DNA of 64,000 nucleotides from a virus, in IMG/VR virus record IMGVR_UViG_3300027917_000021, positions 1-64,000 of that record. The stretch is one strand, 5' to 3'. A model generated the notes under the pieces. The model saw only the letters and a list, made by a program, of their open reading frames with translations. It did no database searches and was not told the DNA's origin. Below are positions 1 through 64,000 of this stretch, in pieces. Position 1 is the first letter of the stretch; each line of letters starts with the position of its first letter. Made by a program: the position numbers and the translations under genes.

Positions 1-10
1 AAACCTTTCG

Positions 11-140
11 GACAACTTTGCTTGGATTTACATACAATTGCTCTACCTGTTGAGCTACATCATGTGCACAATGCCCATGACGACGGGACTCGAACCCGCA
101 ACCCATTGTTCCTGGTTGTAGTTAAGTGCTGTAAGTTGTT
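11..140 (-). ncRNA. Circularly permuted tRNA-like RNA (YrlA/bacterial Y RNA-like)
   Basis: Minus-strand order is T arm (GCGGG TTCGAGT CCCGT), acceptor-like stem CGTCATG/CATGATG closed by a loop, then D arm (GCTC AACAGGTA GAGC). Ends pair ACAACTT/AAGTTGT. Lies directly downstream of a Ro-like gene. Confidence 0.8.
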
Positions 141-156
141 TATTTTGTACTCAGCA

Positions 157-185
157 AATATACCAAATTTCTGACTGAGTGTCAA
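157..185 (-). promoter_or_regulatory. sigma70-type promoter for the Y-like RNA
   Basis: TTGACA (185-180), 17-nt spacer, TGn-TATATT (162-157). Confidence 0.75.
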
Positions 186-223
186 GTATTTATTCAACGC
201 GGCAAAGCGTAATAACTACTTTC

Positions 224-1606
224 TCATAGTTCTGGGTCGAACTTGTCGAAATTAATATTATACCCGTCTACTGCATCCTTCAAAACGCCTATTGGATCAA
301 TGGCAGTATTCTTAAGAACGGCCTTAAGAATTGTCGGACTAAACCCGGATACCAGAGCTACATTATCCCTGTTATCGATCGGACTACCTTTGTATCCACC
401 TACCAGGTTCCAAAATACTAGCTTTGGAGCTTCATACCCATATTGTTTATATTTCTTTTGTATGTTGTCCAAATGTGTCGTATTGCTGGCGCATGCATCG
501 AATTGCATATCTGATAAGATTATTAGTGTAGAAGGCATTTTATCTGCTGGTACAGAAGCTGCGTTTGCTAACTTTAAAATCAATTCATATGTACGCTCTA
601 CATTGGTATTACCTCCAACTTGAGCATGCCATAGTTGCATAATCTTCTGGTGAAGATTATGTGCTGGATCAATCTCAATCCATTGAGGACGATCAGAAAA
701 AGTGATCACTTTATGTGAGAAAGGTCCAACGTTTCTTTCTGCAAGATAAAGCCCAAGAGCTAATGCTACATCAATGGGCTGACTACCTGCTTTATCAATA
801 GCTACCCAAGTCATTGATGCTGACACATCAATCACGGCCAAAAAATATTGGCCCGAATCTGTGAACTCTGGTAGATTTGTCCACATTTTATCGCCTACAT
901 CAACGTCTTTTCGTGCGTGTCTTACTACTTCATGAGGATAATTTACTGCGGTATTAATTTTTTGAGTAGAATCGCCTAAAAAATCCGCGAAACGCTGGGC
1001 ATCATTTTTACGAAAAGCACGGCTGTACTTTCTCATTGCTACTGATGGAACAGTAGAATAATTAATCGATTCCCAGTCTTTTGAGCACATTGCTTGCTCC
1101 ACTGTTTCAGAATTATTTTTTAATAACTGACGATACCCCGCATTGGTTATCCCAAGCTCATCTCGGATAGCTCTTGCCAAATTACCTTTGCGTGGTGCCC
1201 ATTTTGAGGCTAAGCGATCGCCTTTTTTAATCGCTGCTCCCCACTCCTTTACTACATCATTTAGATGTGTATCGGTTATATTTTCCAGATCTTTCCAGCG
1301 CCCATATTCTGCAATCTGGACGAGGTTGTCTGAAATAAAACTTGGTTGTGTTTCTGCCAAATGCTTTAGCAGTTTTATTCCTGCCGCTCTTTCTCCCGCC
1401 CCGGTGCGAGGATCACGAAGCCAAAACACTGTTTTAGTTGCTAAAACATAATCTTCGTTTTTTGCTTTTGTATACAGATGCACCAAATCATCTTTTCCTT
1501 CTAACACCTGCATTCTCTGTACTGCAGCCTGTGAGAAAAAATCAATCAGTGGCCCAGCACTTTCATATTGAAGTGCTTCGTTTTCTGTTTTCATGTAATT
1601 AGGCAC
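224..1606 (-). CDS. DUF2828-family protein with C-terminal vWA domain (Ro60/TROVE-like architecture)
   Basis: RDPRxGxGER, YGRWKDL and KWAPR motifs; MIDAS-like DVSASM and SDMQFD; GGAGG RBS. Confidence 0.8.
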   Translation of the reverse strand: MPNYMKTENEALQYESAGPLIDFFSQAAVQRMQVLEGKDDLVHLYTKAKNEDYVLATKTVFWLRDPRTGAGERAAGIKLLKHLAETQPSFISDNLVQIAEYGRWKDLENITDTHLNDVVKEWGAAIKKGDRLASKWAPRKGNLARAIRDELGITNAGYRQLLKNNSETVEQAMCSKDWESINYSTVPSVAMRKYSRAFRKNDAQRFADFLGDSTQKINTAVNYPHEVVRHARKDVDVGDKMWTNLPEFTDSGQYFLAVIDVSASMTWVAIDKAGSQPIDVALALGLYLAERNVGPFSHKVITFSDRPQWIEIDPAHNLHQKIMQLWHAQVGGNTNVERTYELILKLANAASVPADKMPSTLIILSDMQFDACASNTTHLDNIQKKYKQYGYEAPKLVFWNLVGGYKGSPIDNRDNVALVSGFSPTILKAVLKNTAIDPIGVLKDAVDGYNINFDKFDPEL

Positions 1607-1898
1607 AATTACCTCCTAAATATAAAGTTTGTCATTCTATATTTTTATTCCATAAAAATTATGAAACAGTCCAGATACGATGGAATGCACCGCAAGGACC
1701 ACATAGGGAAGCATCACAACCGTTTCATAACTTCGAAAGATGCCATGGAGTTCGTCAACTCTGCCTAATCATGGACCGGTCTACATCTTTCTATTTCAGT
1801 CTCATCTAATTATTCACTGTAACCAGTGAATCATCTATTAGTAGTTAGTCGGGTTATAACCTTGCTATACTTCTACCCGAAGAAGTTTTGTGGGATGA

Positions 1899-2029
1899 TG
1901 GTGGGGACAGGACTCGAACTCGCAACCTTCCGATTATCAGTCGGACGATCTACCTTGATCGGTTTTGAATTCGACATGGCCATGGTATCGAACACCTTTA
2001 CCCGTAGTTGTCTATTGATCTATCCCACT
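1899..2029 (-). pseudogene. tRNA-Ile(GAT)-like gene with a 60-nt insertion in the D region
   Basis: Anticodon arm TCCGA CT GAT AA TCGGA and a T loop are present. The 5' acceptor/D segment is displaced by an insert at 1955-2014 flanked by a TTGATC repeat. T and acceptor stems have mismatches. Confidence 0.65.
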
Positions 2030-2031
2030 CG

Positions 2032-2116
2032 TGGAGAGTGATGGATTTGAACCACCGTAGCCCTGTGGGCGCCAGATTTACAGTCTAGTGCAATTGAACC
2101 TCTCTGCCAACTCTCC
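2032..2116 (-). tRNA. tRNA-Tyr(GTA)
   Basis: Cloverleaf with long variable arm, loop CT GTA AA. Confidence 0.95.
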
Positions 2117-2117
2117 A

Positions 2118-2345
2118 TTAACCTATACATCTGATAAAATACTCGCCATTAACCCATGGACTGGCGTAGGCTTTCAATACTCTTTTTCCATCATAATTTT
2201 TAGTCTTTTTTATTTTTGCAAGCTCTTTATAATCCGTAGTATCCCAAGTTGTGCCGTCTGGTAACGTTATCGTTATGTTTTCAGCTTTTCTCCTTAATTT
2301 AGTTAATGAAAAGCATTCTGATTCTACTATGTTTAAGTGTTTCAT
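2118..2345 (-). CDS. Small hypothetical protein, paralog of 2359..2586
   Basis: Shares MKxLNIxESE, ITLPDG, GKRVLKAY and EYFIRC with its neighbour. Confidence 0.8.
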   Translation of the reverse strand: MKHLNIVESECFSLTKLRRKAENITITLPDGTTWDTTDYKELAKIKKTKNYDGKRVLKAYASPWVNGEYFIRCIG

Positions 2346-2358
2346 GTCATTCTCTCCA

Positions 2359-2586
2359 TTACATAAAACACCTTATAAAATATTCTTTCCATTTCCAAGG
2401 GCTAGAATATGCTTTCAATACTCTTTTTCCATTATATTGTTTGGTTCTTTTTATTTTCCACATTTCTTCAAAGTTGGGACTATCAAATTTCTGGCCATCA
2501 GGAAGTGTTATTGGTGCTGTTGGGACTTTCCTTCTTAATCTTGTTATACCAGGAGTTTCCGATTCTATTATATTTAATTGTTTCAT
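2359..2586 (-). CDS. Small hypothetical protein, paralog of 2118..2345
   Basis: Tandem paralog. Confidence 0.8.
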   Translation of the reverse strand: MKQLNIIESETPGITRLRRKVPTAPITLPDGQKFDSPNFEEMWKIKRTKQYNGKRVLKAYSSPWKWKEYFIRCFM

Positions 2587-2942
2587 GCTGATAAACTCCC
2601 TATATATTCTAAAAATTTTTTAGATGCCTCTATGTCTACTACTTTCTTATAGGCTCGTGTAATTATAGGATCGGTGTCTGGTACGTCACTTAAAAATACT
2701 AATTCTCTTTCTACTTTTATGAAAAATTTACGTTCTTGAAAATATGTAATACGCATATGGCGTCCATGGGGCAATGTTTGCACTTTAAGTGTTTTTTGAC
2801 CATTATACAACATTGCCTTACGAATCTCGTCTATTTCATCATATCTTTTATAAGAAGTTGCTTCTGTTTCAATGTCTTCTTTATTTATAGAATTTGCTGG
2901 TAAAATACAAAATCTTTTCTTTAATCGTTTTTTCTTGCTCAT
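2583..2942 (-). CDS. Hypothetical protein starting 4 nt after tRNA-Cys
   Basis: ORF track; ATGA coupling to the next gene. Confidence 0.7.
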   Translation of the reverse strand: MSKKKRLKKRFCILPANSINKEDIETEATSYKRYDEIDEIRKAMLYNGQKTLKVQTLPHGRHMRITYFQERKFFIKVERELVFLSDVPDTDPIITRAYKKVVDIEASKKFLEYIGSLSA

Positions 2943-2946
2943 AATG

Positions 2947-3019
2947 AGATCCCGGTCAGATTTGAACTGACGTACGAGGATTTGCAGTCCCCTGCTTAGC
3001 CAGACTCAGCCACAGGATC
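2947..3019 (-). tRNA. tRNA-Cys(GCA)
   Basis: Cloverleaf, loop CT GCA AA, U73. Confidence 0.95.
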
Positions 3020-3022
3020 ATA

Positions 3023-3339
3023 AAATTGGTGGGCGATTATCATCTTTACTGGATGAAGGGTCTCTCAGCGTACTGCGAAAAATTTCGTAACGATATTCTT
3101 CGCAATGACGGGTTACGATACAAGCGTCCCCTTAGGCTCTACTAAGATTTAATTGGTTTATAACCAAACCACATTACTTCAAGAAGCTTCCAAACATCTC
3201 CTCGAAGTGAACGCTCCAAGGTCCGGGTGATATTTTCTAATGCGCGCTCCGGACAGTTTCAAATCTCATCGCACAATCCTCGTAGGTTATGGCAACGTAT
3301 CTTGTGCTATATGATGCTCCTTACGGAACCCACCAATTT
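3023..3339 (-). ncRNA. Unassigned structured RNA candidate (~315 nt)
   Basis: Perfect 11-bp closing stem AAATTGGTGGG/CCCACCAATTT fills the gap between two tRNAs; internal stems; no sense ORF. Confidence 0.55.
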
Positions 3340-3340
3340 A

Positions 3341-3415
3341 GTAGGGAATACCGGAATTGAACCGATCGCCTCCTGGTCCCAAACCAGGCGTCTCACCATT
3401 AAGACTTATTCCCTG
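3341..3415 (-). tRNA. tRNA-Pro(TGG)
   Basis: CCTGG TT TGG GA CCAGG anticodon arm. Confidence 0.9.
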
Positions 3416-3425
3416 TGAGGTGGAA

Positions 3426-3857
3426 TTACTTCCACCAAGATTTAAGTAACATACCACCATAAACATAGTGGGTGTGTGTCATATAATTGCTTATTCCAAA
3501 TAATACAATACCTAACCAAAAATTAAATTCTATGCCGCTATGTACTCCTGTAAATATGGTTAGATATTGAAATATTTGTCTAATAAATTTTGCTCCATGC
3601 CAACCGTCAAAAAACAAAGCTGGAATAACTAATCCTGCTATTTTTTTACGCCCTTGGCTTGGATCACCATTTACATATTTTCTTGTCCATGTTTCTTTTG
3701 GATCCATCAAGTACCATGACAACCAATCATTCTTCGGGAGCCAATCAAATACTGAATCCTTATAATGATATGCCAAAGTATCCTCTACATCATTAAATAC
3801 TATGGAAATAATCCAAAGCACCAATAATAGTAAAATCCAAAGTATTATTTCTATCAT
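3426..3857 (-). CDS. Membrane protein
   Basis: Hydrophobic N-terminus and further TM segments; AGGAG RBS. Confidence 0.75.
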   Translation of the reverse strand: MIEIILWILLLLVLWIISIVFNDVEDTLAYHYKDSVFDWLPKNDWLSWYLMDPKETWTRKYVNGDPSQGRKKIAGLVIPALFFDGWHGAKFIRQIFQYLTIFTGVHSGIEFNFWLGIVLFGISNYMTHTHYVYGGMLLKSWWK

Positions 3858-3873
3858 TTATTTCTCCTTAGTA

Positions 3874-4119
3874 TTAAGATTCATTTATTGCAGTCCTTCT
3901 AAAAAGTTCTAGTATAAATGGATCATTCGGATGCCTTTCACATATTACTTCATACAATTCTTCCTGTGGTAATTGCTCTAACTCTCTTGGATCAGGTTTT
4001 TCCTGCTGTGCCAACAGATGTAACCTCTTTTGACGCTGATTTACCTGTTCGAAATGTTGTAAATATAGCTTTATTTTTGTTAATATAGCTTTATTTTTGT
4101 TAATATTATTCTGTCCCAT
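3874..4119 (-). CDS. Hypothetical protein
   Basis: ORF with RBS; contains a 20-bp tandem duplication near 4063-4106. Confidence 0.55.
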   Translation of the reverse strand: MGQNNINKNKAILTKIKLYLQHFEQVNQRQKRLHLLAQQEKPDPRELEQLPQEELYEVICERHPNDPFILELFRRTAINES

Positions 4120-4159
4120 TTAATATCTCCTGTTTTTTTCTTTTTTGCTGATAGCAGTG

Positions 4160-4231
4160 AGCGGGCAGTGAGGCTCGAACTCACGGCATTTTCCTTGGCA
4201 AGGAAACATTCTACCACTGAATTATGCCCGC
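4160..4231 (-). tRNA. tRNA-Gly(GCC)
   Basis: Cloverleaf, GCGGGCA acceptor, U73. Confidence 0.95.
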
Positions 4232-4232
4232 G

Positions 4233-4310
4233 TGGAGCGTCATGTCAGGCTTGAACTGACCACCTGTAGCTTGGAAGGCTACCGCTCTACCCACGATGAG
4301 CTAATGACGC
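4233..4310 (-). tRNA. tRNA-Gly(TCC), CCA encoded
   Basis: Cloverleaf, loop CT TCC AA. Confidence 0.95.
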
Positions 4311-4314
4311 GTTG

Positions 4315-4388
4315 AGCCACCTCCAGGAATCGAACCCGGGACCCGCTGCTTACAAGGCAGCCGCTCTGGCCTGCTGAGCTAAGGTGGC
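4315..4388 (-). tRNA. tRNA-Thr(TGT)
   Basis: Cloverleaf, loop CT TGT AA. Confidence 0.95.
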
Positions 4389-4446
4389 TGGAGCGGACTG
4401 GTTTATTCGTTCCCTTAAGGCACGCCCGCAATGCCTGTTTTGCTAG

Positions 4447-4674
4447 CTATTCGTAATGACGTTTAGGAATTAATCCGTCGTCATGCATTTCTAATGCTGC
4501 TACTGTTAATGCAGCTACTTTGATCATCATTTTACGATATTCGGCTGAACCGGTAGGCATTGTCACAGCATTACCTACATAGGTATTAATATATGCGGCC
4601 CAATCATTTGCATTGCCATCCTGATATTTTCTCTCTTCTTTGATATCATCAAAGATTTTTTGTTGATTTGCCAT
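4447..4674 (-). CDS. Hypothetical phage protein (MazG-like helical fold possible)
   Basis: ERxxQD and IKVAALxVAALE pattern. Confidence 0.65.
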   Translation of the reverse strand: MANQQKIFDDIKEERKYQDGNANDWAAYINTYVGNAVTMPTGSAEYRKMMIKVAALTVAALEMHDDGLIPKRHYE

Positions 4675-4820
4675 ACTTCTCTTTATATTTTCCTCTGATT
4701 CTTTTTTTATTTGCCTGATAATATCTTTTATTTACTATAGATCTACATTCAGGACAAAGATTAGTGGTGCTTTTTTCTGTATCAAACATTCTAAAACAAC
4801 CACCACACTGATTTAAGTAT

Positions 4821-5027
4821 TCATTTCTCCTCCCTCGCTTTCATCATTGCATCGGCAATTTGATAACAATTAGCCGATATAAATTGATCAATCGACAAGT
4901 TATGTTGTTCGGCTGCTTCCCCTGCTGCAAATCTATAAGTTTCGTTTGATAACATACCATTCAATGCCAGCCCGGCAAACCAATCACGTAGTGTTATACT
5001 ATATTGTGGAAATACCGCATCTTTCAT
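4821..5027 (-). CDS. Conserved phage hypothetical protein
   Basis: TLRDWFAGLAL...YQIADAMMKAR motif; GGAGG RBS. Confidence 0.75.
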   Translation of the reverse strand: MKDAVFPQYSITLRDWFAGLALNGMLSNETYRFAAGEAAEQHNLSIDQFISANCYQIADAMMKAREEK

Positions 5028-5039
5028 TTCCCCTCCCTT

Positions 5040-5393
5040 TTAGTCTATCCAAACATAACCTTGTTCTGGTACTTCGCCTTCATATTCTTCTGATTTTATT
5101 TGTTCTGCGTAAATAATTAATATATCTTTTCTTTTTTCAAAACGGGATGGTAACCTTAATTGTTTAATTGATTCGCCTTCACTAATATCATAATCCTCGC
5201 CGCAGCAAGTACAAGTAATTCTTTCGGGATTATGCCCAAACCGATTATAAAAAACAATTTTTGCTTTTTCTACCGGGGCTTCAATATAAATATATTGCCA
5301 TTTTTCTTTTAAATTGCCGCCGGAATGCATATCCATAAATTTCGTCCAAGTCATTCTCCCCTCCATTCTTTCTTTTTGATTTAACAATAACAA
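5040..5393 (-). CDS. Hypothetical phage protein (start probably at MTWTKF)
   Basis: YIEA, CxCCG motif. Confidence 0.7.
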   Translation of the reverse strand: MLLLNQKERMEGRMTWTKFMDMHSGGNLKEKWQYIYIEAPVEKAKIVFYNRFGHNPERITCTCCGEDYDISEGESIKQLRLPSRFEKRKDILIIYAEQIKSEEYEGEVPEQGYVWID

Positions 5394-5423
5394 TATATGG
5401 TTTTTACCATTTACTATTTTTGG

Positions 5424-5666
5424 TTAAATGCGTTCTACAAACCACTGTGTATCCCATGTGTTTGGTAGATTTCTTATTTGTCGTACAAATGCATTTGCTT
5501 CTTTAGTAGTTGCAAATATTTTTCTTTTACATTCTTTTCTTACTTTCTGCTCATTTCCGCCTGTATACCACACATTGCCTAAATCTGTAGTGTCTTCATT
5601 TAACATATAAAAAACACCATTAATTTTGTTGCGGCCAGTTATAATACATTTTCTGGCTATTCCCAT
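5424..5666 (-). CDS. Hypothetical protein
   Basis: ORF with AAGGAG RBS. Confidence 0.65.
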   Translation of the reverse strand: MGIARKCIITGRNKINGVFYMLNEDTTDLGNVWYTGGNEQKVRKECKRKIFATTKEANAFVRQIRNLPNTWDTQWFVERI

Positions 5667-5687
5667 AACAATTCTCCTTCTGTTAAT

Positions 5688-5764
5688 TGGTAGGCCCGGA
5701 AGGACTTGAACCTATCACTATCTCGATTAAAAGTCGAGTGCTTTACCAGCTAAGCTACGGACCC
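5688..5764 (-). tRNA. tRNA-Lys(TTT), CCA encoded
   Basis: Cloverleaf, loop CT TTT AA. Confidence 0.95.
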
Positions 5765-5766
5765 AA

Positions 5767-5955
5767 TTACGTTTTTCTAGGTGCTTGATCCCCAAAATCT
5801 ACATCTTCCATGAATATGAATCTTCCATCTTCAAATTCTAAGGAAGTTCCAAAAAGCGTTATGCAGCTTTTTCTTTTGTCATAATGTCCAGTTTCATAGT
5901 CAACGCCATGCTTATCAAAAAATTCTTTGAACTCTTCAAATTCAGTTTTATCCAT
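5767..5955 (-). CDS. Hypothetical protein
   Basis: ORF immediately downstream of rtcB. Confidence 0.65.
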   Translation of the reverse strand: MDKTEFEEFKEFFDKHGVDYETGHYDKRKSCITLFGTSLEFEDGRFIFMEDVDFGDQAPRKT

Positions 5956-5959
5956 GAAA

Positions 5960-7129
5960 TTATCCCTTTATGTTTATAATTGGTTTAATGTGATGAATGA
6001 CTTCTACCAAGTCTTTTTGTTGTTCCATCACTTCAAAAATATTTTTATATGCGGCCGGCGATTCATCTATGGTAGCTGTCTCTACACGTGCCTTGATGCC
6101 ATTCATAGACTTCTTGAAATCTTCCATCTTCAGACTTTCTTTCGCTGCTCGGCGGCCAAGTACTCGTCCAGCCCCGTGTGAAGAGGAGTATAGAGATTCT
6201 GGATTACCTTTACCTTTTACAATAAAGGATCCATCACGCATATTGCCAGGAATTACTCCCATCATGTCTTTTTCTGCATGGGTGGCACCTTTACGATGTA
6301 TCCATAAGCCATCTTTTAATTCAGCATGATTATGGTTACGATTAATTAATCCATCCCAGTCTCCATGTCCTTTTGAATGGCGTTTAACTACTTTTTCCAC
6401 ACGACGGATCATTTCGGCACGGTTCAATAAAGCAAACTCTAAGGCATAATTAATGTCTGTGATGTAGTCTTGTCCGTTTTGAGAGTTTATGTCCAAAACA
6501 AAATATCCTTCTCGAGCTTTGCCATCTCCTGATGCTGCCTTCATATAATGAGTCGCTATATTGTGTCCAAAATTTCTGGATCCGGAATGGATGATTACCC
6601 ATATTTTTTCATCCTCATCATAGCCTATTTCAATAAAATGATTTCCTCCACCTAATGAACCAATTTGATATACTCCCTTCTCCGAGTAAATTTTTCCAAA
6701 ATGCTGAGTAATTGGCATCTGTTCCAGATGTTTGGTTGTATCAAAAGACACTCGTTTTTTATTCCAATCAAACCCAACTGGAATTACCTCGTATATTTCC
6801 TTGAAAATATTTTCTGTGGACGACTGTATTTGGTCTTTATGAAACGATGTAGGCAATGCACACATGCCACATCCAATATCATATCCTACAGCCGCCGGCC
6901 ATATAACATCTTTCATGGCAACAACTGCACCAATTGGAAGTGCATATCCAGTATGTGCGTCTGGCATTAGTGCGCCTTGTACTACTGTATCTTGCTTCAT
7001 TGCTTCATAAAATTGATCTAATGCTTGCCCTTCCACGTATTCGGCATAAATTTTATAAGGCTTATTTTTTGTAGATTTTACCTTTTCAGATATTTCTTTA
7101 TCTAAAAGATTGTCTTTCAATAGTGACAT
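5960..7129 (-). CDS. rtcB: RtcB-family RNA ligase
   Basis: MPDAHxGY, VGYDIGCGM, GGGNHFIE, HSGSR, HRKGAT, PGNM and HGAGR motifs. Confidence 0.97.
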   Translation of the reverse strand: MSLLKDNLLDKEISEKVKSTKNKPYKIYAEYVEGQALDQFYEAMKQDTVVQGALMPDAHTGYALPIGAVVAMKDVIWPAAVGYDIGCGMCALPTSFHKDQIQSSTENIFKEIYEVIPVGFDWNKKRVSFDTTKHLEQMPITQHFGKIYSEKGVYQIGSLGGGNHFIEIGYDEDEKIWVIIHSGSRNFGHNIATHYMKAASGDGKAREGYFVLDINSQNGQDYITDINYALEFALLNRAEMIRRVEKVVKRHSKGHGDWDGLINRNHNHAELKDGLWIHRKGATHAEKDMMGVIPGNMRDGSFIVKGKGNPESLYSSSHGAGRVLGRRAAKESLKMEDFKKSMNGIKARVETATIDESPAAYKNIFEVMEQQKDLVEVIHHIKPIINIKG

Positions 7130-7389
7130 TATATCTCCTTGAATTCTTTTATCATTTGTTCAAGTTTATCAGCATCATCTTGATTCATTGTCCAATTGCC
7201 AAAATACCCATAACGACTTTTATATCCAAATGTATATTTTATGGCCAACCACAGGCGCTGAAAAAAGTTTCTATGATTTCCAAGAAATACTGATACATAT
7301 ATTTCTTTTTCTTCTTTATCAAGTGTAAATCTTATTGTATGTTCATCATGTGCACAAATGCATTCAAAAAAATAAGAACCATCTAACAT
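7129..7389 (-). CDS. Hypothetical protein (start reassigned to MLDGSY; the track's extension lies in tRNAs)
   Basis: AGGAG RBS before ATG 7389; CxC motif. Confidence 0.7.
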   Translation of the reverse strand: MLDGSYFFECICAHDEHTIRFTLDKEEKEIYVSVFLGNHRNFFQRLWLAIKYTFGYKSRYGYFGNWTMNQDDADKLEQMIKEFKEI

Positions 7390-7409
7390 TTTTTTCTCCT
7401 GTTTTTTAG

Positions 7410-7482
7410 TGGAGAGTAAGAGGGTCGAACTCTTAACCTTCGCCGTGCAAGGGCGGTGCTCTCCCAATTGAGCTAACTCCCC
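7410..7482 (-). tRNA. tRNA-Ala(TGC)
   Basis: Cloverleaf, G3-U70. Confidence 0.95.
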
Positions 7483-7813
7483 ATGTGTGCGCCCTGAAAG
7501 ATTTGAACTTCCGATCTCCTGGATGTAAGCCAGGCGCCTTACCAACTTGACCAAGGGCGCTACCCCGCGAGAGACTCGAACTCCCGACACCCACGTCCGT
7601 AGCGTGGTGCTCTGATTCCAGCTGAGCTAGCGGGGCTTTAGATATTAAAATATATAAAAATATATCCCGGGTATATAGGCTAGTTCCTAATTGTATTCTA
7701 GGATATAATACTTGTTTGCCTATTAATTTTCTTCCATCATTGATTAGAAATACATCAACATCAATACTGCTAGTTGCTTCTATGTAAGGGTATTGTAATA
7801 TGTTTATTTCCAT
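7433..7813 (-). CDS. Small protein whose frame continues through tRNA-Arg, -Val and -Ala before a stop
   Basis: About 59 codons precede tRNA-Arg with no stop; overlaps the upstream ORF end. Confidence 0.55.
   Translation of the reverse strand: MEINILQYPYIEATSSIDVDVFLINDGRKLIGKQVLYPRIQLGTSLYTRDIFLYILISKAPLAQLESEHHATDVGVGSSSLSRGSALGQVGKAPGLHPGDRKFKSFRAHTWGVSSIGRAPPLHGEG
7488..7560 (-). tRNA. tRNA-Val(TAC)
   Basis: Cloverleaf, loop CT TAC AT. Confidence 0.93.
7561..7636 (-). tRNA. tRNA-Arg(ACG)
   Basis: Cloverleaf, loop CT ACG GA. Confidence 0.95.
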
Positions 7814-7998
7814 TTTGTATTTTCTATAACTATATAAATATTATGATTCCAAATAGTACTATCCGTACTTAATATAAGATTTCCTTTGTCATCGGGAATT
7901 ATGGCTGCTTTTGCTAAAATTGTGCAATCGCTGTATGATTTTGCGTTTCTTTCTCGTGTAGTAACCACAGAAGCTCTTTTAATTTTAAATCTTATCAT
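7804..7998 (-). CDS. Small hypothetical protein, ATG 2 nt after tRNA-Arg(TCT)
   Basis: ORF track and position. Confidence 0.65.
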   Translation of the reverse strand: MIRFKIKRASVVTTRERNAKSYSDCTILAKAAIIPDDKGNLILSTDSTIWNHNIYIVIENTKWK

Positions 7999-8000
7999 TG

Positions 8001-8074
8001 TACCCCTCCAGGAATTTGAATCCCGACCTTTGAAATTAGAAGTTTCATGCTCTATCCAGTTAAGCTAGAGGGGC
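8001..8074 (-). tRNA. tRNA-Arg(TCT)
   Basis: Cloverleaf, loop CT TCT AA. Confidence 0.95.
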
Positions 8075-8364
8075 TATTTCATATATTTATAATTTTTATT
8101 TTTAAAAAATTCTTTTGCCATGTCTATTACTTCTTCTAAAGACATATCTGTTCCAAGCTTTTCGTAAATTTCTGAATTGTCAACAAGTTTAGACCAATCT
8201 TCATCAAATTTCTTTAATTCTTTTTCATCCCATCCTTGAGATCCAAGATAAATTATTGTGACTTCTTCGGTTGCGCCTGATGCTGCCATATGAAAAATAA
8301 TATCGACCACCATAGATGCACTAATACGCAAAATAATATATTTGTCTGTGAACTTTACTTGCAT
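8074..8364 (-). CDS. Hypothetical protein (MQVKFTD...), related to 13703..13900
   Basis: AGGAG RBS; TAG stop shares its G with tRNA G1. Confidence 0.7.
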   Translation of the reverse strand: MQVKFTDKYIILRISASMVVDIIFHMAASGATEEVTIIYLGSQGWDEKELKKFDEDWSKLVDNSEIYEKLGTDMSLEEVIDMAKEFFKNKNYKYMK

Positions 8365-8380
8365 ATATTCTCCTTTTTTG

Positions 8381-8452
8381 CACGCCCACAAGGATTTGAA
8401 CCTCGAGTCTCGGATTTGGAGTCCGATGGTTTACCAATTAACCGATAGGCGC
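8381..8452 (-). tRNA. tRNA-Trp(CCA)
   Basis: Cloverleaf, loop CT CCA AA. Confidence 0.93.
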
Positions 8453-8641
8453 GTCTAAATCCCACTCTTCGTCAACTAAAAAAATATCTCCTGAAAACCA
8501 GAATGTGCCGCCTTGATTAACTCCTTTTTCGGCATATTGATTTTTGCCAATAAGAATTCCTTCTTGTTCTTCTTTAGGAGTTACGTCTGGTGTTCCTTTT
8601 AGAACTGGCCGGGATGCCACTATAATATTGATCGATTTCAT
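8438..8641 (-). CDS. Small hypothetical protein; stop inside tRNA-Trp
   Basis: GGAGG RBS; ends APIG* within the tRNA. Confidence 0.6.
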   Translation of the reverse strand: MKSINIIVASRPVLKGTPDVTPKEEQEGILIGKNQYAEKGVNQGGTFWFSGDIFLVDEEWDLDAPIG

Positions 8642-8819
8642 CTGTTAATATGACCTCCGTGTTGTATGTGGTTACAGTACAGTCGTGTGAAAATGTTACT
8701 ATAACTTCTCCTATTCTTTTTCCTTCCGGATAAGGTATCACGGTTTCTGCTTGTGTTGCACTATACCAATAAACTGGAGTTGTTATTACTTGTTTGTTAA
8801 TTAAATTTATATTTTTCAT
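8574..8819 (-). CDS. Small hypothetical protein, ATG 2 nt after tRNA-Glu
   Basis: ORF track and position. Confidence 0.6.
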   Translation of the reverse strand: MKNINLINKQVITTPVYWYSATQAETVIPYPEGKRIGEVIVTFSHDCTVTTYNTEVILTDEIDQYYSGIPASSKRNTRRNS

Positions 8820-8821
8820 AG

Positions 8822-8894
8822 TGGTCCCGGGGAGAATTGAACTCGCCGTTTTCTGGTTGAAAGCCAGATATCCTAACCATTAGATGACGGGACC
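8822..8894 (-). tRNA. tRNA-Glu(TTC)
   Basis: Cloverleaf, loop CT TTC AA. Confidence 0.95.
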
Positions 8895-9116
8895 TCTGGG
8901 TGCTTTTTTAATTTTTCTTTGTGGAAAAGGAAAAATAAAAAATACTGTAGCGTGTACTACATTTGAAGGCATTCCTTCGTAACCTTTAATATTTTTTGCT
9001 GTGATAATTTTACTTGCATTAAATTGGGTTGGGGAAGGATTTTGTGTTTTTAAATCAACCTGTATTGTTCCATTAAACATTCCCAAACCTGTACCTTTTA
9101 TTATATATGCTTTCAT
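8880..9116 (-). CDS. Small protein bounded by tRNA-His and tRNA-Glu
   Basis: ATG 2 nt after His; stop inside Glu. Confidence 0.6.
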   Translation of the reverse strand: MKAYIIKGTGLGMFNGTIQVDLKTQNPSPTQFNASKIITAKNIKGYEGMPSNVVHATVFFIFPFPQRKIKKAPRGPVI

Positions 9117-9118
9117 AG

Positions 9119-9194
9119 AGGGTCGTCAGGGAGTCGAACCCTACCTATACGAGCCACAATCGTACGTGCTTCTGCCCATATACACTACCGACCC
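9119..9194 (-). tRNA. tRNA-His(GTG)
   Basis: Loop TT GTG GC; atypical A-1/U73. Confidence 0.88.
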
Positions 9195-9421
9195 TTAAGT
9201 ACTCTTTTTAATTTTTTGCAGTCTATGCATATCTGCTCTTTCCTTCTAAATGTTTCAAATATTTCTCCACATGCTTTACATGCTTTGTCTCGCAAGCCTT
9301 CTGGCCTGTCATCAATCTCTGCAGTACATATATCTGTGCTGTCTGCTGTATCTGTTATTCTTATCCAGGTAGTTCCTGCTGTAGAAGTATCGCCTGTATA
9401 TTCTAATGTTGCAAATCCCAT
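9185..9421 (-). CDS. Small Zn-ribbon protein; stop inside tRNA-His
   Basis: CxxC...CxxC. Confidence 0.65.
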   Translation of the reverse strand: MGFATLEYTGDTSTAGTTWIRITDTADSTDICTAEIDDRPEGLRDKACKACGEIFETFRRKEQICIDCKKLKRVLKGR

Positions 9422-9447
9422 AAATTATTACCTTAATAAAACAAAAA

Positions 9448-9619
9448 TAGGGTGCTGTCCAGGTCGCTCATTTCTACGCCGTTGGTTAGTGCGGACTTAA
9501 AGCCAGTACGCGAGCCTCTAGCCGAACGTTATGACTAGAATATCTTCTCGATCACCAACATTATGTCTCTTTCTCTAGGAGTATTCTCACTACGAAATGC
9601 CCTCGATGCAGCACCTCTA
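9448..9619 (-). ncRNA. Unassigned structured RNA candidate (~170 nt)
   Basis: Closing stem GGTGCTG/CAGCACC; nested CATTTC/GAAATG and GTTGGT/ACCAAC. Confidence 0.5.
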
Positions 9620-9674
9620 ATTAAAGGGAGGATGTGCCGGCTGAGGACGCATTGCGTCCTCTATCCTCCCGTAG

Positions 9675-9748
9675 TAGCGCGGACGGGATTTGAACCCGTG
9701 ACCTGTTGGTTATGAGCCAACTGAGCTACCGGACTGCTCTACCGCGCG
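9675..9748 (-). tRNA. tRNA-Met(CAT), initiator-like body
   Basis: C1 mismatch, A11-U24 type D stem, loop CT CAT AA. Confidence 0.93.
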
Positions 9749-9754
9749 ATATAG

Positions 9755-9828
9755 TTGCGGGGGCGGGATTTGAACCCGCGACCTACAGGTTATGAGCCTG
9801 CCGAGCTACCAGACTGCTCCACCCCACA
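9755..9828 (-). tRNA. tRNA-Met(CAT)
   Basis: Cloverleaf, loop CT CAT AA. Confidence 0.93.
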
Positions 9829-9835
9829 TTAACCA

Positions 9836-10050
9836 TCATAATTTATTTTCTATAACCAGGATTCTGTATTTAACGTACGTTAAATGTCCGTGATTTATCT
9901 GTTGGCCCCTACCTTGTCATTATAGAGCTGCTCTCCCTCTAGACTATTTTGGGTCGCATCCTTGGTGGTATAATGGATATTCCTCCCACCGTGAGCAGCG
10001 ATGTCCTGAGTTTCCTCTCCGTAGAGCCACGAACCAAAAATAAATTATGA
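9836..10050 (-). ncRNA. rnpB: Minimal RNase P RNA
   Basis: CR-I GAGGAAACTCAGGAC, CR-IV AGATAAAT and CR-V ACAGAATCCTGGTTA with a complementary P4; P1 TCATAATTTATTTT/AAAATAAATTATGA. Confidence 0.88.
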
Positions 10051-11229
10051 AAATTTGTAAATAGTGCCTTCCGGAGACCTACTGATATAAACTTTTGATG
10101 TTTCCAGTACATGTGCTATCATCTCAACAAATTCTTTGAGGGTATCAAATTCATAATCAATATCACAATATGTAAGACAATATTTCTTTAAATTGTCAAC
10201 ACATGTTATTACCAATCTCCTATCAGCAACATTTTTTAATTTGTGAATATTAAAACTATATTCCAACAGTGATAAATCCAAAACTGTTTTTCTAAAATTT
10301 CCCTGCCATACATGCATTTTATTCTGCTCATATTTATTTTCCAGTATGAATTCATTGTTGTAGTGGTCCAGATTTGTCATTGGTCCGGTACCATGCCTAG
10401 TTTGATAAGCACGCGTAACTATCCAAACAGTAGGTTCTGCACTCTCTGGCAATGATATGTTTTTCATTCCTGTATTAGATCGTGTTACATGTGGAAAAAA
10501 TCCCAAATCTTGATCTAACAATAATCCTTGTGCACTTTCATAAATATAAGAATCAAAACCATCCGGAATATCTGTGCCTATATGTAGTCGCACGGCATAA
10601 TCATAGAAGTCTTCTCTTAATTCTTCACAAGCACCAAGAAATTTTTTCCAATCAGTTTTTTTGTTATAATATTTTTCCACCATACGAATTTTATACAACA
10701 AAATAGGTTCATAAAAAATATCTAGAAATTTAAAACTATAATGATCTTGTTCTCTTTTAATTGTAGTTCCGAATCCAACACCAACGCTTCCATGTTTAGT
10801 TATCAATTCCTGATTTTGATTAAATTCCTTATCAAGTGGAGTAGTAACCGGTGCATGAGAAGAAATAAATATTTCTGGGTCAATACCTTTCCCTATCAAA
10901 ATACCAAGTTCTTTTAGTAGTCCTTCTGGATCAACGGTGCAATGTTTACTCCAATAGGTGGGCACCCCGCGAAGAGTGCCCGAACCAAAATTGGAGAATA
11001 CATGTGATATTTTATTATGAATTACATGGTGCCCTGCTTGATGGCCACCATTAAAACGTATAACAAGAGGATTTTTCCTCTCACCGCTTAGCCAATCAAC
11101 TACTCTACCTTTTCCGTTATCCCCAAAACTTAAATCGAGGACAACATCATAAGATGACTTCTTCTTGAGGTTTTTCAACTTCCTCTTTAGGTTTTGTAGT
11201 ATCATCTGAAAATTTTCCTTGTTTGACAT
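10045..11229 (-). CDS. Adenylosuccinate synthetase-like protein (divergent PurA family)
   Basis: FGDNGKGRVVD, GGHQAGH, ESAQGLLLD, PHVTRS and TRHGTGP motifs; start uncertain. Confidence 0.85.
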   Translation of the reverse strand: MSNKENFQMILQNLKRKLKNLKKKSSYDVVLDLSFGDNGKGRVVDWLSGERKNPLVIRFNGGHQAGHHVIHNKISHVFSNFGSGTLRGVPTYWSKHCTVDPEGLLKELGILIGKGIDPEIFISSHAPVTTPLDKEFNQNQELITKHGSVGVGFGTTIKREQDHYSFKFLDIFYEPILLYKIRMVEKYYNKKTDWKKFLGACEELREDFYDYAVRLHIGTDIPDGFDSYIYESAQGLLLDQDLGFFPHVTRSNTGMKNISLPESAEPTVWIVTRAYQTRHGTGPMTNLDHYNNEFILENKYEQNKMHVWQGNFRKTVLDLSLLEYSFNIHKLKNVADRRLVITCVDNLKKYCLTYCDIDYEFDTLKEFVEMIAHVLETSKVYISRSPEGTIYKFS

Positions 11230-12046
11230 TTGAAAGAATTGTATCTCGAATTATTTTTGATACATCTTCATGTCTATCCGCAATGAACAATCGATCGCCC
11301 ATTAATTGTTTCCATCCATCAACTGTTTCTTTACGTGCTCCGGCTGCAGTTTCAGCAATATGAATATGAAAAACATCATACGTTTTCATTGCTTGTGCCA
11401 ATAGTTCATTTGCTGTTGTATCTGAATATTGCCCTGGACCCATGATACCTTCCAAGTGTCTTTTAGAAATAGACTCGAGTACCGGCTCGTCACCAATTGT
11501 GAATAGAAAGCCTTTTTGGCTACGCTTCTCAAAACAATCAATTGATGTATGTTTACTGGCAAAATACCATGCCAAATGATAGCTTTCGCCGACATTGCCT
11601 CCACCGCCGCCTTCTAAATAAACAGCAGTAAGCCATTTATCTAAAAGCTCATCACTTGATTCGAATTGTCCAACTTGTAATGGAGCACTATCGAAATTTG
11701 AATCTCCCACAGCCACAAACATAATTTGTGGGTCTGGAATTCCTGCCTGGATAATGCCTTCCATAATCTTTGGCAGGCCATCTTTAACCAGGAAATGTGG
11801 AACTGATCCCATGGAGCCGGTAACATCCAGACCTATAACAATAGCCAGGCTATTTGGATGTTCATCTGAATCCCGAGATTCTCTTACTGTTACACCATGA
11901 GGACTCATGGCATTATTTATAGAACGCTGTTTAAAAACGTTCTCTTTGTGGGATAAATACTCTTCAGTATCCTTATACCCTTCTGTTGTGGCCATGAACG
12001 CAATGCGTTCCGTGCGGGATTCGCTGGAATATCTTCCGCCACCCAT
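11147..12046 (-). CDS. vWA domain protein
   Basis: DVTGSMG MIDAS, GGGGN.GESY, TIGDE. Confidence 0.88.
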   Translation of the reverse strand: MGGGRYSSESRTERIAFMATTEGYKDTEEYLSHKENVFKQRSINNAMSPHGVTVRESRDSDEHPNSLAIVIGLDVTGSMGSVPHFLVKDGLPKIMEGIIQAGIPDPQIMFVAVGDSNFDSAPLQVGQFESSDELLDKWLTAVYLEGGGGGNVGESYHLAWYFASKHTSIDCFEKRSQKGFLFTIGDEPVLESISKRHLEGIMGPGQYSDTTANELLAQAMKTYDVFHIHIAETAAGARKETVDGWKQLMGDRLFIADRHEDVSKIIRDTILSNVKQGKFSDDTTKPKEEVEKPQEEVIL

Positions 12047-12435
12047 TAAGTCACCTCGCCTTCCAATTCACCAACTGGTATGTTTCCCGGTTTTTTTGAG
12101 GAATCAACGAATTGATATTCGTATTCCTGTTTAGCTAACATAAGGCGAATTTTTTCGTTCCTGATTTTCATAGCCAGCTCCAGATTTTTTTCAACGTATG
12201 CTGCTGCGTCAAAATCTGAAGGAACTTTAAGGCTCAATGCATTATCAGGAGATAAATCAAGCATATTCTCTTTATCTCTTAGGAGTTGCTTAATTTTCAC
12301 CTCAATGTCTTCCACCTTACGTTTATATAAAAGCTCGGCGGACTCGACCAGTGCTTCTGCACGGTCTTTTCGAATACCTTGATTGGTTCTCGTTAGAGAC
12401 TCAACAAAGGCTCCTTTAGCTTGTTGATTAGCCAT
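12046..12435 (-). CDS. Coiled-coil hypothetical protein
   Basis: Heptad-rich; TAATG coupling to the vWA gene. Confidence 0.75.
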   Translation of the reverse strand: MANQQAKGAFVESLTRTNQGIRKDRAEALVESAELLYKRKVEDIEVKIKQLLRDKENMLDLSPDNALSLKVPSDFDAAAYVEKNLELAMKIRNEKIRLMLAKQEYEYQFVDSSKKPGNIPVGELEGEVT

Positions 12436-12451
12436 TTTCTTTCCTCTCTGT

Positions 12452-12643
12452 TTAATGGTTTAATTTGCTATTTACCATAGCTTTATAATATAGATGTTTT
12501 TGATTTTCCAAAAAATTGTCTAAAGCATGAAGCTTAGTTTCTAATGCACAAATCCACGCATATGTGTTAATGGGATCCTTAGATGCATTTAAATTCTTTT
12601 CTATTATTTTTAATTCTTTTAAATATTCACTTAAATTGACCAT
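12452..12643 (-). CDS. Hypothetical protein
   Basis: ORF 7 nt after a GGAATAAGAA motif. Confidence 0.55.
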   Translation of the reverse strand: MVNLSEYLKELKIIEKNLNASKDPINTYAWICALETKLHALDNFLENQKHLYYKAMVNSKLNH

Positions 12644-12667
12644 ATTTACTTTCTTATTCCATATTTG

Positions 12668-12753
12668 CGGTAGGAGAAGGATTCGAACCTTCGTGCCCCG
12701 TAGGACGACGGTTTAGCAAACCGTTGCAATTAGCCTGACTCTGCCATCCTACC
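12668..12753 (-). tRNA. tRNA-Ser(GCT)
   Basis: Long variable arm, loop TT GCT AA, G73. Confidence 0.93.
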
Positions 12754-12957
12754 TATTCCTGGTAAAAAATGGTCTATAATTGTAGTACCATCTATTTTTA
12801 CTTCCCGAACCCGAACCATTCCAGTACCTGTTCTGCCTAAAATCACACTTGGCAGTTCAATATTAGTAGTAGCACTGTGCCCGTGTATTCCGTTTTCTTC
12901 ATGGCTCATTCTTATCCATGTCAATGTTTGACCATCAATTAAATTTATTTTTCTCAT
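12730..12957 (-). CDS. Small protein; stop inside tRNA-Ser
   Basis: GGAGG RBS; ends GRMAESG* within the tRNA. Confidence 0.65.
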   Translation of the reverse strand: MRKINLIDGQTLTWIRMSHEENGIHGHSATTNIELPSVILGRTGTGMVRVREVKIDGTTIIDHFLPGIGRMAESG

Positions 12958-12970
12958 AGTCCTCCTTTTG

Positions 12971-13044
12971 TGGGGACAGTTGGAGTTGAACCAACGACCA
13001 GAAAATTTTCAGTTTTCCACTCTACCACACTGAGTTACATCCCC
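12971..13044 (-). tRNA. tRNA-Phe(GAA)
   Basis: Cloverleaf, loop CT GAA AA. Confidence 0.93.
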
Positions 13045-13632
13045 ATTACGTCTACAGAAAGTTGATTGTTGGCTATTACAATTTGGACAAAGTAATCTTA
13101 AATTTTTTATTCTGTAATCATCATTTTTACCATTTATATGGTCCAGTATTAGAACAAGTGGCTTTTCATTCCAAATAGGTTTTAATTTACAGATATTACA
13201 TTCATTATTTAAAAGATTTTTTTCTACCAACCTTTTCTTTAACCGTGTATTATTTTTATATGACGAATTATCAACCAATATTTCTTCTAAAGTTTTTCTT
13301 ACTACTTCCCCAGTTCTTCCGTGTGCTTTGCCCAAAAAATGATCTGTAGATATTTTTAATTTTTTTATATGGCGATTCAACGTGTCATAATTACCAGGTC
13401 TCGAACTTAACCCCAATTTTCGTAAAACCTCTGCTTTAGAAATACTAGTTTTAATTGCTTCTTTTAGATCAGTGTCGCTCCAGGTTCTTTGACCAGATCG
13501 TCTATATTGAGTTTTCAATCCATATTTATCTAACCAATACTTTGCAGATGTATACGATATTTGTTCTTTTGCTGCTATGTTTCTTATAGATAATCCAGCT
13601 TCTATATACTTAATTAAATTTTGTTTTTTCAT
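13009..13632 (-). CDS. HNH homing endonuclease
   Basis: CxxC...LDHING...NLRLLCPNCNSQ; N-terminal HTH-like region. Confidence 0.92.
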   Translation of the reverse strand: MKKQNLIKYIEAGLSIRNIAAKEQISYTSAKYWLDKYGLKTQYRRSGQRTWSDTDLKEAIKTSISKAEVLRKLGLSSRPGNYDTLNRHIKKLKISTDHFLGKAHGRTGEVVRKTLEEILVDNSSYKNNTRLKKRLVEKNLLNNECNICKLKPIWNEKPLVLILDHINGKNDDYRIKNLRLLCPNCNSQQSTFCRRNGDVTQCGRVEN

Positions 13633-13637
13633 ACTAT

Positions 13638-13666
13638 AATATACTAAAATTATTACAGTATGTCAA
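13638..13666 (-). promoter_or_regulatory. sigma70-type promoter, leaderless HNH transcript
   Basis: TTGACA-17-TATATT, ATG 5 nt downstream. Confidence 0.75.
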
Positions 13667-13668
13667 TA

Positions 13669-13698
13669 GTTCGCTCTACCAACTGAGCTACAGTCCCC
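13669..13698 (-). pseudogene. Orphan tRNA 5' half
   Basis: GGGGACTGTAGCTCAGTTGGTAGAGCG ends abruptly at the HNH promoter. Confidence 0.8.
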
Positions 13699-13702
13699 TT
13701 AA

Positions 13703-13900
13703 TTATTCTTTTGGTCTATTATGTTTATGATATTCTTTTAAAGTCCATCCTAATGATCTAAGCCTTTTATCTGCTAATTCTAACATTTCTTTTTCGGACA
13801 TGTATGATGCTAATCCTTCATTGATGACTTTCATCATGAGTTCATCAACTTCTTTTAATCCTGCTCTTATAAAGTAGCAGTCTGTGAATTTAACTTCCAT
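13703..13900 (-). CDS. Small protein (MEVKFTD...), ATG 2 nt after tRNA-Leu
   Basis: Related to 8074..8364 (VKFTD, LxSxGW). Confidence 0.7.
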   Translation of the reverse strand: MEVKFTDCYFIRAGLKEVDELMMKVINEGLASYMSEKEMLELADKRLRSLGWTLKEYHKHNRPKE

Positions 13901-13902
13901 AG

Positions 13903-13987
13903 TAGGAGCGGAGGGACTTGAACCCCCACGGTATTTCTACCACTAGATCCTAAGTCTAGCGCGCCTGCCAAATTTCGCCACGCTCCC
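13903..13987 (-). tRNA. tRNA-Leu(TAG)
   Basis: Long variable arm, loop CT TAG GA. Confidence 0.95.
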
Positions 13988-13998
13988 ATTTAGGACAG

Positions 13999-14202
13999 CT
14001 ATGCTGTCCTAATATGTTTATATTGTGTTTTACGTTTTTGTTTCCAGGATCTTTTAGGATACCTGCTTATTCCCACTCCTGAATTGCAGCCTTTGCCTAG
14101 TGGACATATAGGACATAATCCACCAAGCAGCACGTAATACCTTGCTGCGCGATATATTCTATTGTTTGTTGTTGTATGTAGAATTTGATAAGCTTTGTGC
14201 AT
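13999..14202 (-). CDS. Small basic Cys-containing protein
   Basis: CPICP...GCN, RSWK...RKTQY. Confidence 0.6.
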   Translation of the reverse strand: MHKAYQILHTTTNNRIYRAARYYVLLGGLCPICPLGKGCNSGVGISRYPKRSWKQKRKTQYKHIRTA

Positions 14203-14632
14203 AGTTTACAGGCCATATATAAGGTAAATTATTAGGTTCTGTCCAATCATATTGAGAATAGAAAGAAAAATCTTTTCTTAATAGATTGGATCTATGACTC
14301 GCATGAAAATTTTCATCCCCTAACCAATGTGGAAGATGTATGACATCTGCTATGATAAAACGTGGCATATTATTTTTATATCCTTTAAGTATCCATGTAT
14401 CTACTACGACATTATAATATTTCGTAAGAGCGTCCTCATATCCTTCCCACATTAAAACAGCTGGATGGTTTATCCACCCCTTAGGTACATTTTTGTCTCC
14501 TTTTTGAATAGCTTTTCTTCTTTCTAGGACATTCAAAATTTGATATGCCTCTACTCGCTGTTTTCCAAGCCTTCTGTAATCTAATATTTTTGCACTTACA
14601 TTAAAATCCGGATAAGGTAAAAAAGTTTGCAT
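14159..14632 (-). CDS. Pyrimidine-dimer DNA glycosylase superfamily protein (MSMEG_6728-like)
   Basis: MQTFLPYPDF, LDxRRLGKQRVE, HPAVLMWxGY, HxSHRSNLLRKD. Confidence 0.88.
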   Translation of the reverse strand: MQTFLPYPDFNVSAKILDYRRLGKQRVEAYQILNVLERRKAIQKGDKNVPKGWINHPAVLMWEGYEDALTKYYNVVVDTWILKGYKNNMPRFIIADVIHLPHWLGDENFHASHRSNLLRKDFSFYSQYDWTEPNNLPYIWPVNYAQSLSNSTYNNKQ

Positions 14633-14635
14633 AAT

Positions 14636-14857
14636 TTATCTGGGTTTATAAGCACGTATAAACTCAAAACGTCCACTTCTCATAGGAGGCCCTCCTGGAT
14701 ATGCGTGCTTTATTTGTTTATTGAAAAATAAACTCATAGAAAAATCTTGGGTTTCCCATTTTTTCTTCAATTTTTCTAAAGCTTCGGTGACTTTAACTTT
14801 ATCAGTTATTTCATCGAATACTGTTTCTTGTGTAACGTGAACTATACGTTTTTTCAT
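14636..14857 (-). CDS. Small protein, ATG 2 nt after tRNA-Leu(CAA)
   Basis: Start reassigned to ATG 14857. Confidence 0.6.
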   Translation of the reverse strand: MKKRIVHVTQETVFDEITDKVKVTEALEKLKKKWETQDFSMSLFFNKQIKHAYPGGPPMRSGRFEFIRAYKPR

Positions 14858-14859
14858 TG

Positions 14860-14945
14860 TAGGCAAGGTAGGGTTTGAACCTACACCCCATCACGGTGGG
14901 ACTAGAGTTTGAACCTAGCGCGTCTTCCAATTCCGCCACTTGCCC
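14860..14945 (-). tRNA. tRNA-Leu(CAA)
   Basis: Long variable arm, loop TT CAA AC. Confidence 0.93.
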
Positions 14946-15163
14946 TAAGCATCGAAAAAGATTTTTAATATTATAGATGCTATTTCATTTGATTTTTTAA
15001 GTGAAAGATCACTATTATCTTTTATAGCCATGGCTAAATTAGCTCTCCAGCCTACATGATATCCTTTATCTGTTTTTAGTGCTTTTCCTAATGTGTCCAT
15101 TGCGTCTTCGATATGGTTCTTTTTTACAAGAACTTCTTTTCTTACAAATTTTACTTTTTTCAT
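14945..15163 (-). CDS. Small protein bounded by two tRNA-Leu genes
   Basis: ATG 2 nt after Leu(TAA); TAG shares its G with Leu(CAA) G1; GWxANLAMA motif. Confidence 0.7.
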   Translation of the reverse strand: MKKVKFVRKEVLVKKNHIEDAMDTLGKALKTDKGYHVGWRANLAMAIKDNSDLSLKKSNEIASIILKIFFDA

Positions 15164-15165
15164 AG

Positions 15166-15249
15166 TAGGGATGGAAGGGGTCGAACCTTCACGATATTTC
15201 TATCACGGAATTTTAGGTCCCGCGCGCCTGCCGATTACGCCACATCCCC
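15166..15249 (-). tRNA. tRNA-Leu(TAA)
   Basis: Long variable arm, loop CC TAA AA (C33). Confidence 0.9.
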
Positions 15250-15256
15250 AAAAAAA

Positions 15257-15421
15257 AGAGGTAGTTATCAGCTATAAGCATTAGTCTTATGTGGCCGGAA
15301 ACATTTGAGTTCTGCTCGGGTTAGCCTATTATGTTCGAGCCTTTAGCTACCAGAATGTTCACATAACCATCATTTCCCCTGCCAGGTAGGAATACCAAAC
15401 ACTATTATTGTAACTACCTCT
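15257..15421 (-). ncRNA. Unassigned structured RNA candidate (~165 nt)
   Basis: Perfect 11-bp closing stem AGAGGTAGTTA/TAACTACCTCT; nested stems. Confidence 0.55.
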
Positions 15422-15431
15422 CTCCCACTAC

Positions 15432-15956
15432 TTACCGGCCAAAATTGACCAGAGCAGCAGGAATATCAATATCTACTTTTGTCGCATTGGCAAGTGCAAC
15501 AGTCTGTCGTATATCCGCTGCATGTTTATTGGCAGCATTACGAACTTTTGTCGCATCTTCTTTGGCAATACTTCTTTTTGCATGTACCTCATCTTTATTA
15601 CGTACACGATCATATGTATCACCCCACCCACGGCGTGATGTTTCTTTGTCAACAGTAAGTATTTTCCATGTAGACGCAAAACGGCTAGCCATGCCAATTG
15701 CCTTAATCGCATATGCTAAAGTTTTTTCTTCTCCAGCAATTTCTACTTTGACATAAAGATTGTATCTTTGCTGTGCTTCTTCAAGTTTAGCTACAGCATC
15801 TTCTGCTTTTTTATAATCCTCTGCAACTACTATAGGATCCACTTTATCATTATCATCAAAATAGTAAAGTGAATTTTTCAAATCAGTTGCAGCTCCATCT
15901 AGCACTGTACGCCAATGACGTAGTGCTTCTCTTAACTGATATCCAGTTACTTTCAT
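15432..15956 (-). CDS. Long helical protein, possibly DIP1984/septicolysin-like
   Basis: LxEAL N-terminus, QxxN..V.V...TLAxAI, IRxxVALANATxV C-terminus. Confidence 0.6.
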   Translation of the reverse strand: MKVTGYQLREALRHWRTVLDGAATDLKNSLYYFDDNDKVDPIVVAEDYKKAEDAVAKLEEAQQRYNLYVKVEIAGEEKTLAYAIKAIGMASRFASTWKILTVDKETSRRGWGDTYDRVRNKDEVHAKRSIAKEDATKVRNAANKHAADIRQTVALANATKVDIDIPAALVNFGR

Positions 15957-16150
15957 TGTTTTCCTTCCGTTAAAATTATTTCTTTTGGTAATACTTGGCT
16001 ACGAACAAATACCCAGCTTAAATGATTTTCTCTGGCTGTTAATATCCAACCTGAGCCTGAGCCTTCATCCATAGATCTAGGAATTACCTGACTACTATCA
16101 ACACTTTTTATAATTAGTTGATTTCTAGAATGTACTTTTATTTGCTTCAT
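15953..16150 (-). CDS. Small protein, ATG 2 nt after tRNA-Ser(TGA)
   Basis: ATGA coupling to the downstream gene. Confidence 0.65.
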   Translation of the reverse strand: MKQIKVHSRNQLIIKSVDSSQVIPRSMDEGSGSGWILTARENHLSWVFVRSQVLPKEIILTEGKQ

Positions 16151-16152
16151 AG

Positions 16153-16244
16153 AGGTGGGTTAGAGATTCGAACTCTAAAACCGCTTTTCAACGGCCACGC
16201 TGTTTTCAAGACAGGTCCCCGCGCCAAATGAGGTCAGACCCACC
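16153..16244 (-). tRNA. tRNA-Ser(TGA), atypical D arm and U73
   Basis: Loop CT TGA AA, long variable arm. Confidence 0.85.
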
Positions 16245-16327
16245 TAGTTGGCGAGAGCTTTATAAACATTAACTCATAATCACTATCTACTCTCGCTTAG
16301 AGTAGTGAATAGACCTAATGCCATAAG

Positions 16328-16403
16328 CGGGGCATAACGGATTTGAACCGATGGTCTCCTGCGTGACAGGCAGGCGCTTTAAGCCAAGCTAAGCTAATAC
16401 CCC
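16328..16403 (-). tRNA. tRNA-Asp(GTC)
   Basis: Cloverleaf, loop CT GTC AC. Confidence 0.95.
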
Positions 16404-16409
16404 GTTTTT

Positions 16410-16832
16410 TTATTTTTGATACTCATAGATTTCAAATGCCGAATTCTTTATAAATGATTTATATGGTAAATGTACAACTCTCTGTGAATATGTTTTATAA
16501 TGTATGTCTTCCTTGATATCTCGACGTACTGTAAAATACGCTTTTCCATTTTTTGTTAATAATTTATTTATGTGCTTGATTATCTTTTCTTGTTCTTCTT
16601 CTGTTACAACACATAATATGTAATTACAAATTATGACATCATATTTACCTGTTGGTGTAATGTTGTGCCAGTGTGGATCATATCGTTCCAAATTATTTAT
16701 AAATTGGTAATCTATTGATTTTCCACATCCATAATCAAGCATTCTTTTCCCAGTCAATACTCCATAAACTAATAGCATTGCTGTTGGACTAGATATTTTT
16801 TTTCTCACTATTGCAGTTCGCGCGTTTGACAA
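16410..16832 (-). CDS. Class I SAM-dependent methyltransferase
   Basis: RTAIxR..SxP, LDYGCGK, YDP, YDVIICNYIL, AYFTVRRD. Confidence 0.85.
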   Translation of the reverse strand: MSNARTAIVRKKISSPTAMLLVYGVLTGKRMLDYGCGKSIDYQFINNLERYDPHWHNITPTGKYDVIICNYILCVVTEEEQEKIIKHINKLLTKNGKAYFTVRRDIKEDIHYKTYSQRVVHLPYKSFIKNSAFEIYEYQK

Positions 16833-16992
16833 GATCTTTCATGGTTAAATCATATATTCCTATATGATTAATGTATTCATATTTTGTGCCTTGTTCTGTC
16901 GTATAAAATAAAACCTGTTTAAACAGCCCAAGGACTTCTAAATCAGTACTCCACGTAGTGCTTAGTACTGATGGATATGTTCTCACTATCAT
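16789..16992 (-). CDS. Small protein, ATG 2 nt after tRNA(CAT)
   Basis: Start reassigned to MIVRTY. Confidence 0.6.
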   Translation of the reverse strand: MIVRTYPSVLSTTWSTDLEVLGLFKQVLFYTTEQGTKYEYINHIGIYDLTMKDLVKRANCNSEKKNI

Positions 16993-16994
16993 AG

Positions 16995-17067
16995 TTGGCC
17001 CAACAGGGCTTGAACCTGTGACCGGTGCATTATGAGTGCACTGCTCTACCAACTGAGCTATGGGCCA
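16995..17067 (-). tRNA. tRNA(CAT), probably Ile2 (lysidine type) or elongator Met
   Basis: GGCCCA acceptor, loop CT CAT AA. Confidence 0.9.
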
Positions 17068-17080
17068 TAATAAAACATAG

Positions 17081-17153
17081 TGGTACCGCCTGGACTTGAA
17101 CCAGGGACCATTCGGATATCAGCCGAATGCTCCACCAACTGAGCTACGGTACC
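17081..17153 (-). tRNA. tRNA-Ile(GAT)
   Basis: Cloverleaf, loop CT GAT AT. Confidence 0.93.
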
Positions 17154-17162
17154 GCCGGACAA

Positions 17163-17543
17163 TTACTTGTCCAGTTTGCACAGATATTTCTCAAAATCCG
17201 TTGGCGTGGCTTCCAGGTCAATTTTTTTAACTTCTGGTGCTTCGAACAGATCCTCATAGTTTCTGTTTTCATTCCGGTCGTTACCAAATAGACGATCCAT
17301 AATATCATCTGCACGACGAGGAAATATTTCATTTATATATCCTTCACGTGACATGATTTTAACCGCATTATCAAAACGGGCATTGACCATCTTGAAGCCT
17401 TGCTTTTTGTTTAGAGGATGAATCTCACCTTCTCCATAAACGGAAATAGTACGAGCAAACTTCACCCCATTTTCATTTGAGAAAACACCTACTGTTACGA
17501 TAGGGTGGTTACCCTCATCATACAGGTAATATACACGTCTCAT
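17163..17543 (-). CDS. Hypothetical protein
   Basis: ORF with RBS, ATGA coupling. Confidence 0.7.
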   Translation of the reverse strand: MRRVYYLYDEGNHPIVTVGVFSNENGVKFARTISVYGEGEIHPLNKKQGFKMVNARFDNAVKIMSREGYINEIFPRRADDIMDRLFGNDRNENRNYEDLFEAPEVKKIDLEATPTDFEKYLCKLDK

Positions 17544-17788
17544 GACGGGTCTCCTTCTTTAATGGTTTCTTCCAGTTCTTCCATTATTTCTTGTTGTAAT
17601 CTTTCAAAGGCATAATCTGGAACCTTATGCCCTGCTTTTATATGCTCCACTAAGTGATTTAATGCATCAAGCCTAGTTTTAAATATATCTTTACCATATT
17701 TATCAAAACCACACCAACAACACTGGAAGCCTTCACCGGTGGCCAAAAAATAAATGTCGCTGTCTTCACCAAATCTACAATATGACAT
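17540..17788 (-). CDS. Conserved phage hypothetical protein
   Basis: MSYCRF..DSD.Y, CCxC, HLxEHxxAGHxVP; GGAGG RBS. Confidence 0.75.
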   Translation of the reverse strand: MSYCRFGEDSDIYFLATGEGFQCCWCGFDKYGKDIFKTRLDALNHLVEHIKAGHKVPDYAFERLQQEIMEELEETIKEGDPS

Positions 17789-17949
17789 TTTATTAACAAC
17801 CTCCTATAAAATGATTTTCTTTTATATCAGTAAAATCGGTGAATAGTTTATTTTGATATAAGTAAATAGTACAAAATAATACATCATTTCTTGTCATATC
17901 ATGATATATTTCTGTTACAGCGTTCGCTGTCATAATTTTTATTTTCACG

Positions 17950-18022
17950 CTGGGGCGGAAGGGCTCGAACCTCCGACATTCGGGTCCAAGGCCCGACGTT
18001 CCACCAACTGAACTACACCCCA
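17950..18022 (-). tRNA. tRNA-Gln(TTG)
   Basis: U1-A72, loop CC TTG GA (C33). Confidence 0.9.
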
Positions 18023-18023
18023 G

Positions 18024-18473
18024 TTAGTCTATCATTAAAGGTACTACGTTCTCATACCAATATGATTGATTACCTATTTTATTTTTTCTTATTTCAGGAT
18101 GTTCATGAAATATTTTAAGAATTAATTTGGATCTTTCTTTGCTTTCTTCCACATCAAAGCCCTGATAATCATCTCCTACCATCATCCATTTATGATGATA
18201 TATGGGGCCAGTATCATTACGATACCAGAGTTGTCTTAAATCTGTCCACACCATTTGAATAGCCGGCTCTGCATGCCCATCAAAATTAAAGCAGCTAATA
18301 ACAGATGTATGCTGAAGAGTCATATCATATTTTAGTATATCCATGCCAGGCATGTCTTTACCATCCATTCGTAATGCTCTGGTTATATAAAGCCAGTCTG
18401 GTATGTCCCAATGATCTATATAATCTTTATGAATGTAAAGATTATTTCTTACAATTTTTCCTGGTTTTCTCAT
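18024..18473 (-). CDS. Hypothetical protein resembling the non-catalytic domain of phosphorothioation-associated methyltransferases
   Basis: GKxVxxxLYIH, FDxxxEP, PIYHHKW motifs. Confidence 0.6.
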   Translation of the reverse strand: MRKPGKIVRNNLYIHKDYIDHWDIPDWLYITRALRMDGKDMPGMDILKYDMTLQHTSVISCFNFDGHAEPAIQMVWTDLRQLWYRNDTGPIYHHKWMMVGDDYQGFDVEESKERSKLILKIFHEHPEIRKNKIGNQSYWYENVVPLMID

Positions 18474-18656
18474 AATTAATGACGGTAGTCGCGCGGATTA
18501 CGTGCCAAAATTCACCAATATTGGCGCTTTCGTAGCACAACGCGCTTTCCCGCCCATTTTTTGCAAATACATTTCGGATTACGCACTCACCCGGATGAAC
18601 CCGGTAATCACCAACGTCAGAAGTCAGTTAACGGAGTACAACGTTTTCTAAGCAAG

Positions 18657-18729
18657 CTCACGAGGAAGGAATCGAACCTACAACCGTTGCCTTAACAGGG
18701 CACAGCTCTGCCTATTGAGCTACTCGTGA
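18657..18729 (-). tRNA. tRNA-Asn(GTT)
   Basis: Cloverleaf, loop CT GTT AA, G73. Confidence 0.93.
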
Positions 18730-19072
18730 GTATTCTGAATGTATAGGGCGTAAACACTAGCTTTTGGCGTATTGCAATACCCCACAAACTCCTAAATTTC
18801 AAAGAACCTACATTAACAATTTATTGTTTTCATACAATAAAAAAGGGGAAAGTCGCTATTGGGTTGGCGGCTTCCCCCTATTACAGAAAGGAGAGAAAAT
18901 GAAAGCGAGAATGAACCGCCTACTGCATAATAGGATCTCCATTATTGCTAAATTGTGGACGTTCGTATCCTGTGCCCACGTGGAGCCTATTACATAAGGA
19001 GGACCATGATATGGTTGCAGTGCGTTTCATGTCTATAATATAATATAATTATACCAAAAAAGCAACAATAAT

Positions 19073-19300
19073 TTATTCGCTTTCAAGAATTGGTAATGCT
19101 TCTTCTGCTATTTCTCTTGCTTGTTTAATGGATTTTGCTTTAACGATAGAATATAATGCGTTTTCATACGAAGCAAGTTGATTCTCCAATTCGGGATCTA
19201 TTTTTGCATATGGTTCTTTGACAACTTTTGCTTTTTTGCGAAATGCAAAATACAAAGTAGTTCCAAGAAATATTACTGTGGTAATAACAAAAAAGTCCAT
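19073..19300 (-). CDS. Small single-pass membrane protein
   Basis: N-terminal TM; AGGAG RBS. Confidence 0.7.
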   Translation of the reverse strand: MDFFVITTVIFLGTTLYFAFRKKAKVVKEPYAKIDPELENQLASYENALYSIVKAKSIKQAREIAEEALPILESE

Positions 19301-19338
19301 CTATTCTCCTTGTTATGATTTATTTGTACAAATAAAAA

Positions 19339-19505
19339 AGCAGAATGCGGGCATATCCCAATCGCTCACGAAAAATATCATTCATGAAATGATATCCAAC
19401 TACAACCTCGAAAATCGTAGTGAGCCCCTGGTGGTTTTCAGTCATGCCAGACTGCGAGGTTCTCATGGGTTGGTCTTCCTTGCGAAGATCCGGGCACATC
19501 CTGCT
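19339..19505 (-). ncRNA. Unassigned structured RNA candidate directly 3' of tmRNA
   Basis: Closing stem AGCAGGATG/CATTCTGCT; nested AACCTCG/CGAGGTT. Confidence 0.45.
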
Positions 19506-19509
19506 CTTG

Positions 19510-20108
19510 TGGAGCTGCCGGTCAAATGTTTTAAAAGATCCTCCTTCTGTTTCCAGTAGGTATCGGACTATCTCTTCATCTTCTATTTCTATTTAGAAGA
19601 GTTGGACGCTCTTGCTGGTAATTAAGAGGATTTACCTCTCCAGTAGTCTCTGCACCTTATGAAGATTTATCTTCATCTTGGCTCAGGGTTGCCATATACA
19701 CTGTACTTAGGTTTCCCTGAATTCATCCAATTTAATCGAAAAGTTCACACTTTAAGTCGACATTTTTTGAAATATCGAAACCGGGTCCGAACATATACAT
19801 TAAATTATTCTTTTACATTCATATCCGTTTAGGTATCATAAGCGTTGGCATGCTCTGCAAACGGATAAGGCCTGCATGCTCGCCTGATCTCCTTGATTTA
19901 AGCTCACTGACGGATCAGTCCAGATCGCCGAGTCAAACATTTACGACCATTGCATGCCGTGACATAACATGCTAGTCGTGGCTGTTAAGCAGCCATGCGG
20001 TATGTATTGCCAGTTATTCTGACAGTTGTAACTTGTTCTACGGCCATGTTACAGTAACGCCGGAATGAAATAATTTAACTTTTACATCCGTCGAATCCAT
20101 TCAGCCCC
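19510..20108 (-). ncRNA. ssrA: tmRNA (intron-interrupted); tag (A)GNTYRMAA*
   Basis: 5' GGGGCTGAATGGATTCGAC; 3' CAGCTCCA with G3-U70; ATAACT|GGC resume context; tag frame 20011-19985. Confidence 0.95.
19523..19773 (-). mobile_element. Group I intron (IC3-like, no ORF) in the tmRNA T loop
   Basis: P AATTCAGGGAAAC, Q AACCCTGAGCCAAG, R GTGCAGAGACTA, S AAGAGATAGTCC; P1 TCGATAT/ATGTCGA with U-G at the 5' splice site; terminal G. Confidence 0.92.
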
Positions 20109-20389
20109 AAAATTGACGTACGTCAATTATTATTCTTATACCAACGCCCATAGAAAATAAAAGCAGCAACACAAACTAACAGAACAACGCCTGCTACGAG
20201 TCCGCTTTGTGCTAATAATCCTATGCCGGCCGGTATAACTAATACCAATGGTAAAAGCCAACGTGGTTGTATCATTTTTTTCCTCTGGTTAACATCTATA
20301 ATATAACTAAATTGCTTATAGTATTCAATATCCTTATTCCAAGTTTTTATTGACTTATAGGTCTTTTATTGATTATATTTATAGTACTT

Positions 20390-21550
20390 ATGGAATTTTA
20401 CAAAGCAACAATTGTTGACAGAAATCAAGAAACCTATGAACTTTTAATAGATTTTGATCTATCAGGAAAAGACCAAGAAACTGCAAAATTCTTGAGTCCG
20501 TCCACGTGTGATCCAGTAGGAGGTGGGTTTTTTACATTACCGCCCGTTGGTACTAAATGTATTGTAATGGGAGATTCCTTTAATGACTATTGGGTAATAG
20601 GCTATTATAATGTTACTAATCCTGGGTCTATAAACGGATGGATCTTAAGCAATTTATATCCAAGACCTATATTAGGCGATGGTGATACTATTTTACGGCA
20701 TGGTAGCGGAAATTATATACTTCAAACTGATGGAGAGTTGAGAATTCAGCAGGGCTTGTCTGCAAGAATGGCATTGACTGGTAAAACAAATAATACATTT
20801 GATCTATATGCACTCCGTATTAATATGAATAACTCAGCCGGATATCTATCATGGCAGACCACCAGTAATAAGCCTAATATTGATACTCCATCAAAATTTG
20901 AATGGAAAATACAAAAGAATTTTGAGCAATTCGCAGATATTACTCCGAGTGACTTCGTCATTATGCGAGCTGGTACTATTACAGAAAATGAAGAAACTGA
21001 AGCTAATATGTGCATATTAGATCTAGCAACTACCCAGTATGTACCAGGAACACTTACAGAATCTGCAACAACATATTTTTCCTTAAGTCGTGATGATGAT
21101 GACAATTTGTTAAAGCTTGAAATATCAGATATTGACAATCAGGGAAATACTTCGTATACTATAAAGAGTGGTTATTACCACAACTGGACAATAACAGACC
21201 CGGGCAGAGAGGTCATCTTTGATTTAATGTCCGAAGATGGTGAAACCAATTTGAAATTAGATTTGAATGGATCCGTTGTGATAACGAGTAAAGATGATGG
21301 AAATCTGGAAGTTAAGGCAGACACTAACGTATACTTTGTTAGCCCTCTGGTTAATTTAGGAAATGAATCCGCCGCAGAACCACTAGCACTTGGTGAAAGC
21401 TTGATGGCAAAACTAAATGAATTAATAGGTGTATTTAATATGCATTTTCATCCAACACCTGCCGGCCCAAGTGGCCCATCACCAGATGCCCAGTCTTATC
21501 AAAAATACAAAAAATCAGATTTTCTATCAGAAGTGAGTTTTAGTGATTAA
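20390..21550 (+). CDS. Putative baseplate spike (gp5/gpV/VgrG-like)
   Basis: N-terminal OB-like region (LPPVGTxCIV), beta-rich body, C-terminal HFHPT..GPSGP apex motif. Confidence 0.7.
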   Translation: MEFYKATIVDRNQETYELLIDFDLSGKDQETAKFLSPSTCDPVGGGFFTLPPVGTKCIVMGDSFNDYWVIGYYNVTNPGSINGWILSNLYPRPILGDGDTILRHGSGNYILQTDGELRIQQGLSARMALTGKTNNTFDLYALRINMNNSAGYLSWQTTSNKPNIDTPSKFEWKIQKNFEQFADITPSDFVIMRAGTITENEETEANMCILDLATTQYVPGTLTESATTYFSLSRDDDDNLLKLEISDIDNQGNTSYTIKSGYYHNWTITDPGREVIFDLMSEDGETNLKLDLNGSVVITSKDDGNLEVKADTNVYFVSPLVNLGNESAAEPLALGESLMAKLNELIGVFNMHFHPTPAGPSGPSPDAQSYQKYKKSDFLSEVSFSD

Positions 21551-22092
21551 TGGCACTAGTTAAATCAACATTAAAAAGCACTATAGAGGCTAACTTACAT
21601 AACGAGCCAGGATCAGAGAATGATTTTGCGACTAGTCTTTTTGATGCTTATGAAAGCTATGCCAGTGCAGCTGCAGATGCAAGCCAGGACATGCCAACCG
21701 GATTTCCTAATAAAAGCTCTGCTGTTTCAACATTAGCGTCTGCAATGACAGGCGTTAATAAAGAAGGCATTAGTAATTCTCAGGCCGCACAACAGCTAGG
21801 GTCCGCACTTGGAAACGCTTTAGTTACTTTTTGGACAGGAATAGCGTTTAGTACAGGAATACCGCTAGCACCCATGATTTCAGAAATAACAGCACTAGTA
21901 TCTATGCCAGGAGTTCCTTCTGCGGCAACAATATCTAAATTAGACCCTACAGAGGATCGAAGTGTAGCAGCCAGCGTATGGGCAGACGCTATGGATGCGT
22001 TCACTAAAACAGTGCAAGTAACAATAACAGGAATGATGGCCGGGCCGTCAGGTCCTGTGCCGGCGCCACCAATTACAGCGCCAATTACATAA
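21550..22092 (+). CDS. Putative baseplate-associated protein
   Basis: MALVKSTLK N-terminus; coupled to the spike gene. Confidence 0.6.
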   Translation: MALVKSTLKSTIEANLHNEPGSENDFATSLFDAYESYASAAADASQDMPTGFPNKSSAVSTLASAMTGVNKEGISNSQAAQQLGSALGNALVTFWTGIAFSTGIPLAPMISEITALVSMPGVPSAATISKLDPTEDRSVAASVWADAMDAFTKTVQVTITGMMAGPSGPVPAPPITAPIT

Positions 22093-22115
22093 TAAAAACA
22101 ACACAGAGGTTATAA

Positions 22116-24023
22116 ATGGAAGATTTGTTTGTTAAACAACCAGAATTTGAAAAGACTTCGACGGCTCCACTGAGTCAAGAGAGTGGCAAATGGACTAAAG
22201 AAATCATAAGCCATTTTCACGAAGAATTTCCACAACTTGTCCATTTACCCGTAAGACTTACATTTACAACTAAAGATGAAAGCCGTGGCTATGCCATAGG
22301 CTCTATCTCAGTTGGAGAGAATAATATTCATGTTCCAGTCGTGGTAGAGGATTTCAGTCTGAAAGATTTAGATGTAGCAGTGGTAAATGGTAATCTGGTG
22401 CCATTAACAGAAGAATCTGTCGGAATGCTTTTTACACATGGCTCAGCTTTCTCTAAGGTTGTACCTAATGAAGAAGTAGATGAGACAATACGTTTGTTCA
22501 GTAAATCACTACACGTACCGTGGACAGTTGATAAATACGCGAGTGTACTGGATGATGTTGCTGCAGGCATTACTAAGAAAGCACAGCAAGCATTATTAGA
22601 TGAGGTTGAATCAAATCCTCAATTAAAAGAAAATTTTATTCAAAATAACACATACGATGTTATTGAAAAAATTGCTGAGCTGGAATGTGATGACACGGTT
22701 ATAGAAAAAGAACAACTCGAAAAACTATTGCCGAGAAATATCTATACTATAGAGAAAACAGGTAAATTTGAATATACGGCCTATCTAGGAAATTCTGATG
22801 TAGATAACAGAGTCGCCGTTAAGCTAAAAGAGGAAGATGTAAAAGATGCTTACAACACTTTAGAAAAAAGTGCTGCTGTAAGAGAATATAAAGATTTCGT
22901 ACTAGCAAGTAAAATTACTTCGGAGGCGCCTGTTGTTGATTTTGAAGGAAAAGACACAAACGTAGCAATATTTGCAGACGATGCGGGCAATTATTTTGTC
23001 AAAGAAGCCCGTGGAATTACCACACAGGTAACTCCTACTGGCAAATTTGCAATAAAAATGCCACAAAAATTACCTTCAACTAACGCAACCAAAGCAGAAA
23101 CAGGGCAAGCATTACCACCGGCAGACGGTTCAGTTAAGACAGCAGAATGCAAAACACCAGCAAAAGTAGATAAAAAGAAGAAAAAAATGCTTAAAAAAGC
23201 AGATTTTGGTGTATTTTTATTCGAAAATGGTGTTACAAAACCAATTTTTCTCGAAAAAGTTTCAAATATTAACGGAAAAATTGACATCGAGGCTTTTGAT
23301 GGCCTGAATTCTATAAAAATAGGCATGTGGGACGGCATTAAAAGCCCAGCATATGATAAAGAAAAAGATACATATTTCCTACCAAAATCAACCGATTTTG
23401 TAAAATTGGGTGATTGGAAAGAAAATATGGTAGATTTTCCAGAAAAAACACCGTCTGGTGACTGGGTTTTGAATATAGACGGCAATTCTTACGCATTTGG
23501 CGGACCAAATTTTGAAAAATATGGTCAATTAGGACACAGCTTAAATGATGTAAGTCACCAAGATGCAAAGTGGTATATGGTACAAATGGGTGCCGCGCCT
23601 TCTGAAATAGAAAAAATCGCTTTAAAAGAAGGCCAAAGGTATTATTTTAAATCTGATTTATCATGTCCGCGGTCATTTGATTCGTACGTCGAAGAATGGA
23701 ACAAAAAGGTAGCAAATTTTACAGATATGGTTGATGATAAATTAACTAATATGGTAAAACATGCCGCCGTTATGAATGATAATTTAACAGTTGATGCTGT
23801 TTTATCACTAAAATTTCTCAACAAAAAGAATGTCGCAGAATTCTTTAAAGTTATACCAGTTTATGAACATGTAATAATGAGTTTATCACGCCTATTACTG
23901 GCTGTGCGTTTGGGAATGGAATCTGTTCCGGAAACAGCCGTAAAAGAAGCAATGGAAAACCTGACAATAGTGACTTCCAAGTTGCATGAACTTCAATCAA
24001 TTGCGAAAAGAACGAAAAATTAA
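22116..24023 (+). CDS. Large hypothetical protein, probably virion/head associated
   Basis: 635 aa with recurring EKxA/KxA motifs; structural context. Confidence 0.6.
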   Translation: MEDLFVKQPEFEKTSTAPLSQESGKWTKEIISHFHEEFPQLVHLPVRLTFTTKDESRGYAIGSISVGENNIHVPVVVEDFSLKDLDVAVVNGNLVPLTEESVGMLFTHGSAFSKVVPNEEVDETIRLFSKSLHVPWTVDKYASVLDDVAAGITKKAQQALLDEVESNPQLKENFIQNNTYDVIEKIAELECDDTVIEKEQLEKLLPRNIYTIEKTGKFEYTAYLGNSDVDNRVAVKLKEEDVKDAYNTLEKSAAVREYKDFVLASKITSEAPVVDFEGKDTNVAIFADDAGNYFVKEARGITTQVTPTGKFAIKMPQKLPSTNATKAETGQALPPADGSVKTAECKTPAKVDKKKKKMLKKADFGVFLFENGVTKPIFLEKVSNINGKIDIEAFDGLNSIKIGMWDGIKSPAYDKEKDTYFLPKSTDFVKLGDWKENMVDFPEKTPSGDWVLNIDGNSYAFGGPNFEKYGQLGHSLNDVSHQDAKWYMVQMGAAPSEIEKIALKEGQRYYFKSDLSCPRSFDSYVEEWNKKVANFTDMVDDKLTNMVKHAAVMNDNLTVDAVLSLKFLNKKNVAEFFKVIPVYEHVIMSLSRLLLAVRLGMESVPETAVKEAMENLTIVTSKLHELQSIAKRTKN

Positions 24024-24049
24024 ATAATTCAGATAATTGGAAAATATAT

Positions 24050-24075
24050 AGGGGGACGTACGTCCCCTTTTTTTT
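24050..24075 (+). terminator. Intrinsic terminator
   Basis: GGGGACGTACGTCCCC followed by a T run. Confidence 0.8.
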
Positions 24076-24077
24076 AT

Positions 24078-24106
24078 TTGACATGAATTATTAATTTTCG
24101 TATATT
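24078..24106 (+). promoter_or_regulatory. sigma70-type promoter
   Basis: TTGACA-17-TATATT. Confidence 0.75.
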
Positions 24107-24176
24107 AGACATGGTTAAGCAATAGTGCTGGCCATCAAATCAACTATTCATAGATGAAAGTTGAGGGAGAAATATA

Positions 24177-24638
24177 ATGACCTTATTAATTAAACGCCCT
24201 ACGCGTGATTTTTTCGATACTAACCTTCAGAGAACTTTCGACAAGTTCTATAACGAATTCTTTTCCGACTTTGATCCTTTTAAACAACTAGGTAATGCTA
24301 GTTATCCCAAGTGCAATGTTATAGATAAAAAAGATGTAGTAGTTGTTCAAGCAGCTATTCCTGGTTTAAATAAGGATGATGTAGAATTAGAAATAAATGA
24401 TAAAGATCGCGTAATAACATTAAGAGCTAATAAAGCTTCCTCAGAAGAACATTATGCAGAAGAAGATTATGTCCGTAGAGAAATTAAATTTTCTTCATTT
24501 TCAAGAAGTTTTTCTGTAACAGATACAAATCTAGATTTGGTGAGCATTGAAGCCAAATATGAAAACGGTGTATTGGAATTAAATATTCCAAAAAAAGAAC
24601 CTGTCGAGATAGAGCCAATAAGAATTAAAATTCAATAA
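24177..24638 (+). CDS. Hsp20 small heat-shock protein
   Basis: PGLxKDD, RRE..FSRSF, AKYENGVLxLxIPK, C-terminal IxI. Confidence 0.95.
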   Translation: MTLLIKRPTRDFFDTNLQRTFDKFYNEFFSDFDPFKQLGNASYPKCNVIDKKDVVVVQAAIPGLNKDDVELEINDKDRVITLRANKASSEEHYAEEDYVRREIKFSSFSRSFSVTDTNLDLVSIEAKYENGVLELNIPKKEPVEIEPIRIKIQ

Positions 24639-24648
24639 AGGAGAACAA

Positions 24649-24984
24649 ATGGCATTAGGTATTAAAGAGACTAAAGAACTTATTAAGTTCGCGTCTGATC
24701 TTGGAGAGGGCATTGGTAAGTCTCTGGAAGATAATAAATGGACCATCGGTGACATTTATAATTTCATTCCAGCGGCACAATCTGCTTTTGCCGGTATTAG
24801 TGGCGTAGACCAAGTTCTTGAAGAGCTTAAAGACCTTGACGAAGCAGAAAAAGAAGAGTTAAAGAATTATGTAGTTGAAGAGTTCGATATACCTCAGGAT
24901 AACGCTGAGGAATACGTCGAAAAAGCTATTTCTATAGCATTAGATATCTGGTTCTTCATAAAGGAATTCTTCGTCAAAAAATAA
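24649..24984 (+). CDS. Conserved phage hypothetical protein
   Basis: GIKETKEL..., ELKDLDEAE; AGGAG RBS. Confidence 0.75.
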   Translation: MALGIKETKELIKFASDLGEGIGKSLEDNKWTIGDIYNFIPAAQSAFAGISGVDQVLEELKDLDEAEKEELKNYVVEEFDIPQDNAEEYVEKAISIALDIWFFIKEFFVKK

Positions 24985-25021
24985 CCAAGCTAATATAGCT
25001 TAGACATAAATATATACAACA

Positions 25022-25052
25022 AAAATAGGGTCGGCACATGTCGGCCCTTTTT
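25022..25052 (+). terminator. Intrinsic terminator
   Basis: AGGGTCGGC...GTCGGCCCT plus T run. Confidence 0.7.
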
Positions 25053-25098
25053 GTTTATAAATCATTGACATTATATTCCTGTCTATTTATATTTTATC

Positions 25099-26118
25099 AT
25101 GCGAAATGAAATAGGGGCTTTGGTATACAATATCATGGATCTTCTTGATCCATGTTTGGTTATAAAGAAAGCAGAAGCAGAATTACAAGTTTTATTTCCA
25201 AATTCTGATGTAGTAATTTATATTTATCATGAATCTACAGAGGTATTTACTGTTGGATGTGAAGAGCCAATAGGGTATACGAATCCTATAATAAAAATAC
25301 CTAAAGGTATTGGGCTTTTCTACGAGGCATTTAAAAATAAAAAAGAAATAATAGCAGATAATTCTATATTTATTCCTTTTATAAGTCATAGAGGGGACAT
25401 GATAGGCGTGCTTCAAGTTACACCAGAAGATATATTTGGAAGAAAAGAAAAAAATATTCTTAGAGAAGCCGCAAAAACTATTGCTACTGTATACCAAAAT
25501 GCCCAGGTTCATTTGGCATTACAAGAAACATTCGAGTCATTTGTAGATACACTTAGTTCTGCTATAGATGCTCGAGATTTCGTAACCAGTGGACATTCAA
25601 AAAGAACCGCATTATATGCTCTCGAATTATGCAATATACTAAACTTAGGTCCAACTGCTTGTATAAAAGTTAAATATGCTGCATTACTACATGATATTGG
25701 TAAGATTGGTGTTTCAGAAAAACTTCTACAAAAAAGTGGGCGGCTAGACGAAACTCAGTTTATAGAAGTAAAAAAACATGCCATAATTGGTAGAGAAATA
25801 TTAGACAAAACCAAACTTCCAAAAGAATTTAAAGACATACCACAAATTGTAGAAGCACACCACGAACGTTGGGACGGCAGCGGATATCCTTTTGGATTAA
25901 AAGGACAGGAAATACCGCTTGAATCTCGAATTTTAGCTATATGTGATGTATTTGATGCTTTAACCTCCCATCGGCAATACCGCCCAGAAATGCAGTTTGA
26001 AGAGGCCATACAATTAATGTTAGGTGAAAAGGGACAATTCGATCAAAAACTTCTAAAAGCATTTACAAAAATCTCGCCTGAAAATCTTCTGGAAATACAT
26101 AGAAGTCACAGAATATAA
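25099..26118 (+). CDS. GAF + HD-GYP phosphodiesterase
   Basis: GHSxR, LLHDIGK, HHERWDGSGYP, DVFDALTSxRxYR; leaderless after TTGACA-17-TATATT (25065-25093). Confidence 0.92.
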   Translation: MRNEIGALVYNIMDLLDPCLVIKKAEAELQVLFPNSDVVIYIYHESTEVFTVGCEEPIGYTNPIIKIPKGIGLFYEAFKNKKEIIADNSIFIPFISHRGDMIGVLQVTPEDIFGRKEKNILREAAKTIATVYQNAQVHLALQETFESFVDTLSSAIDARDFVTSGHSKRTALYALELCNILNLGPTACIKVKYAALLHDIGKIGVSEKLLQKSGRLDETQFIEVKKHAIIGREILDKTKLPKEFKDIPQIVEAHHERWDGSGYPFGLKGQEIPLESRILAICDVFDALTSHRQYRPEMQFEEAIQLMLGEKGQFDQKLLKAFTKISPENLLEIHRSHRI

Positions 26119-26163
26119 AATGTTTTATTTGCTTTTCCTTGTTTTATTTGGTAAATTGTTGAC

Positions 26164-26838
26164 GTGGAAGCGAGCGAACAGTTTAAAAAGAATATTAAGG
26201 ATTATGTAGAAATAATTCTTAGTATGCCTTTCTCCGGGAAACTCAATGGTGAAAGCTGGGAATACCTTGTAGCATACGCGTACAACTTACCACATGTACC
26301 CACCAAATTATTGTATGATGTAGTAGATATTCAAAATGGAATAGGCAGATCAGTAAAAACTATCCGAGGAAATACTACACGTGGATCCAGAGTAGAACCT
26401 ATTATAGCACGTGCGGATATTTATGGCAAAGCAGAACTGCTAGGTTATGAAGAACTCAGCGAAAAGGATCACCCACAATATTTAGGTAATGCTTTAATAC
26501 GATTTTGGAATCACAAAATGCAAAATCATGCAGATTTGCTAGGAATTAAAGATAAAAAAATAAGTATACTTGTTAAATCGTACGATTTAATACAATTTGC
26601 ATATTTCGAAAAAGATTTAGAGCCATACAATGAAGATGACTTTGTTTGGCAATGGACAGATGATCAGAGGGTTGGGTTGGTGGGAATTCCAAAAAACAAA
26701 GACTATTGGAAATTTAAATGGAATCCAAAAGGACAGCAGTTATTCGAACGGTGGTTAATTCCCAGAGATGCATACATATTCGAGGTAGAACCGCACTATC
26801 TCAGCATGGACGCACTAAAAAAGGCCCTGAATATTTAG
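26164..26838 (+). CDS. Putative restriction-endonuclease-like protein
   Basis: E...D-x9-SVK pattern resembling PD-(D/E)XK variants. Confidence 0.45.
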   Translation: MEASEQFKKNIKDYVEIILSMPFSGKLNGESWEYLVAYAYNLPHVPTKLLYDVVDIQNGIGRSVKTIRGNTTRGSRVEPIIARADIYGKAELLGYEELSEKDHPQYLGNALIRFWNHKMQNHADLLGIKDKKISILVKSYDLIQFAYFEKDLEPYNEDDFVWQWTDDQRVGLVGIPKNKDYWKFKWNPKGQQLFERWLIPRDAYIFEVEPHYLSMDALKKALNI

Positions 26839-26847
26839 GGCCTTTTT
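26817..26847. terminator. Bidirectional terminator between convergent genes
   Basis: AAAAAGGCCCT...AGGGCCTTTTT. Confidence 0.7.
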
Positions 26848-27230
26848 GTGTTCAGTATTATCCCTAAAATTCTCCATATTACTACAATAATTGCTAAAAC
26901 TAACAATACGTCCAAACTATTAAATCCGGTTTTTTGTAAATGGTAATACAATCCGTCGTTTTGTGTCATTGATAAATAACTCAGCATAGCAATATATAAT
27001 GCCGGAAAGATAGCTAATAAGGATTCCAGAACTGGTCTACGAGATAGCACATGATATAAAACGAAAAATATTGTGATTGTCATTGCAGTACAATAAAAAA
27101 GTACCATCATAACCAAATTATAGTTATTTATAGGCTCATTTGTTATAAAACTTACTACAAATGCAATTAACAAGCCTATTAACACTCCCATTATGCTAAT
27201 TGCCATTGTTCTTTTTGTTCGGTAATACAT
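26835..27230 (-). CDS. Four-TM membrane protein
   Basis: Hydrophobic segments; GGAGG RBS. Confidence 0.75.
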   Translation of the reverse strand: MYYRTKRTMAISIMGVLIGLLIAFVVSFITNEPINNYNLVMMVLFYCTAMTITIFFVLYHVLSRRPVLESLLAIFPALYIAMLSYLSMTQNDGLYYHLQKTGFNSLDVLLVLAIIVVIWRILGIILNTKRP

Positions 27231-29382
27231 ACTAACCTCCTACATTTTTAAGGATTGTATTTAATTTTTGTTTTTCCGTTTTCTTTTATTATAGTTGTAC
27301 TATCTGCGGCATGCAGTATCAGCATTATAAATGTTATCGGAGCAAGTGCAATTGAGACGATCAAAGTAAATAGATCTATCTCCCAGTTGTCTTTGTCCTT
27401 GTTAAGTTTTGTTATTATCAGATAATTCAGTATGCTAAAACATATCCATATGAATAAAAGTATTAAAGTTTTCACAACTCTTCTCCTAAATTAAATTGAT
27501 CTGTATTATTCTTATTCCTGATTTCTGATAAATTCTGGATATTTTAAATCACTCATTATGCTATTTTAAACTAAAAAAGGTAACGTACGTTACCTTTAAT
27601 TTTGTTAATTTAACATACGTTCATCATCGTCCATTTTGCGGGCCATCATTTTAAAAAGGGCAGGACCAATGTGTTTCTTAAGTTCATCCATATGAAGTTC
27701 CGCAAAATCACCAATTAATGCATCAATGGCCTTATAAGCTTTTTCCATTTCCATATCTTTGATATATTGGATTATGGTCGGATATTCTTTTTTAACTCGT
27801 TTCCTCAGAGCATCCATTTTTTTCTGTACTTCTATGCATCCACAGTCTTCAATGGACTCTTTGATATGCATTAATCCATCAGCAAGATGTCCCAAAAAGG
27901 AACAGTCTTCCAAAAATTCTTCATCGGATACATCTTCCTCAGTTTCGATTTTGGTAATTTTACACTTTGGAATATCCATGATACCCCCCCCCTATTCTGA
28001 AAATTTATGATTTGAGCGTTTTTCAGCATCTTTATTTATATTTTTCAATACTTTCTTGTATATAATGATATTCATGCCAATGAATATTGCCAACAGTATT
28101 ATGGCAGTTAACATATTTATTACATCCTCTCTAATTTTCTAGCTTTTAGTTTTTTCCTGCATAGCTTGCAGTTGTCCGGAGAGCTGTCATTGCCCTCTTC
28201 CAGATCATTCATCGAAAATGTAAACCACCGGCCACATAGTGACCGATGATCTACAAAATAATGCCACTTAGTGGAGTTGAACAGCCATTTCCAGCCTTCT
28301 GTTGGCGTATCATTGTTACTCAAAGAAACTTGCTCCTATGTAACCAAAAAACCAAAAAAGGAACCAGCCCACGACACCAGATATACTAAATTTGATGAAG
28401 CCCCACAAAGTTGTCCAAAAACTCATTTCAGGGCCAGCAATGCCATGGTACATACTGACGATGCCACCCCAAAATAATATGTATACTCCAATATACAGCC
28501 CGATGCCAATACCCAATAAAATTAAAAGAAGTCCAAGAAGTGTTTTCATTTTAAATCTCCAAATTATTAGATTGTTCTGTATTATTCTTATTCCCATTTT
28601 CTTTTAAAAACTCTTGGAACTCAGTGATAATTTTTGATGTTACTTCCGGGTGTTGACTGTCTGTTATTATATCCCGCGTTGATAATACCAGAGATATGTC
28701 TGGTAAATTCTTTTTTAAGCTCTTGGCTGAGCTCTTTTTCGAGCTTTGCTTTTTGTCTCTCAATGTATTCAATGGTTAAAAAATAAATAATCTGATGTTA
28801 CAATTTTTAATTTAGCACCACATACACAATTCTCTTCAAAAATCATTATATACTCCTATTAGACAATTCCCGGCTATGCCCGGCTGTACCACAAGCTGTG
28901 TCTGAACTATTTCCGGCGTCGCTGTTAGAAAGGACACCAGTGTCCTTTTCTTTTTTCTCCGGAGGATTTGGATCTGTGAGTGGCGATTGGTTATAAAATA
29001 GCTCTATTCCGGCCAAATGTTCTTCTGCACGTAGTATGTGGTGCGTTAAAATCCTGCGTTCCTCAGCCAGTATCTCATGTATTTTTTCTGCATTCATATT
29101 ACGGGTAACATACTCATAATAATTAGCCCATGTTTGTACCCAGTCATGTTTCAACTTTTTTTCCATTTTACATTCTCCGTGAAGTAAGCTGTCTGATATC
29201 ATTTATCTACTTTTTTCACTAAATTTAAATAATAATTCTTTATTTCCAAATTATTGATCTTATATTGTTGTTTGACAATTATAGCAAGTTCAATAAGTGC
29301 CAACACAAAAAAGAATAATCCAAAAAAAGTACACAAACTCATTTTACCTCCTTAAATATTGATGGCTTCCTGATAGTAATCC

Positions 29383-29506
29383 ATCGAGCAGAGCAGGGCA
29401 AGGATTTGATGCCTTCATGCCGCGATTAACTGACTTGACAAGTAATCATCTTGTCTCGACACCCTTGACCTAATTCGGCAACCCTCACCCTGTGCTCGGT
29501 TATTTA
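29383..29506. repeat. Hairpin repeat element, copy 1
   Basis: TCGAGCAGAGCAGGGCAAGG...CAACCCTCACCCTGTGCTCGGTTATTTAA. Confidence 0.8.
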
Positions 29507-31492
29507 AAGTGGAATCTTTCATATGACTGTCCGCCGTTCGACCTTTCTCGGGGCTGATTTAATTATACTAAGATTCCACCATATTTCTATTCTTATTCCC
29601 TATTACCACCCCAGTTTTTCCGGTAGTCGCTGTTTTACTTCTTCCAATGAATAAAATTTTGAAGCATGGTCAAGATATTGTTTTTTAGCTGCTTCTTCCA
29701 TTGTGGGTCCACCCTTATCGATGAAGTCGGATTCTTCATCATCAATTTCATTATTAAGCTCTTCACGAATTTCCTGTAATAATGCTAATTTTTGATCTCT
29801 ATCCAGTTGATTCAGGATATCATACATACAGACAGATACGTTTGCTATTATGTCAGTAGTAAATTCAAATGTAGTCATTAACAATTCCATTATAAATTTT
29901 CCTTGCCACTAGTATACGTAAACTTCTCTGGTCCTCTCCATATATCGCTTTTACCGGGCTTGTAGTTGTCCCACTCTTCCACCTGGATATGTGCTCGCAC
30001 CCACTCTTCACCATACTTCATAATCGCATATTTAATCAACTCACATGATTCTTTATGCCCTTTAACCACGTGTCCACCACAGTGGGCACACCAATGGCTC
30101 CGAGTGTTTCCGTAGGCAGAAAGTGCCATTTGAAACCAGTCTGCTTCACCTTTCTTTTGGCGAAATCCGATACTCTTTTTTGTTGCCATTTTAAACCTCC
30201 TTTTGTTTTATATAGGCAAAAAATAGTTATATGTTTCCATCACTTTTCCTTCCCACAACGAATACATTTACGTTTGCGTGGTATAAAAAGCGTTGTCAAA
30301 ACATAAAAAATCTCTGCAGCCGGACTACCACAATGAGGGTCAGAAATTATTTTCCATTTGTGCCAACCAATTTTGCATTTCCAGTTTGTTGTCAATGGAT
30401 TTCTCATTTACTTTCCTTTAACTCTTTTAATCTTTCAATAATGCATGGTTTTTCACTATGATAATGTGTTTGGCAATATCCATGATGGTCATAAACACAT
30501 GGATCATCATCAACGAATATATCAATTATTTCATTTAAAAAATCATTTAACCGCTTATTTTCAGCTTCCAGTTTATCAAGCCGCTCAACGTGGTTACTTA
30601 TATGATTTAAATTAGCAGTTGTGGAGATATTACATATCTCACCATCTACCTCAATATCTACACTGCCATCAGCATTTTCATGTTTGTGGCTTAATGTATA
30701 CTCTATTAATTTTTTTGAGGCATCTGGATTATCTAATATTTTTCTTAATTCCTGAGACATTCTTACTTTCATTACTCCCCCTTAAAATAAACCACTATGC
30801 ATTCAGATAAAGATTCATTGTAATTATAAGATTCTATTGTCAGTCTAAAGCCTGAACGCTCGGCTCCATGATCCACAAACCACTGATCTATTCTTGCAAC
30901 AAATTCCGAAGTTGTTTCTGATTCGTTCTTCTTAAACATCTTTTGTTTTAAAATACTCATTTTTCTTCCAACTGCCGCTCACGGATTTCGGCGGCTTTGG
31001 TTATGGCTTGTTGGGGCGATTGGAACCCAATAACATGACCATCTTCATCGTGTACCCAATCATTGCCATCCTTAACAGCAAAACTTCCATCGGTGTAGCA
31101 TCCAATTTTTATCCCATGCTTCGGGAAGTATTCAAGCACGAGATAGCCGAAACATTCCAAAAAAGTAAAATTATGAAAATGAGCATACCCGTGCTCAGTC
31201 TTCATATACTCATAAAAGTCTTCCCAAAACTTCGGGAAGCGTCCACCGATTTCTTTCATTTGTCCTCCAACCAATTAACATAAGCCCTATCTTCATTATC
31301 ACCATCGTCAACCACAGAAATTTGTAATTTCGCACCACATCTACCCAAACAACGTACTTCATCGCCATCAAAATAATAACCGCCATTATCGTTTGGGTTT
31401 TCATCAGAGAAAACTTCTAAATCATTTCCGCAATTTGGGCATTGATCAAAATCTGATGGGATTTCATACCATTTTTTCATCTATTCCTCCAT

Positions 31493-31562
31493 TCGAGCAG
31501 AGCAGGGCAAGGTCATCTCGTCAACAAGCCGCCAACCCTCACCCTGTCGCTCGGTTATTTAA
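31493..31562. repeat. Hairpin repeat element, copy 2 (half copy at 31757-31778)
   Basis: Same two arms with a shorter, different core. Confidence 0.8.
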
Positions 31563-31822
31563 TTCTCTGGTTTACTGGCAAGACTATTGCCATCCATTCA
31601 GGTTTTTCACACTTACAACGGGTATAATGCTTCCCGCATTTATTACATTTTTTATAAATAAAATAATCGTTTCCGATACTGGCAAGCTTTTCATCTATAT
31701 CATCACAAACACATTCTGATAAATCATTTTGACATTTTGAACAAAACATTATTACCCCCTCACCCTGTGCTCGGTTATCTTTTAATTTATCAACTAATTG
31801 ATCACTTGTCAAATGTTTTTAT

Positions 31823-32218
31823 TTACTCTACATAATCAATAATTTCCCAGGGACCCACTATAGGAATCCCTAGTTTTGTTAATATCTGCTCCCATTCTTT
31901 AAGAAGCGCGGAAACTTTGTTTTTATCTACTTCATAGCTTGTATAACCAATTGCTTCATATATATTGATATCGTCTGTCTGATTAGTGTTAAAATCATGA
32001 ATACCAAAGCGAGTTTCCAATCGACGTACGTCGATTTCATCATACAAACGCTCTACAAAATCTTCATCTTCCGGCATGATCCAGCGAATTGGGAGCTCAC
32101 AACGACGACTGGTGTCATCTGGGAAGTGAAATTCGAAAACAAATAAGGCTTTTGATGCCATCACCGTTAACCTCCTTTTGTTGTTTGTATATTGCATAAA
32201 TACTGCATAAATATGCAA
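31823..32218 (-). CDS. Hypothetical protein (likely start MASKAL at 32161)
   Basis: GGAGG RBS before the internal ATG. Confidence 0.65.
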   Translation of the reverse strand: MHIYAVFMQYTNNKRRLTVMASKALFVFEFHFPDDTSRRCELPIRWIMPEDEDFVERLYDEIDVRRLETRFGIHDFNTNQTDDINIYEAIGYTSYEVDKNKVSALLKEWEQILTKLGIPIVGPWEIIDYVE

Positions 32219-32698
32219 TATTCTGTATATTTATGCATACCCAATTCTATAACAACTCAATATTAGTTTGTGAATTATATCCCAAGGCTTATTATTATGT
32301 GGTTATAGAATAGCTTTTTTCATTATATTGACTCTTTTTTATAAAGCCTTATTTTTATTGTAATTAGGCCTGTATTTGCGTAAAACGTTGTTTTTATTTG
32401 ACGTACGTCAAAAAAGTGTTAAAAAAGAGTGATTTTCCCGAGACAGGAACTAAGAAACATATAATTATAAAGTATTATATTTAAATTATATATATATCTA
32501 TATCTATACTAAATTGTATTGTATATTTTTTTGTATAAAGGGTAAATCAGAGATTCACCCTTGGTTAAAGTCATTTAACCTTTGGTATGACTGATATCAG
32601 CCATATATTCTCATCTAGTCGATGTATGTCAAATATGACGTATATCGTATCTATCTGCGGCCAATTGTATTTAGTTATTATCATAGGAACAGTCGTTA

Positions 32699-34805
32699 TT
32701 AATACGTGCGTTTTTTGCCCCATAAATCCCTGATTATTATAGTAGCATTCATGTTTGATGTATTATAGTCTATATTATATGCCCGGGTTGCAAATGCTAA
32801 GCCTTTGACAAGTCCAAGGTCATATAACTTTATCAAATAAGGTTGTGTAAAAAATCTTACTTTCATAGATATAAATACAACAAATAGGGTTGATTAAAGA
32901 ATCTTATTTTCAATATAAACTCCATAGATGTATTTATTATTAGTATTATCTGCGATAACACTAATGCCAATTTGCTTACGCCACTTATCTTCCCAGTATG
33001 TAAGACATCCCAGAGGACGGCCAACACGACCATAACACAACAAAATAGGGTTATTGAAAAAAACAATTTTCTGTTTCATTGTACTCCTTAAAACAACAAA
33101 AATAAGGTTAAGGTTCAGCATCAACACGTACATTACGAGGCCATTGTGCTATTGATGTACCATTTACACGTGATGCCATTATTATTTTTTCATGTACATT
33201 ACGGATTACTTTGAATTGTTGGCGCTTTTGTAAATTTGTATAAATTTGCTTTTTTAAGTCTGCAAGTGGAAAGACATATAGTTTGTTAATAAATTTAAAT
33301 TTTCTTTGGTATTTTTTATTTAAAGTCATGTTTCCCAAGCATAAAGGACATTAGCTAAATACGCAGGACTAGTCCTCCAAATTTTCATTTTTCTCGACTC
33401 ACACACATGTACCTGTGTAAACACTTGTCCAATTGGACCCCAGGTCATACGTGCTACCGGATCTTCTTGTGTGGGTATGTTGGTATATTTCTCTAAAAGC
33501 AAATATGGCACGTTAAAGAATCTTATTCGCATAATGTGTCCTTATCATATCTGATCCTTTTCTCAGCTAAACATCGCATAAACTAGAAAAAGTCGAGTGT
33601 ATACTAAAATAGGATTCTTTATACTTCCATAATCGTGTTTTGCACAAGAACGCCCAATAGGAGCAAAAGTTATATAAACAATAGAATCTTTTCTTATATC
33701 AATAAAATTTTTTGTAAAGAGATTATTTTTTCCAATCTCATCAACTAAAAGTGGAACGTTAAAAAAGCGTATCTTCATAATGTGGTCCTATGATATCAAA
33801 TATTAATATTTCTTCGAATACATATTGTCCCGCAAGGGTACCGGGAATTAAAGATAACAGGGATCGTTGAACTCCGATAGTGCGATTATTGATATTGAGA
33901 AGATAATATTTTGGATCATCATAAATTTTGTTTATTATGTGAGGATTTGTAAACAAGTTTACTGATCTCATAATTCTCCAGAGTATATAATTTATCTGTA
34001 TAAGGCGCATCGCTCAGATCTATCGGCTCAACAGATACCAAATTATTACCTAATAGATTTCTTTTGCTGAGCTCCGTTATAGTTTTTATTAGGGCAAATC
34101 TCCATGCCTCACTGCGAGCCATGATAAATCTGCCATGAATTATTTTAGTTTTCATATAATTACCTTATATTTGTATTTTTGTCCAACCTTATCATATGAT
34201 ACAATACGTTGTACAGTAGTAGTAAATGCACCATTTCTGTATTTAATCTTGGCAGGTTTTTGTAATTCTTTTGACATGTATCTCCAAATGCTATCATATT
34301 CCATGAGTATTGTATGTGTTACTATTTTAAATTTCATCTTTGTATTTAATATTGCCTTTTTTATCTTTGTATTTAATATTACCTTTTTTATCATATATCA
34401 TGCGTATTTTACCGGTATTTGTTTCAACTGCTACATATTCAGTAGCTAAAACAGCAAAAATGTCAAAAGCAGTTTCGTCTTCTTTATATGCATGATGTGG
34501 TTGGTATTGTAATTGTCCCACAATCATATTAATAACATCATCATCATGTACTTCTTTTGATTCAAAAAAGAAAATATATGGATCTATATTAACTTTCATT
34601 CTAGTACCTGGTACATTTGACGTACGTCAGAATTGTGAGTAGCCATCATATGAGGCTTTAATTTTGTAGTTAATACTATATCCAGATATCTTTGAATCCC
34701 ATCATTTTCACCTATAGTATAACAACTAATATAATCATAACCACTGCCAGCAAATATTTCTGCACGATATAACATAAAAAAGCCTCTTACGAATTTAACT
34801 TCCAT
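32699..34805 (-). other. Tandem array of short ORFs sharing an N-terminal MK[IV]RFFNxP-like motif
   Basis: MKVRFFTQPYL (32699..32866), KIRFFNQPYL, KIVFFNNPIL, MRIRFFNVPYL (33326..33532), MKIRFFNVPLL (33563..33778), VNLFTNPHI. Confidence 0.75.
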
Positions 34806-35134
34806 AATTGTTCTCTGATATGGTTGATATAGTTTTCTGTTTTACGTATACTGCCACGTGCTGCAGGACGTACGATAGGAATAAAAGAAATGCCCTCATT
34901 GCTAAGGGCATTCTGCACTTTGTTGCCCATGACTACTATTGGCATAGTAGAGCTACGGATTGTTTCGCGCTGTGCCTCATCCTCAAACCAATTGGCAAAT
35001 TTACAATGATCAGGATTTATTCCAACTGCACGCAGAGCACGAAACAGAGTTTTCGCACAAAGAATACCATCTTTCCACGTCCCTTCCATTTCAATGGCTC
35101 TGTTGCTTCTTTTTTCTCCAACAAATAATATCAT
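34787..35134 (-). CDS. Small uracil-DNA-glycosylase-superfamily-like protein
   Basis: ILFVGE, VVMGNK, xPAARG (usual His replaced by Arg). Confidence 0.5.
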   Translation of the reverse strand: MILFVGEKRSNRAIEMEGTWKDGILCAKTLFRALRAVGINPDHCKFANWFEDEAQRETIRSSTMPIVVMGNKVQNALSNEGISFIPIVRPAARGSIRKTENYINHIREQLWKLNS

Positions 35135-36651
35135 GTGATTCTTTGCTCCTCTATCGCTGAAAAATCTTCATTGAATACATAATGCACAGTCAAATGGTCA
35201 GTACATACACATGCATATTGCTCTGCCCGGGAAATCAGATATTGTTCATTATCCGAATAAGAAAGAATAATATCTTCGTTACCATCTTCTTCCAAAAATT
35301 TTTGAATCCGAGTGAGATGACGCATACTTGTACCCTCAGCGCCGGCCGGATCTTCACCACGATTTTCTGCAGCTTGCTTTTTCAATTGGTTTAATATTTC
35401 ATCAAACTTATCGTTTTCCATATTCATCCTTTCCGAAAGAATCCTTCATATCTTTTATAAGCTGTTCCATATCTTTTTCTGAGTCGATTGAATATTTACT
35501 TTTTTTATAAATTTGTTTTTTGTGATAGAGGAATTCTGATTGGCAATGATTGCAAATGAGTTTGCCACCGGTCTTTTTTATTTTTTGTAAAGAATTTATT
35601 AAAATTAAATGGGCTATAAACCCACCAAAAATTCCTTTTGTATGAATGATCAATTCACGATGACAATTAGGGCAAATGATCCCTGATTCAGTAGTTAATT
35701 TCATAGTAAACTCCTTTATAATCATTTATCTTATACCATAAAGAAAAAGGCCCATTTTCATGGACCTTCGAGTACTGCTGCGCGGTTGTACAGTTTTTGG
35801 ACAAGTTGTCGGCAGATATTTTCATAGGCATCCCTAAAGGGTATAACATTGTCCCATGATGCATTGAGAACCGTGAATAATTTCATGTATTTCCACCAGA
35901 TTGTCCACAAACCGCTAAATATATTGGATTGTGGATCTGTCCCAAATACATTGTCAGCTACCGAGTATGCTTCTCCAAATTGATGGCGTGAATATTGTGT
36001 GAAATCCTTTATTTGACGGTCAGGAATAAACTCGATATAATCATCTGTATGCAGATAAAATTCTATGAGTTCTTTTTTACCTTTTTCTATCAAATAATTG
36101 ATTGCCGTTATATCTTTCATAGACATCGCTCGGTTTCCTTTCTTAGTTGTTGAATGGTTTTACCTGTTCTTAAACTTGTTCTGACATACCATTTTTCATG
36201 TTCCTGATCTAATTTGTATTGAATATGATTTATCCAACGATTTGCAAGGAGAAATACTTTAGAAGGATCTTTGTATTTGTCAGAGAGTTTTCCAATTACA
36301 ACTAAATGGAGATAACGATACTTTAGATATATACAGATACCCCACACCCAAAAATAGAAATTCATTATGGATTTTATTAAAATTTTAAGTAATTGCATAT
36401 TACCTCCTAAGTAATGTATATTGTTCTTATGCCAAATTAATGACTTTTATTGGACGCTTTGAATATTTTAAATCTGTACGTTTCAATCTTCGTGTCATAA
36501 AGACGAGTTGTGGTGGTTTTGTTTCGTCACCTTTAAAGTCCTTAACAATACGATACCGTTTACTCATTTTAATATCATTGATGGAATAAACGCTGTGCCG
36601 TGGTGCATGATCAAGAAATTGCATTCTTATTATATTAACTTTCATTTGCAT
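35131..36651 (-). other. Five small hypothetical genes
   Basis: ORFs 35131..35427, 35408..35725 (CxxC pairs), 35758..36126, 36117..36398, 36427..36651. Confidence 0.65.
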
Positions 36652-36711
36652 AAAATCTCCTATTTTGATATTATATTTGTCTTATCCCAAATAATTTTGT
36701 ATATTTGTGCT

Positions 36712-37386
36712 ATGAAAGCTACAGTAATTATAACCAGCTACAATAGACCACATTTATTACCACAGGCAGTTGATTCAGCACTAAATCAGAAATATGACAA
36801 TATACAAATAATCATAGCAGACGACGGATCCAATGAAGAGACTCGTAAGGTATGTGAGGATTATAATGCCAAGTATGACAATATAACATATTATCAATCA
36901 GATCGTAAAGATGAGGACAGATTAAAGAGTACAGAGTTTGCGGAAAATATAAATGCTTGTATACCATTGATAGAAGGAGAAATAGTATTTTATCTTACTG
37001 ATGATGATTATTATTATCCTAATCATGTATCAGAGATTATGTCTGCATTTAAAGAACATCCGGATTGGATGATGGCGTATGGTCCACAGAAACAGAATAA
37101 ATATGATGATGACACAGGCGAAGAATGGACTGCGTTCATACGTGCACCTGGTTATAAAGTTTCACAAGCATCATGTCAATTAGATCATAATCAAGTAGCA
37201 CATAGAAAATCAGTATTCGATATAGTTGGTGGTTGGCCAACCGAACCTGAGCATCGAGGAGCAGGAGATGCAGCGATGTGGGTAAAAATAAATGCTCACT
37301 GGCCAGCATATAGAGCAACTGATCAGATTACTAATGTGCACAGGCATCACAGGGATTCAATTCAAGGACCTGTAGTATGGCCGTAG
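36712..37386 (+). CDS. GT2 glycosyltransferase
   Basis: VIITSYNR, ADDGS, LTDDD; start reassigned to 36712. Confidence 0.92.
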   Translation: MKATVIITSYNRPHLLPQAVDSALNQKYDNIQIIIADDGSNEETRKVCEDYNAKYDNITYYQSDRKDEDRLKSTEFAENINACIPLIEGEIVFYLTDDDYYYPNHVSEIMSAFKEHPDWMMAYGPQKQNKYDDDTGEEWTAFIRAPGYKVSQASCQLDHNQVAHRKSVFDIVGGWPTEPEHRGAGDAAMWVKINAHWPAYRATDQITNVHRHHRDSIQGPVVWP

Positions 37387-37422
37387 GTTGTATTAGTTTT
37401 AATAATTTATTATATTTTATTT

Positions 37423-38421
37423 ATGAATGAACAGGTAAGAAAACAAAAGAAAGCACTGATAACAGGAATTAATGGCATGGATGGATCTCACATGGCAGAC
37501 CTATTGTTATCTAAAGGCTATAAAGTTTATGGTTTGGAGCGCCATAGAACAGGCGTTGATAGAGCTAATATAGCTCATATATTTGACCAAATAGAAATAG
37601 TAAAAGGAGATTTGTCTGATATAGGATCCATACACCGTGTGATGCATGTAGCTCAACCAGATGAAGTATATAATTTTGCAGCACAATCATTTGTTGGTGA
37701 TAGCTGGTCATTACCAGAGCATACAGGAAATATTACCGGACTTGGGGTATTGCGTGTATTGGAGGCTATGCGTAGTTATCCGGATACTAAAATGGTACAA
37801 GCATCTACTTCTGAAATGTTTGGTAAATTGAATGTAGATATAGCGAATGAGTCCTCTAGATTTTTTCCACAGAATCCTTATGGAGTAGCTAAATTATTTG
37901 CACACCATATAGTTGAAAATTATCGTGATTCATATGGTATGTTTGCCTGTGCATCTATTTCATTTAACCATGAATCAGAACGCAGAGGAATGCAGTTTGT
38001 TACTCGTAAAATTACACATCATGTGGCAAAGATACATCTTGGATGGTCCAAAGAAATAAGGCTTGGTAATTTGGAGCCTAGACGAGACTGGGGCTATGCA
38101 CCTGACTATGTTGAAGGCATATGGAAGATGCTGCAGCAAGATAAGCCTGATGATTATGTATTGGCAACTGGAATATCACATTCGGTAGAAGATTTTGTTC
38201 GCGAGGCTTTTGCAGTTGTAGGAATAAAAGATTGGCAGAAGTATATAGTGAAAGATCCACGCTTTATTCGTCCTGTGGAGGTAGATTATTTACGTGGTGA
38301 TTATTCTAAAGCAAAGGAGATTTTAGAATGGGAACCAAAAGTACATTTCAAAGAAATAATTAGAAGAATGGTTTTAAATGATATTAGACTATTAACCGGT
38401 GATAGAAATTATGAGTTATAA
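37423..38421 (+). CDS. gmd: GDP-mannose 4,6-dehydratase
   Basis: ITGINGMDGS, PDEVYNFAAQSFV, QASTSEMFG, PYGVAK, FNHES, FVTRKI, RDWGYAPDYV. Confidence 0.95.
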   Translation: MNEQVRKQKKALITGINGMDGSHMADLLLSKGYKVYGLERHRTGVDRANIAHIFDQIEIVKGDLSDIGSIHRVMHVAQPDEVYNFAAQSFVGDSWSLPEHTGNITGLGVLRVLEAMRSYPDTKMVQASTSEMFGKLNVDIANESSRFFPQNPYGVAKLFAHHIVENYRDSYGMFACASISFNHESERRGMQFVTRKITHHVAKIHLGWSKEIRLGNLEPRRDWGYAPDYVEGIWKMLQQDKPDDYVLATGISHSVEDFVREAFAVVGIKDWQKYIVKDPRFIRPVEVDYLRGDYSKAKEILEWEPKVHFKEIIRRMVLNDIRLLTGDRNYEL

Positions 38422-39667
38422 TGAACATTACAAAGAAAGATTGACTTGCAGATTATGTGGGTTAGAATTAGAAACAGTTTTAGATTTAGGTGACATATAT
38501 CTAAATAATTTCGTTGATGATGGACAGCAAATATTGTCTGCACCTCTTACACTTGTCAAATGTAGGAAGTGTGAATTAGTACAATTAAAACATACAGCAA
38601 ACTTAGATTTATTATATAGACAATATTGGTATAAATCAGCACTTAATAAATCTATGATTGCAGCATTGCAAGATGTGGTTGATAATGTAGAAGCACGTGT
38701 AACATTAGAAGCAGGCGATGTTGTAATAGATATAGGATGTAACGATGGTACAATGCTGGGTCAATATAAAGAACCAGGATTATATAAAATAGGATTTGAT
38801 CCTGCACTTAACTTGGCAGATGAAGCTAAAAAATATTGTACGGTGTTTCATAATACATATTTTGGAGACACATCAATTGAAACTCCAAAAGCTAAAGCTA
38901 TAACTTCCATAGCCATGTTTTATGATTTGGAAGACCCACACACATTTGTAGAATTGGTTAAAAGGTCACTACATGAAGATGGTATATGGGTTGTGCAATT
39001 TACAGATTTACTTTCCATGTTTAGAATAAATGCATTTGATAATATATGCCATGAACATCTAGAATATTATTCATTTAAAGTACTTCGTAATTTATTTGAA
39101 CAACATGATTTAGAAGTATTTGATGTAGAAACTAATGATGTAAATGGAGGTAGTATAAGAATGTATATATGCTGGAAAGACAAACGTCGCATTGATGTAT
39201 CGGTAGAAAAATTATCTAAAGAAGAACAAGAATATATGGATAGCTTTGATGATCCATTTAAAGCATTTGCCGAAAGAGTAGAAAAGATAAGAGAGAAACT
39301 AATGAAGTTTCTACACGAAGAGAAAGAAAAAGGTCGCACATTTTTTGGAATGGGTGCATCTACAAAAGGCAATACACTGCTGCAATATTTTGGAATTTCA
39401 ACTGGATTGATAAGTTACATTGCAGAAGTTAATAAAGACAAATTTGGTAAAAAAACAGTGGCCACTAATATTCCGATAATTAGTGAAACTTCAGCATTAT
39501 CATTAAAACCTGATTACTTTATAGTGTTACCATGGCATTTCATTGATATACTAATTAAAATTCATGAACAATATTTACGAAATGGTGGTAAATTGATGGT
39601 GCCAATGCCACAACCAACTATATATGAATATAATGAGAATAGAATAATTGAACGTCCTATTTTTTAA
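38411..39667 (+). CDS. NDP-hexose C-methyltransferase-family protein
   Basis: Zn motif CRLCG...CxxCxLVQL, DIGCNDG, CHEHLEYYS, GASTKGNTLL, PWHF. Confidence 0.9.
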   Translation: MSYNEHYKERLTCRLCGLELETVLDLGDIYLNNFVDDGQQILSAPLTLVKCRKCELVQLKHTANLDLLYRQYWYKSALNKSMIAALQDVVDNVEARVTLEAGDVVIDIGCNDGTMLGQYKEPGLYKIGFDPALNLADEAKKYCTVFHNTYFGDTSIETPKAKAITSIAMFYDLEDPHTFVELVKRSLHEDGIWVVQFTDLLSMFRINAFDNICHEHLEYYSFKVLRNLFEQHDLEVFDVETNDVNGGSIRMYICWKDKRRIDVSVEKLSKEEQEYMDSFDDPFKAFAERVEKIREKLMKFLHEEKEKGRTFFGMGASTKGNTLLQYFGISTGLISYIAEVNKDKFGKKTVATNIPIISETSALSLKPDYFIVLPWHFIDILIKIHEQYLRNGGKLMVPMPQPTIYEYNENRIIERPIF

Positions 39668-40547
39668 TACACAAAAGGCAAATTGTAGCATTTATGAAAG
39701 TGGACGTATGGTATATGATGCCCTGAAATACGGGCATCAGTCGTACCATATAGATTATATGGAACATCCAGATCCGGTATATGAATATTTTGATAAATAT
39801 GATGTTATAATTGTTAATTATCATCATCAAACTACACCATATATAAATCCTCGTGTTTTTGGTGATATCAAAGTTCCTGTATATACTATAGTGACGGAAT
39901 GTTTACCAAATGATCCCTTACCATTAACTCCTAAGTGGTTTGATGGTTATTTGATATTGGATCCAACAGTAAAAGACCATGATAATATTTATGGAATGCC
40001 AAGACCATTGGAACCGTATGTGCCAAAAAAACGGTCTAGTAGAGAAATACCTGTAATTGGATCATTTGGATTTGCTACTGCTGGCAAAAGATTTGATTTG
40101 GTAGTTGAAGAAGTAAATAAAAATTTCGAACAGGCAAAAATAAGATTTAACTTTCCAACTGCTACATATGTACCAGGAAATGCAGAAATAAGTTTAGCCA
40201 ATAGTTTAAAAAATAAAGCTAAATCAGGGATTGATTTAGAAATTACACATGAGTACTTTTCTAAGCGTGAATTAATTGAATGGTGTGATGATAATGATCT
40301 TAATGTATTCTTTTATTATCGTAACATGACAGGATTAGCAGCTGTTACAGACCAAGCGATAAGTGCGCGGAGACCTATATTAGTAACAGATGATTATACA
40401 TTTCGACATATACATGCGTATATGAAACCTTATCCTGAGATATCAATTAAAGAAGCATTACATATGATAGAGCCAGTTAAACAAATGTACAACGATTGGC
40501 ATCCTATGAATTTTGCAGAAAAATTTGAATCCATTATTAAAAAATGA
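39648..40547 (+). CDS. Putative GT-B glycosyltransferase, paralog of the next gene
   Basis: NYH, IGSFGFA..K, NxFFY, AISARRP shared with 40544..41497. Confidence 0.65.
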   Translation: MNVLFFNTQKANCSIYESGRMVYDALKYGHQSYHIDYMEHPDPVYEYFDKYDVIIVNYHHQTTPYINPRVFGDIKVPVYTIVTECLPNDPLPLTPKWFDGYLILDPTVKDHDNIYGMPRPLEPYVPKKRSSREIPVIGSFGFATAGKRFDLVVEEVNKNFEQAKIRFNFPTATYVPGNAEISLANSLKNKAKSGIDLEITHEYFSKRELIEWCDDNDLNVFFYYRNMTGLAAVTDQAISARRPILVTDDYTFRHIHAYMKPYPEISIKEALHMIEPVKQMYNDWHPMNFAEKFESIIKK

Positions 40548-41497
40548 ATAAAGTATTATTTGTAAACAGTAAAATTACAGCATGTGGTGTACATCAATAT
40601 GGTTATAATATTGCAAATACTATTTCAAAGCATTCCAAAAAGTTTGAATATATTTATGTGGAATGTGTTAATGAGCAGGAATTTGTACGTAAATTTAACG
40701 CTGATCAATACTTGGCTGTTATTTATAATTATCATCCTTCTACTATTGGATGGGCGAAGCAAAGACTAGAAACTCATGTATTTCCGCATGTTCCCCATAT
40801 AGCAATAGTGCATGAACCAGAACAACATGGTGCACCTTTTACTTATAAGGTGAGCCAGGATCCTAGTTTTGAGGAAAAACCTCCATACTTCAAACAGTAT
40901 AGCAGGAACATATTTACATATGAGAATACACACCCATCACCTGAAATACCAACTATTGGATCATTTGGTTTTGCGTGGACCGATAAAGGATATGAAAAAT
41001 TAGTTGAACAGGTTAAAAAAGAATTTGATGTAGCCAAAATAAGACTTCATCTTCCTAAATCTCATTTTGGAGATCCACACGGTGCTCTTGCTAATCAGAT
41101 GGTACAGAGATGTAGTATGTTATTACATGATACAAACATTGAATTAGAAATATCCAGAGAATGGATGGAGCTGTATGATTTAATAGATTGGTTGGCACAA
41201 AATACTATAAATGCTTTCTTTTATGATTATAAACAGGGCAGAGGCATTTCAGGACCACCTGACTTTGCTATGGCCGCACGTAGGCCAATGATACTAACTA
41301 AATCATACATGTTTAAACATTTGTGGAAAGCACGACCTTCTATATTCATAGAAGATGTATCTATAAAACAAGTAATTGAAACAGGAATGCAATCATTACA
41401 GCCGTTTTATGACAAATGGTCAGAAGAAAATTTGACCAAAGATTATGACAGAATAGTTAAGGCAGCCATAATAGATAGAGAAAGAAATGATAGATAA
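40544..41497 (+). CDS. Putative GT-B glycosyltransferase
   Basis: CGVHQYG, IGSFGFA..KG, AMAARRP. Confidence 0.65.
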   Translation: MNKVLFVNSKITACGVHQYGYNIANTISKHSKKFEYIYVECVNEQEFVRKFNADQYLAVIYNYHPSTIGWAKQRLETHVFPHVPHIAIVHEPEQHGAPFTYKVSQDPSFEEKPPYFKQYSRNIFTYENTHPSPEIPTIGSFGFAWTDKGYEKLVEQVKKEFDVAKIRLHLPKSHFGDPHGALANQMVQRCSMLLHDTNIELEISREWMELYDLIDWLAQNTINAFFYDYKQGRGISGPPDFAMAARRPMILTKSYMFKHLWKARPSIFIEDVSIKQVIETGMQSLQPFYDKWSEENLTKDYDRIVKAAIIDRERNDR

Positions 41498-42833
41498 ATA
41501 TTTAGATAAAAAATATAATCAGTATAAAAATAGATCATTAACTTTCGTTAATCCATCAATAGGATTTTGTCCCGGTCTTATGCCGTTAGGAATAGCATCA
41601 CTGTCTTCTTATCTGAAACAGCATGGATTTCATAATATTGATTTTTTAGACGCGAACTGTGAACATATTGAAAATAATTATGAGTATTCTGACATAGTTG
41701 GCATAACAGCAGTTACACAAAATATGGGAGCTGCTATCAGGTACGCACAATGGTTAAAGAGGAAACAACCCAATGTTGTAATTATTTTAGGTGGAGTCCA
41801 TATTACTACATCTAAACAACTGCCAGAGCCTTTTGATATTGGTGTGATAGGGGAAGGAGAAATAACATTATTAGAGCTTATGGTGACTCCTGAATTTATA
41901 CCAGAGCATTTAAAAAATGTATCAGGTATTTGTTATAGAGAGAATAGTGAACTGAAGTTTACCCCTCCTAGACCATTGGTTCCTCAATTGGACGAGTTTC
42001 CAATACCAGACCGTGAAATCATGAATGTAAATTACTATGTTTCTCCAAAGATGCTCATACCATATAATCACGGCAGGACATTATCGTTGCTTACTTCGCG
42101 TGGATGCCCCTTTTCATGTAGCTTTTGTAGTACAAAAGTGCATTGGAATAGATTTAGAGCACATTCTGCAGAACGTGTGGTAGAGGAAATGGAATTGGTA
42201 GTTAATAAATATAATGTAGAGATTCTCCATTTGTTTGATGATTTGTTTACTGCAAACAAGAAAAGATTATTTAAGATAAGAGATCTCATGGTTGAAAAAG
42301 GATTAAATAAACGTGTACGAATGATGTGTTTAGTTCGAAGTGATACTACAGATGATGAGATAATGCAAGCACTTAAAGAAATGAATATAGTAGTTATTGG
42401 AGCAGGCTTTGAAAGCATGTCAAAGAAAATGTTAAAATATATTAAAAAAGACACAACAACTGTAGAACAACACAAACGTCTAGCGGATCTGGCAATAAAA
42501 TATCAAATACCATTAATGGCCAGTTTCTTGATTGGGAATCCAGGAGAAACTATGGAAGATCTACAGGAAACGCTCGAGTTTATAAGATCATATCGACATA
42601 CTAGGATGTTTCAACCACTGTCATATGTTGCTGCAGTGTTTCCTGGAACTGAGTATTATGATATAGCCAAACAGCGTAATTTGCCAGTTGATGATTATGA
42701 ACGCATACTGATGGATATTGTACCAGATATTAATGCATTTAAAAATGCTCCATTGCTAACTGATTTGCCGTTAGAAGATTTTTACAAGATAGCACAAGAA
42801 TTCCAATATGAAACTGTGCTCAAAATAACATAA
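41487..42833 (+). CDS. B12-binding radical SAM protein
   Basis: PLGIASL, GGVH, GEGE, SRGCPFSCSFC. Confidence 0.92.
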   Translation: MIDKYLDKKYNQYKNRSLTFVNPSIGFCPGLMPLGIASLSSYLKQHGFHNIDFLDANCEHIENNYEYSDIVGITAVTQNMGAAIRYAQWLKRKQPNVVIILGGVHITTSKQLPEPFDIGVIGEGEITLLELMVTPEFIPEHLKNVSGICYRENSELKFTPPRPLVPQLDEFPIPDREIMNVNYYVSPKMLIPYNHGRTLSLLTSRGCPFSCSFCSTKVHWNRFRAHSAERVVEEMELVVNKYNVEILHLFDDLFTANKKRLFKIRDLMVEKGLNKRVRMMCLVRSDTTDDEIMQALKEMNIVVIGAGFESMSKKMLKYIKKDTTTVEQHKRLADLAIKYQIPLMASFLIGNPGETMEDLQETLEFIRSYRHTRMFQPLSYVAAVFPGTEYYDIAKQRNLPVDDYERILMDIVPDINAFKNAPLLTDLPLEDFYKIAQEFQYETVLKIT

Positions 42834-42843
42834 GTTAAAGAAT

Positions 42844-43680
42844 ATGAATGTAAGTGTTGTACTCTGTAGTAGAAATGACAATTATGGTGGTAGTAGAACA
42901 ATAGAAATGGGGACGGCGTGTTTGCAAACCATGTCCAGGACATTTGAGGAAATTATAGTTGTTGATTTTGGTTCAAAAGCCCAATTATATCCTGTATTTA
43001 AAAATACCATACCGGAAAATTTAGGAAATCTTCGATTCATACATGTACCACAACAATGGGTGTTGGACATCACCAAAGACCCTAAAGTGATGGCAGATGT
43101 TATCGGACGAAATATAGGAATTAGGAGAACTTCTCATGATATCATATTATCTTCAAATATAGACATTATTCCAGCTGAGAGAAGTAAATTTAATTTTAGC
43201 AGTTTTGATAAAGAAGTAATGTATACTTCAGGAAAATATATGGTTGACATTTTATTACTTGCGAAACTTAGGGCACAGGGAAATACATGGGAAGCCATAC
43301 AAAATCATCTGTTTGATACCAGAGGAAATTATTATAGGCAAGGCCCCGTAAATGCAGAGCCATGGTCTATAATGAGTGCTTGTGGTGATTTTCAGCTGGG
43401 ACATCGTGATTTATGGTTTCATCCTGAAGTTAGAGGATTTGAAGAATCTTTAATATACAAAGATTATACGGACACTAATTTGAATAAAAAAATAATAGAG
43501 AATGCTAAAAAAAAGGTAAGAATAGCACCAGATTGGCATATATTTCATCAATCCCATGAAAATAATAGAGGAAAAGTCAAAAGAAATGATATAAATACGG
43601 CGGCCTGGAATTTTAAAAAAACAACTAATACAGAAAATTGGGGATATCCTGATATAAAATTTGAGGAAAATTTAATATGA
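42844..43680 (+). CDS. GT-A fold glycosyltransferase-like protein
   Basis: RNDNYGG, VDFGS, RNIGIRR, NIDII, CGDFQL. Confidence 0.75.
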   Translation: MNVSVVLCSRNDNYGGSRTIEMGTACLQTMSRTFEEIIVVDFGSKAQLYPVFKNTIPENLGNLRFIHVPQQWVLDITKDPKVMADVIGRNIGIRRTSHDIILSSNIDIIPAERSKFNFSSFDKEVMYTSGKYMVDILLLAKLRAQGNTWEAIQNHLFDTRGNYYRQGPVNAEPWSIMSACGDFQLGHRDLWFHPEVRGFEESLIYKDYTDTNLNKKIIENAKKKVRIAPDWHIFHQSHENNRGKVKRNDINTAAWNFKKTTNTENWGYPDIKFEENLI

Positions 43681-44678
43681 AAAAGATTGTGGTAGCGGGT
43701 GCGGGTGGTTTCATAGGTGGGCATCTAGTAAATTACTTGAGAAAATTATATCCAAACAGTTTAATTCGTGCAGTGGATATTAAACCATTGAATCAATGGT
43801 ATCAAATTTCTGATCACAGTTTGACAGAAAATTTGGTATTAGATTTAAAAGAATTGGATAATTGTTATAAAGCAGTTAATGGATTTAATGAAGTATATAA
43901 TTTAGCAGCTGATATGGGAGGTATGGGATTTATAGAAAATAACAAAGCTTTATGTATGATAAGTGTACTAATAAATACTCATTTATTAATAGCATCGAGA
44001 GATGTAGGAATTTCTAGATATTTTTACTCATCCTCTGCGTGTGTATATAATGCAGCCAAGCAATTAGATGTAAACAATCCTGGTTTAAAAGAAGAAGATG
44101 CTTATCCAGCAATGCCTGAAGATGGATATGGTTGGGAAAAATTATTTAGTGAAAGAATGTGTAGACACTTCAGTGAAGATTATGGAATGACTGTAAGAGT
44201 TGCTCGTTTTCATAATGTATATGGACCGTATGGAACATATGATGGAGGACGAGAGAAAGCACCCGCAGCTATATGTAGAAAAGTAATTCTCGCAAAAAGA
44301 AATAATGAAGAAACTATATCTATTTGGGGAGATGGTCAACAGACGCGTAGTTTTATGTATATTGATGATTGTCTACAAGGTATTACAAGAATAATGCATA
44401 GCGATATAGAAGAACCTATAAATTTAGGCAGTAGAGAAATGGTGTCTATCAATCAATTGGTGGACATAGTACAGGATATTGCAGAAATAACTTTAACGAA
44501 GAAATATGAGCTGTCTGCCCCAAAAGGAGTAAGAGGTAGAAATAGTGATAATACCTTGTTACGCAAATATTTTGGGTGGGAACCTTCCATTAGTCTAAAA
44601 GAGGGCTTAAAATGGACTTATATTTGGATAGAAAACATGTTAGCAAAAGCTGATAGTAAAAATAAATTTAATTTATGA
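43677..44678 (+). CDS. NAD-dependent epimerase, GDP-mannose 3,5-epimerase-like
   Basis: GAGGFIG, LAADMGGMGFI, SSACVY, YGWEKL, GGREKAPAAICRK. Confidence 0.92.
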   Translation: MKKIVVAGAGGFIGGHLVNYLRKLYPNSLIRAVDIKPLNQWYQISDHSLTENLVLDLKELDNCYKAVNGFNEVYNLAADMGGMGFIENNKALCMISVLINTHLLIASRDVGISRYFYSSSACVYNAAKQLDVNNPGLKEEDAYPAMPEDGYGWEKLFSERMCRHFSEDYGMTVRVARFHNVYGPYGTYDGGREKAPAAICRKVILAKRNNEETISIWGDGQQTRSFMYIDDCLQGITRIMHSDIEEPINLGSREMVSINQLVDIVQDIAEITLTKKYELSAPKGVRGRNSDNTLLRKYFGWEPSISLKEGLKWTYIWIENMLAKADSKNKFNL

Positions 44679-45979
44679 AATCTGTATTATTTATAGAAAA
44701 AAAATTGAGAATAGATAAAATAGGATTTTTGTATTTATCAGCCATCATGAAAAATGCTGGACATAAAGTCGATATGATACAAGATGACGTAGAAAATGCA
44801 GAGAAATATTTAGAAAACAATTCTGTTGATTTTATAATGTATTCTGTGATGACTGGGGAACATTTGTGGTTTATTCAGAAAAATCAAGAATTAAAAAAGA
44901 AGCATAATTTCATATCAGTAATGGGAGGCCCACATTTTACATTTTTTCCTGAACAAGGAATAAGTGATCCAAATATAGATTATGTGGTGAGAGGACCTGG
45001 AGAAAATATTATATTAGATATTATAGATGGTAAAATTAATAATAAATTTATTGTAGGTTCTATGCCTGACGTAGAATCCTTACCACATCCTGATAGGGAA
45101 CCATTGTATAAATATGAAGAGTTTGGCAATTCTAGCATGAAAAGGTTTATTGCATGTCGTTATTGCTTATATAGTTGTAAATATTGTTTTAATCATGCAT
45201 ATAAAAAATTATATAAAAATGATAAAAGCAAAATGTCACAACGTGTGTCCCCACATAAAATGGTGGATGAGATATTACAAGTTAAATTAAAATATGGATT
45301 AGAAACAGTATATTTTAATGATGATGATTTGGCGGGAGACCATGATTGGTTAGAAGTATTTTGTGACTTATATAAAAAGAAAATAAATTTACCATTCTGT
45401 GGATCTATGAGAGCTAATAGTGCTACTAGAGAAATAATAGCTATGTTAGCAGACGCAGGCGCTACATTTATGAATCTTGCTTTAGAGTCAGCTAATCCAA
45501 AAACACAGAAAATATTAGGACGTGGATTTATTACCAATGAGCAAGTCAAACAAGCTTGCGAAGATTGTGCAAATTTTGGAATAAAAGTTCGATTACAAAA
45601 TATGATTGGATTACCTGTAGAAAATCCATTGCAGGATGCATTAGATACTTTAGAGTTTAATATGGAAATAAATCCAACAGATTCTTGGGCTTCAATTTTT
45701 CAACCATTCCCTGGAACCGAATTATGGCAATATTGTGTAGATAAGGAACTGATTAGTATAGATACACAGAGTGTAAATTTTTATGAAGGAACACAATTAA
45801 AGATAAATGATTCAGAAAAAATCAATAGATTGCATAAATGGTGGTTTTTTATAGTTAAATATCAAATACCAGTACAGTTAGTAAACATACTATTAGATTT
45901 GCCTTTAACGGACGATCAAAAAATGGAAATGCAAAATTTCAGATGGGATATAGCAAAGGAATTATTATATGGAATGTAA
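44675..45979 (+). CDS. B12-binding radical SAM protein
   Basis: GGPHFTFFP, CLYSCKYCFN, NMIGLP. Confidence 0.88.
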   Translation: MKSVLFIEKKLRIDKIGFLYLSAIMKNAGHKVDMIQDDVENAEKYLENNSVDFIMYSVMTGEHLWFIQKNQELKKKHNFISVMGGPHFTFFPEQGISDPNIDYVVRGPGENIILDIIDGKINNKFIVGSMPDVESLPHPDREPLYKYEEFGNSSMKRFIACRYCLYSCKYCFNHAYKKLYKNDKSKMSQRVSPHKMVDEILQVKLKYGLETVYFNDDDLAGDHDWLEVFCDLYKKKINLPFCGSMRANSATREIIAMLADAGATFMNLALESANPKTQKILGRGFITNEQVKQACEDCANFGIKVRLQNMIGLPVENPLQDALDTLEFNMEINPTDSWASIFQPFPGTELWQYCVDKELISIDTQSVNFYEGTQLKINDSEKINRLHKWWFFIVKYQIPVQLVNILLDLPLTDDQKMEMQNFRWDIAKELLYGM

Positions 45980-46889
45980 GTACATAGTAACAACTACTAT
46001 TAATTCTCCTACTGAGGCAACTATGAAGTTTCTTCAAAAGAAAAATTGGAAAATGACCATTGTGGGTGATAAAAAAACTCCACATATGGCTTATCGTGAA
46101 TTAGAAAAAATTTATCCACAATTGCATTATATGGATCCGGATGAACAAGATGCATTATATCCAGAGTTAAGTAAAGCTATAGGATGGAATAAAATAATGA
46201 GGCGTAATTTAGGTTTTGTGTATTCTTATCAGCAAGGCGCCGATGTAATAGCAAGCATAGATGATGATAATATTCCATATGAAGAATGGGGAAATGATGT
46301 ATATATTGGCGAGGAAATAGTACTCGATTGTTGGAGTGCAGATAATGGTGTTTTTGATCCTTTAAGTGTGACTAATGCCAATTATATGTGGCACCGAGGA
46401 TATCCATCTGAACTAATACCAACCAGAAATAATATTAAGTATGTGGGAAGAATAAAAAGGAAAGTATTAGTACAGGCTGATTTATGGGATGGCGTTCCGG
46501 ATGTTGATGCTATGAATAGGATTATTCATAATCCTCGTATAAAATTACATGTTGATGGTCCATTTTGTAGTGATAACATTGCGCCGTTTAACAGTCAAAA
46601 TACATTTTTACATAGGGACGTAATACCATATTATATGGTGTTACCTTATGCTGGTAGAATGGATGATATTTGGGCTTCTTATATATTGCAAAAAGAATTT
46701 CCAAATTCTGTTATATTTAATAAACCAACCGTGTATCAAGAGAGGCATGAACCACATTATAGAAATATGAAGGATTTAAAGGATGAGACAATGGGATATG
46801 AATATACATTGAAATTTATCCACGACCAATATCAATTGCCGAAGGAATCTGCAAAAGCGTATCAAATATATAGAGATTCTTTTAAATAA
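45969..46889 (+). CDS. STELLO/DUF288 (RGP-like) glycosyltransferase-like protein
   Basis: VTTTIN, GDKKTP, RNLGF, DDDN, WHRGYP, DVDA, FNSQNT, RMDDIW. Confidence 0.85.
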   Translation: MECKYIVTTTINSPTEATMKFLQKKNWKMTIVGDKKTPHMAYRELEKIYPQLHYMDPDEQDALYPELSKAIGWNKIMRRNLGFVYSYQQGADVIASIDDDNIPYEEWGNDVYIGEEIVLDCWSADNGVFDPLSVTNANYMWHRGYPSELIPTRNNIKYVGRIKRKVLVQADLWDGVPDVDAMNRIIHNPRIKLHVDGPFCSDNIAPFNSQNTFLHRDVIPYYMVLPYAGRMDDIWASYILQKEFPNSVIFNKPTVYQERHEPHYRNMKDLKDETMGYEYTLKFIHDQYQLPKESAKAYQIYRDSFK

Positions 46890-46904
46890 ATTTTATAATA
46901 AACT

Positions 46905-47141
46905 ATGGAAGATGATATAACAAAAAAATCAACAGCCACATTAATAGATGAATTAATAACTACATCTATGAAATGCTGGTTTGCACAAGAAGCTGTCATG
47001 AATGGCGGAGATGATGCCAAAGTGGCAGAAGCTGCCAAAATGGCACAAATTACTAATGCTAGAAGAAATAAACTGATTCGAGCTATAGATGATAGACTTG
47101 GAGAATCAGACAATACCCAATTGAGTAAAACTTATGCTTAA
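46905..47141 (+). CDS. Small helical protein (DUF4254-like)
   Basis: LIDEL...KCWxAQE...NxRRNxLIxAID. Confidence 0.65.
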   Translation: MEDDITKKSTATLIDELITTSMKCWFAQEAVMNGGDDAKVAEAAKMAQITNARRNKLIRAIDDRLGESDNTQLSKTYA

Positions 47142-47922
47142 ATATGCTTTTTCACATCCAGGAAAAATAGGAGACTTTCTTTATATACTTCCTACTGCAC
47201 GATATATTTGTGAACGCGATGGAGCAATAGCAGATATTTATACTAGTGAAATGTGTGCTTCAACAAAAAAATTAGTAGAATTTCAAAGTTATGTAAATGA
47301 ATTTATAATACCAAAAGACTATAAGATTCAGCATTTTAATATGGGAGTACAGCCATGGAAAATGCCAATAGATGAAAGTAAATATGATAAAGTGTTTCAA
47401 TTAGGGTTTCAGGGGCCTCCACATGGTCCTTTACATGCATGGATAGCTAAAACTGCGGGCTTGGATATAATTCCTCCTGTAACATATGATTATCCAGATT
47501 TAGTTAATCCTGATAAACCTTATATTGTTTTAGCACATTGTGGATATCATACTTTGCCAAATTTAAAAAAGGCTTACGAATATTTTTTACTTAATAGTCC
47601 AATTACTTGTGCTGTAGTAGGCATTGAGGGTGATCGAATTCATGCCCAGGGTGGATATTATGATTTAATTGGGTTGGATTTTCTATATTTGGCAGGATTA
47701 ATAAGTGATGCCGTAGCGTATGTTGGATTTTATTCTGGACAGTTAGCAATAGCTAATGGATTTCCAGGATTATTGAAAGTTTTAACAAGTTCTCGTAGTG
47801 GTGGAGAAACAGAAGGATTAAATATTCCAATAACTATAAATTTGCCTTCTACTACACAAGGACCACAGTTGTTGGATACCGTTATGAGAAATGTAGATAG
47901 AAAATACGGAGGAAGTAAATAA
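47134..47922 (+). CDS. GT9-like glycosyltransferase
   Basis: GKIGDFLYILP, VGFYSG. Confidence 0.6.
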   Translation: MLKYAFSHPGKIGDFLYILPTARYICERDGAIADIYTSEMCASTKKLVEFQSYVNEFIIPKDYKIQHFNMGVQPWKMPIDESKYDKVFQLGFQGPPHGPLHAWIAKTAGLDIIPPVTYDYPDLVNPDKPYIVLAHCGYHTLPNLKKAYEYFLLNSPITCAVVGIEGDRIHAQGGYYDLIGLDFLYLAGLISDAVAYVGFYSGQLAIANGFPGLLKVLTSSRSGGETEGLNIPITINLPSTTQGPQLLDTVMRNVDRKYGGSK

Positions 47923-48360
47923 ATGCCTACAACAACTAAAAAACCCGTTGCAGAAAGACGCACAAATAATAAAAAAAGAAAACATAGAACATGGATTTGG
48001 TGGATTTTGGTTATATCCCCGATTTTGGTTAGTATGTGGCTTTTTATCTTGCCTGAGTTAGGCGTAGACGCGATTTCTCTTAAAACTGTTTCTGTAGAAG
48101 AAGCTACAAAAGTGCCTTCTTCTGAGAAAAAAGCAATTCGTAGATCACCGGCCGCAGGTGCAGATAGGGAAGCCTATGCTAGACCTAATACTACACAACC
48201 TACAAAACCAGAAAATGGTGATAATGACTCCGACGGAATAAGTGAAGATACCAAAGATGATATAGATTGGGCACTTGGCCATTTATATAAATTGTTGCCT
48301 TTAATTATTTCTTTGGTTGCTATATTCAAAAAAGGTTCTATTATGGGACGAGCTTCTTAA
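47923..48360 (+). CDS. Membrane protein
   Basis: Two TM segments. Confidence 0.7.
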   Translation: MPTTTKKPVAERRTNNKKRKHRTWIWWILVISPILVSMWLFILPELGVDAISLKTVSVEEATKVPSSEKKAIRRSPAAGADREAYARPNTTQPTKPENGDNDSDGISEDTKDDIDWALGHLYKLLPLIISLVAIFKKGSIMGRAS

Positions 48361-49328
48361 ATGGATGGCTGTTTACCCTGTATTTGTGGTAGTATTAGAT
48401 TAATTCCTAATGTTTATATAGGTAATCCCACGTGTATATCCGTATACTGTATTGATTGTGAACGAGAGGGTGGCCGTGGTGAAGATGATAAAAAGGCTAT
48501 TTTAGCATGGAATTCTATGATTGTAGAGCTTATCAAGCCAAAAATCACGCCATAATGGCGGAATAGCTGCTTTTTTGCCCGTGTAAATGGTTCGCCGAAG
48601 AAACGTTACTTTTTGGGAGTGTGATAACTTTATGATTATTTGTATTGATGTAAGTGTTGATGAAAATGGAACTGAAAAAGAAACATTGGAAGAGATTAGA
48701 AAAAAGATTAAAGATGCATTGAAAGATTGTAAAAGTGCAAAACTTATAAAACGGTTTGGTAATGTAGGAATAACTTTTTGGGAAATGTATTATTGATATT
48801 TTTATTTTGCGCGATGGTATAGTGGTAACATCGAAAACGCGTTTATGCAACTTTTTTACCCGCGTACAGAGCTAACCCTACTTTTTTTATTTTGCATATG
48901 TAAGACAATGGGACAGAACATACGACAAAGTGACATATCAAACCTTAATATTGTTGAGGTTAACGATAAAAAATATCATGTCAAACGTGTCATTCCTTCT
49001 GACAACATGACAGACGACAAGATCAATGCAATCAAGGAACTATGGGCATGCGACACAGTGTTGAAAAAGCAGGGAAATCACTACTTTTGTGTCGAAATAT
49101 CCGACACTACATGGGAGGATGTGTATGAAAATGTGCCACAAGTGCGGGAAAATGTATAAAAATACGTGGGTTGCACCCAGTTTTTTGTTTAAGGTAGTAG
49201 ACCTAGATGAAAAATCAACACCAGGAACCCTATGTGTGTTGTGTTTCGAACGTGCTTGTGCTGAATTAGGCATTGATGTGTATGTTAGTGTTAGTATTCA
49301 TCCCTCATACAACCATAATGGGGATTAA
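48361..49328 (+). other. Small hypothetical genes, including a Lar-like Zn finger (48361..48555)
   Basis: PCxCG...CxxC...AILAWN; other short ORFs. Confidence 0.55.
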
Positions 49329-49358
49329 TATTTATTCCTCATACAACCATAATAGGGG

Positions 49359-49506
49359 TTGACATTTATATAAAAATTGTGTAAGTTAGACTAGATCTTT
49401 TAAAAAAATTGCATAGAATCTCATCTATGTGCAACCTATCTAGAGCTTCCTTATCTTTAGATAGTATCGTTCAGTCAAGGGGCTACGCATGTGGCCCCTT
49501 TTTTTA
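49359..49506 (+). ncRNA. Candidate promoter-terminator-bounded small RNA (~115 nt)
   Basis: TTGACA-17-TAAGTT, two hairpins, then GGGGCTAC/GTGGCCCC plus T run; no + strand ORF. Confidence 0.55.
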
Positions 49507-49695
49507 AGCTAAAAAAAGAAAGGCTATGTATTGATCTTATACCATAGCCTATCTGTCCAGACATCCCGGGCCAGTTTCTAAGCGTGGCGTATGGGATTCG
49601 CACGATTGATAGAACTTTCATAGCTCCTATTTCAATATAGGCAGCTTTAAAGCTTTCTACAATATTCTTATACCAAAAATATACAAAAAAGACGG

Positions 49696-49911
49696 TTATA
49701 TACCTGGCCCTGTATCTTCTATTATTTGTACCTCATATCGTACTATAGTTTGGGTAAATATCTGTGTGCCCTCATCTATTGCCAGGGCAGCAGGCCCATA
49801 AAGTTCCCAACCATGTGATATACGCCATTTAACCAGGTTTTTTAGCTCTGTGATATCAAGAGCTGTTATAATGTCATAATCAACAATTTTACACATTTTT
49901 AATCCTTTCAA
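49696..49911 (-). CDS. DUF1737-like small protein
   Basis: LxxxVxxxIxxGWELYG...QTIV. Confidence 0.6.
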   Translation of the reverse strand: MKGLKMCKIVDYDIITALDITELKNLVKWRISHGWELYGPAALAIDEGTQIFTQTIVRYEVQIIEDTGPGI

Positions 49912-50098
49912 AAACCGAAGGGGGTCAAGTATATAGCAACGCTTTTTGTAACACTACTTAAAACACAAAACGGGTCTCTAGCTAGGGTAATATCTACATT
50001 CCTATATATAAATAGTACTATTTGGGTGAAAAAAAGGCCGGATATTATATATATTCTGGAAATTTTTACTGACCTTTTAAGAAAATCTCAAGTAATAC

Positions 50099-50326
50099 TT
50101 AATATTTTAAGTTATAAAAAACTTTCTGCCTTATTTTAAAACCAATCTTTTTTCTCTTTTTTGTTGCCATATTAGTAGAGATACCTAACTTCTCTCCTAT
50201 TTCTTTGTCAGTCAAATTTTCCACAGTTCGTAATTTAAAAATAAATTTTTCCTGTTGAGTAAGATAATCAGGAATTTTACCTTTTGTAAATTTTTCAGAC
50301 CCATCGAAAATTTCCTTATGTTTCAT
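50099..50326 (-). CDS. Sigma70 region-4/LuxR-like HTH protein
   Basis: LTxQEK..F.L..ENLTDKEIGEKLGIS. Confidence 0.75.
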   Translation of the reverse strand: MKHKEIFDGSEKFTKGKIPDYLTQQEKFIFKLRTVENLTDKEIGEKLGISTNMATKKRKKIGFKIRQKVFYNLKY

Positions 50327-50448
50327 AATAATTCCCCTTTAAAAATCTACACACAGTTAGTTATCATTTAATTTAAATTTATTATATATTATATATTATA
50401 TTATATTTAAAAGGCTCCCAAACAATTATTCAGGAGCCACAAAACCAA

Positions 50449-50700
50449 TTAATTAAGAATTACTTCGTCTTCTGCAGCCTCCAGACCATCGTCCATCATA
50501 TCATTGGCCTCATCAATCATACCGGTAATATCGCCTTCGGGATATAGAAAATCATCAGAATTAACTTCCTTTTTGCATGAAGGGCATTTGTAAATGATAG
50601 CATCATCATCCCGACGAACGAAATCATCAGAGCGATCAATTTCATTTTTGCAATGCGGACACATTGCGCGGATATATCCGCTATAACCTAAATTACCCAT
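50449..50700 (-). CDS. Zn-ribbon protein
   Basis: CPHC...CPSC; GGAGG RBS. Confidence 0.7.
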   Translation of the reverse strand: MGNLGYSGYIRAMCPHCKNEIDRSDDFVRRDDDAIIYKCPSCKKEVNSDDFLYPEGDITGMIDEANDMMDDGLEAAEDEVILN

Positions 50701-50941
50701 GATACCTCCTTAGTTTTTTAGACAACAAACCAATTATAGTACTAAATACAAACATACTTATCAAAACAGTACCAACATCATTGAGCGTCAAGTTGGTAGT
50801 TACAAAAAATAAAGCAATACCCACAATAGCAAACAGAATTACAAACATTCCACCAATACTTTCTTTTCTTGAACTCATCATACTCTCCTTTATTTAGATG
50901 TTTATACTATCATTCTTATTCCATTTTGTTTATATTAAACC

Positions 50942-51298
50942 ATGAAAAATTTTATATATCCTTTAGAACAGATCCCATATTTACGGGAAAAATTTAAAAA
51001 GTGGCGAAAAATCTACGATTATGCATTTGAATTTCACTTCTGGAAAGAAGTATGGAATACACTTGGCCATGTAATATTTGCCGCGTTATTTGCACACGTG
51101 TGTACGCCTTACCTATCGGTAGGATGGATCACAGGAATACTCTTATTTATTGGTACGGCCCGTGAGGTCTGGCAGAACATACGAGGAAAATACCAACCAT
51201 GGTTAATGTCAACAGTAGATTCTTTATCATTTGGAATAGGCGGATATCTATGGTGGTTGATTATAACTGCTTATAATATTAATGTAGATTTTTTATGA
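50942..51298 (+). CDS. Membrane protein
   Basis: H...E.WQ...D pattern with TM segments. Confidence 0.7.
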   Translation: MKNFIYPLEQIPYLREKFKKWRKIYDYAFEFHFWKEVWNTLGHVIFAALFAHVCTPYLSVGWITGILLFIGTAREVWQNIRGKYQPWLMSTVDSLSFGIGGYLWWLIITAYNINVDFL

Positions 51299-51353
51299 AA
51301 TTAATATTATTCCTTTTGAAGTAAAAAAGGGGGACGTACGTCCCCTATAAACC

Positions 51354-52226
51354 TTACTTATGCGGGAGCCCTGCAACACACCCATTGAGAACATAAGCAA
51401 GCTTTATTATCCGCATTGCGATGTTCTCGGAAACTTTAGTAGCTCCGTCGTAAAGGTATTGAGAAGAAATTCTCAATTTTGGAACTTTGTGTGAAAATCG
51501 AAAGAGCGCCCAAGGAGTGACAACTTCTCCACCGTTAGTACGCTGGTGATGAAATATGTGCTGCAGTACCGGGGATACATCATAATAGGTTCTTTCATTT
51601 TCGTATTGCCCGCCTCTTCCGGTTTTGATTTTGTAATATTTGGCATTTAAAATAACCAAATTTTCCAGTTCTTTCACACGGACGTGACCGGCTTCACCGA
51701 AAGGAGCAAAAGATAATTTCTTTCGCATAATTTCTTCATAGCGTCCTCCCTCTGTGCCTGCCGGCTGGCATTCTTCTTCAATTATCTCTGCTTCCTGTAC
51801 TTCCGGTGCTTCCTGTTCATGTTCCAGCATTTCAACTCTTCTGATGACATTTCTCCAAATTTTAAAAACCCGGCCATACCAATCATCCTGAGAAATAATT
51901 CCTCGGGCAAGTTGCTGCTCAAGATTATGTACTTCTGCCTGCGCCGATCCAATTTCCATTTTCATTTCGCGGGAATATTTTCTTGGAGGCTGTGCTTCAT
52001 AACCAGTTCCGGAAAATATTTGATGTAGGATCATAACATCCTCTGCAGTCAATATTTTTGCTGCTTGCGGAGCCGCAGCATCGTCAAAACCTTTAATAAA
52101 AGCTTCGACGATATTTCCGTGGAGATGCTTGTGGTAATGTGCGTAGAAATGCATCATGAGCCCGGCCTTAAATCCAAAAGTTTCATGTAGTTCATTCATT
52201 GAATCACGCAATTTTTGTAAGTCCAT
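51354..52226 (-). CDS. Hypothetical protein
   Basis: 290-aa ORF with RBS, upstream motif and downstream hairpin. Confidence 0.8.
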   Translation of the reverse strand: MDLQKLRDSMNELHETFGFKAGLMMHFYAHYHKHLHGNIVEAFIKGFDDAAAPQAAKILTAEDVMILHQIFSGTGYEAQPPRKYSREMKMEIGSAQAEVHNLEQQLARGIISQDDWYGRVFKIWRNVIRRVEMLEHEQEAPEVQEAEIIEEECQPAGTEGGRYEEIMRKKLSFAPFGEAGHVRVKELENLVILNAKYYKIKTGRGGQYENERTYYDVSPVLQHIFHHQRTNGGEVVTPWALFRFSHKVPKLRISSQYLYDGATKVSENIAMRIIKLAYVLNGCVAGLPHK

Positions 52227-52283
52227 AATACTCTCCTAAAAGTTAGATGGTTATACAACTCTCTTATGCCAAATTAAAGGTAA

Positions 52284-52324
52284 AAAATAAAGGGCAGCTG
52301 ACAATCAATTGCCCTTTATTTTTT
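52284..52324. terminator. Intrinsic terminator
   Basis: AAAAAATAAAGGGCA...TGCCCTTTATTTTTT. Confidence 0.75.
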
Positions 52325-52332
52325 AAAGATAA

Positions 52333-53952
52333 TTATGGTTCGGGAACCCAAGTTCCTTCATTTTCGTAGTATTCCCAGTTACCACCATAATCTTGAGCGC
52401 CAATAAAGATTTCCAAACCATCGCGTTGCTGGAATTCATACCATGCACCACTATTCATATAGAACTGTTTATTATAATAAGTGGTAGAGGATGAATTTCC
52501 CTGTCCATTTTCATAATAGATACTGGCAAGAGTAATTTCTTCATCGTCTTCATAATAGAATAAACCATATCTGTAGCAGTACAATTCGGAATACGATACC
52601 CAATAGCAATGGATTTTTCGATACGAATCGTAATGCGGTGCCGGAGTTGTAAATCCGCCAAAATCCGCAGGCAACGAAATGTCTGATCCACCATAATAAA
52701 ATCGTAGATCATCCAAATATGCACTGTTTGGTGTTTGTCCGATTTGCTGGACACAGAAACGAACATACTTAGGATCATCATATAATATGCTAATGTCAAC
52801 TGTGTTAAGTTTGAATGATGTTGCTCCATTGGATTCCAATTGAGCACCGTAGGAAATAATAAAGTCGTCGTTTTCATCAAACAGTGCTAGATGTAGCATT
52901 AATGTCACGCCGGTCAATGTTCCAGCACACTGAATTGTTGCCGTATAGTCGCCTTCAATACAGGAGTCAGGCAACAGAAAATAGCCACTTGAAGTAACAC
53001 GATTAGAATTACGGGCAAATTTTAGTTGCATAGAATAGGTGCCTAATGTTTTATAACTTGAATTTGCCAATTCGTTCTGTGTAGTGTAATAATTGGAGGT
53101 TGGTGGATCAAAAAAGTCAGGTAAATTCCAACCACCGTCTGGTGAAATATTCCAAGCATAAGGAACACCGGAATTCCAGGTTTCAAAACTTGGATTCAGA
53201 TCGGGATAGTAAAATGCACCAGGAACATCCATTAATTTGTCTTTATTAGTATTTGGTTTGCTCAATCCATAAACCAATAAATTGTTTCCATATCCGGGTG
53301 CTGTGTGGCCGGTATTGTCTTCATCCATACCAGAATCATAAAGAGATGATATTGTCGAATTTGTTGCATACGTTACCAGGAATGCTCGGCATTCGACATA
53401 GTCTGCGCCGTAGTCATCAAAATAATAAGTATTAGCATCCCAAGCATAAGGCGATGGAGAATAATACCATACCATATTTCCCCATACGGAGTTAGCCATG
53501 TCAAAATCTTCATAATCACTAGAACTGTACGAAGTAACATTCCAGAAATAAGTAGCATTCGACACTGCCTGTATGCCAGTAACACTTCTTGGTTTGCCTA
53601 AAGCATCAGAGAACTGAGCAATTCGCAGGGCTTCCAACCCTTCTTTTGTATGTGTTCGATAAAATTCTTTCCGCTCAGATTCTTTGGCTTCTTCTTTTGC
53701 GAGAGTTTCAGCATCCCATTTCGACCGATGTATTCCGCTAATAAACTGACGCTTATAGTCGAGTGGATTCTCTGGATACTTGAAATTCTTAAAATAATCT
53801 TCCAAATCTCCAATTTCAACTTTCGACAATTTCTGTCCTGGAAATGAAAAATCAGTACTCTGTGCTTCAACACTCACTGGAGGCTCTTGTTCGCACTGAA
53901 TAAACACAAAGGGCAACAGAAAAATAACCAGAAATGCAAAAAAGATTTTCAT
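52333..53952 (-). CDS. Putative lipoprotein with a carbohydrate-binding-like beta domain
   Basis: Signal peptide ending FIQC; NPSFE...YLDDLRF pattern; Tyr-rich. Confidence 0.7.
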   Translation of the reverse strand: MKIFFAFLVIFLLPFVFIQCEQEPPVSVEAQSTDFSFPGQKLSKVEIGDLEDYFKNFKYPENPLDYKRQFISGIHRSKWDAETLAKEEAKESERKEFYRTHTKEGLEALRIAQFSDALGKPRSVTGIQAVSNATYFWNVTSYSSSDYEDFDMANSVWGNMVWYYSPSPYAWDANTYYFDDYGADYVECRAFLVTYATNSTISSLYDSGMDEDNTGHTAPGYGNNLLVYGLSKPNTNKDKLMDVPGAFYYPDLNPSFETWNSGVPYAWNISPDGGWNLPDFFDPPTSNYYTTQNELANSSYKTLGTYSMQLKFARNSNRVTSSGYFLLPDSCIEGDYTATIQCAGTLTGVTLMLHLALFDENDDFIISYGAQLESNGATSFKLNTVDISILYDDPKYVRFCVQQIGQTPNSAYLDDLRFYYGGSDISLPADFGGFTTPAPHYDSYRKIHCYWVSYSELYCYRYGLFYYEDDEEITLASIYYENGQGNSSSTTYYNKQFYMNSGAWYEFQQRDGLEIFIGAQDYGGNWEYYENEGTWVPEP

Positions 53953-54474
53953 AATAATTCCTTTCAGTTAAACGATTATACATATTTCTTATGCCATTTA
54001 TTAATAAAAAACTACGTACGCAATCCTTTTTCAAGAAAATTTAAAACCTATTTGTTTTTTTAAGGTTTGATGAATCAAATTTGTTTTTTAAGGTTTGATA
54101 AATCAATTAAAAAAATAGTAGTTTAACAATATCAATTACTACATTTAGAGTTACAATCAGGGCTATTAAAAACCAGGCGCCCCGGGCTTCGCCATAGCCA
54201 AACACACCATCCTTATTATAAGGAATACCGATACGTACCCGTTTTAGATGTTTATTACAATCGATTACCATAAGCCAGGAAAAGAAGCTGGCAACAATGC
54301 CAAGAATTATCCAGAAAATAAGCATTTATTATTCCTCCTATATATCTGGGCGAACTTATCGCCCGACTGGTCGAATTATACATTCTACCCTATTGTTTTT
54401 ATTTAGTTTACAGGTTTGGCACGATATGTGCTCATACAACCATCAAACAACCTTAGTGGGAAAGGAAACAAACA

Positions 54475-54837
54475 ATGAAGAATTTATTATTAGTAACAAC
54501 CTTATTTTTGTTTTTTGCAGGTATAACTCTGGCACAGGACACAACTAAAGCCCAGGTACAAGAGAAAAAACAAACACAAACGCAAACACAAACACAAACG
54601 CAAACACAAAATAGATTCATAGACCTCGACGGCGATGGAATCAATGATGCAGTTATGGAACAGTGGCGTAAAATGATTCGCACTCAAGATGGACAGGGTG
54701 AAATGAATCAGGAACAAAATCGCGAACAAAACCGCATCCATACCGGCGAACCTCTAGGCCCCAAGGGCAATTCAGAAAAAGGTTCAACAAACGACCCAAC
54801 AAAAAGCAAATCCAAGGGCGACAAAGGTAAAAAATAA
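54475..54837 (+). CDS. Secreted Gln/Thr-repeat protein with a DxDGDG Ca-binding motif
   Basis: Signal peptide, (QT)n, FIDLDGDGIND. Confidence 0.8.
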   Translation: MKNLLLVTTLFLFFAGITLAQDTTKAQVQEKKQTQTQTQTQTQTQNRFIDLDGDGINDAVMEQWRKMIRTQDGQGEMNQEQNREQNRIHTGEPLGPKGNSEKGSTNDPTKSKSKGDKGKK

Positions 54838-54890
54838 TTAAGGCTTACTCTGTTACAAATATAAAGAGGGGACGTGTGTCCCCTTTTTTA

Positions 54891-56288
54891 TTATTTCTTT
54901 TGAATACCGATTATGTCGTACACCACATAGGTTTCCATTGGTTGTGGATCCCCTCCGTAGTAATCTCTCAGGCGCTTGAATTCCTCCAATTCCGGAGTTT
55001 TCACTCCATAATTAATTTTTACCGGCCGGCCTTTTGGATAGCGTTGCATTGTAAAGCCTTTTGGAAAATCCTCCGGATAAACATAGATTTTGTGCTTTGA
55101 ATTGTCATCAGAAGTGAAAACAAATTGATGGCTTCCGGCTGGTACTAACATACCGCTTTCGGTAAATTCGGCAATAAAATCGATTGGCGGACAATGGTTG
55201 CTTATGGTCTCCGTCGCCAGCGACCATATTACCACGAGGAAATCACCGAACTTTTTTAGTATCCAGCAAATGCCACTAGCAACCCATTGTAGACCTTCAA
55301 ATATCCAGAGAATTATATGGGCAATCCATTTCAAAGGTTGTCCGGGAAATATAACCAAAACTTTCCAGATGCCACTAAAAAGGTTCCATACGTATACATC
55401 CAGTGGGCTTTCTTTTTCCTTTTTTCTTCCTTTTTTGGCCAGAAATTCCAGACGCAGCCGTTCAAGTTCACGCTTCGCGGCCGCCTTTTCAGCTTCTCGC
55501 ATCTTTTTCTGTTTTTGGCGCTCGAAAAGAACATCTTTAAATTTTTCCCGTCTTTTTTCCTGCCAATCGCGTACTTTGCATGATTGTGTAATTGTCCAGC
55601 GGGTCAAACGACAGCGGAAAAACCAGACGCCGATTTTATATAGAATGATCATAACCAAACCAAAAGCCACGATACATCCAAGTCCCAGGCCAATCGCAAA
55701 TAGAATGCTTAACCATGGCAAATCGATAAAGGCCCATATCAAATCACCTAAAGTGAATATTAGCCAACCGATGCCGTACAATACCAAAGGAATACCATCC
55801 AGTACGAGCCATACCAGGCCTGCCCATACCCCGGTTAATATCCACCATGGAATCGAATAGATCCAGAAAATGCCAAATCCGATCCAGGCCAGAAGATTTG
55901 AATAGAGAAACAAAGATACAATTCCAGAAACAACCATAAGAATTCCTGCGAAAACCCATGATGCCATTAATTTACTCTTCTCTATGAGGTCAAAGATGTC
56001 ATCAATAGCCTCCGGCCAAATCCAGGATAATGGTTTCAATACTAATATTTCCACCAGTTTTAATACCAGGAATGGTATTAAAGTGACCAATAATAGCAAA
56101 CTGCCCCAGAACATGAACTGGTAGAAAGGACACTTGTTGGTGGCTTCTTTTTTATTGAAACCATACCACATGCGGAGCCACTGATAATACCGATATCGGG
56201 CATCACTGGTACCCATTATGATATTATCTTCATGGCCCAGATATCGATCAGCAAACTCCGCACCAACGCGAGCTGCTTTATTTCTCAT
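54891..56288 (-). CDS. Multi-pass membrane protein
   Basis: Many Trp-rich hydrophobic segments; GGAGG RBS before MRNKAA. Confidence 0.8.
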   Translation of the reverse strand: MRNKAARVGAEFADRYLGHEDNIIMGTSDARYRYYQWLRMWYGFNKKEATNKCPFYQFMFWGSLLLLVTLIPFLVLKLVEILVLKPLSWIWPEAIDDIFDLIEKSKLMASWVFAGILMVVSGIVSLFLYSNLLAWIGFGIFWIYSIPWWILTGVWAGLVWLVLDGIPLVLYGIGWLIFTLGDLIWAFIDLPWLSILFAIGLGLGCIVAFGLVMIILYKIGVWFFRCRLTRWTITQSCKVRDWQEKRREKFKDVLFERQKQKKMREAEKAAAKRELERLRLEFLAKKGRKKEKESPLDVYVWNLFSGIWKVLVIFPGQPLKWIAHIILWIFEGLQWVASGICWILKKFGDFLVVIWSLATETISNHCPPIDFIAEFTESGMLVPAGSHQFVFTSDDNSKHKIYVYPEDFPKGFTMQRYPKGRPVKINYGVKTPELEEFKRLRDYYGGDPQPMETYVVYDIIGIQKK

Positions 56289-57999
56289 CAGTATCCTCCT
56301 CCTGCATGTCTTCAATTTGTTCTTTCAAAGCGGAATTCTGCTCTCTTAATTCCGAGATCTTTGTTTCCAGGCTGTCATTTGCCGCTTCCACCGCTTTGAC
56401 ATGTTCCGGCTCGTTAAGAAGATAAGAATCGTTAATTGCGTTATGTGCCCAGTACGCCAGAAGAAAAATCAGCACAAATGCTGCCAATACAAAAAAAGAA
56501 CGTGTTCTGTCGTTCATGTTAAATACTCCTGTAATTAATTAAAGGTTTGGTTGATTAAAAAATAAACATCTATTCTAATTTCTTATGCCAAATTTGAGAT
56601 AAAAAAGCCATCAAAAGTTGATGGCTATAAGATAATAAATACATAAACAGGTAATGGCAGCTGATACCAGGAATGGTATCAAAACTTCCCATCGAACGCG
56701 ATTTTTAAACATAAGACCTCCCAGGTTAATCCGGATAAAAGTCCTGTGCCGATCCCGGCCCGCCAACTTTACGTGTATCAAAATAATAGCCAATTAATCG
56801 AGGGTGAGTATCTTTGTAATATTCCCATTTTATGTCATGCAGTGTCTGGGTCTTATTAAGATGTCGCTTCAAATGATCATTACAGCAAAATGGACCACCC
56901 ACGTAGTTTATGGTTTTCTGTGTAATAAATTTTCCACAAAATAAACAATATTGAGCATCAGGAATAGTTGTCATAACACTCTCCTTAAATTAGATTGCTA
57001 TACTATTCTTATACCTTATTTTTTATTCTTCCCGCTCTTCCAAAAATACTATTTCCACAAACTCTCCGCTGTCATCACTGCTCCAGTTAATAATTTTTGC
57101 ATTTGTTGGAACATGGTTTATTATGTTTCTTGCATCACCGGCCAGCGTGTTTATTCGAAAACGTACTGTATGTGTAATTTCAACAATTTTGGATTTAACT
57201 TCTTTTTCATAACTTGCAAAATCTTTTCTACCCATTTTTATTTGCCCTTTTTCTGGCCTCTTCACAGTTGTGATGCCACTTGTTTATGTGACTGATAAAT
57301 TCAAATCCGGCCTTATTCTTTACCCTGGGACAACCACAGTTAGGATATGGTGTAGTGTAACCACGCAATCCGCATTCCGGACACGTTTCTTTACTATCGG
57401 ATGGTAATTGATCAAACTCTTCTTTTGTCATTTTATTTATATCCTTTCTATATAAAAAAATAGAGGGCTACGTACGTAACCCCCTATAGTTATGGCCCAC
57501 TTCGGGGCGCGCCCTACCGGTTCAGGCAACCATTCAGCTACACATATGTGAACGTCAGTTACACATATGTGAATGCAACGGGCGGGTAGTTTATTTGGCC
57601 TGATTTAAAGTTGCCATGTCAGGTGCCGTTAATAATCTTTGAGGGTTGTAGATTGGATGAACTACCGAATTTTGGCATTCACCTGGCGCGGGGCGGGCTT
57701 TAAGGTGGGAACCGGAGCCCGTCGTGACATGGCATCCACAGGTGCAGTTGGTCGCACGTCCACTGGATAACTGAGCTTCACAATTACAAATTATTACAAA
57801 TTTTTTCAAGATCCATTGACCCCCTTGATAAATGTAATTCAGCTAAGAAATATTCCCAATTTATTTTATGTTCATTTGGGTCAAAGAATACAACGTGAAA
57901 ATTATGATATTTGTCATTCTCGAACAGATCATGGTCTGCAACAAGTACGTGGAAATTTTTTAGTTCTACTTTCATATGAATAAAAAAGAGACCGACCAA
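56278..57999 (-). other. Small hypothetical genes
   Basis: ORFs 56278..56517, 56726..56974, 57023..57265, 57228..57431, 57784..57999. Confidence 0.6.
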
Positions 58000-58042
58000 A
58001 TTGGGTGCGGTCTCTTAAAACAAATTAAGGAGAGTGAATATT

Positions 58043-58256
58043 ATCCCCAGATCGAGCATTCCCTCCACCACATGCTCGAGCAGGCGGCTTACTTGATAAT
58101 GGGACTAGGTAGCTAACCTCCAGCGGATCTGCTTTGTCCGCAGCCCGACCGGCACCCTGACACAACCGGAGGACTGGGGCCGGAGTTATGATCGCGCCTC
58201 CCTTTTAAATGTATAAATTAGCGAAATTCATACATCGATCGTTACTGGCTGGGGAT
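58043..58256 (-). ncRNA. GC-rich structured RNA candidate
   Basis: Closing stem ATCCCCAG/CTGGGGAT, hairpins TCGAGCAT/ATGCTCGA, GCGGA/TCCGC, CCGG/CCGG; downstream of a GGCATAAGAA motif. Confidence 0.5.
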
Positions 58257-58311
58257 TCCAGTATATTACGACGCCCTCAAAGATGCTGTTAAAAGCTCGC
58301 ATCCATAATTC

Positions 58312-58449
58312 TTATGCCGGTTTTTTAACATCTTTTTGAGGCTTTCGCCCACCAGCGACAATCCTTTTAATGGGCTTGTCACAATTACCGAGTCCACGCC
58401 CGGCACGCGGCCCTTTACCTTCAGGACCTGTTCCATCTTTTCGTGGCAT
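58312..58449 (-). CDS. DUF5320-like small protein (45 aa, absent from ORF track)
   Basis: MPRKDGTGPEGKGPRAGRGLGNC; GGAGG RBS. Confidence 0.8.
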   Translation of the reverse strand: MPRKDGTGPEGKGPRAGRGLGNCDKPIKRIVAGGRKPQKDVKKPA

Positions 58450-58489
58450 AATAACCTCCTATTATTTTTACCACTATTCTTATGCCATT

Positions 58490-59473
58490 TTAGAATTCAT
58501 ACATGGTAGCAAGTACAACCACATCAGCGTAAAATCCCAACTGATTAATTATTGAACGTGCGGTACATGCAAACTTTGATATTGAATCATCCATCAAAAC
58601 AACCAGTGCCTTCTTTCCGGTTTGTTCGTAATGTTGTTTACATTTTAATATTAATTCATCTGGAACCTTGTGGATATAGAGAAGATCTAATCCCGGCACC
58701 CTTCTTATTTTTCCAAATTTATGGGCATACGCACCATAATGAGTTTCATCTTCATCGTGCCACTGCTTTTTGTATTCCTTTATATAGTATCTTAACCATT
58801 CTGCTGCAGTGTCCTTGTATTCAAAAGTAGTGATGAGGTCTTCCGTTACAATGCATAAATGTTTCCAGTAGTTAACGGAATGTCTTTTTGTGGTATGATA
58901 AATGTGATCACCAGACACAGAAAAAGAATTTTCCAGATATTTGGCGCATTCCTTATTGAAATCTCCACTTAGACAATCAGCAAACAGAAAAAAGTTTGCA
59001 TTTTCACTGAAATATTTTAACAGGGCACGATTAAATTCCATGTACAATTGTATAGATGCCGGATCCGTATCAATTTTAAAACCATTAACACCTACAGGAA
59101 ATAATCGGCTGATTATATCCTTTTCTAGTGCTGTTAGACATTTCTTGTCAATGTTATACTTATAATAATAAAAACTCGCAAATGGAGATAACACTAGACC
59201 AGTATATCCCAGAGTGGATTCAATGCTGCGAAAATAATAGGTGCATTTTTTTCCGTAGTGTTTTTTTAATTTTAAAAAATGATTTTCCGCCAAATGCATT
59301 TGGCTTACTGTTGTCTTTAATTCGTCAGAATATAAATTAGAGCCTTCGCTTTGAATTCCGGTTTGTAGGTCACGATTAGCCCACATTAGGGCATCTTGCA
59401 TTAACTCCTTTGTTAGTAATAAGTATGGCAAATGCCATTTTTTGAAGTTTTCCAACTGCTCGCTAAGTTGCAT
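58490..59473 (-). CDS. Hypothetical protein
   Basis: 327-aa ORF behind the recurrent motif. Confidence 0.75.
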   Translation of the reverse strand: MQLSEQLENFKKWHLPYLLLTKELMQDALMWANRDLQTGIQSEGSNLYSDELKTTVSQMHLAENHFLKLKKHYGKKCTYYFRSIESTLGYTGLVLSPFASFYYYKYNIDKKCLTALEKDIISRLFPVGVNGFKIDTDPASIQLYMEFNRALLKYFSENANFFLFADCLSGDFNKECAKYLENSFSVSGDHIYHTTKRHSVNYWKHLCIVTEDLITTFEYKDTAAEWLRYYIKEYKKQWHDEDETHYGAYAHKFGKIRRVPGLDLLYIHKVPDELILKCKQHYEQTGKKALVVLMDDSISKFACTARSIINQLGFYADVVVLATMYEF

Positions 59474-59563
59474 ATTGGTTTCCTTAAAAAGTAGAATTTT
59501 AGTTAGTTACTTTTCTTATCCCATAAAATTTGCATTTTCTAATTTTATGCCGTAAATTAAATC

Positions 59564-60322
59564 ATGGTGTTGAGTGTAGTCATACCTTTTTACAAGAAGT
59601 TAGACGAACTTAAGTTTTCGTTCGAAACATACAATCTCCAACAATTCAAAAAACATAATGCACAACTAGTCATAGTTGTAGATGATCCGGAACAATCCGA
59701 AGAACTAAAAAAATATTTATATTACGTTTCTAAAGAGCAAAATTTAAAAATTAAAATGCTGCTCAATCCAAACTCTCACGAGTGGAGAAATCCAGCCAAA
59801 CCATTAAACGTTGGTATTAAAAATGCGGATGGAAAAAAGATCCTTGTGATGTCTCCGGAATCTTGTTTTGCATCGTCAGATGCAATAAGCAAACTAGTCT
59901 CAAATTGCGACCACTATAAATTTTCGCATGGTGACATTAAGTTTTGTACATATAAAGAAAGAAAGGAAATATTAGCAAAAGGGCTTCCACTTTATGAGAA
60001 TATAAATAGCCAAATTATTCCTTATGGATCAATTTGCTTTTTAAAAGAACATGCATGGACTTTGGGTGCCTATGATGAATCCAGAGGCAGTTGGGGTGGA
60101 GAAGATGATAATTTTAGAAACCGCCTAATGAAAGCCGGCATACAAAAAGTATATGTTGAAGCACACCTAATTCATTTTCAGGAACTTCCAAGATCAGAAA
60201 CAGCTAAAAAAATAGATCAGGAATTTCCATCTGATTACTACGAATGGCGTAATAATCCATCAATTATAGCCAATACAGGTGGCTGGGGAAACGATTTTAA
60301 TACCATAGCATTGCTAACATGA
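59564..60322 (+). CDS. GT2/GT7-like glycosyltransferase
   Basis: SVVIPFY, VDDP, YDE...WGGEDD. Confidence 0.85.
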   Translation: MVLSVVIPFYKKLDELKFSFETYNLQQFKKHNAQLVIVVDDPEQSEELKKYLYYVSKEQNLKIKMLLNPNSHEWRNPAKPLNVGIKNADGKKILVMSPESCFASSDAISKLVSNCDHYKFSHGDIKFCTYKERKEILAKGLPLYENINSQIIPYGSICFLKEHAWTLGAYDESRGSWGGEDDNFRNRLMKAGIQKVYVEAHLIHFQELPRSETAKKIDQEFPSDYYEWRNNPSIIANTGGWGNDFNTIALLT

Positions 60323-61056
60323 ATGAGAAAGATTTCATAGGAGAATTGAATAAATTCACTAATAAAATCGTAACTGGTGAACATTTTTCACTTGTGCGAT
60401 TCTTCGATGGGGAGTGGTATATATTGAGTGATCAGTATATAGACATTACTGAGAAGTGCAATGGTGAATGGAGATATGATCCAACAAATGAAGCAGATGT
60501 AATGCGAAGATCTGCGTTGATAGATTCACTTCGATATAAAGATCCTACATACTATGTAGGCGTCATGACCGATTGTGCATGTCTTCATAAAAAGAAACAT
60601 GGTGGTTTTCAACTTATGAAAGATATGGCCGGCCAAGATGATGATCATCTTACATTTGCAAGTTTATTCATGAATTATAATTATTATGCAATTGTATTAC
60701 CTCGTTTGATTCCAACTTTATACGAAAAAGAAAAAGTTCTTGTGATCAATCAGAAGGCTAACGCCAAGGGAATTCCTCGTACAGAGAAAATTATACGTGT
60801 AGGCACCAATGCCTGGATCCAAGATATAGATTTAGCAAAAGAAATTGCCGAGTATGCTGCTACTGTAAACGGAAAATATTTTCTTATGGCGGCCGGACCG
60901 TTAGCAAATATAATTATTCATAAATGTCACCAGGAAAATAAAAATAATACTTATATTAATATAGGATCAATGCTTGATCCGATGATGTTTGATGAACCAA
61001 CTCGTTGGTATCATCATGACCAACGTCTCAAAAACCATATATGTCAATGGGTTTGA
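60319..61056 (+). CDS. GT-D fold (DUF1792-like) glycosyltransferase
   Basis: FSLVRFxDGE, AAGPLA, INIGSxLD. Confidence 0.75.
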   Translation: MNEKDFIGELNKFTNKIVTGEHFSLVRFFDGEWYILSDQYIDITEKCNGEWRYDPTNEADVMRRSALIDSLRYKDPTYYVGVMTDCACLHKKKHGGFQLMKDMAGQDDDHLTFASLFMNYNYYAIVLPRLIPTLYEKEKVLVINQKANAKGIPRTEKIIRVGTNAWIQDIDLAKEIAEYAATVNGKYFLMAAGPLANIIIHKCHQENKNNTYINIGSMLDPMMFDEPTRWYHHDQRLKNHICQWV

Positions 61057-61754
61057 TTAATATTCCTTCTACTATGCCACAAGATAACTACGAAAAATTT
61101 ATGGATGTTGATAGGCAAATTCCAATATTCGATAAGGCTGATGCTATAAATTTAGGATTGAAATGGTATAAATCTTCTAACAGATGTTTAATTAATCATA
61201 AAGATTTTGACATGGAACATCCTGAATATAGATGGTTATCCGGCGGGTGTATAGTATATTATTTGTTTAAAAGAACACCATGCCCAAGATGTCATGCCCC
61301 AAACAAAATATATAGGACTCATAGAAGTGATCCAGATTATATATGTGAAGATTGTCGAAAGGAATTAAGATGGGCATCACAAGATATTATTGAACAGGCA
61401 AGATCTTATTCGGCGTCTTATGTAAGAAATTATAAAAAACAGATAAATTATACTTGTGAATTTCTTGATATTAAATTAGATACTAGAGTATTAGAAGTTC
61501 ATCATAAATTTTCAGTAAATACACATCCAGAGTTAGCAGCAGAATATGATAATATGATTGGTTTGTATAAGCCAATTCACCAAGATTTTCATAACATATA
61601 TGGAAGAGGAAACAATACACCAGAACAATTAAATGAATACAGAATTAGAAACAAAAAAACACATACAACAAGTAAAAGAAAACCTGCTCAAGGTAATTCA
61701 CGAATTATCTCTACGGGCAGAGAATCACGACAAGAGCAAACTCGAGTCGCCTGA
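61041..61754 (+). CDS. HNH endonuclease (possibly degenerate)
   Basis: CxxC pairs, LEVHH...N.I.L...HxDFHxIYG. Confidence 0.8.
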   Translation: MSMGLINIPSTMPQDNYEKFMDVDRQIPIFDKADAINLGLKWYKSSNRCLINHKDFDMEHPEYRWLSGGCIVYYLFKRTPCPRCHAPNKIYRTHRSDPDYICEDCRKELRWASQDIIEQARSYSASYVRNYKKQINYTCEFLDIKLDTRVLEVHHKFSVNTHPELAAEYDNMIGLYKPIHQDFHNIYGRGNNTPEQLNEYRIRNKKTHTTSKRKPAQGNSRIISTGRESRQEQTRVA

Positions 61755-62082
61755 AAAAGAAATATTTGAGGTGTACATTCCGAAGTTAAAAGGATCCACG
61801 TATGGATCCGAGGAGTATAATCAATTCTTAGAAGAGATGAAACCAGCATTGGATCATCATTATGCTAACAACAGGCATCATCCGGAACATTTCAAGGGAA
61901 AAGGTGGAACAAACGGAATGGACCTGGTGGATTTAATAGAATGTTTTTGTGACTGGGCAGCTGCTACAAAACGTCATGCAAATGGCAGTCTAAAAAAATC
62001 AATTGAATACAACCAAAAAAGATTTGGAATAGGTAATCAACTCACTAAAATTTTTCATAATACCCGGAAATATATGGAGTAG
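61633..62082 (+). CDS. DUF5662/HD-like protein
   Basis: HDxSK, HHYxxNxHHPEH, DWxAA. Confidence 0.8.
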   Translation: MNTELETKKHIQQVKENLLKVIHELSLRAENHDKSKLESPEKEIFEVYIPKLKGSTYGSEEYNQFLEEMKPALDHHYANNRHHPEHFKGKGGTNGMDLVDLIECFCDWAAATKRHANGSLKKSIEYNQKRFGIGNQLTKIFHNTRKYME

Positions 62083-62092
62083 GACATTTGCC

Positions 62093-62822
62093 CTACTCCA
62101 TAGCCCCTTCCTTGAAAAACGTAATTTCTATAGTATTTAAGTATATAGGTGACACGTCACCCAAAACATAAGACCACGGTTTAGGAAACATTCCTCTAAG
62201 ATCTTTAAAACTTGGATTTCTAAAATTTAAAAAATGCTCTGTGAATAGTCTAATTCTTAGAATTTTTTCTTTTTGACACACTGTAATATTGTCTTTCACT
62301 TTCCGGCAATGGCCCCCAATGGTCAAGTGGTGTGGTAATGCCAGTTGGCAATGCTACTACATCTCCGGAAGCGTCTATCAATATAAGATCGCCTTTTACA
62401 CCGCTTCCGGGCACTAGAAAAGCACGCCTGTTTTTGTTTTTCAAACGCCGTGGTATAGAGTTGTGGGTTTCTTTATATCCGTATTCTACAATGAAATGCC
62501 CGAGAACCCAGATATACCCTTTATCTACGAAACCTCTCTCTACTTGACGTTTTTTATAGTGTTGTGTTTTGTATTCCTTCATTGGTTTTAATTTTGACAT
62601 TGGTATCTCCTTTTTGGTTTATAGTCCTCTTAAAAACTTTTTCATTGAAGTGGGAAGGGAATATATAGGAATTCCTGATTCTTCCTTTCCTGTATCCATT
62701 GTATAACCATGTCCCCTGCCAAGAGTTCTAAAAAATTTTAAACATTCATCACTGCCACAACAGTATTGCCACGATTTTTTTGATTTACCACATCTGCATA
62801 TACGAGCAGAATATTTTTTCAT
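62093..62822 (-). other. Three small hypothetical genes
   Basis: ORFs 62093.., 62250..62600, 62619..62822. Confidence 0.6.
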
Positions 62823-62923
62823 TTTTACTCCTTTTTAAAGGCATCAATATTCTTATGCCTCAAAAATTTGCGTTATGTTTATAATTTTTGTATATTTGTT
62901 TTAGTAATTAACCAGGAAAAACT

Positions 62924-63625
62924 ATGATACCTATTTGTATGCCAACGTTGAATCGGGGCCACGATATGTTACAAAAGGCAATTGAAACAGCCTTAAGAGA
63001 TGGTAATGACATGATACCCTCCAAAATTGTTATAATGGATAATGGCAACCAATTTCCAGAAGCGATTGATATTGCAGATTATGAAGATGGAGAAGAACAG
63101 TTAATAAAAATACTGTCTGGTCCGGAAAAAGTTGTTTTGGTATCTGCCGGATTAAACATGGGAGTTGCATCTAGTTGGAATTGGTTTATGCGTAATGTTC
63201 CTATGGAACATGGTTTTATGATTATATCAAACGATGATGTAGAATTTTACAAAGACACACTTCGTCTTTTTTATGAAGAAATGCAAAAACCAGGAGTAGA
63301 TATGGTTATTGGTGAGTCTGGCGAATGGTCAATGTATACTTTAAGTAAAAAATTGTTTGATGAGATTGGTGGATTTGATGAAAATTTTTATCCGGCCTAT
63401 TTCGAAGATAATGACTTTTGTTATCGGATGAGACTTATTAACAAAGAATTTGTTCATGCTAAACATATACCATATGGACATCAAACTTCTTCTACACTGG
63501 CAGCTTTTAATGATCAGCAAACTGAACAACACCATATAAATTTTAGAAAAAACCGTGCCTATTATAATAATAAATGGGGCGGCCTTCCTTATCAAGAACG
63601 ATTCACCACACCCTTCGGAAAATAA
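62924..63625 (+). CDS. GT2 glycosyltransferase
   Basis: MDNG, GVAxSWN, NDDV, GGFDENFYPAYFEDND. Confidence 0.92.
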   Translation: MIPICMPTLNRGHDMLQKAIETALRDGNDMIPSKIVIMDNGNQFPEAIDIADYEDGEEQLIKILSGPEKVVLVSAGLNMGVASSWNWFMRNVPMEHGFMIISNDDVEFYKDTLRLFYEEMQKPGVDMVIGESGEWSMYTLSKKLFDEIGGFDENFYPAYFEDNDFCYRMRLINKEFVHAKHIPYGHQTSSTLAAFNDQQTEQHHINFRKNRAYYNNKWGGLPYQERFTTPFGK

Positions 63626-63745
63626 GGAGACTTGACAGTCTCCTATCCCACCTTTTCTTGCCGCCTTTTCTTTAAATTAACCCTTGACATTTTAATTTTC
63701 AATATCTATATTTTCTTATACTGTATTAATTTTTAAGGATAAAAA

Positions 63746-64000
63746 ATGCCAGCAGAATTTAGACGCATAGAAAAATATTGTTTGGAATGCGGCAAAAAAC
63801 TTTTGTTGAAAAATACGAGAGACATAAAAAGAAAAAAATTTTGTTCTAGAAAATGTTTAGGTACATGGACTGTAAAAAGACAACCAGAAGACCATATGCA
63901 AAAAATGATCATATTGGCAAATACACCTGAATCAAATTTAAAAAAATCTTATAAGGGCTCAAGTCATCCTAGATGGATAAAAGACAGAACAAAACTAAAA
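63746..64000 (+). CDS. Partial ORF, probable homing endonuclease N-terminus
   Basis: MPAEF...CLECGK...FCSRKC...HPRW, open to the window end. Confidence 0.65.
   Translation, partial: MPAEFRRIEKYCLECGKKLLLKNTRDIKRKKFCSRKCLGTWTVKRQPEDHMQKMIILANTPESNLKKSYKGSSHPRWIKDRTKLK

Follow-up and report, generated by a model that had tools for sequence, protein, structure and literature searches.

Ojala, Montoya and Attardi (1981) reportedly described tRNA punctuation of animal mitochondrial transcripts. Plant mitochondria and Haloferax use t-elements, tRNA-like structures that set mRNA ends. Reviews cover the mitochondrial system (PMC4394434), and Haloferax tRNA-like elements are mentioned in PMC4946936. 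Leaderless mRNAs whose 5' ends arise by transcription initiation occur in bacteria and phages, including lambda cI and transcripts of Mycobacterium and Deinococcus (PMC4633059, PMC4007540, PMC9031893). Phage T5 (NC_005859) carries about 24 tRNAs among small ORFs and HNH genes on one strand, and four of its annotated CDS extend 6-24 nt into the tRNA that follows. In the literature we found no paper describing tRNA-ATG junctions in phages.

In this study, we analyze a locus of an uncultured phage in which tRNA genes run directly into small protein genes. The window, that is, the whole stretch of DNA analyzed, comprises 64,000 nucleotides (positions 1 to 64,000 of IMG/VR record IMGVR_UViG_3300027917_000021). 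The genome is 155,895 bp long (~156 kb), and for this reason the phage is not the jumbo phage that the preliminary description took it to be. Its best cultured match is the large terminase of Salmonella phage Arash (30% identity), and the leads on its host point toward Bacteroidota. The window has 27 tRNAs, every one on the minus strand. Five related phage contigs, including the relatives G001 (an 85%-complete record), L013 and L030, form the clade set, and five unrelated tRNA-rich phage loci (T5, Arash, mycobacteriophage I3, G002 and G004) form the comparison set. ARAGORN calls include C74; the position of N73 was taken from Rfam ends.

As in animal mitochondria, the phage tRNAs and genes share one strand, the tRNA 3' end lies 0-2 nt from the AUG, tRNA excision would give leaderless mRNAs, and two stops consist of TA plus the next base. 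The differences are that a bacterial virus would depend on its host for RNase P and for a 3' nuclease, that only about one third of the phage tRNAs are used, with the same genes alternating with SD-led versions, that most stops are whole codons within the tRNA and apparently used before cleavage, and that cleavage in the phage is predicted from sequence. The architecture is best explained as a conserved operon organization of one uncultured phage clade, in which one strand carries a tightly packed head-to-tail series of CCA-less tRNA genes (N73-C74-W75-A76) and small protein-coding genes.

The preliminary description listed eight ORFs whose ATG lies exactly 2 nt past the discriminator, and each is confirmed: 7998 (Arg-tct), 8819 (Glu), 9116 (His), 13900 (Leu-tag), 14857 (Leu-caa), 15163 (Leu-taa), 16150 (Ser-tga) and 16992 (Met-cat) all follow the sequence N73-C-(T/A)-ATG (Table 1). 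We call these starts flush. At 14857 and 16992 the ATG lies within a longer ORF that begins at TTG, and the extra segment falls inside the tRNA. A ninth ATG in this register, at 17078 after tRNA-Ile, opens only 6 codons, and the junction is probably a remnant. Offset-2 ATGs thus follow 9 of the 27 tRNAs, against an ATG frequency of 0.0235 (binomial p = 7e-9), and TG follows a C-W-A trailer in 9/17 cases versus 0.068 expected (p = 5e-7). Near-variants were likewise seen after Cys (C-ATT-ATG, d=4, opening a conserved 119-aa ORF), Asp (C-TT-ATG, 13 codons) and Gln (C-GTG, start uncertain). Seven of the eight flush window ORFs have no SD-like motif; the one such motif is a GGAGG in the acceptor arm of tRNA-Arg(tct). 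Flush starts are ATG in every case.

Table 1. Coordinates of tRNA, ORF and RNA features in the window, with observations on each
Feature	Position	Strand	Observations
ORF, 59 codons before tRNA-Arg(acg), then reads into tRNAs	7433..7813	-	204 nt without in-frame stop, through Arg-acg and Val into Ala; no homologue
64-aa ORF, flush (2 nt) after tRNA-Arg(tct)	7804..7998	-	no homologue in relatives
tRNA-Arg(tct), CCA-less, trailer A73-C-A then ATG	8001..8074	-	
96-aa SD-led ORF (AGGAG, 16 nt after tRNA-Trp)	8074..8364	-	G of TAG is G1 of tRNA-Arg(tct)
67-aa ORF	8438..8641	-	TAA inside tRNA-Trp (positions 13-15); read-in kept in relatives, stops at tRNA positions 15-21
81-aa ORF, flush (2 nt) after N73 of tRNA-Glu	8574..8819	-	
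tRNA-Glu, 3' C-T-ATG	8822..8894	-	contains upstream TAA stop 8882-8880 (tRNA positions 13-15)
78-aa ORF, flush after tRNA-His	8880..9116	-	stop inside tRNA-Glu; orthologues in two relatives start 17 nt past tRNA, behind GGAGG
tRNA-His, 3' C-T-ATG	9119..9194	-	contains TAG 9187-9185 (positions 8-10) of ORF 9185-9421
78-aa zinc-ribbon-like ORF	9185..9421	-	TAG inside tRNA-His; in-tRNA stop kept in G001; L013 orthologue has own TAA 2 nt before tRNA
Reduced RNase P RNA-like element	9837..10045	-	below Rfam threshold
75-aa SD-led ORF	12730..12957	-	TAA inside tRNA-Ser(gct), positions 22-24; positional counterparts in relatives stop at tRNA position 5 or 22
207-aa HNH endonuclease ORF	13009..13632	-	promoter-like site of its own; TGA at tRNA-Phe (12970-13044) positions 34-36
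65-aa ORF, flush after tRNA-Leu(tag)	13703..13900	-	orthologue in G001 and L030 is 14 nt downstream, behind AGGAG
tRNA-Leu(tag), then C-T-ATG	13903..13987	-	
73-aa ORF, flush after tRNA-Leu(caa)	14636..14857	-	conserved and flush in all five relatives
tRNA-Leu(caa), then C-A-ATG	14860..14945	-	G1 completes TAG of upstream ORF
72-aa ORF, flush after tRNA-Leu(taa)	14945..15163	-	TAG shares G1 of tRNA-Leu(caa); orthologue junctions C-T-ATG, CC-ATG (G001) or C-ATG (L030)
tRNA-Leu(taa), then C-T-ATG	15166..15249	-	
65-aa ORF, flush after tRNA-Ser(tga)	15953..16150	-	conserved in G001 and L030, junction there C-A-ATG
tRNA-Ser(tga), then C-T-ATG	16153..16244	-	
67-aa ORF, flush after tRNA-Met(cat)	16789..16992	-	conserved and flush in G001, L013, L030
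tRNA-Met(cat), then C-T-ATG	16995..17067	-	
tRNA-Ile (17081-17153), C-T-ATG and 6-codon ORF	17058..17153	-	ORF ends inside tRNA-Met
tmRNA (tag ...GNTYRMAA)	19543..20108	-	group I intron in T-loop

The same register recurs across the clade, where roughly every third tRNA leads through N73-C-U-AUG-AAA into a small gene. Offset-2 ATGs follow 9/27, 9/27 and 10/24 tRNAs in three clade genomes (p = 7e-9 to 7e-11). When ATG-ORFs of at least 50 codons downstream of tRNAs were counted in the five clade genomes (n=72), 37 began at d<=2 past N73 (34 at d=2 and 3 at d=1), one at 3-12 nt and 34 at 13 nt or more. The unrelated loci gave 1 of 38 at d<=2, 3 at 3-12 nt and 34 at 13 nt or more (Fisher p = 4e-8, with the orthologous junctions of the five clade genomes being non-independent samples). 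The pile-up lies far beyond chance and is mostly absent from unrelated tRNA-rich phages. Genes starting at least 13 nt past a tRNA mostly bear AGGAG, whereas an SD-like motif precedes only about half of all long ORFs in the genome. Among relatives, the genes downstream of Leu-tag, His and Cys are flush in some and SD-led in others. In T5, none of the genes that follow tRNAs is flush; all start 14-37 nt downstream with a conventional leader.

Such a distribution might reflect maximal packing, with selection acting on a tRNA unit that extends to A76 (C-W-A) and genes that lack an SD pushed against it until they overlap by one base; initiation would then take place on tRNA-linked RNA, where the usual site of the SD helix may tolerate the acceptor/T-arm helix or even let it dock. 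This alternative is possible but doubtful. A76 stays conserved at tRNAs that lack a following ATG (48/72 versus a 35% base rate), it is part of a real CCA in the CC-ATG junctions of G001 (Leu-taa) and Arash (Thr), precursors appear to be translated, as the stop frames discussed below show, and roughly half of the phage's long ORFs do without an SD-like motif in any case. Packing would, however, be expected to yield a decaying spread of distances rather than the two classes counted above, and its limit would be d=1, not d=2, with C74 the sole invariant base. Moreover, a 7-bp acceptor stem 3 nt away makes the start codon a poor site for the 30S subunit, genes farther from the tRNA compensate by a strong AGGAG, and the pile-up is missing in other compact tRNA-rich phages.

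The flush ORFs are real small genes that have a structured tRNA in place of a leader. They span 64-81 codons and, apart from the one after tRNA-Arg(tct), are conserved under purifying selection (dN/dS 0.2-0.7); their orthologues align from residue 1 with 38-83% identity, and the frames remain unbroken at nucleotide identities of 57-85%. The second codon is AAA in 17/24 flush ORFs versus 18% genome-wide, and their start regions fold weakly (-1.6 kcal/mol, compared with -1.9 for SD-led starts and -4.4 for random windows). It is highly improbable that the ATG is merely a tRNA 3'-processing or other nucleic-acid signal before untranslated ORFs. That idea draws on the C-T-ATG found in the short spacers between the Ile and Met tRNAs of the window and between the Leu-tag and Phe tRNAs of L013, but these resemble deletion remnants, and ORFs of at least 50 codons begin at 37 of about 41 such ATGs, whereas about 20% of random ATGs open at least 55; intact frames with dN/dS below 1 argue against it as well.

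Because the tRNA runs straight into a start codon without an RBS, release of a near-leaderless mRNA is probable, and we infer, at a probability of roughly one half, that 3' processing of the CCA-less tRNAs accomplishes it. RNase Z cuts directly 3' of the discriminator in CCA-less precursors and is suppressed by CC trailers (PMC7479834), and in actinobacteria endonucleolytic cuts have been mapped within or just past the tRNA 3' end, followed by CCA repair (PMC3848588, PMC4681348). Among the clade tRNA genes, CCA is encoded in 9/111, C74 is present in 106/111 and C-W-A in 74/111, while T5, Arash, G002 and G004 encode CCA and lack the flush pattern. No phage CCA-adding enzyme was found, which implies host processing. 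Endonucleolytic 3' maturation would cut at or within 1-2 nt of N73, by RNase Z-type cleavage followed by host CCA addition, to leave an mRNA with its AUG 0-2 nt from the 5' end that the ribosome would translate in leaderless mode. This start-side part of the preliminary description fits every sequence test: the fixed register, the absence of an SD, the ATG-only starts with AAA as second codon, the unstructured starts, the discrete alternation with SD-led forms, the CCA-less tRNA genes and the absence from unrelated tRNA-rich phages.

Several points count against processing. At the CC-ATG junctions of G001 and Arash, the A of the start codon would be lost to any tRNA that keeps its encoded CCA, and CC trailers suppress RNase Z. 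The universal C74 may itself slow RNase Z. A cut after N73 would leave a 2-nt leader, and extra 5' nucleotides, according to what Krishnan et al. (2010) reportedly found, reduce leaderless translation in E. coli. Translated precursors weigh on the same side.

The flush genes resemble bacterial leaderless mRNAs in being AUG-only, free of an SD and unstructured in their A-rich coding starts; the phage 5' end would come instead from RNA processing, carry a monophosphate and might keep 1-2 extra nucleotides. With t-elements the model shares the principle that RNase P and tRNase Z, by cutting a tRNA-shaped RNA, set the end of a neighboring mRNA, which in Haloferax would also yield a leaderless mRNA, but t-elements are tRNA mimics at single loci, whereas the phage would use genuine decoding tRNAs repeatedly within one array. 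In Arash (OQ632216), gp91c is annotated at the CC-ATG after tRNA-Thr, with A76 serving as the A of ATG; this junction stands alone among its 25 CCA-encoding tRNAs rather than being systematic.

Eight window ORFs have, as first described, no complete stop before the next tRNA: five stop inside it, the one ending at 7433 runs on through two tRNAs into a third, and two share G1. ORFs 8880..9116 and 14945..15163 also start flush. Of the read-in ORFs, 29/31 stop within 24 nt of entering the tRNA, compared with 47% for frames overall (p = 4e-8), and the earliest-stop frame is the one chosen in 17 of 24 (p = 2e-4). This bias argues for normal termination on unprocessed RNA; precursors would then be translated unprocessed, so that processing is not necessarily faster than initiation. 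From their frames, the stops look like ordinary borrowed ones, presumably read before processing, and any non-stop mRNAs made by RNase P would be a by-product rather than a designed tagging device.

The preliminary description went further, proposing that RNase P deliberately removes stops at G1 and that tmRNA tags and destabilizes the small proteins, coupling their turnover to tRNA maturation. The eight ORFs without a stop before G1, a tmRNA both here and in G001, and ORF 7433-7813 with no early in-frame stop would suit this proposal, which is nevertheless unlikely and is contradicted on several counts: the frame bias would not matter for stops already removed when translation begins, the relatives retain the read-in ORFs, the L013 orthologues upstream of His and Glu end on their own stops before the tRNA, similar gene/tRNA overlaps are annotated in T5 and Arash, and tmRNAs occur in many tRNA-rich phages, such as I3. 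The one ORF that breaks the early-stop rule, 7433..7813, may be a true non-stop case or else spurious.

Borrowed stops might alternatively couple translation, a ribosome ending the upstream ORF in the 5' half of the tRNA melting the acceptor stem and freeing the 3' AUG. Both features do meet at His, Glu, Leu-caa and Arg-tct, but read-in and flush starts are not associated, because half of the flush genes (in the window, those after Met-cat, Ser-tga, Leu-taa and Leu-tag; in G001, 5/8) have no upstream read-in ORF and several read-in tRNAs (Trp, Phe) precede SD-led genes. Such coupling is very unlikely.

The claimed phage RNase P RNA fared unevenly: the element is conserved in two relatives but scores 46 bits against an Rfam gathering score of 100 (E = 1e-11). 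Flush junctions also occur in G001, in whose record Rfam finds no RNase P RNA, although blastn recovers a homologue of the element (74%). Nothing ties the junctions specifically to a phage RNase P RNA. The tmRNA is real, scoring above the Rfam threshold. The HNH ORF and tRNA-Phe form an inserted cassette.

The viral contig comprises 155,895 bp at 35.5% G+C, and its first 64 kb form the window. Both ARAGORN and Rfam place 27 tRNA genes between 2031 and 18729, without exception on the - strand, and small ORFs are interleaved with them on the same strand. The ARAGORN 3' coordinate takes in one base past the discriminator base (N73), and N73 was taken from the Rfam ends. Also present in the array are genes for an RtcB ligase, a PurA/PurZ-like protein, a DenV-like glycosylase, a methyltransferase, and an HNH endonuclease. 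Neither sigma-70-like promoters (70 against 67.9 expected) nor terminators (13 against 12.4 expected) were enriched, and no Bacteroidota-type promoter was found on the - strand of the array; phage-specific promoters may still be present. Megablast with the region matched no cultured phage, and the best terminase match was to Salmonella phage Arash at 30% identity; by these comparisons the phage has no close cultured relative. Five related contigs in which tRNA order is kept were found by queries with RtcB, with one small ORF, and with a conserved protein of 174 aa: G001 (an IMG/VR contig of 169 kb, with tRNAs 70-90% identical to those of the window), L013, L017 (a close relative, 2 kb), L030, and L032. 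Exact tRNA words searched against IMG/VR returned G001 as the only relative, plus an unrelated CCA-encoding lineage (G002-G004) that was used as a control.

The preliminary description had listed eight ATGs lying exactly 2 nt (C-T or C-A) past N73, and all eight are present when the - strand is read (Table). A ninth C-T-ATG, after tRNA-Ile, is followed by only six codons before the next tRNA. At these junctions tRNA position 76 is the A of the ATG. An ATG occupies this offset at 9/27 tRNAs, as compared to an ATG frequency of 0.0235 on the strand (p = 7e-9), and TG follows a C-W-A trailer (W, T or A) in 9/17 cases against 0.068 expected (p = 5e-7). ORFs of 64-81 codons begin at eight of the nine ATGs, while only about 20% of the ATGs of the region open ORFs of at least 55 codons. 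We refer to ATGs 1-2 nt after N73 as flush. Seven of the eight flush ORFs in the window lack a Shine-Dalgarno (SD)-like motif within 20 nt upstream, a stretch that consists of the tRNA acceptor and T arms. An SD hidden in the tRNA 3' arm was considered and holds for Arg-tct only (GGAGG). Every flush start in three genomes is ATG (24/24; a wider count of 37/37 holds by construction), and 17 of these 24 genes have AAA as second codon against 18% genome-wide. The consensus junction is N73-C-U(82%)-AUG-AAA. The first 40 nt of flush genes are unstructured to the same degree as those of genes behind an SD (SD-led genes). C-W-ATGAA was not specific when tried as a genome-wide start motif, and no complementarity was seen between tRNA leaders and trailers.

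Start and stop junctions in the tRNA array
Feature	Position	Strand	Codon	tRNA	Relation to tRNA
Flush start	7998	-	ATG	Arg-tct	2 nt past N73
Flush start	8819	-	ATG	Glu	2 nt past N73
Flush start	9116	-	ATG	His	2 nt past N73
Flush start	13900	-	ATG	Leu-tag	2 nt past N73
Flush start	14857	-	ATG	Leu-caa	2 nt past N73
Flush start	15163	-	ATG	Leu-taa	2 nt past N73
Flush start	16150	-	ATG	Ser-tga	2 nt past N73
Flush start	16992	-	ATG	Met-cat	2 nt past N73
ORF end	9185	-	TAG	His	at 8-10
ORF end	8880	-	TAA	Glu	at 13-15
ORF end	8438	-	TAA	Trp	at 13-15
ORF end	12730	-	TAA	Ser-gct	at 22-24
ORF end (HNH gene)	13009	-	TGA	Phe	at 34-36
ORF end	8074	-	TAG	Arg-tct	G common with G1
ORF end	14945	-	TAG	Leu-caa	G common with G1
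ORF end	7433	-	TAA	Ala	past Arg-acg and Val (204 nt)

Judged by their conservation, the small ORFs are genes. Their proteins share 38-83% identity among relatives, with alignments that begin at residue 1, and dN/dS was 0.2-0.7 in nine orthologous pairs; dS was saturated in a tenth pair, which gave no estimate. Pfam and PHROGs assigned no family to ten small ORFs, with the sole exception of a weak zinc-ribbon match at 9188-9421. Two of the eight flush starts are masked by longer TTG ORFs, and flush starts, which lack a ribosome-binding site (RBS), are easily mis-called.

The distance from N73 to the ATG (d) of ORFs of at least 50 codons was compared across phages, as the preliminary description had suggested. 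Among 111 tRNAs of five clade genomes, 72 distances were obtained: 37 of 1-2 nt (34 at exactly 2), one of 3-12 nt, and 34 of at least 13 nt. The same three classes held 1, 3, and 34 cases in five control loci from unrelated tRNA-rich phages, which have 129 tRNAs in all (T5, Arash, mycobacteriophage I3, and G002 and G004, two IMG/VR contigs that were chance finds; Fisher p = 4e-8). Since the controls lack the pile-up, it is particular to the clade and exceeds what phage compaction generally produces. The main rival explanation is maximal packing, in which genes crowd up to a C-W-A unit that is conserved and ribosomes start on the precursor before it is cut. This rival keeps some probability, but it accounts neither for the sharpness of the peak at d = 2 nor for the strong SD that compensates at longer distances.

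Some orthologous genes are flush in one phage and stand behind a strong SD in another. The gene after tRNA-Leu-tag begins as C-T-ATG in the window, L017, and L032, and 14 nt downstream behind AGGAG in G001 and L030. The gene after tRNA-His is flush in the window, and in G001, L013, and L032 lies 17 nt downstream behind GGAGG (GGAGA in L032). For the Cys gene d is 4 in the window, 16 in G001, and 2 in L013, and the Leu-taa gene has C-T-ATG, CC-ATG, or C-ATG depending on the genome. Most genes at least 13 nt after a tRNA carry AGGAG, although roughly half of all long ORFs in the genome lack an SD-like motif. This sharp split into flush starts and starts no closer than 13 nt with a strong SD constitutes a natural experiment on what bacterial ribosomes need beside structured RNA. 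An ORF encoding MK(T/A)KIVEAETVV... is flush after an extra tRNA-Val in G001 (relative positions 23135-23390) and follows tRNA-Arg(acg) in L013 (9214-9480) and L030, so that the preceding tRNA changes and the C-T-ATG junction is kept, which suggests that tRNA 3' ends have recombined or that sequence between two of them was deleted.

The tRNA genes of the clade are CCA-less: CCA is encoded in 9/111, with C74 in 106/111 and C-W-A in 74/111, and A76 is enriched also where no ATG follows (48/72 against a base rate of 35%). In T5, Arash, G002, and G004, CCA is encoded in nearly every tRNA and flush genes are absent, save one CC-ATG in Arash. Phage I3 is CCA-less and has no flush genes either, and CCA-lessness is therefore not sufficient for them. 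A search of the phage for a class II CCA-adding enzyme (PF01743) found none. RNase Z cuts CCA-less precursors straight after the discriminator, and CC or CCA trailers suppress cleavage (PMC7479834). In actinobacteria, endonucleolytic cuts have been mapped within or just past the tRNA 3' end, followed by CCA repair (PMC3848588, PMC4681348).

We propose that host tRNA 3' maturation would split a long transcript and free near-leaderless mRNAs, with a leader of 2, 1, or 0 nt for a cut after N73, C74, or W75, respectively. The freed mRNA would carry a 5' monophosphate, and the host ribosome would translate it in the leaderless mode. Four findings taken together are most simply explained in this way: the register is exact, hardly any start falls at 3-12 nt, an SD is lacking beside a folded tRNA, and the same genes have strong-SD alternates. 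The start-side reading of the preliminary description is plausible. The CC-ATG junctions fit it poorly, as the A of the start codon would there be lost to any tRNA that retained its encoded CCA. Overall we consider the odds that processing makes these starts to be about even. A promoter inside the tRNA that sets the transcription start at the ATG was rejected, as inspection by eye found no suitable -10 box in the acceptor arm. Translational coupling, in which a flush start depends on an upstream ORF that reads into the tRNA without a prior stop (a read-in ORF), does not hold generally: such an ORF is missing upstream of half of the flush genes, and the two features show no association.

The stops listed in the preliminary description, by which ORFs end inside or at the next tRNA, were each borne out on the sequence. 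With eight flush starts and eight ORFs that reach or cross the first tRNA base (G1), coding regions abut tRNA ends as in mitochondrial-type punctuation. Mitochondrial-style incomplete stops were not found; only two ORFs meet G1 as TA/G, and both have a full TAG on the precursor. The other in-tRNA stops are full codons as well, in frames biased to early stops. Across five genomes, 29/31 read-in ORFs stop within the first 24 nt of the tRNA, against 47% of all tRNA-by-frame combinations (p = 4e-8), and the earliest-stop frame is used by 17/24 in three genomes (p = 2e-4); the true significance of both tests is lower, because the events include orthologues and represent roughly 13 independent loci, but the direction of the bias is clear even so. 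The lone exception is 7433-7813, which has no early stop and no homologue. Were RNase P to remove the stops before translation, the entry frame would be immaterial; since it matters, the in-tRNA stops appear to be borrowed ones that ribosomes use before the RNA is processed. In L013, the orthologues upstream of His and Glu terminate short of the tRNA, at a TAA of their own that lies 2 and 6 nt away, respectively. Gene/tRNA overlaps of the same kind, mostly of HNH genes, are annotated in T5 and Arash. The earlier proposal that RNase P removes stops so that the proteins are tagged by tmRNA is accordingly quite unlikely. Fragments without stops may still arise from RNase P cuts and be cleared by tmRNA, and nothing points to a designed coupling of the two.

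The phage tmRNA reported earlier is well founded (19772-20101; 57.1 bits against an RF00023 cut-off of 47), with a tag frame that ends in ...GNTYRMAA and a stop. Its gene, 19543-20108 (-), has a group I intron in the T-loop (94.3 bits, Rfam), and the G001 tmRNA is intron-less (91.8 bits). The RNase P RNA reported alongside it has similarity at E = 1e-11 but scores 46.1 bits against an RF00010 cut-off of 100. This RNase P-like element of 209 nt at 9837-10045 (-), directly upstream of tRNA-Met, spans model positions 1-367 and has blastn homologues of 74-79% in G001 and L013; Rfam scored neither of these homologues. Neither RNA is specifically tied to the junctions. In or beside the array are also a Ro60-like vWA/DUF2828 protein, 224-1606 (-), the RtcB RNA ligase, 5960-7129 (-), and a sub-threshold YrlA-like RNA, 9-119 (-), which suggest a phage RNA-repair or quality-control module.

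A bolder reading, with a probability of roughly 0.4, is that the phage's own decoding tRNAs act as punctuation. Host 3' maturation would cut one long transcript into several leaderless mRNAs, tRNA processing rather than an RBS would set how much is made of a dozen small early proteins, each gene could toggle in evolution with an SD-led mode, and non-stop messages, as an RNase P by-product, would be cleared by the phage tmRNA. Two known modes, mitochondrial-type punctuation and leaderless translation, would here meet in a bacterial virus. In mitochondria, tRNAs and coding regions are transcribed together from one strand, with no promoters or terminators of their own in between; in the phage the - strand holds all 27 tRNAs as well as the ORFs, which may be co-transcribed. 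The mRNA ends that RNase P and RNase Z cuts make in mitochondria have predicted counterparts here. Mitochondrial incomplete stops are completed after cleavage, whereas the phage stops are already full codons. Leaderless mRNAs lack an SD and start with AUG, as do the flush ORFs, and their AUG is near the mRNA 5' end, predicted here at 0-2 nt according to the cut site. Our literature search found no description of tRNA punctuation in phages, nor of phage leaderless mRNAs that arise by processing. If the reading is true, it provides a bacterial-world counterpart of mitochondrial tRNA punctuation and a new origin of leaderless mRNAs, by processing instead of transcription start. It would also account for the frequent interleaving of small ORFs with phage tRNA arrays, improve gene calling at starts that lack an RBS, and represent compact, RBS-free expression of several genes off one transcript.

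Four weak leads point to a host in the Bacteroidota, perhaps Saprospiraceae: a terminase with 85% identity sits on a 2.9-kb contig assigned to a Saprospiraceae MAG; one homologue takes its name from a Saprospiraceae MAG; the contig of a relative carries a gene with Por_Secre_tail, a sorting domain of type IX secretion; and TTTG-N17-21-TAnnTTTG promoter-like sites number nine against 3.3 expected. L019, P0015, and the P0005 contig supply the MAG and sorting-domain leads, with two contigs of relatives placed in Saprospiraceae MAGs. Two of the TAnnTTTG sites stand 4-5 nt ahead of an ATGAAA that opens a long ORF (36700 and genome position 98283). These Bacteroidota-type motifs (TTTG ... TATATTTG) are at 36676-36714 (+) and genome 98283-98298 (+), before ORFs of 224 and 287 codons, and the former has the CTATGAAA context also seen at the tRNA junctions. 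Given their placement just before ATGAAA, leaderless genes made by transcription may exist in this phage too, which is suggestive only.

The HNH gene, 13009-13632 (-), has a near-consensus promoter (TTGACA-17-TATATT, 13666-13638) and lies between a full tRNA-Phe (12970-13044) and 26 nt that remain of the 5' half of a different tRNA-Phe (about 13672-13697). In L017 the ancestral tRNA-Phe is uninterrupted and the HNH gene absent, and 12970-13698 (-) looks like a mobile cassette of HNH gene and replacement tRNA. The PurA/PurZ-like adenylosuccinate synthetase homologue, 10045-11229 (-), has phage matches annotated as PurZ of the 2-aminoadenine pathway (rhizobiophages, cluster C mycobacteriophages), and the phage DNA may contain a modified adenine. 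Within the array, two ORF-free stretches are predicted to form long closed folds, 9422-9673 (-) at -75.5 kcal/mol and 15250-15431 (-) at -45.7 kcal/mol, and neither matched an Rfam family. The latter would have a 16-bp closing stem and ends with a U-run next to tRNA-Leu(taa); relatives share only 28 nt of this stretch. A perfect 10-bp palindromic hairpin at 13990-14012, 2 nt upstream of tRNA-Leu(tag) and kept in L017, may be a processing or termination signal.

Follow-up and report, generated by a model that had tools for sequence, protein, structure and literature searches.

How does a nuclease gene come to lie between a fragment of a tRNA gene and a complete tRNA gene, and what became of the tRNA that the fragment once belonged to? 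A locus in a phage tRNA array raises this question. The stretch of DNA that we analyzed, hereafter the window, is 64,000 nt long (IMGVR_UViG_3300027917_000021:1-64000) and corresponds to the beginning of a virus record 155,895 bp long. ARAGORN places 27 tRNA genes in the window, all on the minus strand between 2031 and 18729. At the locus of interest, the minus-strand order is a 26-nt tRNA stub, a near-consensus sigma-70 promoter, an HTH-HNH ORF and a tRNA-Phe(GAA). A sequence-only reading of this locus had proposed an intron-less endonuclease cassette lodged in a tRNA gene, which supplies a divergent replacement 5′ half and so rebuilds the tRNA beside the nuclease. The features are as follows, with tRNA* denoting the tRNA-Phe that came with the cassette.

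13672..13697, minus strand: stub, positions 1-26 of the resident tRNA-Phe, with 26/26 identity to the HNH-less alleles L169, L170 and L171
13660..13671, minus strand: cassette left end, AACTA then TTGACAT, not in the HNH-less allele
13638..13666, minus strand: predicted sigma-70-type promoter, TTGACA-17 nt-TATATT, 11/12 consensus positions
13009..13632, minus strand: HTH-HTH-HNH endonuclease ORF, 207 aa, PHROG 10822
12971..13044, minus strand: complete tRNA-Phe(GAA), tRNA*, called by Rfam and ARAGORN
13009..13044, minus strand: overlap of the ORF end with tRNA*, 36 nt, comprising codons 197-207 and the stop and covering tRNA* positions 1-35
12975..13671, minus strand: segment of ~697 nt missing from the HNH-less allele by alignment, standing for ~44 nt of the resident tRNA-Phe

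The minus-strand sequence at 13698-13669, TAGCTCAGTTGGTAGAGC, contains a tRNA acceptor strand followed by a canonical D arm. In order, the stub comprises the acceptor 5′ strand GGGACTG, U8, A9, the D arm and G26, and neither ARAGORN nor Rfam calls a tRNA from it (13672..13697). The overlap between the ORF and the following tRNA is a less distinctive feature. ORFs run 1-50 nt into the next tRNA at no fewer than 9 of the 27 tRNAs of the array, so a stop codon inside the next tRNA is common here and not special to the HNH gene. What sets the HNH gene apart within the array is the stub together with a promoter of its own. The GC content of the cassette (27-34%) is low yet inside the range of the array and is therefore not informative.

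The origin of the stub is revealed by relatives that have no HNH gene. Just downstream of tRNA*, a 75-aa ORF has a single relative in the databases (93% identity), which is found on three metagenome contigs from three assemblies (L169, L170 and L171). On both sides of the site, these contigs share 97% identity with the window (198/204 upstream, in the region of a 65-aa ORF, and 257/265 downstream), and between the 65-aa and 75-aa ORFs they lack an HNH gene and have one uninterrupted tRNA-Phe(GAA). This tRNA agrees in its first 26 nt with window positions 13697-13672 (26/26), a match far beyond chance. Identity ends after G26 and restarts at CCCACAAAAGGAGG, at the final CCCA of the gene. Where the resident gene has positions 27 to ~69, the window has 13671-12975, a segment of ~697 nt that holds the promoter, the HNH gene and a whole foreign tRNA-Phe. 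This alignment shows that the cassette overwrote most of the resident tRNA-Phe and left its first 26 nt as the stub.

The HNH-less allele bears out the earlier proposal of an intron-less endonuclease cassette lodged in a tRNA gene, and it identifies the orphan piece as the 5′ end of the original tRNA-Phe rather than a remnant of an unrelated, decayed tRNA. The piece, which had been described as an orphan tRNA 5′ half at 13698-13669, is a genuine tRNA 5′ fragment but shorter than a full half, since it spans 26 nt (positions 1-26). The direction of the change can also be read from the alignment. Recombination between the stub and tRNA* would leave the 3′ part of the tRNA seen in the window, to which the relatives are only 28/48 identical; the sequences therefore indicate a gain and not a loss, in which the window lineage acquired the cassette. 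On the evidence of these contigs, the cassette is polymorphic for presence and absence at one site in near-identical genomes, as is the case for free-standing homing endonuclease genes. This is the only empty site found, and a search for a second around the related locus L002 returned the query alone. The GenBank phage collection contains no close DNA relative, the 65-aa and 75-aa neighbor ORFs have no relatives in IMG/VR, and the IMG/VR relatives of a 299-aa neighbor are too rearranged for comparison.

The tRNA that accompanies the nuclease differs throughout from the one it displaced. ARAGORN and Rfam both identify a complete tRNA-Phe(GAA) at 13044-12970/12971 (Rfam score 64.8 bits against a threshold of 29, model positions 1-71), with a D stem of ACTC/GAGT, a D loop that is 2 nt larger, an anticodon stem of GAAAA/TTTTC, a discriminator A and no encoded CCA. 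It is identical to the resident allele at 51/74 positions overall and at 28/48 (58%) from position 27 on. Among other differences, the anticodon stem is different throughout, the D loop has a 2-nt insertion, and G10A and C25T distinguish tRNA* from the resident gene. For its T stem, tRNA* has GTTGG/CCAAC where the resident gene has GAAGG/CCTTC, a compensatory change, and its acceptor 3′ strand is TGTCCCC as opposed to TGGTCCC. The carried tRNA-Phe is presumed to be functional and to escape cleavage by the HNH enzyme.

These differences bear directly on the literal form of the sequence-only reading, in which only a new 5′ half was inserted and joined to the original 3′ half. The end of the ORF does overlap the 5′ 35 nt of an intact tRNA, and the similarity of the cassette to that of its closest relative, L001, ends at about tRNA position 16, both of which such a model would accommodate. 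The 3′ part of tRNA*, with its different T stem, acceptor 3′ strand and anticodon stem and its 28/48 identity, is not that of the resident gene, however, and the HNH-less allele already contradicts the model, which we consider very improbable. The claim that a tRNA is rebuilt beside the nuclease holds insofar as a working-looking tRNA-Phe is present, but it arrived as a complete foreign tRNA-Phe and was not assembled from ORF codons and an old 3′ half; the idea of a supplied 5′ half falls with it.

A second alternative treats the stub as exon 1 of a split tRNA and places the ORF in a self-splicing intron. Such an arrangement has precedents, as some tRNA genes of bacteria and phages contain group I introns that encode endonucleases (PMC3984707). 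Nonetheless, an Rfam search of 12000-15000 yields no group I intron or other ribozyme family at E <= 10, in agreement with the earlier remark that no group I core flanks the gene. The stub ends at G26, outside the anticodon loop, and there is no matching 3′ exon, as the downstream tRNA is complete alone and its 3′ part is foreign to the gene of the stub. The probability of this alternative is close to negligible.

We then consider the nuclease itself. The ORF product matches the PHROG 10822 family 'HNH endonuclease' (E = 1.9e-41), while the Pfam HNH family PF01844 scores 19.5 bits, under its cut-off of 21.4; an N-terminal HTH is also seen. Across 50 relatives, residues C145, C148, H165, N167, N177, C182, P183, N184 and C185 are invariant and D164 is nearly so, and an alignment of 15 relatives likewise shows no variation in the Asn residues, the D-H motif or either CxxC pair. 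Judged from these alignments, the protein has the hallmarks of the HNH (His-Me finger) class, namely the catalytic His in the D-H motif, the Asn residues of the beta-beta-alpha-metal finger and the zinc CxxC pairs. The AlphaFold model (mean pLDDT 89) places strands at residues 162-165 and 178-181 and a helix at 183-187. Foldseek returns weak HNH matches only for the C-terminal domain (McrA, Cas5-HNH, Cap5 and Gme HNH, E >= 0.015) and likens the N-terminal part, again with weak matches, to paired-domain or Tc3-like bipartite HTH DNA binders. A profile search of PDB sequences matched the N-terminal HTH only. No GIY-YIG domain is found, as Pfam and PHROG return HNH and HTH families only.

The C terminus of the protein is where the two genes meet. 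Family conservation stops at about residue 196, ...CPNCNSQQSTFCRRN, and the alignments end in ...CPNCNSQQxTFC followed by a few variable residues, whereas residues 197-207 of the window protein come from the tRNA gene. The closest of more than 1,300 database relatives, the 90%-identical protein of L001, ends in TFCRK, which indicates that the window tail GDVTQCGRVEN represents read-through into the tRNA gene. The tail is predicted to be disordered (pLDDT below 50 for residues 200-207). The stop codon TGA at 13011-13009 corresponds to U33-G34-A35 of tRNA*. The earlier description of the final ~11 codons (GDVTQCGRVEN*) as the 5′ part of a complete tRNA-Phe, with the stop in the anticodon loop, is thus accurate, and so is its account of a promoter followed by a leaderless HNH ORF, to which we now turn.

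The promoter elements TTGACA (13666-13661) and TATATT (13643-13638), separated by a 17-nt spacer, match 11 of 12 sigma-70 consensus positions and constitute the best match between 12400 and 14300. The ATG at 13632 lies 6 nt past the -10 box and is not preceded by a Shine-Dalgarno sequence. Because the -10 box ends only 5 nt before the ATG, the HNH mRNA is probably leaderless. In the stretch from the stub to the ATG, the window and L001 differ at 3 of 39 nt, compared with ~29% of synonymous sites in the ORF, and this lower divergence upstream of the ATG argues that the predicted promoter is functional. The ORF itself is maintained under purifying selection, with a dN/dS of 0.13 at a dS of 0.37 relative to L001 and with invariant catalytic and zinc residues.

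The overlap with tRNA* may have consequences for expression. By analogy with SegB, RNase P processing of tRNA* would sever the stop and the 11 codons before it from the message, perhaps damping HNH expression. A cut at the tRNA 5′ end (13044/13045) would give an mRNA without a stop codon, whose coding part would match the 196 conserved residues exactly. Stop loss by tRNA processing, with damped expression, has been proposed for segB and for the endonucleases of the T5 tRNA cluster (PMC2330249, discussion).

The same arrangement recurs in other genomic settings. L001 is a 739-bp contig with a different stub and an unrelated upstream flank, and its cassette shares ~92% nucleotide identity with that of the window from ACTATTGACA through the ORF to tRNA-Phe position ~16; its ORF ends in TAA, 1 nt before its tRNA. 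L002, whose protein is 68% identical, has a stub, a TTGACA promoter, an ORF and an overlapped tRNA-Phe among other tRNA neighbors, and its stop is formed by T8-A9-G10 of its tRNA. These loci point to the same element in unrelated genomic contexts, as is found for free-standing homing endonuclease genes. The layout of stub, promoter, ORF and tRNA is also seen in L083, L101 and L118 (~50% identity), and in L007 it occurs with a tRNA-Trp.

Comparison of these loci helps to define the left end of the cassette. Alignment to the HNH-less allele places the left junction directly after G26. Beyond it, ACTATTGACAT is common to the left ends of the window and L001 cassettes, and TATTGACATAC is common to those of the window and L002, whose proteins are only 68% identical. 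The spacing of AACTA and TTGACAT after the stub fits an anticodon stem strand (27-31) and loop (32-38), and the cassette left end may be what remains of an earlier target tRNA, reused as the -35 box. This box lies at an equal distance from the stub in the window, L001 and L002; such spacing would persist with crossovers inside the stub, because everything rightward is donor DNA. We had also considered a left junction in the anticodon loop, with the TTGA of the -35 box placed like U32-U33-G34-A35, and rejected it since the HNH-less allele puts the junction after G26. A further candidate, in which GGGGAC(T)G pairs with the downstream acceptor 3′ strand better than the functional 5′ strand does, is void, as the acceptor strand of the stub reads GGGACTG and the 3′ strand is of foreign origin. 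By similarity, the stub isotype is enriched for Phe in L001, L002 and L118 and not clearly so in the window; the assignment is noisy because many isotypes have the same canonical D arm. An exact-pattern scan for the stub-promoter junction gave no matches.

The carried tRNAs are less constant than the cassettes that they accompany. Those beside the window, L001 and L002 cassettes resemble one another no more closely than each resembles the resident allele (52/75 versus 51/74 and 57/75), so the tRNA partner has been reshuffled over time, and long-term co-travel of one tRNA lineage with the HNH lineage is not seen among these three loci. HNH-adjacent tRNA-Phe genes do not have a significantly less canonical D arm than the remaining tRNA-Phe genes that phages carry at the same loci (Mann-Whitney p = 0.19-0.34). 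Within a locus, the stub is more canonical than the working copy in 4/5 cases, too few to count.

To place the cassette within its family, we surveyed 160 loci with protein relatives from IMG/VR and JGI metagenomes, 131 of them non-redundant. Nearly all of the 131 lie within phage tRNA arrays on the strand of the tRNAs. The stop codons of many of their ORFs lie close to where the next tRNA begins, from 51 nt within it to 9 nt short of it, and several of them are the T8-A9-G10 of the tRNA itself. The closest relatives with tRNA-Phe occur in two polarities, either stub-HNH-tRNA or tRNA-HNH-orphan 3′ piece. In the mirror form, a perfect 45-nt repeat beginning in the anticodon loop is found in L085 and a short 3′-end repeat in L105. 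Same-amino-acid tRNAs flank the HNH gene at many loci (Gln/Gln, Arg/Arg, Leu/Leu, Lys/Lys, Tyr/Tyr and Phe/Phe).

Two family-wide patterns connect the nuclease to tRNA genes. When orphan 5′ tRNA pieces are defined conservatively with an HMM, 15 are counted, of which 6 lie no more than 100 nt upstream of an HNH start, a space that makes up 1.9% of the DNA searched (binomial p = 2e-7). In addition, the type of the adjacent tRNA clusters on a tree of the 131 HNH cores. Phe requires 11 changes, compared with a mean of 22 after shuffling (0 of 300 shuffles as low), and Gln, Leu, Asp and Glu cluster likewise; this statistic could be inflated by kinship among the phages, even though the loci differ in their flanking genes.

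We consider it probable that the ~0.7-kb block of promoter, ORF and overlapping tRNA-Phe, which replaced most of the resident tRNA-Phe and whose own tRNA now fills the tRNA-Phe slot, is a free-standing HNH homing-endonuclease cassette that spreads by cutting cassette-free tRNA-Phe genes. During co-infection, the HNH enzyme would cut the canonical tRNA-Phe gene of a cassette-free genome, and the break would be repaired from the cassette-bearing genome. The stub would act as the left homology arm and the tRNA 3′ end or downstream flank as the right arm, with the result that the nuclease gene and the tRNA would be copied together. The carried tRNA, which differs in the D arm and anticodon stem, is presumed to remain uncut, so that the phage would keep a tRNA-Phe. 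The cassette would in effect be a natural 'cleave and rescue' unit.

The strongest competitor is passive mosaicism, in which the HNH and tRNA block moved by ordinary illegitimate or short-homology recombination at tRNA genes and the nuclease took no part, being perhaps inactive on tRNA genes or engaged in another role. When divergent phage tRNA arrays are compared, only the tRNA genes stand out as conserved islands, and both junctions lie in conserved tRNA sequence (left, the D arm; right, the terminal CCCA), which is the outcome expected of any homology-guided exchange. The reshuffling of tRNAs beside related cassettes and the lack of an immunity signature in the D-arm comparison also fit such a process. 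It does not account as well for the ~20-fold enrichment of stubs just upstream of HNH family genes, for a tRNA type that follows the HNH phylogeny across unrelated contexts, or for the purifying selection on the ORF, and in SegB there is a nuclease-dependent precedent (PMC2330249, PMC13096335). We judge passive mosaicism to be unlikely.

The nuclease may instead have been domesticated. It would then be kept for a benefit to the phage, either SegB-like tRNA amplification under defense pressure or the exclusion of competitors, with homing as a secondary activity, an account that overlaps with the homing cassette that we favor. SegB-driven amplification of a tRNA gene allows escape from Septu (PMC13096335), and the many loci with same-amino-acid tRNAs on both sides of the HNH gene, as well as the selection on the ORF, would suit this explanation. 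Its weakness is that phages with 97% identity differ in whether they carry the gene, as is typical of selfish inserts, and that the cassette is present as a single copy in the genome, without an amplified unit. Domestication seems to us decidedly unlikely.

The logic of the homing cassette may extend to the whole family, and we put this forward tentatively, as a possibility. The HNH family would comprise many 'cleave and rescue' drives, each dedicated to one tRNA type. Each would cut the canonical gene in rival phages, and conceivably in the host, while carrying an uncuttable, rewired copy and a stub as the left arm, and could home into any phage with that tRNA, whatever the flanks. Were this so, the family would be one of the main forces behind the turnover, the duplications and the odd sequences of phage tRNA arrays.

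Homing endonucleases usually spare their target gene either by residing within a self-splicing intron or intein or by occupying a place next to it. The cassette represents a third solution for an RNA gene, which is to overwrite the gene, bring a substitute and leave a short stub, with the empty-site allele as evidence. If the nuclease cuts canonical tRNA-Phe genes, this would explain the HNH genes, broken tRNAs, duplicated isoacceptors and odd tRNAs of phage arrays, provide tRNA-type-specific DNA nucleases with defined targets, and offer a natural model for 'cleave and rescue' inheritance. For annotation, such stubs should not be read as decayed independent tRNAs, and tRNAs adjacent to a nuclease may be recent imports.

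The closest known system is SegB of phages T4 and T6, a free-standing endonuclease of the T-even tRNA cluster that cuts within tRNA genes and promotes its own transmission along with that of neighboring tRNA genes (PMC2330249, PMC13096335). In both cases a free-standing nuclease gene lies in a phage tRNA array, is missing from close relatives (T2L, RB1 and RB3 for SegB) and abuts a tRNA, whose processing has been proposed for SegB to sever the stop. SegB also promotes rearrangement and amplification of the tRNA region. The two nucleases are unrelated in sequence, SegB being a GIY-YIG enzyme and the cassette nuclease an HNH enzyme. Furthermore, SegB has no promoter of its own (PMC2330249), whereas the cassette has a predicted one, and SegB recognizes a T-arm motif of many tRNAs, whereas each HNH sub-lineage goes with one tRNA type. 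A stub-plus-replacement layout has not been described for SegB; the cassette leaves a 26-nt stub and has an ORF/tRNA overlap of 36 nt. HNH-type site-specific endonuclease ORFs are also contained in the T5 tRNA cluster, according to a 2004 study as cited in PMC2330249. T5-like phages give distant tblastn matches, for example to Salmonella phage vB_Sen_I1 ('homing endonuclease / tRNA-Met', 28% identity). Further relatives among cultured phages are Rhodococcus phages Dorin and Francesca, Enterococcus phage vB_OCPT_Bop (hegA) and Staphylococcus phage phiSA12.

In logic, the closest match is the mORF of fungal mitochondria, and the likeness, which we draw by analogy, is one of logic only. mORFs carry a foreign gene end and are found in Allomyces atp6 and in Glomus atp6, atp9, cox2 and nad3 (PMC3630166). 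Like the cassette, a mORF is an intron-less endonuclease ORF within a gene, it supplies foreign gene sequence, in its case part of the gene, through which function is kept, and the native remnant matches close relatives whereas the incoming copy is divergent. mORFs differ in encoding LAGLIDADG enzymes and in targeting protein-coding genes, whose 3′ end is replaced in frame; the cassette encodes an HNH enzyme, targets a tRNA gene, leaves a 5′ remnant and brings a complete gene copy.

Integrase-type elements also insert into tRNA genes, restore the tRNA from the attachment site and leave a partial duplicate. The cassette resembles them in that insertion into a tRNA gene leaves a functional-looking tRNA and a partial duplicate. 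Those elements encode a recombinase of the tyrosine or serine type, and the segment that they duplicate is an identical one from the 3′ end, whereas the cassette encodes only an HNH protein, its leftover is 5′ and its tRNA is a different allele. Pope et al. 2014 reportedly linked HNH genes to the diversity of the tRNA repertoire in cluster M mycobacteriophages. HNH genes have been noted in phage and mycobacterial tRNA arrays, without the stub-cassette anatomy (PMC6409571, PMC5966550, PMC8421152), and full-text literature searches for stub, partial or truncated tRNAs with HNH in phages returned no description of this layout for tRNA genes. Set beside these systems, the cassette is a variant of free-standing homing-endonuclease biology and not a new category.

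The window's tRNA genes are tightly punctuated by ORFs, and two local sequence changes set it apart from closely related empty-site alleles:

2031-18729, minus strand: tRNA array, 27 tRNAs
13902-13987, minus strand: tRNA-Leu(TAG), compared with 2091-2175 of L169
12957-12730, minus strand: 75-aa ORF downstream of the HNH cassette, with a 6-nt tandem duplication at about 12812-12817

Across the array, the stop region of the preceding ORF overlaps the 5′ end of at least 9 of the 27 tRNAs (by 1, 1, 10, 10, 15, 15, 24, 36, and 50 nt), and nine ORFs begin right behind a tRNA 3′ end, eight with a 1-nt gap and one with a 3-nt gap. This layout suggests that the mRNAs are produced by tRNA processing. 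Close to the record start, the minus strand at 40-57 carries a canonical D-arm motif, TAGCTCAACAGGTAGAGC, where ARAGORN makes no tRNA call.

L169, L170, and L171 are metagenome contigs that lack the HNH cassette and whose flanks are 97% identical to the window. Within this context, the upstream tRNA-Leu(TAG) matches the relatives' copy at 74 of 87 positions. The mismatches affect the D arm as well as the two anticodon-stem strands, with pairing preserved and the anticodon unchanged. On these alignments, the divergence looks like a patch swapped or converted within the tRNA gene, and could represent an old conversion tract or the outcome of selection against anticodon-arm nucleases. Downstream of the cassette, the 75-aa ORF carries an extra tandem copy of a GTTCGG unit (two additional codons) compared with all three contigs, whose product is 73 aa because the duplication is missing there.

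Relatives of the HNH protein occur beside several tRNA types and in both polarities:

L007 2890-3540: stub, promoter, HNH gene, and tRNA-Trp
L093 900-1040 and L096 1-60: HNH relatives (46-48% identity) ahead of tRNA-His
L085 4001-4890: mirror-form cassette, in the order complete tRNA-Phe, 275-aa HNH ORF, 45-nt direct repeat
L172 (Rhodococcus phage Dorin), PQ114736.1 72254-72843: HNH family member

The tRNA-Trp locus repeats the arrangement seen in the window: its orphan 5′ stub still includes the anticodon loop with CCA, and 51 nt of the intact tRNA-Trp are shared with the ORF. One or two stubs precede the HNH gene at the tRNA-His loci, with a Phe/Ile-type D arm that mismatches tRNA-His; such a stub seems either to have travelled along with the cassette or to derive from a different victim gene. 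In the mirror form, the direct repeat perfectly reproduces the tRNA-Phe, starting at A36 in the anticodon loop and running 6 nt beyond CCA, and the locus has the appearance of a very recent insertion whose polarity is opposite to that of the window cassette. The Dorin member is annotated between tRNA-Glu and tRNA-Gly with zero spacing, and this cultured SEA-PHAGES phage could offer a tractable system for phage crosses.
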